This document shows, piece after piece, positions 1-40,202 of a DNA stretch of 40,202 nucleotides (position 1 is its first letter; each line of letters opens with the position of its first letter). The notes under the pieces are model-generated. The model saw nothing but the letters and a program-made list of their open reading frames with translations, was not told the DNA's origin and made no database searches. A program made the translations under genes and the position numbers. The DNA comes from Phoronis australis (lineage: Eukaryota > Animalia > Phoronida), in the NCBI GenBank assembly GCA_002633005.1, contig NMRA01000900.1, forward strand, positions 1 to 40,202. Reading direction: 5' to 3'.

Positions 1-1831
1 AAAGCCGACATGTTTCGTAGAAAATTTCCCTGGAATCTTCAGTGACTACTGAGTAGTTACAGGTACATCGTAACCCAGATGTGAAGCGCTGATAGATTTT
101 CCTCACAAAATATTTTCTTCATATACCGCGTGCGTTCCCAGTCTACATGCAGGGACAGGTATTGTAAATGACGGGATTACGGGCTAAGACATCTGAATGG
201 ACAGCAAAGTGAGACCATTCAATTGTTCTGAACCTGACAGGGTCATGCGGGAGTGTGAATGAAGTGAGAGGAAGATTTTCCGTCATGTATATGCATACAT
301 GTATATTGTTGAGGGAGATGAACTTGATACGCCATGCCGGTATCCACGAATAGTAACGTACTGATCTCAAGCTGTTACCGGTGTTGTCACATTCAGACAA
401 CCGTCAATGTAATTTATTTTGTATTATCAAAAAACGGACGACCCATCTCCTAGGCTTGCAACCTACGTCCCAATAGATTTGCTTCTTTAAAGCCGCTGAA
501 AACCGAGTTTTGGTGTTAAAATGAACTTCTTTTTGCGCATTTGCCCTTCATATGCGATGTCAAAGCTAAACAGTCACTCTTAGCTAGGTGGGTGATTTAC
601 ATGTAAGCGCCACGTTCATGTAGAGTTTTCAGCAGTACCTAAGAGCACGTTGTTTACAGCTCAAAACACCTTAAAATAGAAGAAGAAACCACTAGACGTA
701 TTTTTTACTGCGTGGTGTACATATAATTCTGGCCGATGATGGGTTTAAAACATCAAAACACAATAAAGGGTATTAAAACTCCGATATTCACCGATTCCCT
801 TCACAAAGCTAACGTTTCACCAATGGTACTTACATGTACGGTTACGATATTAGAATTCCAATTTACTTCAGTCAAATTTGAGATGAATACAAGGATGCCC
901 ATGGTCGAGGTGAGGCAGTATATGCAGATAAGTCTCGTAGCATAAGTAAGCGCAGACAATGGTCTTTTTTTGTCTTCAAGCGTTAAAACCATATCACATC
1001 TGTGTTGGCGTTAAGTAGGAACAAAGCTTAATAATGACCAGTGATTAAAATCAAAAACAAGTGATTTCTTTCTGCCGTAGAGGAGAGGATCCACTGTCGG
1101 ATGAAAAGGCCTACTTTAGCTTTAACTGTGTTGTCACCCTCGAACTGGAAATGCCAACACCTACTTTCCCAAATGACTCAAAGTTACCTCGCATGCTAGA
1201 TTTGTAGTAAAACATTCTGTCTGATTTCATAACTTTGGTAAGTGAGGTGGTAGTGGTAAAGGCAACAATAATAAGAAAATATTAATAACAACTATAATAA
1301 TACCAATAAATATTATACTCAAATAGTAATGGCAATGACAATAACAGTTATAAAATTACAAGAATAATGATAAAAATGATAAGATAAATAAGTGTCATAG
1401 TGTTAGTGACAACCATATACTATAATATATTATTATCATAAACACTCATATTTTGATTATTATTCCTTGGGATTAAGTAATGGCTACTACGCAGCGAAAA
1501 TTTTACTCAGTAATAAACTATGGAAAACCTTTGACTTCAAGCTGACGTCTATGTGTACGCAATTAGTTTCTTGGCATAATTACTGTAGAGTTTTAGTCAG
1601 TTGGCCAAATGTATGTACTATGCTTGAGTGTGTGCATGAACAACCAGATGTCTCTTACTTAATTGGAGCATTGAGGGGATGATGCTTAATCACGGGTTTT
1701 ATTAACGACCTCGGGATATCAGTACTTTAGAGAAGTTTGCCAATTAAGACTGTGCAGCGTAAAAAGTTAGACGTGCGCAACGGAAATTACAAGTATAAAT
1801 CGAACATATAACGCCCCGCTGTCGTGGCGAA

Positions 1832-1987
1832 ATGTTGTACTCAGGACACTGTGCCTTTCGAACAGGAATAAAAGTGTTACTTTGTTTCGTAATTGTTCTT
1901 CTCCCTGCGTGTACTGCTGAAGAGGGTCCGTTGAGATACGTCCTGCCAGAGGACGGAGAAGTGACGATGCGTGAGATTTCGGAAAAG
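1832..1987 (+). CDS. Putative first coding exon with signal-peptide-like N-terminus (MLYSGHCAFRTGIKVLLCFVIVLLPACTA/EEGPLRYVLPEDGEVTMREISEK)
   Basis: ATG at 1832 with a purine at -3 and TATAAA at ~1795. Basic-hydrophobic-small-residue pattern. Phase-0 AAG|GTGAAA donor at 1988, then an ~80-nt T-rich intron-like stretch ending in AG at 2066 or 2068. Link to the downstream exons is inferred. Confidence 0.5.
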
Positions 1988-3135
1988 GTGAAAATTTGGA
2001 GCATGTTTTATTTAATTTTTTTAAAATTGTCATTTATTTATTTTTTTTTAAATTGTCATTTGCAAGAGGATTACGACAATTGTTTGTTTACGATGGAGAA
2101 GCCCAAGAACTGTGACAATAAAGTTTGTATAACGGTGATTCCTACATTTTGCATATTACAAAGCTCGCTTGACTAATGAGGTGATAAAAGCATTCGTATC
2201 TTAGTTTACATGCCCTGCTGTTTATAAAATATTTATGTCTTTGTCTTATTGCATTTCGTTTGAGCTTTTTCAAGTTTTACGTAAAAAATAACGCACTGTA
2301 ATTTTTAAATAAAGCAGATAGCGCCAAAATTCTACTAGCTCCTGAAACAATGCTATCGCTAAATATCCGTTTTACTAAAACACGTTTCATATCTGACAAG
2401 CCAAAATGGCGTTAAGCAGTGTTGTACCGTAAGTCCTTTCCAAAATAAAGCCTCTAAGGGCAGTGGAGTCATGTTAATCTATGGCAAAGGTTGGTTAGAA
2501 TAAGCCAGATTACTGGGGCAAATTTTTAAATGAATTGCCAAATAGATCGTCTGTATTTGTCAGAATCATATATACTGACATAGAGATCTGTCTCTTTCAA
2601 TTCTAATCCTTTGTTATGTTGACACATTGATTTTGATGTCAAAGGACCACTCTCTATTGGTGTTAATATTATGAGTGACCTTAATAAACGACTTCAACTT
2701 TATGTCAAATATCGTGAAAAACTAGTATTTGTCATTCATTAAAATATATATTTTCTGAAAGGCGAAAGACGGAAAAGTCCAAAAATATTCTTCTTGGCAT
2801 TGTGTTTTTGTCGTTTTTAACAAAATTTTAATTTTCCATGTGCATTGATAGAAAAATATCTCCCAGTATATTTTATTAGGACTTTCTTGAACAAAAACTT
2901 CACACTGTCTTTCCAAAATAATCTCATCATTGTGCTTTAAATGCCTTGTTTTTCCGCACCGAGGAATATACGAACAAGATCACAGCAATTTTAATAAAAT
3001 GCTTTGTGTTTTGGGAGTAACTTTGACACAAAATCCTAACTAAGTGACTAATCAAAAATTCGCATCCCAATGTTCTTTTCAAAATAGTTTCAATAAAATC
3101 GTCTTGGGTTAGTATCCTATTACCCGCAAATTTAC

Positions 3136-3558
3136 GTGTACCTTCCTTCCACATTTGCCTTCCTTGCACTTGTACCTTCCTTGCAGATGTACCTTCCTTG
3201 CACGTGTACCTTCCTTGTACATGTACCTTCCTTGTACATGTACCTTCCTTGCACATGTACCTTCCTTGCACTTGTACCTTCCTTGTACGTTTACCTTCCT
3301 TGCACATATACTTTCCTTGCACATGTGCCTTTCTTGCAAATGTACCTTTCTTGCACATGTACCTTTTTTGTACGTGTACCTTCCTTGCACTTGTACGTGT
3401 ACTTTCCTTACACTTGTACCTTCCTTTCACATGTACCTCCCTTGCACATGTACCTTCCTTGCACATGTACCTTCCTTGCACTTGTACCTTCCTTACACAT
3501 GTACGTGTTCCTTCCTTGCGCATATACCTTCCTTGCACATGTACCTCCCTTGCACATG
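3136..3558. repeat. 18-bp minisatellite, consensus ~TGTACCTTCCTTGCACAT/CT, about 22-23 imperfect copies
   Basis: Directly visible periodicity. It explains the overlapping repetitive ORFs at 2927-3738. Confidence 0.95.
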
Positions 3559-5941
3559 AGCACTTGTCATAAAACGTGGTTACCTGACTCTAATAAAGAC
3601 TTACTAGAAAAAGGCATATTTTCAGAATCAACGATCTTGACCCCTCTCAGAAAATGTATACTTTTAATGGTTGACAAATCAAACATTTTTCGATCATTTA
3701 TTAAGGCGCTATATAACACTAGTGTTGCTCGCATTTAGAGCTTTATCGCATATTCAGCCCACTGTCTACAAAACCGTAAATTCAAACTTGGGATCATCAA
3801 TATTTTCGAAGAATAGAAATGTTGCATAATTTGATATTTGATTTTTACACTCCAATGTTAATTGGATCACAATACCATGTCTTTTTACTAAAATAGGCAA
3901 AAGCTAAACATTGGTATCAGTCGCGTGAATTGGTGAAATGTTTGTGGTGGGATCTTAAAATGAAGTTATTGTAAGAGGTTTCTGAATTCGTTTTTGTTTT
4001 GTGCAACTTTAATGTTTGGTGAAAATCATAAACATCCTCTTTTTGAAATCCTCGTGAAAAACGGATATATTTTAAAAATAAGAGAAGCATGTATGACACC
4101 AGGTAAGTTTCATGTGAAACAAATAATCAGTAATTGAGATATGATATGGTGTTGACTATATTTTGGACATTTTCAGGGTCCTACTTCAGTTTAAAGCGCC
4201 TATAATACCGGCGTTCCGATCAAGTTGCCACATTTTGTTTAGACCGGATGCTCGCTGTCCCTTGAGACCATGGGAGGTTCATTAAATGGCACGTGGTGAC
4301 ATGACGGCTTACACTACTGACATTTAACTCTCTCGAAGCCCTTAACTCTGTATCAAAAATTATTCAAAATACCGGAAAGCACGTTTACAACCACTTATGT
4401 TTCATTGTTAGAATCCTCTAGAAAGAATAGTTTGTGTTGCTCATATTTTCACCCCTTTTGTAAAGACTTCATATCGGATTGTGAATGAAACATAGGTTAA
4501 ACATCACTTGAAAGTTTTAAGCAAATATTAAGTTAGTATTTAAACAAAAATGACACGGTGATAACAGTGTTATGTTCTGGAGACGGGGATGTTTGGAACT
4601 TTCTCTTTGTTCCGTCACCGAATTCTAATCCGTGCAGCTCTTAAGCGGATTTAGATGGGTCAGACTACCTTGATAGTTCTATGTATTTAACTGGCGGTAG
4701 GTGGGGATTAGTGCCTGCGCGAGTCTGTTTTGATGGAGAGGATACGAGTAAAACAAAAACAGCGATAACTGTTATAATAATTCTATACATGCACAAAAGA
4801 AACGGATGGTTTTGCAACAGGATTATCTCTAGACTGAAATAAAATTGAAGACGGCCCACATATGTTGTTGTAAGTCAAAAATCAATGTTTCCCATTGGTT
4901 GACACAAATGGAGTAGACCCTAATAATAGAGGATTGTCGTGCTATTTCATTGAGTCGTTGGTAGGTGCCAAGTTTCAAAGATGCAAATCGATGCCGGTGA
5001 GACCGACCTGTTGCGACCACCATGTCCATACATGTGAGAGAGTGGTGCATGTTGACTAGCTGACGTTGTTAGACTGTTTGGAATCGCTTGGCAGTTTGGA
5101 AATTACACAATGCTGGCCGACATCGAAAGCCGTTGTCTGATGACGTGTCGATGTCCTGTCAATGCAAAAAGGGCTGGAGTCGGAAAGTTTAAACCTTACC
5201 CCAATTTTCTGATTTAGGATGGTGCTGCAGTATTGTGAACTTAAACTTTGACGCAGGTGTGCATTGTGTGATTCATTACTTGAGCTACAAGAGCAAGTCG
5301 TACGTATCATTACAGATAGAGACGAAGATGAAGGTCGAGTTTCAAAGCAAAAGGACAAAGGTTAAGGGTGAAGTAAAACTGGTAAGATGGTTGGTTGCGT
5401 ACGGCGGCGCGGTAAGGCGGTTGGGTTGCGACACCTAGTGAATTTATTGCAAAACATTCCATACTCGGACTATAAAAGCAATGCTATGGTTGAAACTGAA
5501 AAATCGTTTAGTTCTGCGCACGTTGAGAAAGACAAAATTCTTTTGTTAGTGCTGGTTGTAGCAGGCTTTCTGATAATCTACTTGTATTACAAAGTCATAG
5601 GAAATGTGTAGATATGCACTGTGTCAATTTATTGTCTTTAATATTACTCGATCATTGATCTGGCGTCCAACAGAACTTATGTGATGCGTGTATATTGTCG
5701 CACACAACAACACAATGTAAACCGAAGCCCCAGACACGCACAGTAAGCTGTTCTTGCCGCAGTATACATTTATGCTGTCGGTGTACAGTATTTTCAACCT
5801 CCACGCATATTTTAGCTCCGAGCGGTCGACTGTAGCAGCGTGACCTGTTCAATCGCATATGTTGCGACTATGCAAAATACTCAAAATTAAGCGACAATGC
5901 ACGGGGTTCACAAAATAGTCATGCACTGAGGTTTAAAGTTA

Positions 5942-6159
5942 CAGAAGCGGGTCTACGGGGATTTAATGTGACTTAAACCCCCCTGGGACAGGAATATAAA
6001 TAGGAATTAAAAAAACATGGCTGGAAAACGAAATCAACAACAAAAAACAAAAAACATCTTACAAGGGAGGGAGGAAACCCTCTCCCGACCTCCGGCTATT
6101 GACGCTACTGGCCTCGAATTCGCCCAAATCCTATCCCCCCTTACGTAGATCTGCCAGTG
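5942..6159. mobile_element. Short non-autonomous DNA transposon (MITE) with hAT-like termini and 5-bp TSD AGTTA
   Basis: Left end CAGAAGCGGGTCTACG; right end reverse complement CACTGGCAGATCTACG. AGTTA at 5937-5941 and 6160-6164. Confidence 0.6.
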
Positions 6160-6305
6160 AGTTACCTAAATCCATGGCCAAATCCAAACATCGACGACCA
6201 TCAGTAGTCGAGGTGGACGTTCAGCCACGACTGAAATTTAAAGGAGTTGAGTCACGGGAAATTCATCGAGATTAAACCATTTGTTTAGTAGCTTAACTAC
6301 AGTAA

Positions 6306-6442
6306 GCATTCAATATAACATGCGCAATGATCATGACTTGGTAACAGCGGCATTCAATATAACATGCGCAATGATCATGACTTGGTAACAGCGGCATTCA
6401 ATATAACATGCGCAATGATCATGACTTGGTAACAGCGGCATT
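6306..6442. repeat. Perfect 44-bp tandem triplication
   Basis: GCATTCAATATAACATGCGCAATGATCATGACTTGGTAACAGCG x3 plus GCATT, with no spacers. Confidence 0.97.
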
Positions 6443-6594
6443 TCATTTTTTGTGAAGGTCCCCACTTTGGATAAAAATGTGTTTTTCAGGGATGCGGAGC
6501 TATTTTTTGCTTGTTTCCGTTAATCTTTTCACACCAGCTTTTTGTCATTTGGACCTGCAAATGGTATAAAATGTATAAATCTCCTTTTTCCTAG

Positions 6595-6690
6595 AAAAAG
6601 GCTGCCGTAGCAGCTGTGCTCTCCAAGTCACTGCCGTTGGCTAAATCAAGAAAGGAAAAACTAGTGAAGGAAGAGAAACAAGAGAAGGCA
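6595..6690 (+). CDS. Internal 96-nt phase-0 exon KKAAVAAVLSKSLPLAKSRKEKLVKEEKQEKA, probably of the micro-exon repeat gene
   Basis: Strong acceptor CTCCTTTTTCCTAG and consensus donor GTAAGT. Open frame, length a multiple of 3, K/E-rich like the downstream exons. Confidence 0.7.
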
Positions 6691-9600
6691 GTAAGTTATC
6701 TATGAGTATAATGATTCCAGATCATCAATCTTGTTCAAGGGCAATGACAAATTATTGTAATTGCATCTCACTCTACGTGTTGAGCAATAAATATACCAAA
6801 TAAAACAGAAAATATTTAGCTGTCGCTGTACTTGATGTTGTCTTTACAAGACAGAGGATTAGACGCGAGACCAACTTCCCTGGAGTATCGCATCATGCTC
6901 TAGACTTTTAAAAGGCGATTCCACAGTATTTTACGCTTAATTGTTAGGAAAATATTAATTTAATTAATTAAAGCTAACTAAATGCATATATTTTCTATGT
7001 GTCAATCTTTAAAGCTTGAAAAGTTTGCGGAACACAACACTCTCAATAGAATTCTCTTTTATAAAGAGCAACGCATCTATTCCTAAAGTACAGGTCATTT
7101 CAGAGGGCGAAGCGTGTTGTGGATTTCCATTGAAGTTACCAAAGAAAATCAAAGACCAAATGTATTCATTAGATTGCGAATCTCAATGCTATAATGCATT
7201 CTTTATGTCAAAGTTACTCTTTTTCTGATAAATCTGTAAAGACTGACCCCAGATATTCTTAATTAAGTGACGTAACGGACTTGTATCATCTTTGTTTTAT
7301 TGTACATTCCTAAATATAGACAGCTTACATGTACATCTAGCTTACTAGGACAAAATCTGCGCTGTTTCAGCCTCATACCTTGCGCCTTAGATACCTCCTG
7401 AACTAGGATAGAGAAGAATTCATGCGTAACTTTCATGCCTTGATGGCGGTCCACTCATTGTAAGATTAATGTCCTCACAAAGCACTCGGGTTTTAAAGTT
7501 ACTGTTTAGATAATGCTGTTAATGCACTTGGAAAGAAAACTAGATGTCCTCCGTTAAAATGTATTTGTGCAGTTTTTTACACCGTAATACGATAATTAGA
7601 GAACTCACATTGATGTAGGCTTATTCCCTACAGGTCTTAATTTAGCAGAGTTTGCTGAAAATATTATCATAGCGTCCACACGGCGCTCCCTTTGACAGTT
7701 TGGACAACCAGAAATGAATGCAGGCGATCAAGTGATTCAACTGCATCGGACGTGCACACGTCACATTTAGGCGCGCAACACTGGCCCATGCTGTCCAGGA
7801 GGTGCGCCTTTTACGTGTATCAACAAATGTCGACGAACAAATATTTTGCCAATTATTATTGTAACTTTTCGAGATGAAATCATAAGTTAACATCAATTTA
7901 TTGCCCATCGCGTGCGCTGATACAATGCTTCCTGGATGCATATTCCTTGCTCACACAATCGAGTGTTCGTCAGGACAATAAATATATAAATTTCCTCGTA
8001 GAAAATGTTTCTTGTGCGTAAAAAAAATCCGTTAGAATCCGCAGGGATCCGATTTTGAGAGATATTCTTGCCAAAGCAGCTATGAATACATATGCGGTAA
8101 TGTACACCGTGAGGTCACACGGAAATTGACGAACGTTGCAACAAACACGATTGGTACATGTAAATCACATGTAGAGGCCGCAGACAAAGATACAATATCC
8201 CAAGGTGGCCGTCCTAGTGTAATTTACCTAGTCACACATTTGGAACAGCGTCACCTACTGGGTGGAGCCCAAGTTGTATTCCGATACCCTCAAGCCAGGC
8301 CTGAGCCTGTGGTAAAGATTGTAATTACCTTGGATGAAAACACGATTTCTAGATATAAAACCAATTTTGAAGAAGTATTATTTATAAATTACTTGAGGAA
8401 AATATAATTTTATGTTGTTTTGCAAGTACATTAATTATTGTGATGCAATAAGAATAGAACGAAAGCAAACACCATTCAACTGAATAACAACATTTTTAGA
8501 TCCCTTTGTAAGCATAGCAATACAATAAAATATCAATCTTGAGGAAACATCATTTGTATTTATGTGGAAAAAATATAGTTTAACAGGTTCATGGTAGCCC
8601 TTAATTTTAAGTTTTGCAAATTAAACACACTCCGCTTGGGTCTTCATCAGGACTAATACAATGCTACAGCAACTCTGATGTCACATAAGTCCCTTTCATA
8701 TTGGCTTAACTCCGGTCTGAACGGAGCGTAGACGTAAACAGCGCAGTTAACTGGACCGTTCATACTGGCTTCGGTAGTTAATGAGCATCGAAGTTAACGG
8801 CAGGTGACGCTGTCGTCCTCGAAGTTATCACAAGGTAGCGCTCTTGTACATGAAGATGACCTTCACCTTATCTCTTAGTATGGACGGCAAGTCAATTTCT
8901 ACTATTTGTATGACAATCGTCACCTTATTAGTTCGTTATCTGACCCTCTTACGAAGACACCAGCGTCGCTGATTACAGTAGTTGAGTTTCAGTGAACATG
9001 AAAAGAACTTCGAAGACGTTACGTATCCGTTGCATCTCCGAAGGTTAAGCCGTCGCCGACGACGTTTAGCTGCGGCTGCAGGCTCGGCCGAGCTACGGTA
9101 CCAAGTGCCGTGTGTGCGGTACGTTTACTTAAAACATACTTTACTCTGCATTCATTAACCTCATTAAACTTCAAGTTAGAGTGTGCTTTTCAATGGATTC
9201 TTTAGATTGTCTATTGCAAGGAAATAAAAGCATACCTTTACAAAGTTACTATATCTTGTCACAGAGAAAGCCTTATGTTTTGACCAATCTAAAGAATACT
9301 AGTATATTACCTTCACTCAGAGAAACTAAATATCGGACAGCATCTGATGTTCCCTTCACGCCACGAAAAAAAATTTGGTTTCAAGTTTTATAACCGATTT
9401 ATGCTATTGTCCATTTTAGGCTGACTTAAGGGTCTAAGTTGCACCGTCTTGGTAAAATCAAAATTAGCTAATGCTATACAAAAACGAAACTGTGCCGGTC
9501 ATTGAATGCAGAACAACAAAATTAAAATTGATGTTTTTGATTTCTCTGATTTCGGCTTGTGAAAGATTTATGAAAACGTCCGACATTTGACTCTGTGCTG

Positions 9601-9809
9601 GATATAGTCTTGGTAACAAACGGCATTTTCACGACTGATCAAGTGCTGTGTTGGTGTGGATTTTGAATATGTGGCATATCCCTACACAGTTTCTTTTGCA
9701 GCATTAATGTTTAATAATGAATATGTGAGACTAAGACAACGAAGTTCTCATTTTTTCAAGAAAACATAATGATTTTCTGTTAGTGAATTAAGTAAATAAT
9801 GGTGTGAAC

Positions 9810-11050
9810 CATTGGGTCCACTCCTAGAAACCAGTCGTGGTACGATGGTTTATGCCAAACTGCAGATGATCATGAATGGGAGAGACATTTCAGAATGTCA
9901 CGTGCTACGTTTCAAAGCATCACTGAAGCCCTGCAATCTTATCTAGATAAACAGAAAACCAATTTTCGTAATGTAAGTTTAAGGGACATTTTCTGATTTA
10001 TGTTTTGAAGTATTACAACAAAAAGTGACAGACTATTATGCTCGAAGAATAGCGTTTCGTCGCCTGGTCACACTCATTTTGGTTTCATAACTATTGAATT
10101 TGTTCATACCTTTACTTGAAAACATTTTGTTGTATTCGCAAAAGTTTTGAGTCATGCATTTTTGGTTGCGCAACGAATTTAATATAAACCTTATTTCATA
10201 CTAAGTAACTGGCATTTGTCTTTCAGCCTATTAGTGTTGAAAAAATGGTAGCTGTTGCCATCTTCAAGCTTGCTTCTGTGTGCTCATATCGGATCGTCCA
10301 AGAACTGTTTTGTGTTGGGTTGTGGACATCGTGCAACTTGTTGTACAGCTTTGCTGTTGCCTTAACGCAGGTACTGGGTCCTGTGTACCTGATGTGTCCG
10401 AGTCATGAGGACTTTCTAGAGATAGCCCAAAATTCAAAGACTTTGGGCTTTCCCACAGTGCGTCGGCGCAATTGATTGGACCAACATTCCTATTGTGGCA
10501 CCACGTGAGAATCGTACGGATTATTACAACCGCAAATCATGTTATTCTGTTGTCATGCAGGTAGTCTGTGACCATCGTTATCGGTTTTATGACATTGAAG
10601 TTGAATGGCCTGGAAAAGTGCATGACGTTAGAGTTCTGCAGAACTCGCGGATTTTTGAGGCTGGAGAAGCACGTACCCTATTTCCTGTGCACATGGAAAG
10701 ATTTAATGGAACACCAGTTGGTTTGTTTATCACTGGAGATCCTGCTTACCCACTCCTCCCATGGTTAATGAAGGGCTACACGCGTCCTAATGATCGTGCT
10801 GGAACAATTTCAACTTTCGACTGAGCAGTGCAAGAATGTGCATTGAAAATTCTTTTGGAAGATTAAAGATGAGGTGAAGATGTCTTTACAAGACATTAGA
10901 ACACGATATTAGTGCCGTGCCAACTGTTGTCCAAGCATGTGTGATATTATACAACATCTGCGAAACACATGGTGGGCAAGATGTTCCTAAGCAGCCGGAC
11001 AACAACCACCCCAACAAGTACCTAACAGAAATGACATCGCCAGGTGTCAA
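9810..11050 (+). pseudogene. Harbinger (HARBI1-like, DDE_Tnp_4) transposase, frameshifted, one intron 9973-10226
   Basis: Motifs EWERHFRMSRATF, PISVEKMVAVAIFKLA, FPQCVGAID, DYYNRKSCYS, WPGKVHDVRV, GDPAYPLLPWLMK, FNFRLSSARMCIENSFGRLK and ACVILYNICE. GT-AG intron in phase 0; several frameshifts and a stop. Confidence 0.93.
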
Positions 11051-12749
11051 CGTGATGCATTATCAAGTTTACGGTGTTAGACGAACTCAATTGTCTATCA
11101 TCCTATGCTCTAGTAACCAATAGCTAATGTTATCTTCTATCCACAGTTTGCACTTGATGATTCCAACTTTAAGGCAAAAGTTTCAAAGTCTGAACATAAA
11201 ACAAAGAAAATTTATGAACTCGAATCTAGGGGCCATCAAGTTCCAACCTGGTGCTAGAAATTCACACAAAATTATAGCGTGGTCAAGCACAGAATAAAAA
11301 GAGACTTGCCTCGAGAACAAAGATTAAACCCTGGCCTGTGGTCTTGAAACATTTTATGTTGAGTTGCTGTTGAAGTTGAATCAACCGTACCTGCATTTCC
11401 CAGACAATCCATTTTTTTAAAACGCACTTGTGCTGGTGAGAGTTCACAACTGTGCACGATACGAAACAACATACTAACGAATCTTATCACACATACACTG
11501 GTGGAAGAGATATTGTGTTACAAATGTACATGTTAAAAGGATAACTTTTATCCAACGAGGCTATGAATATATGTATGTAAATGTGTATCTTAAAAGAATA
11601 ACATTTATATGCAGATAACTAATAAATACGTTAAAAACTAAAACTATTATTTGGATGAACTACTGTATAGATATACACATTAACAAGCACTTACAGATGT
11701 TGTTTTGCTACTCTACTACCACTATACTACTACACTACTTTTGAATATTCCCATTGACCTTACTTTTATTTACATATGAAAATTTCTCCCATTAGTTTTT
11801 GCATGAACTCTGGATGTGATTGGGAATTGGGATGCGGGTATGAAGGTTATGATTGGTGCTGTTGCTGATGTGGTTGTGGATGAGGATGTGGATGACTGAC
11901 ACTTTCCAGTGTCTGGACCATTTGTCCCATCATGGCCATGAGACTGGTCATCTGAGCAGCTTCCTGCTGCTGCTGCTGTAGGTGCAAAAGGACGCTTTGT
12001 TCCCTCACGAAAGCTTATTGCGCTTCACGCCACTCCTCTTGAGCTTTAAGGCTCTTTTGCATCGGTTCTCGTAGAGAGGCAGCCTCTCTGTCATCTTGTT
12101 TCAAAATCTTTTCCAACCATGCCGGAGCCTCGCTTGCTCGCCGCTTCCTCTTGCTTGCGCCTGGCATGACAAGCCTGGATGAAGCGCAGCCAGGTGTGGT
12201 CGAAGCCTCATTTGGTGTGTCACACCTGGCATCATCGCCCTTTGCATTGTCCTCAGCTAAAATAAGAATGTAAATGTGATAAACTTGATTAGCTACCAGT
12301 GTAATTGAACTTAAACGTCGCTTAGGGTATGTTTTATGTTTTGAATTAGAACAATTTAAAAACATGGCTCATAACATTAAGCATGGCGCAAAGCTTTTCA
12401 AAAATGGAACTGGTTATATTTTACTACCATATCGAGGCAAACATTTGACATCGCCACAAAGGGGATAAGTGGATCATTGTATTCAGCAAGTCACTTCTTA
12501 ACTAGTGACCATTTTCACTTACCTCCATTATCCAGGAGGCTGTCTTCCTCACAATTGCCATCTTCAGTTTGACTCGCGGGATCAAACCTTTGAGAATCTG
12601 AAAAATGGAATATGGATAACGAATTGAAGAAATAATAGTAAATACATTACAAATAGTTATGCCCTATCATTAACCTCAGTCCTTGTTGCATACGTTGAAG
12701 ATTAATAATATACTATTTTTTTTCTTAATTTTTATATTTTGAGAGCTTC

Positions 12750-13065
12750 CAGTGGCTGATTAAGGGGGGTCCAAGGCTTCCATGCCCCCCTAAAATTCTC
12801 CAACACACAATTTGGGAGTTCGGGGGGTTAATTTACGAGTAGCACATGCGCGCAGCCCGGGGTCTGGGGTCGAATGCACAACGCATAGGCCTTGAACAAA
12901 ACCAGTTAACGTTTTTTTTAGTTATCAGGTTCACAAACCCAAAAATCCGAAAGCTCTGCATCCTTACGTTGTAGACTGGGCGCGTGCATGTGGCGAAATT
13001 CTGGTTGTTCCTGTGCCGTGCACCGCCCCCCTCCCCCTTAACTCAAAATCCTGGATCCGCCCCTG
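12750..13065. mobile_element. MITE with hAT-like termini and 5-bp TSD GCTTC, nested in a Harbinger intron
   Basis: CAGTGGCTGATT ... GGATCCGCCCCTG, with GCTTC at 12745-12749 and 13066-13070. Confidence 0.7.
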
Positions 13066-13156
13066 GCTTCAACACAGAGTCATTAGAATTCCTCTGGTCA
13101 GTCATGCATGTTGTAAGCTAAATAAGTGGAAAATTACATCTCTGACAAAGTCTATG

Positions 13157-13307
13157 CAGGGGTGGATTCAGGATTTTTTAGAAGCGAGTCGGATCAAGAA
13201 TTTTTTAAAAAGTCGGATCCAAGGCAACAATTTGATTTGACCACAGACATCCAGGAAAAAGGTGGAGTTGTTGTGTACCTCCTGACCACCCCTGGATACG
13301 CCTACTG
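13157..13307. mobile_element. Second short hAT-like MITE in the same intron
   Basis: CAGGGGTGGATTCAGG ... CCTGGATACGCCTACTG. Flanks are similar (AAGTCTATG / AAGTATG) but give no exact TSD. Confidence 0.55.
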
Positions 13308-15012
13308 AAGTATGCTATGAACAGAAATTCTTTCATAAAAATCAAGATTTAATTATAAGTTCACTCTTATAATGCTAGGTTGTTTGGAATTGAATATTAC
13401 TCACCGACAGACCTAACCAAGTTTTCTGGGTTAGATAGAGGTCTGATCCCCAGAAAAGAATCTATCCAGAACGGCGAGGACGCACGTATCGCCCCAGGCA
13501 ACTACTAGGACATCTACTTCTTGCGGCAACCAACGACTGCCACGTTGCATGGTGACGAATAAGTTTTTAAGAGATTATTCATTATAAAGAAACTAATGTC
13601 GGATAAACACTCGCACGTTGAATACTGAGAAATGGCGGTAAACTTTCGTCCCGAGTGCTTTATGATTTTCTTATTTTTTTAGTGAAATTTGAATACTTCA
13701 ACAATTAGGCTGCGTGTGATGATTGACAACAAACTTTTTTCTTACTTCACTAGTAATTACTTGAGGAATTTTTTGAGAAGTATTTGCGACGACTGCCCTC
13801 TGTTGACGATTGCAATGCCTTCTTGTGATAACTTCGATTGTACCGGAGTTAAGCGTTCATACTGACCGCAACTCCACAAACCATCGACACGTCGACGTTA
13901 GTATGAAAGGCTCAATAGACATGCCCCATAGAAGTTATACTTCAAAGAGAGTTATGCCTGACAAAAATGAGATCACTTTACACAAGTAGTTAGTGTGAAA
14001 GACAAACACATTCTGATACGCTGTGGAGTTAAGCAAGTACATGCACGCGCACTCAGTCAAAGAAAAGGTTGTCTCGAATTTATGAGGATGTGTACCTATA
14101 ACTAAGAAAAGATTGGTGGAACTGGACTTTTGTCTCATGTTTTACTTTTTTCGGACTTTTCGTTTCTACCCAGTCAACATTGCAGTACTGGCCCAGTACT
14201 GTCCCATTACCGTCCACGATACTGTCCCAGTGCCGCAGGCCAGTACTGGCGCAGTACCGTCGTGCACACTGGCAAACGTACTGGCCCTGTACCGTATGCA
14301 ATACTGGGCCAGTACTGGGCCAATACCGGGGCGGTAACGGGCTGTAACAGTTTTATACGGTATTGGGCCATTAATAAGCCAGTACCCTTTTTAGGGCCGG
14401 GCCGGTATTGGCCCTGTACTGGGCTGGCTTACTCCCAGTACTGGCCCAGTACATTATTGATGATGGCCCTATACCCTATACGTAGTAATGGGCCAGTACC
14501 AGAATGGTAACGGGCCGGCTTTATACGTTACTGGGCCATTAATCAGCCAATACCGTATGCAGTACTGGGCCAGCACTGGTCCAATAAGTTTCCTAAAATG
14601 ATTTTGTATATGCAGTGCTGGACCAGTATTGGCATAACAGTCAGCGGTGACACTTTCAGTGCTGATAAGCAAGTACTATTCTGTCAAACTGTTCTGTAGC
14701 AGTTTGCTGTTTCTTGGCCAGATTCTACTTGCAGTAGTTACTACTGTGCTGCTACACAAATTGTAATGTGTTATCCATAGTCTCCTTAATGCTGCTATTT
14801 GGCACTAAAATGTCTTAACCTTTTTGCACAATGTTCGGTGTGCGTAATGAAAAAGTTCGGGCAATGAACAATGAAAAATGACTTTACTGTACATGTTTAT
14901 TGCCATATCAACAAGAATATATAAGGTATGGTTCTTATTGTCACTAATTCTAATATTTCTGAGTCTCTACTTATTGTACTGACTATTCCATAATCAACAT
15001 TCAAAAAAATTC

Positions 15013-16833
15013 TAATCTAAATCCGTTTGCACTTCATTATCCTCTTCCTGTTGTTGCTGTTGCTGCACTAATCTGGCCAGCTCCCTTCCCTTCTGCCACC
15101 TTCACGGTCAGGGACACTCCGTAGCCAAACTCCGAGAAGTTTTTCTGCCTCCACAGCATCTCTGCCATGTAGATTGACAATGGCCCCTAAAATAAATGCA
15201 GATTCAATGAAACTTCCAATAACATAAATCAACACAGTTCAAATTGCAATCATAGTTAATATGAGAGCCAATGCTGGTAATAAATTAATTTGCGTTATCG
15301 AACAAACAAAAACTTTGCTTTAGTGTATGGGCCAGTTATCATATGGAATTTTGTCCAATTATTAATGATCTATGGTAGAGTGAATGCCATCTCGGGTATT
15401 GTGTTTGATTTCAAACAACAGAGGTATGGGCCATCATAAACGAACTGATATCTATGTTATACTTGAAGGTAAATATAAAATCTGAAACATATGGCTCCTT
15501 GCATTGCCAGTAAAAATTTAGCTTTTAAACAGTCGTTTCATTTTAGTAAAACAAGCCTTTGGGTCAAGTGACGCAAAAGACCTCAAATCCATGAGCCATT
15601 TTTGAAAACCTTTAAGGCGACAATTCAATGCATCACTTGGCCCAAGTGGAGCAACCCCAACTCATCGAGATTTTTTATGATGCGGGTGCAGCCCTAAAAC
15701 CATCCCTGTATTTAAAAGAAAACTCCGTGATTTTAGATGTTTGCGTATAATAGGATCTAAAATGAATTTTTAGATGAATGGAAAAAATAAAAGTTTTCTA
15801 AATTCTGGTTTTCCCCAAAATCAGATATTATGTTACATGAGTTCACTGCCATGTTTTAGTATTCAAGTCAATGTATAGTGCTGTCTTCTACTTAACCATT
15901 TATTTGAAACACATGTAAGTTCCTGTTTGAAATTGTGTTGAATATTTCCTGAAAGATCTTCAAGCTGTTAACAGTTTTTACATTTTGACACTGAGGACAG
16001 ATCGAGCCACTAGCGGGCCTGAATAGGACTTAGTTTGCATGTGGTTGAGTTACAGTCAGACTGTGGCTTCTAAGATTAGATTTCAAAATGTGACTCGGAC
16101 ACTCTCATCAAAGTCGTGCATGGTTTGATTTCAAATACACCAACGTCTTACAAATTTAAACCAGAATCTCCTACAAAATGTTCACATCATGTATCAGATT
16201 GGAAGCTTGCCAATGACTCGAATACATGGCAATAAAAGACAGCAATTTTACATTGACTTAACCAGTAAAAAACAGAGGAAAGTTCATGTGACTTAACGTC
16301 CTGTTCCGGGAAAATTTGGATTTAGACAAATTAATTTTCTGAAGCGAGAAAGACCATAGAATTTTATTCCAGACTTTATATTGGTCTTTCATTAAATGGG
16401 TCACGTGGCCAAGTATTTTTTAGCAAAATTCAGCAAAAAATGAAAGGTAATTTCACAGCTGAACAATGGTATCCATACAATAACCAATTTTTTTAGATTG
16501 CAATGACAAAAAAATTACAAAAAATGACACACTGACCACAAGCCAGAGATACATGTAACTGGCATCATGATGACCAAGTGGTCATTGTGCATTAACAGAA
16601 ACTGTCTTACCAGCTTATTCTTCAGTGAGGAATCTTGACTCAGAATTTCCTGCAGCTGGTCGACCTCAGCCATAGCTTTTAGGGGAAACTCAGGGCAATG
16701 ATGTAGCGGTGTCGTCACCAGCAAAAGAAGCTTGCTGTAAGTTTATGAGTTTCTTCTGAATTGCGAGTCATGAACAAGCTGCTCCACGTTCACCTGGATC
16801 TGTGACAGAGTATTAAAACTTTCTCCCTCAAAG
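15013..16833 (-). pseudogene. Spliced DUF4806-like remnant inside the EnSpm-like element
   Basis: Exon ~16833-16611 reads PEFPLKAMAEVDQLQEILSQDSSLKNKL followed by GTAAG. Terminal exon ~15186-15013 reads AIVNLHGRDAVEAEKLLGVWLRSVPDREGGRR...QQQQQQEEDNEVQTDLD*, with frameshifts. The family call rests on the recalled WLRxxPDRxGGR motif. Confidence 0.6.
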
Positions 16834-18319
16834 CCTACAAGTTAAATTATAAACATAACAACTCTTAAGTTCTATAACAAACAATGTAATGTTTTGTAGT
16901 TAATGATGTGACATGCTTTTCCTGCCTTCAAAAATTCTTTAAAATGTCGGTGACCAATGACCGCATTAACATTTTGAGTACACCTAGAAGCAATTTTTTC
17001 AAAAACTACACCAAGTTGAATTCTTAAAATGTTGCTACACGAGCTTTAACATACTACTTCTGAAAGAGCGTATCCAGTTCACATCGCTTGGTCAAAAATG
17101 GAAAACTTCAAACTAAGATGAAATAAGAACGACTATAAGCCAGAAAAGAACCTATGAGCTCCACTCCAATCACTGATAACAATAAGCTGAGATCTTGCCT
17201 TATGTTGCCATTTGATGCTTTGAAAACAACTGACATTGCCACTGAGTGAGATCGGTTTTACAAGGGAATAAACTTGCGTTTTAAAAAGTTTAATATTCTA
17301 GACATGTCTATTTCTCGCAGACAGAGACCACTTTCTGGATATATAGGCGATGTAGGGCTCAGTATGTATTTAATCACTCATATTTTTTGTTTTATAGCCA
17401 TACGTTGCACTTCACAAATGTAAGATCTTACAAACGCCGAGTAAAAGGAAACCCACCAGAAATATGTCTGCCACTTTAACTGCTTCGTAGTTCAACCATG
17501 TTTACATCTGAACCTAGTGCAGTGGGTCTCGAGTGGTTTAGGGGGATAGACATCTCTGATGGAGGCAACGGAAGTGCTGCGAAGGATGGAGGCATGTTTG
17601 GACTTGCTGGATGCTGGTACCTCACAGGTTGGGATTTCCATGGAGGGGAAATGGACTCCTAAATCTCTAGAGCTGTACCTGGATGGTGCCTTGTGCCTAA
17701 AATTACAGGATTTAGACTTAATTTAGGGTCAAACTCTTCAGCGTGATTTTGAAAGGTGAACAACCTTGCCTTAATTGAACAGTGTTTCAAGGTTATGGTA
17801 ATCCCACATAAGTAACTTTAGAAAAAGTTCAATGTTCGGTTCTGAAGAACACTTAGCTCGATCTTTCTGAACATAGCTTTCCAGTGCACGTATATTACTT
17901 TTGATTTTGAGAGTTACATTATAGAAGAATTGAGATAAGTGCCTGTGGTCAAGTTGTAGCAGTCTAAATTATCTGAAAGTCAAACCTACTGCATCTTAGC
18001 AATCTTAATTAATTTACTATTTTGCATTTCAAGTCTGTAAACTCATTGCTTGACACAAAGGAGACAAAAGTCAGAAATGACGACTTAATTAACCAGTCGG
18101 TGTTGATTAGACAATGTTAGTTAATCGGAGTATTGGGCTAGATAATTAAAATATGTAGGAGATTATCTAGAGGGTACTCATGCTTAAGAAAATAATGCTT
18201 TAAAGGGTACCTTTTTCGGGATTCTGGTGCATAACTTGCACGTTACACAGTTAGGCCTAGTGTACATGTACATGTTTTTCAGCCTTTTTGGCAATAAGGG
18301 GGTAAAAGGGAAGTAAAGG

Positions 18320-18424
18320 GATCCCTCTTGAAAATGGCTGCCCCGATCCAGTTTACACTGAGTAATGGACATTGACGTAACTCAATGAAACTCAGGTTCC
18401 TGGCAGCCATTTTCAAGAGCGATC
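18320..18424. repeat. Inverted repeat/hairpin, 23-bp arms with 1 mismatch
   Basis: GATCCCTCTTGAAAATGGCTGCC (18320-18342) vs GGCAGCCATTTTCAAGAGCGATC (18402-18424); the spacer is partly self-complementary. Confidence 0.85.
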
Positions 18425-19821
18425 TACTTATTCCGCTTTTGATAGATTTATCAGCACGGCCACTCCGGAAAGGTTTGACAATGCTGGGTATGATGTCCAA
18501 GGCTTTCTATGCATTTAGGGTCTCAAATCAGGCACTATATAGTATATAGTTGGATTTTATAGACAACCATGCAGTTCATCCACTAACTAACCGGCCCGTT
18601 ATTCTGTGATTGCCTGGTTCTCTAAGTCCGGGACCACTATATCAGACCAGTGGCCTCAAATCATTCTCTGGTCATTCGGCTATTTCACTCAATAAAATGT
18701 GTTAATATTAATAATAAATAGTACTGGTCTCATGCTAATTTTTCCTCTGCTTGTTAACTACAAAAGTCAAAATGACCTCAAAAAGTCATGTTAAAGTTGT
18801 AAATAAACTATGACTGAGAATTTCACTCCATTAGTGTTTTCATTCTGACAAGGAAGATTTTTTGCTGTCCAAGACATTCTATTAGGATCATTCTTTTAAA
18901 ACTAGCGTAGCAGGTACTGGGATTTTTAACGGTCGTGCCCCCCCCCCCACAGCACAAGTCAAACGGTTAACTTAAAAAACTACAAATTACTGTAATAAAC
19001 TGCATGGCTATTGGTAATACTATTATTAATCTTAGCTATTCTTACCTCCTGTCTCCAGAAGTACAACCAGTATAATAGCAGAAGCAGCACCATTCTTTCT
19101 GACAACTCAACTGCCATCCTTTCAAATGTGGTTTCTTGACACAAATAAGACTGACATCTGTTGTGAATTAAGCTTGCGTTCAGCGACACCTCTTGGCTGC
19201 TATGTTACTTCATCCAGGAAGGAGTACAAACTAATGTTTTAACAATACCGGGCCGACATTGGCCCGGTACTGTCAAAACAATACATTTTCGAGCGGTACA
19301 AACTCTGGTTTTGACGGTAAAAAAACAGCACTGGCCCAGTACTGTTAAAACGATAGTTGTTTTAGCTGGCTTCAGTTACGGTAATTTGGTATTGGGCCGA
19401 TATCGGCCCAGTAACGTAAAACGATATACGGTACAAACGGTACAAGCCAGCACTGAACCAGTAATGGCCCAGTTTTGTGATGTTGACTGGGTGTGGGGCA
19501 AACTTTTTTGCCCACTATGCCAAATAGGGGGGGCTCGTTCGAGCTCCAGACCCCCATGTATGCAGGCATGGGAAACAAGCTGTGTGGGTACAGAGGAATG
19601 TAGGCTTATCAAAGAATAAGGTGTTTTTTACTGTTCTGAGAAAGAATTAAGTTGACTCAATAATCCCTGTTTAGGGTACATATTCTTCAGCAAGATAGCC
19701 TGAGGCACGCGTATCCTGTGATAATTCAGAGTAGTGCCTGGGAACTTCATACTAATATATCAAATCAGACTGCTTACACTAAAACAGCAGTTTCTTATTT
19801 TAGTTAATTATTGAATTGTAC

Positions 19822-20420
19822 CTCTTGGATACGGCGACTTCACAATCGCAGTTCATGTAGCTCTTCTAAGGATTTCCCTGCTAGGTCAGATCTATGCATA
19901 CTCTGCACCCAAATCGCATAACTAAATTGAACCATACACTGAAATATAGCCTACACGTCAACAAACAACGTCGTTAGATTGTGCAAGCTTGCAAATATTC
20001 TCCAATAAACATGGCCATGTAAGTGCTATCTCGCCCCAGTTTTCACACAGTGAACAAGGCCAGCTGACCAGTACACTGGGTCTGACCCTGTAACCTGAAC
20101 TGTAGACTACACACAGACTAGTTTTCTTTGCCTAAACACAGCTGATACAACTCCACTTCAATGCTGTTACATTCATGGCAGTGGATATGCTGCCACTACC
20201 AAATGAGTCTAATACGACCATGCTGTGGACCTCAGTATTGTCAACTACTAGTAACTATCCCTAATACGTAGGCCTGCTACTATTAATATTCTACTACAGT
20301 ACTGACTCCTGTTCTCCGATCAGCACTTGTCAGTAGTGGTATGGAATATATAATGAATATACACTTACCTCTCCTTATCTTTAGGCAAGCGAAACAAAGT
20401 ATTTTGAAAAGCACCAGATG
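19822..20420 (-). pseudogene. Decayed two-exon THAP zinc-finger fragment resembling the THAP12/PRKRIR type
   Basis: TLFRLPKDKE, GTAAGT donor (20368), TTTAG acceptor (19922), then in frame SYAIWVQSMHRSDLAGKSLEELHELRL*S, with a stop where the third Cys is expected. N-terminal cysteines not found. Confidence 0.65.
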
Positions 20421-20751
20421 TCACACTAGCATTAAAGTCATCACATTATTATGCTGTATTTGATCTCTCAGATGGTGGCGCTACTTGTAACGCTGTGACG
20501 TATTTAGATCATAAGTCGGACATCTTAGGTAACTATAAAATCTTTGCCGCAGATCTGTCAAATTTCTATACTCACCATCTAGCAAACACGTCATCATCAG
20601 GATGGCAGTAGCAGAACATTCATTTAGACCTGAGTTAAAACATACAACGTCAATCGTACCCGCCAGCACCTGAAAGTATAACTTTCACTTTTATTTAAAC
20701 AATTCCAGTCCGTAAATACAAGCAAAAAGCGTTTGTATAACGTGGAAGTAC

Positions 20752-20860
20752 ACCAATCACCGAATGGTGGCGCGGCAGAGGGCGGGTCTATAGGTGCACA
20801 TGGGAACTACAACTCACATGATGTTCAAGCTGGTCTTGATCACGCCATTTCTATTGGCAC
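20752..20860. promoter_or_regulatory. Promoter-like motif cluster (CCAAT, GC box, SBS/ZNF143-like ACTACAACTCACA, ATTGG)
   Basis: CCAATCA ~20752, GGGCGG ~20780, ACTACAACTCACA ~20806 and ATTGG ~20854 and ~20862, just upstream of the minus-strand THAP remnant. Confidence 0.35.
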
Positions 20861-21876
20861 CATTGGGAGGCATGAATGCAAAGCGGTTATAACTTGGTCG
20901 CGCAAAATGCTCGACAACAGCACCGGGTAGTCTTTCAGAGGACCTAGGTCAGTATCTCAGAAACACCGTACTTTTTGACGACGTTATTAAATGAGAAATA
21001 ATATACACCCCTGGGAAATTTGATGATGAGCGCCGGGCTTTAAGCATAATTACTACAAGTGTTTTACCTGGCCTTGCATGAAGTAGAACCATTTGGCTAC
21101 GCGGTTAGCTTCTGATTCCCAAGTACTACACTTAGAGGGACTTCATGTTAGAAATCTTGGAGAAGCAGGCGATCAAGACGATTCATTCTGCAACACTTCG
21201 GCTTCATTGAATCCATTCGATATTAACACGTTCAATACTTCACCTACACCTAGATGACCGGTCAAGGTGCTAAAACTAGCCTATGAACACGGGATGATAA
21301 CTACGCAGATCACCATTTACGCAAATCAAGAACTTAGACCTTCTCTGTTTATTTTACCAGTGAAACGTCAATATACCATGAGAACTTGTTAGGAAATACA
21401 ATCCATGATCTTTCACTGTGACTTCCGTGGTTTCTCATGGCACCCATCGAATTCTTCTTTGGCATTTCCCCATTAATGAATGAACATAGGAGTATGGGGT
21501 TTAGGGTTCTTGCAGGAAATGGGATGCCTCATTCGACACCTGGTCGCTGTTAATGATATATTTAACCCATCTGAAAAGAAAACGGGAAATGTTTTAGTAT
21601 ATTTAGGTCTTATTCACACCACAGATTTTACAACAGTGTGTAGCTAACTTTCAATTGACACGACCGTGTCACACTCTCATCGCAAAATCCATTGACGTCA
21701 TCAATTTCAGTCTTCACCTTCTTCACAATTTGATGCAACTGATTTCGGTTCGGTGTGGTGGACAAAGCACGAATGAGGTGACACACAAACTAGTTAAAAT
21801 AGACGTATAGGAAAAAAATTGAATCGGGTTGCAAATGACGTTAATTTTTACAATTATAGTGTGATTTCTTTTTCAG

Positions 21877-21936
21877 GCTGCAGAGAGGAGGAGGTTGGCA
21901 CAAGAGTACATGGCAAACATCTTGGCCTCATTTATG
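21877..21936 (+). CDS. Micro-exon 1 (divergent B-like): AAERRRLAQEYMANILASFM
   Basis: TTTTTCAG acceptor, GTAAAA donor, 60 nt. Confidence 0.75.
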
Positions 21937-24900
21937 GTAAAACACACGTGTCTTCATCGTGAAACGCAATGTTTATGACATAATTGTGACGTCAATCGCA
22001 AACCCCATTTTTGTGGCCTCACATTTCTCAAATTTTTAAACATTGTCGGTGGATGTCTAAACTTCATTAATAAATTGCTTGTTTTCCAGGTTGGACTTAA
22101 TTTGATTTGCCACATGGATGAAGTTCAAACATGAACGGGAATCTGAAGCTGCAAAAGCAACGTAGTTGTTGAAGATTTTGGCGCCTATTTCTTTGAAGCT
22201 AAAATCGCAGTTTCCCCCCGGGTATTGGCAATTCATGGTAATAAAGGAGTGTTCCACGGACCCAATGTCTTCATGACATTTTAAAGTGTTAGCTCTGGGT
22301 TGAAGCATTTTGTCCAACACAACAGATTGAACGTGATGTAATGACTCTAAATTGACCCATCAGTCAGAAATTGAATTGTGTACAATGCAAATATTTATGA
22401 TCTATTTGTTTATTTGTTAAATTTCTGTTACAGGCTTCACAAAATACGGAGGGTGAAAATTGGGCTTGGCAAACTGTCAGCAGCATACTTCCGGTAAAAC
22501 TAATTCCCTCCACGCAAGACTACTGATGATTCTCTGGAGTCAGTTGGATCTTTTTGCCTTAACGCGAAAAACCCGGAACTCAATATTAAAAAGTTTATAA
22601 ATATTTTAAATCAGTTTTTGGCCGCAGTGAGCTTAAAAAAACGGACGATCACCGCACAAGAAAAAAGTTTATGTTTAATCGACAATTCGTCTATTCACTA
22701 GACATCATCAGGATAATTATTTAAAAGGACAGCAAGTGCCAACATACACCTCAGGTAACATTCATAAAGTGAGAATATAGTCAGTATCTGGTCATCACCA
22801 TAGTTGCAGGGTCACTGAGCTCTGCATGTTTTTCAGACAATAGATGGCATGCTGGTTCTGAATGGCCAAAGACTATTTAATGTACATTAATTCTTTACTA
22901 AGTTCGCTGCAGTTAATTCTTAGTGAATTGGCTTGGTCACTGTTGCTAACACAATGCCCATACATGTTGCTTTTCTCTTTAGTGTGATATTGTTTCAGCC
23001 TGTCACAGAGGCGTCTCTGTGTGAGTCCGATTAGAATTACTTACAGTTGTCCCGTTAAGGATACACTCTATAAACAACATGGCGATCGTTCAATAAAGGA
23101 TCCTTTTATTGAGAGGGCAAACTCCCTCTCGCACAGAAAAAGTTGTCTGTTTTTTCCTCTAAACATTTTCTTAGATTCCTGAAGTATTATCCAAGAAAAA
23201 AAAAACACACACGGAGAACGTGTAAAACTTGAAAAACTGCAATTAGCACAGCCTTGAAAACACGACCCGGCGTTTAAAGCGCGCTTGCTTTACCACTACA
23301 TGTATATCACCACAAACTTCACTCGTACTTTGATACTAATAGACTTACTTGTTTATGGTCCACAGTGTTTGCGCGCGAAACCTACTTATTTTTGTAATGT
23401 TTATTACACTTTTTATACTTTTATGCAATCAGTTTGTAACAAATTTGTTGTATTTAAAATAGTCTTTAATTGCCCAAAAGACCAAATCCGTTATTTTGTG
23501 TTGGCATTAATGCCGCAATTGCTTTGGAAATCGTCTTAGGGTTTGCCAACGAGAGAATTATGAGTTCCTGAGTGATTCACTAAGGCTTCGATTAAAATTG
23601 ACATCTGTTTTTTCATTGTCATTCAAATTCAACTTTTTTTAAAAAATGAAATATATTTTTTTCATTGCACAGTGAAGCAGACGACGGAAGCGGAGTCGTA
23701 GTGCGCAGTGCCACTGCCGGTGGCCTGGGATATCGCAGAAGAACTTATACTTAGAAATGGTTCTGTTACAATTGAGCCGTTTTCCGTATTAGACACTTGA
23801 AATTGGATCTGAGCAACAATCCCCCCCCAAACACACTAAAACTGCACACATTTCAGTCTTGTTTCCGCCGTATATTGTTAATTACCGGGGTTAGTTAATA
23901 AACTCAACAATTCACCTTCTCCTCCTGTTTTTTTGGTGCCCCCCTGCCCCCCCTAACTCCGCCTATGTACTGACTATATTCCATGTATCTCTCACTTCAC
24001 TTTACAGATGTTACCTGAACTGTTTGTTGGTACTTGCTGTCCTATAGTTATCCTGATGATGTCTAATGAATAGACGAAACGTTGATTGAACTTGAACTTT
24101 TTTAATTGTGCGGCAACGGTTGGGTTTTTGACCTAATAAATACATGATATTTGATAAAATACCGTTGAACTTAAGACTTTGCAAACCTTAATCAAGTAAG
24201 ATTGCATAGATACTTCTATTCAAGGACTTTAGCTATTTCTTTTTAACGCTAACTCGTGGTTACCTCAACTGTTCCCCAGGACTTTGTTTTCGCTAATCAA
24301 CGGTGTTTAATCTACACTCAGTGCAGACGGTACAATTAAAATATCACTTTCCGACGTCATAAAGCCAGTATCCATTTCACAACTGAATAATATTTTTTTT
24401 TCATTTGTCGTTCCGATGGAATGCCGTTTCGGCCATATTTATTGCCATCTGTAATACTAAAGAACTTTTGATTTCGTGGAATTCGTTAGATAATTCTGGA
24501 AATTGAATGTCAACTCTCACACGTGACCTATTGTTAGAGCTTGTAACCCCAATATTGTAAGGGATTGGACGAGAGTTTGGCCTATGCAATTCTTGCTTTC
24601 TGCTCGAATAAGTTTAGGACGCGAGTAACTTTGTAAGCTAGACTATCAAAATAAAAATGTGACAGTGTGGCTGAGTTGTTAAATAAACACTAATAAATGA
24701 AAAGTTTACCTTCGAAAAGGGTCCATTTCAATAATCTGTGCTACCGACAGCTTTCACTTTGCTTTCCAATCGTCTAGCAGTTGGTAGACTGTACCACATT
24801 TTGAGTTTATCCCGCAATCCCCAACAAAAAAAATCAAATTGTCCTACTATTTAACCCCGGCAAAATATGATATGATCACATACTTTTGTAATTTCACGCA

Positions 24901-27900
24901 CAACAAAGAAATGTTTTTTTCTGTTCAACCATTTGAAAATAGACTTTACACGACACTCTCCATTTTGACTAAAATGTGGACTTAAGAGTGCTACGTCTGC
25001 CGTTCGACAAAAATGTCGTTTGTGATATTTTGTAACCACAAAACTTTCCATAACTGTAGACGAAATTTGTTCGAAACACGTTTTTGGCGAAAACAGTTAT
25101 CAATCTATTTTGCTTGTACTTAACAAATACACTGCCCTATATTCGATAACACAAACCGCCCTATATCCCATAACAAAAAGCGAATAGTCACCATTTTTTG
25201 ACGTCATGAGTTTCAAATTGTATGCTGCATCACTCATAACAGTTCCTTTCCTAATTACTCTGCGCGTGCAAGCGCAGAGTATTGTTGTTCCTGGGTTTTC
25301 TTCAATTTTATTCTTATTCTTATTCTACTTCTTATTCTTCTTCCGACCAAATTGACACTTAATATCTGCAAAAGGGTTGCAGGTCTCAAATTTAAATTTG
25401 ATGTTAGGCAGTCTATAAATTTTGATTCATTATATATTCATATTCCATAATGCACCGAAGAGGTCATTAAGCGCAAAGGTCATGTAATTTTCAAAATGCT
25501 ACTCCTTTATTTTAAAAACTATTCTTTTAAAATTCGGTACACAGGTATAAGTCAATAAGGCAATTTAAAAAAATACTTTTCTAAGTAATCGGGTCATCCA
25601 ATCAGGTGAAATTGGTTAAAGGTCATTGGGTGCAAACCAAAATTTTGAGCTAGACACTTCAAATTGACAGGTCTGATTGCCACAGGTAAATCAAATCGGA
25701 ATCCAAAGTTTCAGGTCATTTAGTGCAAACATGAGGTCATTATGTGCATTTTTCTTCTGAAAATTTGACCTTTTCAATCAGCAAGTATTCTGATGTGTCA
25801 ACCGTTAGACAAATGTGATTCTCAGCGTTAAAGACATTTCCCATGGGCTTTGCAATAATTCTCCTAAAGACGCTTATAATGCACAGGATAGGGTCAATTA
25901 GTGCAAAGGTCATGTAACGTTCAAATTGTTCTATCTCTTACGTTTTTCAAGGAATTCTTTTCAATTTCAGCACAGAGGTGTAAGTCAAACATGCCAATTG
26001 AATACCCTACTTTACTTCGCAATAGGCCTAACCGATGAGAAAAAATAGATCAAAGGTCACTGAGTGCAGAATAAAATTTTGAGCTAGAGACTTCAGAATT
26101 ACATATCTGTTTACTAAGTGCGACCACTTCATTCATCTTATATTCTGAAGTGCTTAAAGTAAAACATCTGTGATTATTAGCATTAACCGCATTTTTAATC
26201 GAGTTAACAATTACTCTCTCATCGGGGCTCATATGCACCGGAAGAGGTCAATTAGAGGACAGTCATCAAAAATAATAATTATGTAATTTCTCCTACAATT
26301 TTAAAGAATTCCTTTTCATATTGGTAAACGGGGTTGCTGTCAGTAACTTCCCATAATAATTCCAGTAATACACACGCGTAGAGTCCGTTATTGTCACGCC
26401 GTGACAATAATCTTTTTAGTTTAGAGTGTCCTTTTACCAGATAACCCAACGCCACGCATATTTCTGCGTAGACGGGGCAGAATATTTCGCGTTCGTAATA
26501 TCCTCAGACTATTAACAATTCAAGCGTGTAACGTAGCTCTAAAAGAAATTTTATATTCCATAAGATGTTTAGAAACGAACATTAGGTCTTTAATAAACGT
26601 TAAAATGCAAGATAAATATATAACGAATGTATAAGAAATGCGAGCATTTGTGATCCATTTATTATTTCACTCTCATTTGTAGGATAAACAGGAGAAGAAG
26701 AAGAAGTCAACTATGAGATGGGTAGTCGTCATGCAGTCATTTTTGGTAAAATATTCATCTTTTCATCACGCAACAAAACTTGACAAAACATTGTGATTCA
26801 GTTGATGTCCTGGCATTCGAAAGGCCACCTAGGTGTTGTCTGAGAAAGTGTTTAATTCTGTAATGCGCCAAATATTACATAGGTTGTAAGCCACGTGATA
26901 TGCCGCACAACTGGAATCTCTACCTGCACCGATGAGGTACACGTGCATGTACATAGGGGACTTGAGCGTGAGGTATTCCGTATTACGGAGCATTGCTACT
27001 TGAACGCATACACTAAAATAGAATATTGCTCATGTGTAGGCTGCTATAGTGGAGATAAATGGTATTTTAGAATTCCGACGCCAGTATGCCATATGTTTAA
27101 TTTGTGACCTCGTAATCAACATGTTGTTGTGGATGAAAATTCAAAGAGTTTGACTTCCAACCAGTGTATGTAGGGACGTGGGGATCTTTTCGTTATAGAG
27201 CAGCCGGTCATCAAAGCATTTCAAGTAGATAAATGTGCGATGCTTCATTTTCTGGAACACAACCTACAGATTGTCTAAGCAGTGACCAGTGTCTGCTGCG
27301 GTATAACAAGTTTGTGATATTGCCAGTGAGTCGAATGAAACTTTAAAAACATTCCCGCAATTTAGGAATGGGAAATGTAGTAGCTTACGACTTCAACAGT
27401 TTCTCTAGGAAAAACTATCATGTGATCCTAAGGTTTGGATTGCGACCCAATAATATTCATTCCACCAATAGCGGATTTGCAGCGCAAACGAACTACGCAT
27501 TGCGCATGTGCGAGTTATTTCCTGCGCGAAGGCTCATGGGATAGCTTGTGGTCAGGCATGTCTTGAGCAGGCTGGATAGTGTGTGCATTTGGAGTGATTT
27601 GCAACCTAAAAACCATGTTTCATTTTTTGCTTTATAATACCAAACAAGTCCTCTCTCTCGTTTGTAAACACAGCGTAGCTATGATCAGTGACCGTGTGAC
27701 CGAGGGCACGACTGTCGTCATGTTCAGTGTTGGGCAACCGGCGTTGATTTCGAAATCTCCGGTTTCAGACAAGTTGATAGTTCTTGGGTTGCTTAGCTTT
27801 TGTAGCTTTCGCCGGGGATATGCTAGTGACGTTAATTTTAAAAGGAAACTGCGTCGGAATGTTGTTCTCATACGTCTTTTTTCCACCAGGAAAATGTTCG

Positions 27901-30900
27901 CTGCACACACGATGGCCCTTAGGCAATTACATTGCACTGGATGCCGCAGGCATTCAGGGGCGATAGTACATCCTCACAAAGAGTTACTCATTTCAAAATA
28001 CATCAAATAAAATCAAATGAACCATACATATAGGAACACGGAGTTATAATTAACGCATACCACGACACTGGATACAATTTAGTCAGCAAAACTTGAACAA
28101 ATCGATGAAAATCTGTCGCGGTTTGCTCGAGTTTCTCTCAGTTACCGCCGGGGTCCCATTTGAGGAAGTTATGTGAAATTACGAATGTTGACGAATAAAT
28201 GTCTAAGGGACACACATCTTACAAGTTTCACCCAATACCTTCTCATGCTATTTTACAAGTGTCACGCGCTAGCGTCACGCGCTTCGCTGAGTCTCGCGCT
28301 AACCTTTGCCTAACCCACGTGATTCAGTTGACATGATTTATGGTTATCGCGCAAACGGTGATAAAATTAACGGCAACCAAAAAGTGAAGTTGTAATTCTT
28401 CGCCAAAGTCAACTTAATTCTCACAACTAAGCTTAAGATATACATAGCAATAGAAAGGACCAATGATGAAAGTAAGCGTTTTTTAAATGATAGTTTTAAG
28501 AGTAGAATGTATTTTTGACGAGGTGAAAACTCGAAATCGGTAATCCATTCCGTTTAAAATACACTGAAGTAACGAAATGAGTACAGAAAGCGAATGGAAG
28601 TATTGTAGCCCCTGTATGGCCAACCGACGGTCTACGTGTTGCCTTCTAGATGGCTCCGCGTTGGTTTGAAGGCGCTAAATCTCTCCTTACTCCCAGCTCT
28701 CCTAATGTTGTTTATCCATTTTTCACGAAGTTCTTGGTTTGCAGGGAACACATAAAAACTCCGATTTTTATCTCTCTTGTTGTTTTTGAAGCAGCCAGGA
28801 ACACAACAAGTGTATCCGCCGTAAGTTTTATTCGCGCTCATACCGCATGTTATGCTTGATACTATGGCCGCTTTCGGAATCCTGACCACAGCACCCACAA
28901 TGCACCATTTTAACCTAATTTCAATATGGCGTCGCCGCAAATCCGCTATTGGATCCGTTTACGTTTTCATTTACAAACACCATACAGTGAATGAATTGAG
29001 CCGTAAAGAAATTTGATCTCCGCTTCCCGTCGCTTCCTCTAACCTATGCTTTAAGACGCAACTCACAATTGTATTTTGAAAAGTACCCAATTTTATGCAT
29101 ACTACAACATTTGAGTCACTGAATTGTTAGTTTCGTTATGTTGACCGCATTTTTGATTCGACCTGTGCTTATACACGTTCAACGATTTGCACATGCGCTT
29201 AGGTATGTGCTCATCACTGTAGCTAAAATAGTTCAGTGACCCCTTATATGTCTGAGAGTTTGAGCAATCGTAGCTATTCGAACGCATACAGGTCCATGTT
29301 CTTGCTGGTAAAGATTGGGCAGCTGTTACGTCATAATTTTGATTACATAAAGCAGAAAAAAATATAACTACAAACATCTGATTTCTTGACTGTGAGAGTG
29401 TCTCATTTGTATACCCATCATGGCGTCTAATAAAAAGAGCTCTAAACCACACGCGTACTGAAAATTTCTGGTGCAATGTTATGCGAACATCTACTAAGTT
29501 ATCAATCTTCTATTATAGATAGCCGAAACGACCAATAAGAAGAATTCTGTATGGGTAAACGTCAGGAGCCTACTTCCGGTAAAATAGTTTTCAACTCTCT
29601 ATTATTTGCAGGTCAAGGTGGTACTAATACTTTGAGAAAAAAATGAAAATTTGCTTTATTTTGATATGGAATCAAGGTATCGGCAAACTCGGGGATTTTA
29701 TCGAAGCACGGATTGAAGAGCAATTTCACTTTAAACACATTTACATAAACATGCGAGTCTCTTTAACCGTCAACTCGCACCACTTTGTGCCAATCAAATA
29801 CTCACCCCAAACCCTGAAAATTTTGGTGTTCAATTGTCCATCAGATACATGTACATGTAGGTTTATTGACAGTTGCTGAGGATAATGATATTTGCTAAGG
29901 TTATTGACAGTTGCTAACATTGCTGACCGTTGCTAAAGGTAGTTCATAACAATATCCCAGTGTTTGCAAGTTACTCTATTCAAATAAAAACAGTTAGCAA
30001 CAAACGCTTGATATTTGAATGCACCCCATACTGTGTTCCGCGTGCCAATGGTTGAGATTGTCTTGGAAGTAAAGTTTGACTATGCCTACTTGTAATATAT
30101 TTTTTCTGTTTACTACTGCTCAAGGGTGGACAAAAGAGGAAAGAGGATGCAACAATGAGATGGATAGTCATCATGAAGAAATTTCTGGTAAAACTCAATG
30201 AAAATTCGTCATGATCTCTTGCTTGTTAAATACCATTGTCATTGAGCTAAAACTTTCTTTTGGGGCTACGTGGTTTATTCCACACACCTCGGGCAATTTG
30301 TTTTTTGAAAAGCCTTGGAATCGCAAATAACCAGCAAAGCAATTTCATCAGTCGTTCTCTAGTATCTCGGATATGCTGCTTTTAAAATTGATATGGTGGA
30401 TCTGTTTTAAGATATGCAATTGTCTTTTTATTCACTCAAGCTCATCAGCAGTAAGAAACTGCCACGCACAAAGATAGATGACAAATTATTTTGTACAGTT
30501 TCTCACACTCATTGAAGTGTCAACACAATAACACGCGTCGTACACCTCATACATGTATATTCAATTTCATGAATTTCAAACATTTTGCAATAAGCACGGT
30601 ATCTATTGAATGCGAGAGTTCCTGACTTACATCTTATTCTCAATGGCAACTGCAATTTGCCCAAGTTACGCGGTGCTGCAGAACGTAAAGTTTACGAGTT
30701 TGAATAAATGCAGTATATTTATTTTTGTATTTCCTTTTCAAGGTTGCCCATAAAGAAGAGAAGAAAAAATCGATTTGGGAAATAATCACAAGGTTACTTC
30801 CGGTAGTACATTGGAATTATTTCGAAATTCTTGATAATGCTGTTGAAAAAATCGCGAAGCAAATAGCGCAGATGTCGTATATTTCATTTCATTGCCGACA

Positions 30901-33900
30901 GATGGCTTAGTTTTCGTATTTAAAATAGTTCATAATGGAAAGCAAGACGCTTTTTGATATCATTTGATCCACAGCCGCAAACCGTTCTCTTAATATCAAT
31001 GTTGTTTTAAAGTATCTAATTCCTGCTTGATGTTATGTCACCTACTTTGACCAATAAAAACTTCTTTGGAGTTTTGTCATAAAAGACTGCTTACGTTAGC
31101 TTCAAATACTTAGCTAAAATTAATCCAGTAGGTCTACATTTTTACAGCCGATCTATGAGAGTATTTGAAGTAAATTTTGACTACCTGTGATATATCTGTC
31201 TGTTTATTATTCCCCAAGGCTTCACAGAAGAAGAAACAGGATGCAACAATGAGATGGATTGTAGTCATGAACAAATTTCTGGTAAAATTTAATCCACAAT
31301 CGTCACGATCTTTTACTTGTCAAATAGTATTGTGAAAGAGCCAAAGCTTTCGTTCAGATTAACTGGGAATCATTCGTAACACCACGAGCACAGAAGGTCC
31401 TTGCTCCCACAAATAATCGTCAAAAACATTTTCCTCAGTCGTTCTCAAAAGTCATGTCCAAAGGTATATTGTATCGACACCATCTCACACGCCTCCTTCA
31501 TTCAATTTCATGAAATTTATTCACTGTTTGCAATAAGCTCCTTAATCTTTGAATACGTGCGGTCCTAATTTGCATCTAACTCCTAATGTCAACTGCAATA
31601 TGCCCATGTTACGCAATCCCACAGAACTTAACGTTTCCGAAGTTAAATGGGTGTACTATACTTATTGACGTATTTCATTTTCAAGGTTGCCCAAAAGGAA
31701 GAGAAGAGAAATTCGCTTTGGGAAATTATCACAACGTTACTTCCGGTAGTATATTGGATTATTTTAAAGTTCTTGGATAAAGGTGTTGACTTGTCTGTAA
31801 TTAACGTACACGTCATATATTCCGTTTCATTGCCCACAGGTGGCTTAGTTTTCGTATTTGAAATAGTTAATAGTGAAAGGCGAGAGGTGTTTCTCTTCAT
31901 ATCACGTGAACCACTGTCGTATTCCCTGCTTCTTATATCAATCATCCAATAAAGCAATTCATTTCTGCTCCATGTTACGTCATCTACTTTATCAATAAAT
32001 GCTGCTGGAAAGTTTTGTCCTAAAAGACTGATAACAGCATCTTCAAACTCTTAGCTGGGGTGATCTAATCTCTGTCGCAACGCAGTTGAGTTTGTTATAT
32101 ATAATAGAAGTTATTCCAGAGGATCTGAACTTTAGAGCCGATGTATGAGTTTCATTGAAGTTAAGCTTGACTACCTGGGACATGTTTGTCTGGTTATTAT
32201 TCTTCAAGGCTTCACAGATGAAGAAACAAGATGCAACAATGAGATGGATTGTCGTCATGAACAAATTTCTGGTAAAATCTAATCCAAAATCGTCACGATC
32301 TGTTACTTGTCGAGTAGCATTGCAAATGAACCATAGTTTTCCTTCCGATTAACTGGGATTCACTCGTAACAACTCGACCACTAGAAGACCTTGTCCCAAC
32401 AAATCACAGGACCAACAATTTCTTCGGTCGTTCTCTAATACTTTCTTGGACATGGTGCGTTTGATATTGATATGGTGGATCTGTTAAAACATGACATATA
32501 AGGTATTATGAAATTGTCATTTAGTTTACTCAAACTCATCAGAAGCAAGAAACTGTCTTGTCCAAAGATAAATGATCTATATTTGGGGCATTTTCATTCA
32601 CTTATCGAAGTGAAAACACCATCTCACACGCCTCCTTCATTCAATTTCATGACATTTAATCACTGTCTTCTATAAGCAGCTCATTCTTTAAATGCGTGAG
32701 TTCCTAATTTACATCTAACTCTTAATGGCAACTGCAATATGCCCAAGTTACGCAATCCCACAGTATTTAACGTTTACAAAGTTAAATACGTGTACTACAT
32801 TTATTGATGTATTTCATTTTCAAGGTTGCCCAAAAGGAAGAGAAGAAAAATTCGCTTTGGGAAATCGTCACCAGGTTACTTCCGGTAGTACATTGAAATT
32901 ATTTTAAAAGTCTTCTTGGACAAAGGTGTTAAAATGTCTGCAAACAACGTACACGTCGTATATTCCGTTTCATTGCTCACAGATGGCTTAGTTTTCGTAT
33001 TTGAAATACTTAATAATCAAAGGCTAGAGATGTTTCTCTTCACATCACGTTACCCACTGTCGTATTCCCTGCTTTTCATATCAATTATGCAATAAAGCAA
33101 TTAATTTCTGCTCGCTGTTATGTCATCTACTTTATCAATACAAGCTGCTGGACTGTTCTGTGATAAAAGACTGATTACATGAATTTCAAACTCTTAGCTA
33201 GGGTTGTTTAATCCGTGGTCGAAACACTGTTGAATTTGTTTCATAATATAGAATTGATCCCGTAGATCTGAAGTTTACAGCCGACTTTTGAGTCATTGAC
33301 GTAAAGCTTGACTACCGGTGATATATGTGTATGTTTATTATTCTTCAAGGCTTCACAGAAGAAGAAACAAGATGCAACAATGAGATGGATTGTCGTCATG
33401 AACAAATTTCTGGTAAAATCTAATCCAAAATCGTCACTATCTGTTACTTGTCAAATAGCATTGTAAATGAGCCCTTACTTTACTTCCGATTAACTGGGAT
33501 TCACTCGTAACACCTTGGCCAATGGAAGACCCTGTCCCAAAAAATCACCGGCAAAACAATTTCCTTATTCGTTCTTCAATAGTTACTTGGACATGGTGCA
33601 TTTAATATTTATATGGTGGATCTGTTATTAAATGACATATAAGGTACTATGAAATTGTCATTTAGATTACTCAAACTCATCGGAAGCAAGAAACTGTCGT
33701 GTCCAAAGATATATGATCCATATTTGGGGCATTTTCATTCACTTATCGAAGTGACAATGCCATCTCACACACGCCTCATTCATTCAATTTTATGAAATTT
33801 AATCGCGGTTTTCAACAAGCAGCTTATTGTTTGAATGGGTGAGGTTATAGTTTACATATAACTCTTAATGTCAACTGCAATATGCCCAAGTTACGCAATC

Positions 33901-36579
33901 CCACAGAACTTAACCTTTACGAAGTTAAATACGTGTACTATATTTATTGATGTATTTCATTTTTAAGGTTGCCCAAAAGGAAGAGAAGAAAAATACGCTT
34001 TGGGAAATAATCACAAGGTTACTTCCGGTAGTACATTGGATTTATTTTAAAATTCTTGGATAAAGGTGTTGAAATGTCTGCAAACAACGTACATGTCATA
34101 TATTCCGTTTCATTGCCCACGGATGGCTTAGTTTTCGTATTTGAAATAGTTAATAATCAAAGGCTACCGATGTTTCTCTTCATTTCACGTTACCCACTGT
34201 AGTACTCCCTGCCTTTCATATCAATCATGCAATAAAGCAATTAATTTCTGCTCGCTGTTCTGTCATCTACTTTATTAATACAAGCTACTGGACAGTTTTG
34301 TCCTAAAACACTGATAACAGCAGCTTCAAACTCTTAGCTGGGATGATCTAATCTCTGGTCCCAACGCTCTTGGGTTTGATATATAAAATAGAAATTATTG
34401 CAGTAGATCTGAACTTCATAGCCGATGTAGTAAAGCTTGACTACCTGTGATAGATGTGTCTGTTTATTATTCTTCAAGGCTTCACAGATGAAGAAACAGG
34501 ATGCAACAATGAGATGGGTTGTCGTCATGGGCAAATTTCTGGTAAAATCTAATCCAAAATCGTCACTATCTGTTACTTGCCAAATAGCAATGTAAATGAA
34601 ACATAGCTTTCCTTAGGATTAACTGCGATTCACTCGTAACACCTCGGCCACTGGAAGATCTTGTGCCAACAAATCACTGGCAAAACAATTTCCTTAGTCG
34701 TTCTTCAATAGTTTCTTGGACATGGTGCATTTAATATTGATATGGTGGATCTGTTATTAAATGACATATAAGGTACTATGAAATTGTCATTTAGTTTATT
34801 TAAACTCATTAGAAGCAAGAAACTCTCATGTACGAAGATAGATGATTCATATTTCGTGCAGTTTCATACACTGATCTATGTGACAACACCACCACACACG
34901 CTTCATTCAATTTCAAGAAATTACTCATTGTTTGCAATAAAGTTGGTATTTTTGAATACGCAAAATCGTAGTATACATTTAACCCTTAACGACAACTGCA
35001 ATATGCCCATTTTACGCAATCCCACAGAAATTAACGTTTACGAAGTTAAATACGTGTACTATCTTTATTGATGTATTTCATTTTAAAGGTTGCCCAAAAG
35101 GAAGAGAAGAAAAATTCGCTTTGGGAAATAATCACAAGGTTACTTCCGGTAGTACATTGGAATTATTTTAAAAGTCCTGCATAAAGGTGTTGTTAATTTC
35201 TGCAAACAACGTACACGTCGTATATTCCGTTTCATTGCCCACGGATGGCTTAGTTTTCTAATTTGTAATACTTAATAATCAAAGGCTAGAGATGTTTCTC
35301 TTTATATCACGTTACCCACTGTCGTATTCCCTGCTTTTCATATCAATCTTGCAATAAAGCAATTAATTTCTGCTCGCTGTTATGTCATCTACTTTATCAA
35401 TACAAACTGCTGGACAGTTTTGTCCTAAAAGACTGATTACATCATTTTCAAACTCTTAGCTGTTGTTATTTAATCTCTGGTCGAAACGCTGTTGAATTTG
35501 TTTCATAGTATAGAAATTATCTCGTAGATGGGAAGTTTACAGCCGACTTTTGAGCGTCATTGAAGTAAAGCTTGACTACCTGTGATATATGTGTATGTTT
35601 ATTATTCTTCAAGACTTCACAGAACAAGAAACAGGATGCAACAATGAGATGGATTGTCGTCATGAACAAATTTCTGGTAAAATCTAATCCAAAATTGTCA
35701 CTTTCTGTAACATGTCAAATACCATTGTTAGTGAACCATGATCGCTTTCCTTCCGATTAACTGGGATTGATTCGTAACACCTCGGCCACTGGAAGACCTT
35801 GTCCCAACAAATCACCGACGAAACAATTTCCTAGGTCGTTCTCTAATAGTTTCTTGGACATGGTGCATTTGTTATTGGTATGGTGGATCTGTTATTACAT
35901 GACTTTTAAGGTACTATAATATTGTGTTTCATTTAATTCAAACTCATCAGCTTAAGTGTCATGTACAAAGATATATGATCCATAATTCGTGTATTTTCAT
36001 ACATTTATCAAAGTGTCAACACCAGCAAACACGACTCATTCATGCAACTTCTGTAAATTTAATCACTATTCGCAATAACCGTCCAAGTCGTTTCCATGTA
36101 TGTATCATTTATTACATTGTCGTTGCTTTGAAGTCATCTTCGTGGTTAATCCAGGCTCATCAACACCAAAAACCTATTCGTTTTGTATTGCGTAGTCCAT
36201 ATTTTCGCCCCGATGTCCCTGCTTAAGCTCAAGTCGGTCATATCCCACGCGAAATCCTTAAAGGTTCCTTCACTTTACATCTTAACATCACGTGATTCTT
36301 TTTATTGTCATAGCGCAGTACTGTTCACGTGTTCTTATTGAAACTATGAAAGTTCAAAATTGTCTGCAACACCCATTTTATTATTTTGCTTTCAAAATTC
36401 CTGGTTTCCTTAGATATCACGGGATTACTTGAATGAGCCTTATCTGGGACAATCCTAGCAATGTTAATTATTCAAGATGAACTGCTTGAAATATATATAG
36501 TTTTAATTCTCTGTTCTAGGTTGATCAAAAGAAAGAGAAGGATAATTCTCTGTGGAAAATCATCACAGAACTGCTTCCG
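21877..36579 (+). CDS. Uncharacterised repeat-protein gene segment: 16 alternating 60/63-nt phase-0 micro-exons encoding 8 repeats of ~41 aa
   Basis: All exons are AG/GT bounded, multiples of 3 and open in phase 0. The phase-1 reading has stops in exons 22434, 30743 and 36520. No frameshifting indels in exons although the introns have indels; synonymous differences between copies. Confidence 0.88.
22434..22493 (+). CDS. Micro-exon 2 (A): ASQNTEGENWAWQTVSSILP
   Basis: TTACAG / GTAAAA, 60 nt, ends CTTCCG like the other A exons. Confidence 0.8.
22675..22717 (-). ncRNA. Second, degenerate hammerhead motif (inverted copy)
   Basis: The reverse complement reads CTGATGATGTCTAGTGAATAGACGAATTGTC; GAAAC is mutated to GAATT. 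Confidence 0.5.
24047..24091 (+). ncRNA. Penelope-type minimal hammerhead ribozyme motif
   Basis: CTGATGA-T-GTCTA-ATGAA-TAGAC-GAAAC-GTT: intact core, 5-bp stem II, palindromic AACGTT in place of stem III, imperfect stem I. Confidence 0.7.
25252..26421 (+). mobile_element. Helentron-associated non-autonomous element (HINE / DINE-1-like)
   Basis: 5' hairpin TACTCTGCGC..GCGCAGAGTA (25256-25281) and a (TTCTTA)n microsatellite at ~25308-25342. Internal AGGTCA-rich diverged repeats (~25449, ~25878, ~26232). 3' subterminal IR ACGCGTAGAGT (26374-26384), 3' stem-loop TTATTGTCACG-C-CGTGACAATAA (26388-26410), T-rich end. Confidence 0.85.
26683..26745 (+). CDS. Micro-exon 3 (B): DKQEKKKKSTMRWVVVMQSFL
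   Basis: TTTGTAG / GTAAAA, 63 nt. Confidence 0.85.
27470..28947 (-). mobile_element. ISL2EU-like (PIF/Harbinger-related) non-autonomous DNA transposon carrying a THAP remnant
   Basis: TIR AGCGGATTTGC(A/G)GCG at both ends with AT on both flanks (27468-69, 28948-49). THAP-coding sequence starts ~100 bp from the right end. No DDE or YqaJ domain remains. Confidence 0.72.
27670..28841 (-). pseudogene. THAP zinc-finger (transposase N-terminus) interrupted by a ~730-bp insertion
   Basis: 28841-28649 reads MSANKTYGGYTCCVPGCFKNNKRDKNRSFYVFPANQELREKWINNIRRAGSKERFSAFKPTRSH. It resumes at ~27914 as HRVCSEHFPGGK, then after a frameshift TYENNIPTQFP, with DHSY at 27675-27686. Confidence 0.88.
29519..29578 (+). 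CDS. Micro-exon 4 (A): IAETTNKKNSVWVNVRSLLP
   Basis: TTATAG / GTAAAA, 60 nt. Confidence 0.82.
30125..30187 (+). CDS. Micro-exon 5 (B): GGQKRKEDATMRWIVIMKKFL
   Basis: CTCAAG / GTAAAA, 63 nt. Confidence 0.85.
30743..30802 (+). CDS. Micro-exon 6 (A): VAHKEEKKKSIWEIITRLLP
   Basis: TTTTCAAG / GTAGTA, 60 nt. Confidence 0.85.
31219..31281 (+). CDS. Micro-exon 7 (B): ASQKKKQDATMRWIVVMNKFL
   Basis: CCCCAAG / GTAAAA, 63 nt. Confidence 0.85.
31686..31745 (+). CDS. Micro-exon 8 (A): VAQKEEKRNSLWEIITTLLP
   Basis: TTTTCAAG / GTAGTA, 60 nt. Confidence 0.85.
32209..32271 (+). CDS. Micro-exon 9 (B): ASQMKKQDATMRWIVVMNKFL
   Basis: TCTTCAAG / GTAAAA, 63 nt. Confidence 0.85.
32825..32884 (+). CDS. Micro-exon 10 (A): VAQKEEKKNSLWEIVTRLLP
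   Basis: TTTTCAAG / GTAGTA, 60 nt. Confidence 0.85.
33350..33412 (+). CDS. Micro-exon 11 (B): ASQKKKQDATMRWIVVMNKFL
   Basis: TCTTCAAG / GTAAAA, 63 nt. Confidence 0.85.
33968..34027 (+). CDS. Micro-exon 12 (A): VAQKEEKKNTLWEIITRLLP
   Basis: TTTTTAAG / GTAGTA, 60 nt. Confidence 0.85.
34479..34541 (+). CDS. Micro-exon 13 (B): ASQMKKQDATMRWVVVMGKFL
   Basis: TCTTCAAG / GTAAAA, 63 nt. Confidence 0.85.
35089..35148 (+). CDS. Micro-exon 14 (A): VAQKEEKKNSLWEIITRLLP
   Basis: TTTTAAAG / GTAGTA, 60 nt. Confidence 0.82.
35614..35676 (+). CDS. Micro-exon 15 (B): TSQNKKQDATMRWIVVMNKFL
   Basis: TCTTCAAG / GTAAAA, 63 nt. Confidence 0.85.
36520..36579 (+). CDS. Micro-exon 16 (A): VDQKKEKDNSLWKIITELLP
   Basis: TGTTCTAG / GTAGTA, 60 nt. 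Confidence 0.85.
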
Positions 36580-37179
36580 GTAGTACATTAAAATATAATT
36601 TCAAAAATCCTTGACAAAGATAGCGAGAAATCTCCGAACAATGTTGGTTATCCAAGTAAACTCTGTTAAAGTATCGTTTTCATGTACATGTAGGCAATCG
36701 AATGTGTAAAAATTTATTTACCTTAAAAACACGCTTAGTGTTAATAGAAGCGATCAAAACAATTACCCGAAGAAGTACCGAAAAGTGAAGTCTCCATTCA
36801 CTTAGGTCATTCTGCATATCAGTAACAATCGCGTATGGGTAGGTTCTCACTGATCACGTTTTCAGATGTGCGGTGCTTCAGCATCCGAAGACTCACTGCT
36901 TAATTACATTGTACATTGGTCTATATAGTGCCGCTTCCTGCGATCAATGACTTCCACACTCAATGGGAATGTCCTTGTGCACTGCGGAATAATGAAGTTG
37001 ACGGTGCTGAAAGCTAATAAACGTTCCAAAGAACGGCTCTTCGGCAGTACATGTATACGGCACTAACGCCCTCTCTAGGATATGATCTTTGAATCAATCC
37101 AATGGAACAAGGCCAATGCTTACTTTAAAAGGTGTTCTTCAGAATCTATCTACCTTACATGGAATGGGATCTGTTGCAA

Positions 37180-39090
37180 ATCTAAGCTCACATCTACTTA
37201 CTTCTGTCATTTCCGTGACAGAATGGACAAGCGTCGCGTCCAATTTTCACCCATTCTTACAACTTTAGATGGCGCAAGACCTACCGGAAACAAGGCGAAA
37301 CATTCTTGGAACATTTCGTATGACAAAGCAGTCCTGGCAAAAATGACCAGTAGAATCACCTAATCGTGCATTTGGAAGAACTATGCACGACACCAGAAAT
37401 CAGTTTTGTATTTATCACGTCTGCAACGCCGATAATTTGAGCAAGGAAGGTGCTCTAGGCCCTAACAAAGTCAACATTTCTGCCCTCAAAACACTAGCTG
37501 ATTCCGCAACTGCACAGTTGTTTACATCTTACTGTAGAAGCTGAGCTACTGGAGTTGCTCATCAAGTCTTTAAACATGCTTGTCTTAGACTAGAGCCGGA
37601 CCCGGTAAACATCATCCCTCCCTCATTGGATAATGCATATTTTTGATGAAAAATGTCGTTGACAAAATCCCCGGCAATAGAATTGCTCAGTAGACTGCAC
37701 ATTTTTTCTTCCCTTGGCTACCTTTCGGAATGGGGCAATACCTTCCTGGCACAAGAGCCTGGGCCAGTGCTGCTTCTAGGTTTGAAGAACTGTCAAGTGG
37801 ATTCGAAGACAAGGAACATACAATGTTTATTGCCCGGAACTTGGAAGACACCTAAAAAATCTGTTGGATGCAGTGTTGCACCTTAGAATCTCTGCTCTTT
37901 GATCCCACTGTGTCGTGGCTCTTGGTGTTCACAATCGGTGTCTATTACAACTGGTCTTCCGCAGGGGTCACCACTGTCACCCATCTACAAACTCCAACTC
38001 GCAAGCCTGAACCGTGCTGAATGTCGGCTAAGTACTTCGACGGAGGAAATATGGGTTACTGTTCCTTGGTAGAGTCTTCAGATTGCCATTGACAATACAC
38101 AGTTTGCCCTTGAGGAATCTAAGACTACTGCATAACCGAATACGAACGACAACGTTGAAAAGAATCGAACCTTTTTATGCACATTTGAAATTCGCCTTGG
38201 CGTTCAGAACGATGTGTCATCTATGTATGACGGCATGAACATCATTATATCCGATCTCCTTTGCCATTTGGGGATCCTGTTTGATCGTATACTCAAATTC
38301 CCAGCTCAGGTTAACAACGTGTTAACACGAGCCAATTTTTTCTTAAACGCTCTGACAGCTGCTGGTGTACATATGGCAGTAGAGCGGCAATTTGCATGTC
38401 TTACAAAACCTTGGTCCAGTTAATGTAAAAATATGCTCTACCCGAAGCAAGTCAATGGGTTTTACATACTATATTATATAGCACTGCGCGTCACCATAGG
38501 TTAAACCAAGACGTCTTCCACTGCGGGTCTGCAATATCTCAAGGTCAATCTTTGTGTGTTGGACCGAGAGGTTCATCAACCCGCAGTCACAGTAACACAG
38601 GGTATCCAAAACCACAATAACCCGCTGAACAATCAGCCGTCATAGTCTTTTGAGAGATCCATGGGCCCATTTGAACATCCACGACCGTGAAACTTCTCAC
38701 CAGCTACACGCATGGCGCGCTATCAGAGGTTACAGAAGGGTTCTTTCATCTTGTCGCCTAAATGCAACGCCCGTCGATGTGCTTGGGGATCACTCAATTG
38801 CTACAGCTGCAGGCTGGCTGTCTAATAATGGGGTCGGGGCTACGGCATCCGCCAAGGAAATGCCACTGTTGTGGTAAGATCTGGACGCCAGAGCGTATAC
38901 ATCAACAGCACTCGCGTGGACTTTGAGGCCGTATGAGGTAAGGCTATCGCCGCTGGATGTGAATCCGGGCATTCTAGTCTTAGCAACAGTTACTATGACG
39001 GTCCTGTCAAAATATCTTCTGGCCAAGCATCCAACGTGGGCGATGGCGTGGAGCTACATGTGTTTGCTTGGTCATGGCACATGGGACATC
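37180..39090 (+). mobile_element. Highly decayed non-LTR retrotransposon (APE-RT, possible RNase H; I/Ingi-group-like)
   Basis: SNFHPILTT (~37240), GALGPNKVNISALKTL (~37449), ITTGLPQGSPLSP (~37944-37982), HLGILFDRILKFPAQVNNVLTRA (~38265) and ALRVTIG*TKTS (~38481). Weak RNase H-like traces at ~38900-39080. Many stops and frameshifts. Confidence 0.85.
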
Positions 39091-40202
39091 TAACAATCTG
39101 CATGTTTGCGACAAACATATTTTGATTTGATACTGTTACACTGTCAACGTCAAACACAGGTAGTCTACCTAAGGCGACGAGGCCCGCATCCTGAACACTG
39201 GAATTGTATATGAGACGTTCGCCTCAAGTAGGTCCAGGGGCACAGAAAGGTGACTGAAAAACCAACAATTAACGGGCAACATCATTATTGGAAGGTTATG
39301 CCTCCTGCTGTCAAAATGGAAATGTTATCCGGCGATTAGTGTCGCTGCACATCGTGTTTGACCCTGTCTCCGACAGGCAAATTGCATATAAATTCTGCAT
39401 ACATGTGTCACCTCGTGATACTTGAGACGGAGGTGACGCTCGCAATGATAACTACACATAAAGTGGTGAGAAAGAATTTTTCTGCAAAACCGATCACTTA
39501 GTAATGACTCATGCACATATAACATACCTAACCGCTTGATTTAATCTTAGGTTCATGTAGAAGCTAAAAAAGCACGATTTGTTGACCAGACGGGGAAGAT
39601 TGTGGCCACCGATCCTATGATATGCACCTAGTTTTACGCTTGATTGAAAAAACGCCGCTCAAACGATGGCGGAATTTCCGACAAATATCAGGGCGGTTTC
39701 ATTAGTTCTTCACATCACATAACTGGTTTTATTATTTACGACTGTTTCAAACTGTGTCCGTTATACATGTAACTCCGAGGACTTCGGCATCTCCACATGC
39801 GAGGCTACTCTATTTTGTCGAGCTCATTACCAATCTGTCGATGTTGGAAATGTGGGAGGTTGCATTTGAGGATCGAATTTTTGTTTTGCTAAGAGTCGAT
39901 CTGTGAAAATTCCTGTTTCTTTTGAGATCTTGTTATATCATATTGTGGACAGTTAACTTACTGTAAAGGACTTGCTCCAGCTAGCCTATTGCGTCCAAAG
40001 TTACAGCGGTCATATGCCTCAGGGATTGGTGCGATTCTAAAGAAATTTGTTTGTAAATCAGCTGTAGGCTAGATAATGTATCTGACCGCAGTAGCGTATT
40101 AGTATTGTAAGTTCGCGCCGTGTATACCAGTCTAAAGACACGGTGTTAATAATAATGTTATATCTTCCCATATTTGACTGGTAAAGATAAGAAAAACCAA
40201 AT

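Follow-up and report, generated by a model that had tools for sequence, protein, structure and literature searches.

The gene and its exons

We found that the window, by which we mean the whole 40,202-nt stretch of Phoronis australis DNA analysed here, carries an expressed gene that ORF-based reading had overlooked and whose protein repeat had no match in any database searched. The protein repeat is undescribed; the gene architecture is of a known kind. A first-pass annotation had proposed, from the DNA sequence, a hidden coding gene in which each symmetric exon contributes one peptide module. This gene proved to be real and spliced, with RNA joints at the predicted edges. The 16 segments it had described in 21877..36579 are, as stated there, all bounded by AG and GT, all symmetric (phase 0-0), all open in the same frame, and strictly alternate between two types, A and B (the first A exon is 60 nt, the other seven 63 nt and all eight B exons 60 nt). 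Spliced together, they give 327 codons with zero stops. Frame 0 is the sole frame open across all 16 exons; internal stops interrupt the phase-2 frame in 11 copies and the phase-1 frame in five, rather than in the three first counted. The phase-1 frame, with its Cys-bearing repeat, was discarded on the stops in these five copies and a stop in the read sequence of the next exon. When 2308 open GT-ended 13-mers from both strands were scored, ranks 1-15 went to the 15 Trp-bearing exons (scores 20.8-34.8, next best 14.5), a separation that is partly circular, as the score was derived from the same exons. The exons, and the tandem block that contains most of them, are as follows.

21877..21936, + strand: A-type exon 1, 60 nt, diverged, Met for the anchor Trp; AG/GT, frame 0 open, positions 4 and 8 kept; no junction reads among those listed
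22434..22493, + strand: B-type exon 2, 60 nt, diverged; AG/GT, motif kept; no junction reads among those listed
26683..26745, + strand: A-type exon 3, 63 nt; AG/GT, open frame, repeat family D7; no junction reads among those listed
29519..29578, + strand: B-type exon 4, 60 nt; AG/GT, open frame, repeat family D8; RNA depth zero
30125..30187, + strand: A-type exon 5, 63 nt, first of the recent tandem block; AG/GT, open frame; RNA depth zero
30743..30802, + strand: B-type exon 6, 60 nt; AG/GT, open frame; in a bin with low + strand RNA depth
31219..31281, + strand: A-type exon 7, 63 nt; AG/GT, open frame; in a bin with low RNA depth
31686..31745, + strand: B-type exon 8, 60 nt; AG/GT, open frame; low X2 RNA depth
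32209..32271, + strand: A-type exon 9, 63 nt; donor used by 5+8 X2 reads
32825..32884, + strand: B-type exon 10, 60 nt; acceptor used by 5 X2 reads
33350..33412, + strand: A-type exon 11, 63 nt; acceptor assigned in 7 X2 reads, donor in 5 X1 reads
33968..34027, + strand: B-type exon 12, 60 nt; 3 X1 and 2 X2 reads joined to 34479
34479..34541, + strand: A-type exon 13, 63 nt; RNA joints on both sides
35089..35148, + strand: B-type exon 14, 60 nt; RNA joints on both sides
35614..35676, + strand: A-type exon 15, 63 nt; 5 X1 reads joined to 36520
36520..36579, + strand: B-type exon 16, 60 nt, from which splicing continues into an exon beyond the window; 5 joint reads, and a shared loose end past 36579 in 6 reads
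30125..35900, + strand: tandem block in which a ~1.1-kb unit of A exon, intron, B exon and intron is present five and a half times; direct repeat families D2-D14

Splicing in RNA reads

Spliced alignment of three Phoronis australis RNA runs (X1, X2 and X3), a check suggested at first pass, gave junction reads at the predicted exon edges, on the + strand, in two of the three (X1 and X2), which eliminates a chance or non-coding repeat. All eight listed joints lie at predicted edges (six as GT..AG, two listed as 'goes back'), and every one of them links A to B or B to A. Reads over the exon region all come from one strand, and the intron-only bins from 31986 to 36639 have zero depth. Expression of the gene is very low, with 21 and 25 reads in X1 and X2 (per about 1.7 billion bases each) and none on the exons in X3. 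The five 5′ exons have no listed joint: those at 21877, 22434 and 26683 had none among the 15 of 47 joints listed, which were crowded by repeats, and those at 29519 and 30125 had zero depth in all three runs.

Four of the eight joints are non-adjacent, each compatible with an allele of the adjacent copy, at a depth too low to exclude skipping. The read letters agree with the adjacent paralogue in all three traceable paths, with eight of ten read variants present in a paralogous copy, so that neither circular RNA nor exon skipping is required for these joints. Six reads past 36579 share a loose end without a match in the window; since the reads continue into an exon outside it, the gene is longer than these 16 exons, which make up no more than an internal part. 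The segment 36866-36929 was rejected as the last exon, because the reads splice elsewhere. Three candidate exons further upstream, which may belong to the gene, are charged, and no signal peptide is visible in them.

6595..6690, + strand: candidate exon, 96 nt, phase 0, Lys/Glu/Ala-rich; strong splice context, single open frame; putative link to the gene
5316..5381, + strand: candidate exon, 66 nt, or 45 nt via an earlier donor; AG/GT, open frame; putative link
1925..1987, + strand: weak candidate exon, 63 nt; AG/GT, open frame, poor acceptor; putative link

Selection on the exons

Exon and intron divergence, which the first pass had singled out for comparison, are unequal: copies differ by 7-10% in exons and by 17-20% in introns, and variable columns make up 20% of the exons versus 42% of the co-duplicated introns (p=2.5e-6). 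The exons had also been described as free of the frameshifting indels found in the introns. Pairwise gap openings, 0 in exons versus 140 in introns, agree with this, although the contrast is weaker when indels are counted as independent events (none of the 27 gap blocks lies within an exon, P about 0.05). Pooled dN/dS among the paralogous exons, another of the suggested checks, is 0.63-0.66, only moderately under 1; together with the higher conservation of exons than introns, it upholds the claim that the coding frame is under selection. The ratio is 0.33-0.63 in the helix core versus 0.9-1.1 in the linker (small counts), and the core appears to be the more strongly selected part.

The protein module

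Each exon encodes a basic linker and a core of the form W1-x-x-[IV]4-x-x-x-[LF]8. In the donor-anchored register, columns 1, 4 and 8 alone are hydrophobic in all 16 modules, with Trp at position 1 in 15 of them, Ile or Val (never Leu) at position 4 in 16 and Leu or Phe at position 8 in 16. Two further A/B registers also yield three all-hydrophobic columns, and the 1-4-8 spacing is also plain alpha-helix periodicity, a pattern generic to helices. The B cores are strongly amphipathic (seven of eight rank among the top 5% when compared with their shuffles, and the six recent copies have a hydrophobic moment of 0.44-0.65), and the seven W-bearing A cores are no more amphipathic than their own shuffles (percentile 0.14-0.40). 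About 43% of residues are hydrophobic, Ala counted, the B module ends in an invariant Pro, and the net charge of the array is +31. Dibasic sites comprise 18 KK, 2 KR, 2 RR and 1 RK, with 0 G-K/R-K/R. A cytosolic product fits these 327 aa, which are free of Cys, N-glycosylation sequons and G-K/R amidation signals and lack a transmembrane stretch (maximum 19-residue hydropathy 0.51).

Searches for homologues

The annotation's statement that the ~327-aa repeat cannot be assigned to any family withstood searches of sequence representatives, Pfam, PDB and metagenomes, within the low power of short queries. A word-indexed search with the 16-exon alignment (A3) retained 0 of 2505 candidates of 78-2000 aa and 0 of 17 of 11-77 aa at E<=10, and exhaustive HMMER over 1,835,955,588 representatives gave 0 at E<=0.001; these are weak negatives, as the first row of A3 brought intron-coded flank columns into the profile and the queries are ~20 residues long. 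PDB sequences gave 0 matches for alignment queries A3, A4 and A5, and one chance match (E 2.1) for the candidate exon at 6595. In Pfam, 18 single exons matched only ATG29_N (E 0.043, below the family cut-off); none matched troponin, a comparison to which queries of 20-32 residues lend little power. Two ESM Atlas queries returned no usable match, pattern matches were confirmed in 0 of 599 and 0 of 229 cases in metagenome contigs and in 0 of 149 in viral contigs, and Rfam gave 0 matches. A keyword literature search, of low power, found no paper on such a protein.

Comparison with known systems

In the available text of PMC8622359 and PMC3871271, the XPC/Kar1 centrin target is a W1xxL4xxxL8 triad with positions 1 and 4 hydrophobic and with measured binding to the centrin C-lobe, and the Sfi1 repeat has the consensus AX7LLX3F/LX2W in the 8-4-1 orientation. 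The modules resemble these targets in their Trp-anchored hydrophobic triad at 1-4-8, and Sfi1 also in the many putative sites per chain. Unlike Sfi1, the array runs in the reverse, XPC-type orientation, and where the Sfi1 consensus has F or L, at position -3 from Trp, each of the 13 distinct cores has N, T, K or Q. Unlike in XPC/Kar1, the putative sites are arrayed and carry Ile or Val in place of Leu at position 4, a loose match to the triad. From both systems the array differs in its 20/21-residue spacing, two alternating types, one exon per site and absence of sequence homology.

With schistosome micro-exon genes (MEGs) the gene shares a run of small symmetric exons (symmetric in all 16 here), and some MEG products contain amphipathic helices. 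The label 'micro-exon' used at first pass, however, was overstated, as 60 and 63 nt exceed the cut-offs given in the accessible portions of PMC4671649 (<36 bp, for MEGs) and PMC10808074 (<51 nt). As far as the former text extends, MEG products are small (about 10 kDa) and secreted, with a signal peptide from a long 5′ exon, and alternative splicing is proposed, whereas the exons here are paralogous, the product has at least 327 aa, and skipping is not required to account for the reads.

A possible docking array for EF-hand proteins

Our preferred reading, given a probability of about one in three, is that the product may be an intracellular chain of predicted docking sites for small EF-hand calcium sensors of the centrin or calmodulin type. 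W1, I/V4 and L/F8 would be presented on one face of each module's predicted short helix, with the Trp entering the hydrophobic pocket of an EF-hand lobe and the lysine-rich linkers contacting its acidic surface. With sites 20/21 residues apart, the chain could take up as many as 16 lobes, or a single two-lobed protein on each AB pair, and the loaded array would act as a calcium-regulated scaffold or buffer. We favour this reading because of the hydrophobic 1/4/8 triad, the positive charge of the array set against acidic centrins (so described in the available part of PMC3871271), the cytosol-compatible sequence and the selection that seems to act more strongly on the helix core than in the linker. 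It is weakened by the ordinary helix periodicity of 1-4-8, by the two further registers with three all-hydrophobic columns, by I/V and never L at position 4, and by the reversed orientation and the departure from the consensus relative to Sfi1, the known repeat array; a signal peptide or C-terminal domain beyond the 16 exons could also change it. If the modules do bind centrin or calmodulin, they would line up many sites on one chain in the XPC orientation, an orientation that the accessible text of PMC8622359 and PMC3871271 describes only for single-site targets. A bolder version, which we consider improbable, would make the gene the first member of an undescribed animal class: an array of forward-oriented Trp-anchored helices, coded exon by exon and variable in copy number, that scaffolds calcium sensors. 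One calmodulin- or centrin-like protein would clasp each AB pair with its two lobes, and gain or loss of the 1.1-kb unit would tune sensor number.

The product could instead be a peripheral binder of membranes or lipid droplets, with cationic linkers on acidic lipids, Trp helices in the interface and many weak sites summed, in the manner of perilipin-4 or synuclein repeats. The net charge and the amphipathic B cores suit such a role, and basic amphipathic peptides bind lipids and calmodulin alike (PMC6162328, in the text available). We nevertheless hold it to be unlikely, as the Trp-bearing A cores do not rise above their shuffles, the predicted helices have only ~3 turns, and fixed residues at 1, 4 and 8 suggest a shaped pocket. 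Docking by short helical motifs to a non-EF-hand partner (a nuclear-receptor/co-repressor groove or other helix-binding pocket), with the lysine runs serving as nuclear import signals, seems slightly more doubtful: the cores match generic hydrophobic-x-x-hydrophobic-hydrophobic helix motifs (W-x-x-[IV] in all 15 W exons) and presumably resemble CoRNR/LxxLL boxes and Atg8-binding motifs, but such patterns occur too widely to point to any one partner, and no Pfam or PDB profile matched. A less likely arrangement again is that A and B helices pack as a 41-residue helical hairpin repeating into an alpha-solenoid, since a fold needing both helices would preserve the alternation seen in all 16 exons and all eight RNA joints, the older pairs without intron homology included. 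The hydrophobic content and the invariant Pro at the B end are in line with this; however, half of each module is a Lys/Glu-rich linker that seems to evolve almost neutrally, the charge is high, no repeat family matched, and duplication of the AB unit alone accounts for the alternation.

A secreted precursor from which cleavage at lysine pairs would release numerous cationic amphipathic peptides with an antimicrobial, cytolytic or signalling role, in the manner of some schistosome MEG products, is quite improbable. In multi-peptide antimicrobial and neuropeptide precursors, KR/RR convertase sites flank each copy, often with a Gly amidation signal; the array has its KK sites and cationic amphipathic cores, but hardly any KR or RR and no G-K/R signal. 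Symmetric exons of MEG-9/12/26-28 do encode amphipathic helices, in the accessible text of PMC4671649, yet the candidate 5′ exons are charged and lack a signal peptide, and expression is very low. It is also possible, though somewhat doubtful, that the gene includes some known flanking domain. That the repeats are an expanded extension of a known protein with its conserved domain outside the window, for example a troponin-I-like one with a long N-terminal extension, is very unlikely, and troponin itself as the flanking domain even more so. The charged candidate 5′ exons loosely resemble what we take to be troponin helices, and the gene runs on past the window; according to PMC5341096, the troponin motif of sea-urchin troponin I lies at residues 311-430, preceded by a long extension, and the protein may act together with calmodulin. 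Against this, Pfam and PDB were blank for the 18 single exons save for the sub-threshold ATG29_N, the exhaustive profile search was empty, and so low an expression would be unexpected of a muscle protein if the runs sampled muscle. Such an extension and the EF-hand docking array can coexist.

History of the array

The proposal of an undescribed system stands for the protein repeat, which is new, but not for the architecture, since the A/B alternation follows from tandem duplication of a two-exon ~1.1-kb unit and needs no special system. Nebulin, titin PEVK, tropoelastin and ribonuclease-inhibitor-type LRR exons belong to repeat proteins that likewise grew by tandem symmetric-exon duplication. 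The gene resembles them in having a module per in-phase exon, multi-exon units in tandem and alternating module types, whereas its sequence is unrelated, with no Pfam match and no LRR or other repeat signature. Because the exons are symmetric in phase, copy number can change without a frameshift.

The history of the array is unusually legible. A and B likely descend from one common ancestral exon, because their DNA identity is highest in the donor-anchored register (0.46 vs 0.22-0.35 in eight other registers). Judging from this identity and the homologous introns, one exon would have been duplicated into the two types and the AB pair then copied in tandem, most likely via unequal crossing-over. 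Eleven of the 16 exons lie inside the ~1.1-kb A+B tandem duplication with homologous introns; introns 5, 6 and 15 are homologous to introns 9/10 and introns 1-4 are not, so that the old pairs lack the intron homology that the young block keeps. We claim no order of duplication, as only one of 13 inner branches of the exon tree was well supported. Within the young block, we observed apparent allelic mixing between copies.

Results

A 16-exon array that is expressed and moderately constrained

The array at 21877–36579 is a real, expressed and moderately constrained gene segment, lying in intron-rich eukaryotic DNA with scattered transposon remains (GC 0.39, CpG observed/expected 0.81) whose general appearance suggests an invertebrate animal. 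All 16 exons proposed in the first-pass annotation were recovered by a scan for open segments bounded by AG and GT. Two types, A (seven exons of 63 nt and one of 60 nt) and B (eight of 60 nt), alternate without exception as had been proposed, and the claimed common frame, frame 0, is open in every copy. The phase-1 frame is indeed interrupted by stops, in five copies rather than three; the phase-2 frame has stops in 11 of the 16. A motif-score scan of both strands (2308 candidates) found no 17th module, the score dropping from 20.8 to 14.5 past the 15 Trp-bearing exons; this score was trained on the array exons themselves, and the diverged first exon lies outside its top 32. Six B exons (starting at 30743, 31686, 32825, 33968, 35089 and 36520) have GTAGTA at the donor, so that splicing 3 nt further on would stay in frame and add one Val; the listed RNA joints take the first GT.

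RNA data were three raw-read runs (X1, X2 and X3) and one contig set, under the same species label. Reads on 20300–40202 came mostly from transcribed repeats of introns 2 and 3, and the 15 of 47 joints listed included no exon joint, exons 21877, 22434 and 26683 among those lacking one. On 29480–40202 we mapped 21 reads from X1 and 25 from X2, and none from X3 on array exons. The first mate lay on the minus strand in all X1 and X2 reads, which in most stranded libraries denotes plus-strand RNA, and depth was located in exon-containing bins. Eight joints were listed there, every one A to B or B to A. Four connect adjacent exons at GT..AG (32271 to 32825, 34027 to 34479, 34541 to 35089 and 35676 to 36520), and the other four run backward or between non-adjacent copies. 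Each of these odd joints is accounted for if reads from an allele of the neighbouring copy were placed on a near-identical paralogue: the reads of X2 mapped to 35089 carry the letter of 32825 at offset 41, X1 reads mapped to 33350 contain two letters of 34479, and the backward joint to 31220 has an extra first base, as in 35614. Because these letters match adjacent copies, colinear splicing explains all eight joints; at such low depth the reads are also compatible with exon skipping.

Six X1 reads run past 36579 into sequence not in the window (best window match, 3 mismatches in 18), comprising ten codons with frame 0 open and the phase-1 frame closed. Exons 29519 and 30125 had zero RNA depth in all three runs; the missing 5′ exon reads may mean that these exons are truly excluded, or that they escaped detection through 3′ bias at a low expression level. 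Ten read variants fall in exons between 32229 and 35625, eight matching the letter of a paralogous copy, which suggests either that alleles have mixed among the copies, through gene conversion or unequal crossing-over, or that reads were misassigned. Sparse reads on the gene's own strand at 36998–39503, 3′ of exon 16, are what precursor RNA with a long intron still unspliced would give.

Among five recent units, pairwise mismatch was 0.10 (A) and 0.07 (B) in exons, against 0.20 and 0.17 in two intron classes, and pairwise gap openings numbered 0 in exons and 140 in introns. In the multiple alignment, 25 of 123 exon columns varied, as against 331 of 788 ungapped intron columns (Fisher p=2.5e-6, the columns not being fully independent), and none of the 27 distinct gap blocks fell inside exons (P about 0.05). 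Pooled pN/pS was 0.66 (A) and 0.63 (B); by region, on few changes, it was 0.33–0.63 in an 11-residue core and 0.9–1.1 in the linker.

Duplication history and novelty

Strong alignments link introns 5, 6 and 15 to intron 9 or 10 (scores 213–414, against shuffle maxima of about 27), and introns 1–4 show no such alignment; the array therefore holds two older pairs followed by a young block in which an AB unit of ~1.1 kb is repeated in tandem. Anchored at the donor, the last 33 bases of A and B are 46% identical, compared with 22–35% in eight other registers, a likeness that points to derivation of both types from one ancestral exon. The A/B split is weakly supported in the exon tree, which resolves little else.

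Repeat proteins that grow through tandem copying of in-phase exons are a known architecture; the array is ordinary in kind, though unusually clear, and its predicted helical module of 20/21 residues is undescribed. No relatives were found in any sequence collection searched, and we regard the gene as a provisional orphan, since the queries were short and other than the spliced protein itself. Keyword searches of titles and abstract openings returned no published description of the repeat. A schistosome-type micro-exon gene was ruled out, as those exons are described as under 36 bp, encoding small secreted products (PMC4671649).

The encoded product and its possible function

Spliced, the exons encode 327 residues (Lys 14%, net charge +31) that include no Cys, sequon, amidation signal or transmembrane stretch. 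A module consists of a charged 9–10-residue linker and then the 11-residue hydrophobic core, which ends at the splice donor. In the homologous A/B register, core position 1 is Trp in 15 of 16 modules, position 4 is Ile or Val in all and position 8 is Leu or Phe in all, and these are the only columns hydrophobic in every module. Modelled as helices, the B cores are strongly amphipathic; the Trp-bearing A cores have hydrophobic residues on most of their faces and score no higher in amphipathicity than shuffles. Three candidate exons lie upstream, none of them showing a signal peptide:

1925–1987, plus strand, candidate upstream exon, phase 0, charged
5316–5381, plus strand, candidate upstream exon, phase 0, charged
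6595–6690, plus strand, candidate upstream exon, phase 0, charged

Our preferred reading, with a probability of about one in three, is that the product works inside the cell as an array of helices on which EF-hand calcium sensors would dock. The centrin-binding triad is described as W1xxL4xxxL8, with Trp anchoring in the C-lobe pocket, and one Sfi1 chain as able to bind about 20–25 centrins (PMC8622359, PMC3871271). The conserved positions of the module have the same spacing, and the basic flanks would suit acidic EF-hand proteins; we infer every step from motif to binding. Position 4, however, is never Leu, unlike that of the triad, the modules depart from the Sfi1 repeat consensus, and the 1-4-8 pattern is also ordinary helix periodicity. 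For these reasons the likeness means that the product may work like centrin targets, not that it belongs with them.

Lipid-surface binding by the array is unlikely. Docking to another helix-binding partner is slightly less probable still, and a folded AB solenoid is more doubtful again. We consider a secreted peptide precursor improbable. A troponin-like extension, prompted by PMC5341096, is very improbable, and PMC5888912 adds nothing specific on it.

Transposon-like elements and repeats elsewhere in the window

A Harbinger-like transposase fragment (DDE_Tnp_4, E 1.9e-17) lies at 10426–10821 (plus strand), and an ORF of opposite strand at 12015–12368 (minus), without a Pfam match, may be its partner gene. 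Intron 3 contains a THAP domain ORF (28632–28958, minus strand; E 2.4e-9) in a repeat with RNA reads on both strands. The ~1.44 kb element at 22661–24103 in intron 2, between inverted repeats of 60 and 47 nt, is likely a non-autonomous DNA transposon, and RNA reads show opposite-strand joints in it. Another possible DNA transposon, at 14168–19492, has 34-nt inverted repeats 5.3 kb apart and subterminal short repeats; short minus-strand ORFs inside it may be exons. The repeat at 25250–26420, which contains internal direct repeats as well as a TTATTC microsatellite, has heavy one-sided RNA coverage (depth about 355 in X3); being 90–99% alike, the reads probably derive from other copies. A 17-bp minisatellite of 24 copies occupies 3137–3558, and a perfect 44-bp triple repeat 6306–6442.
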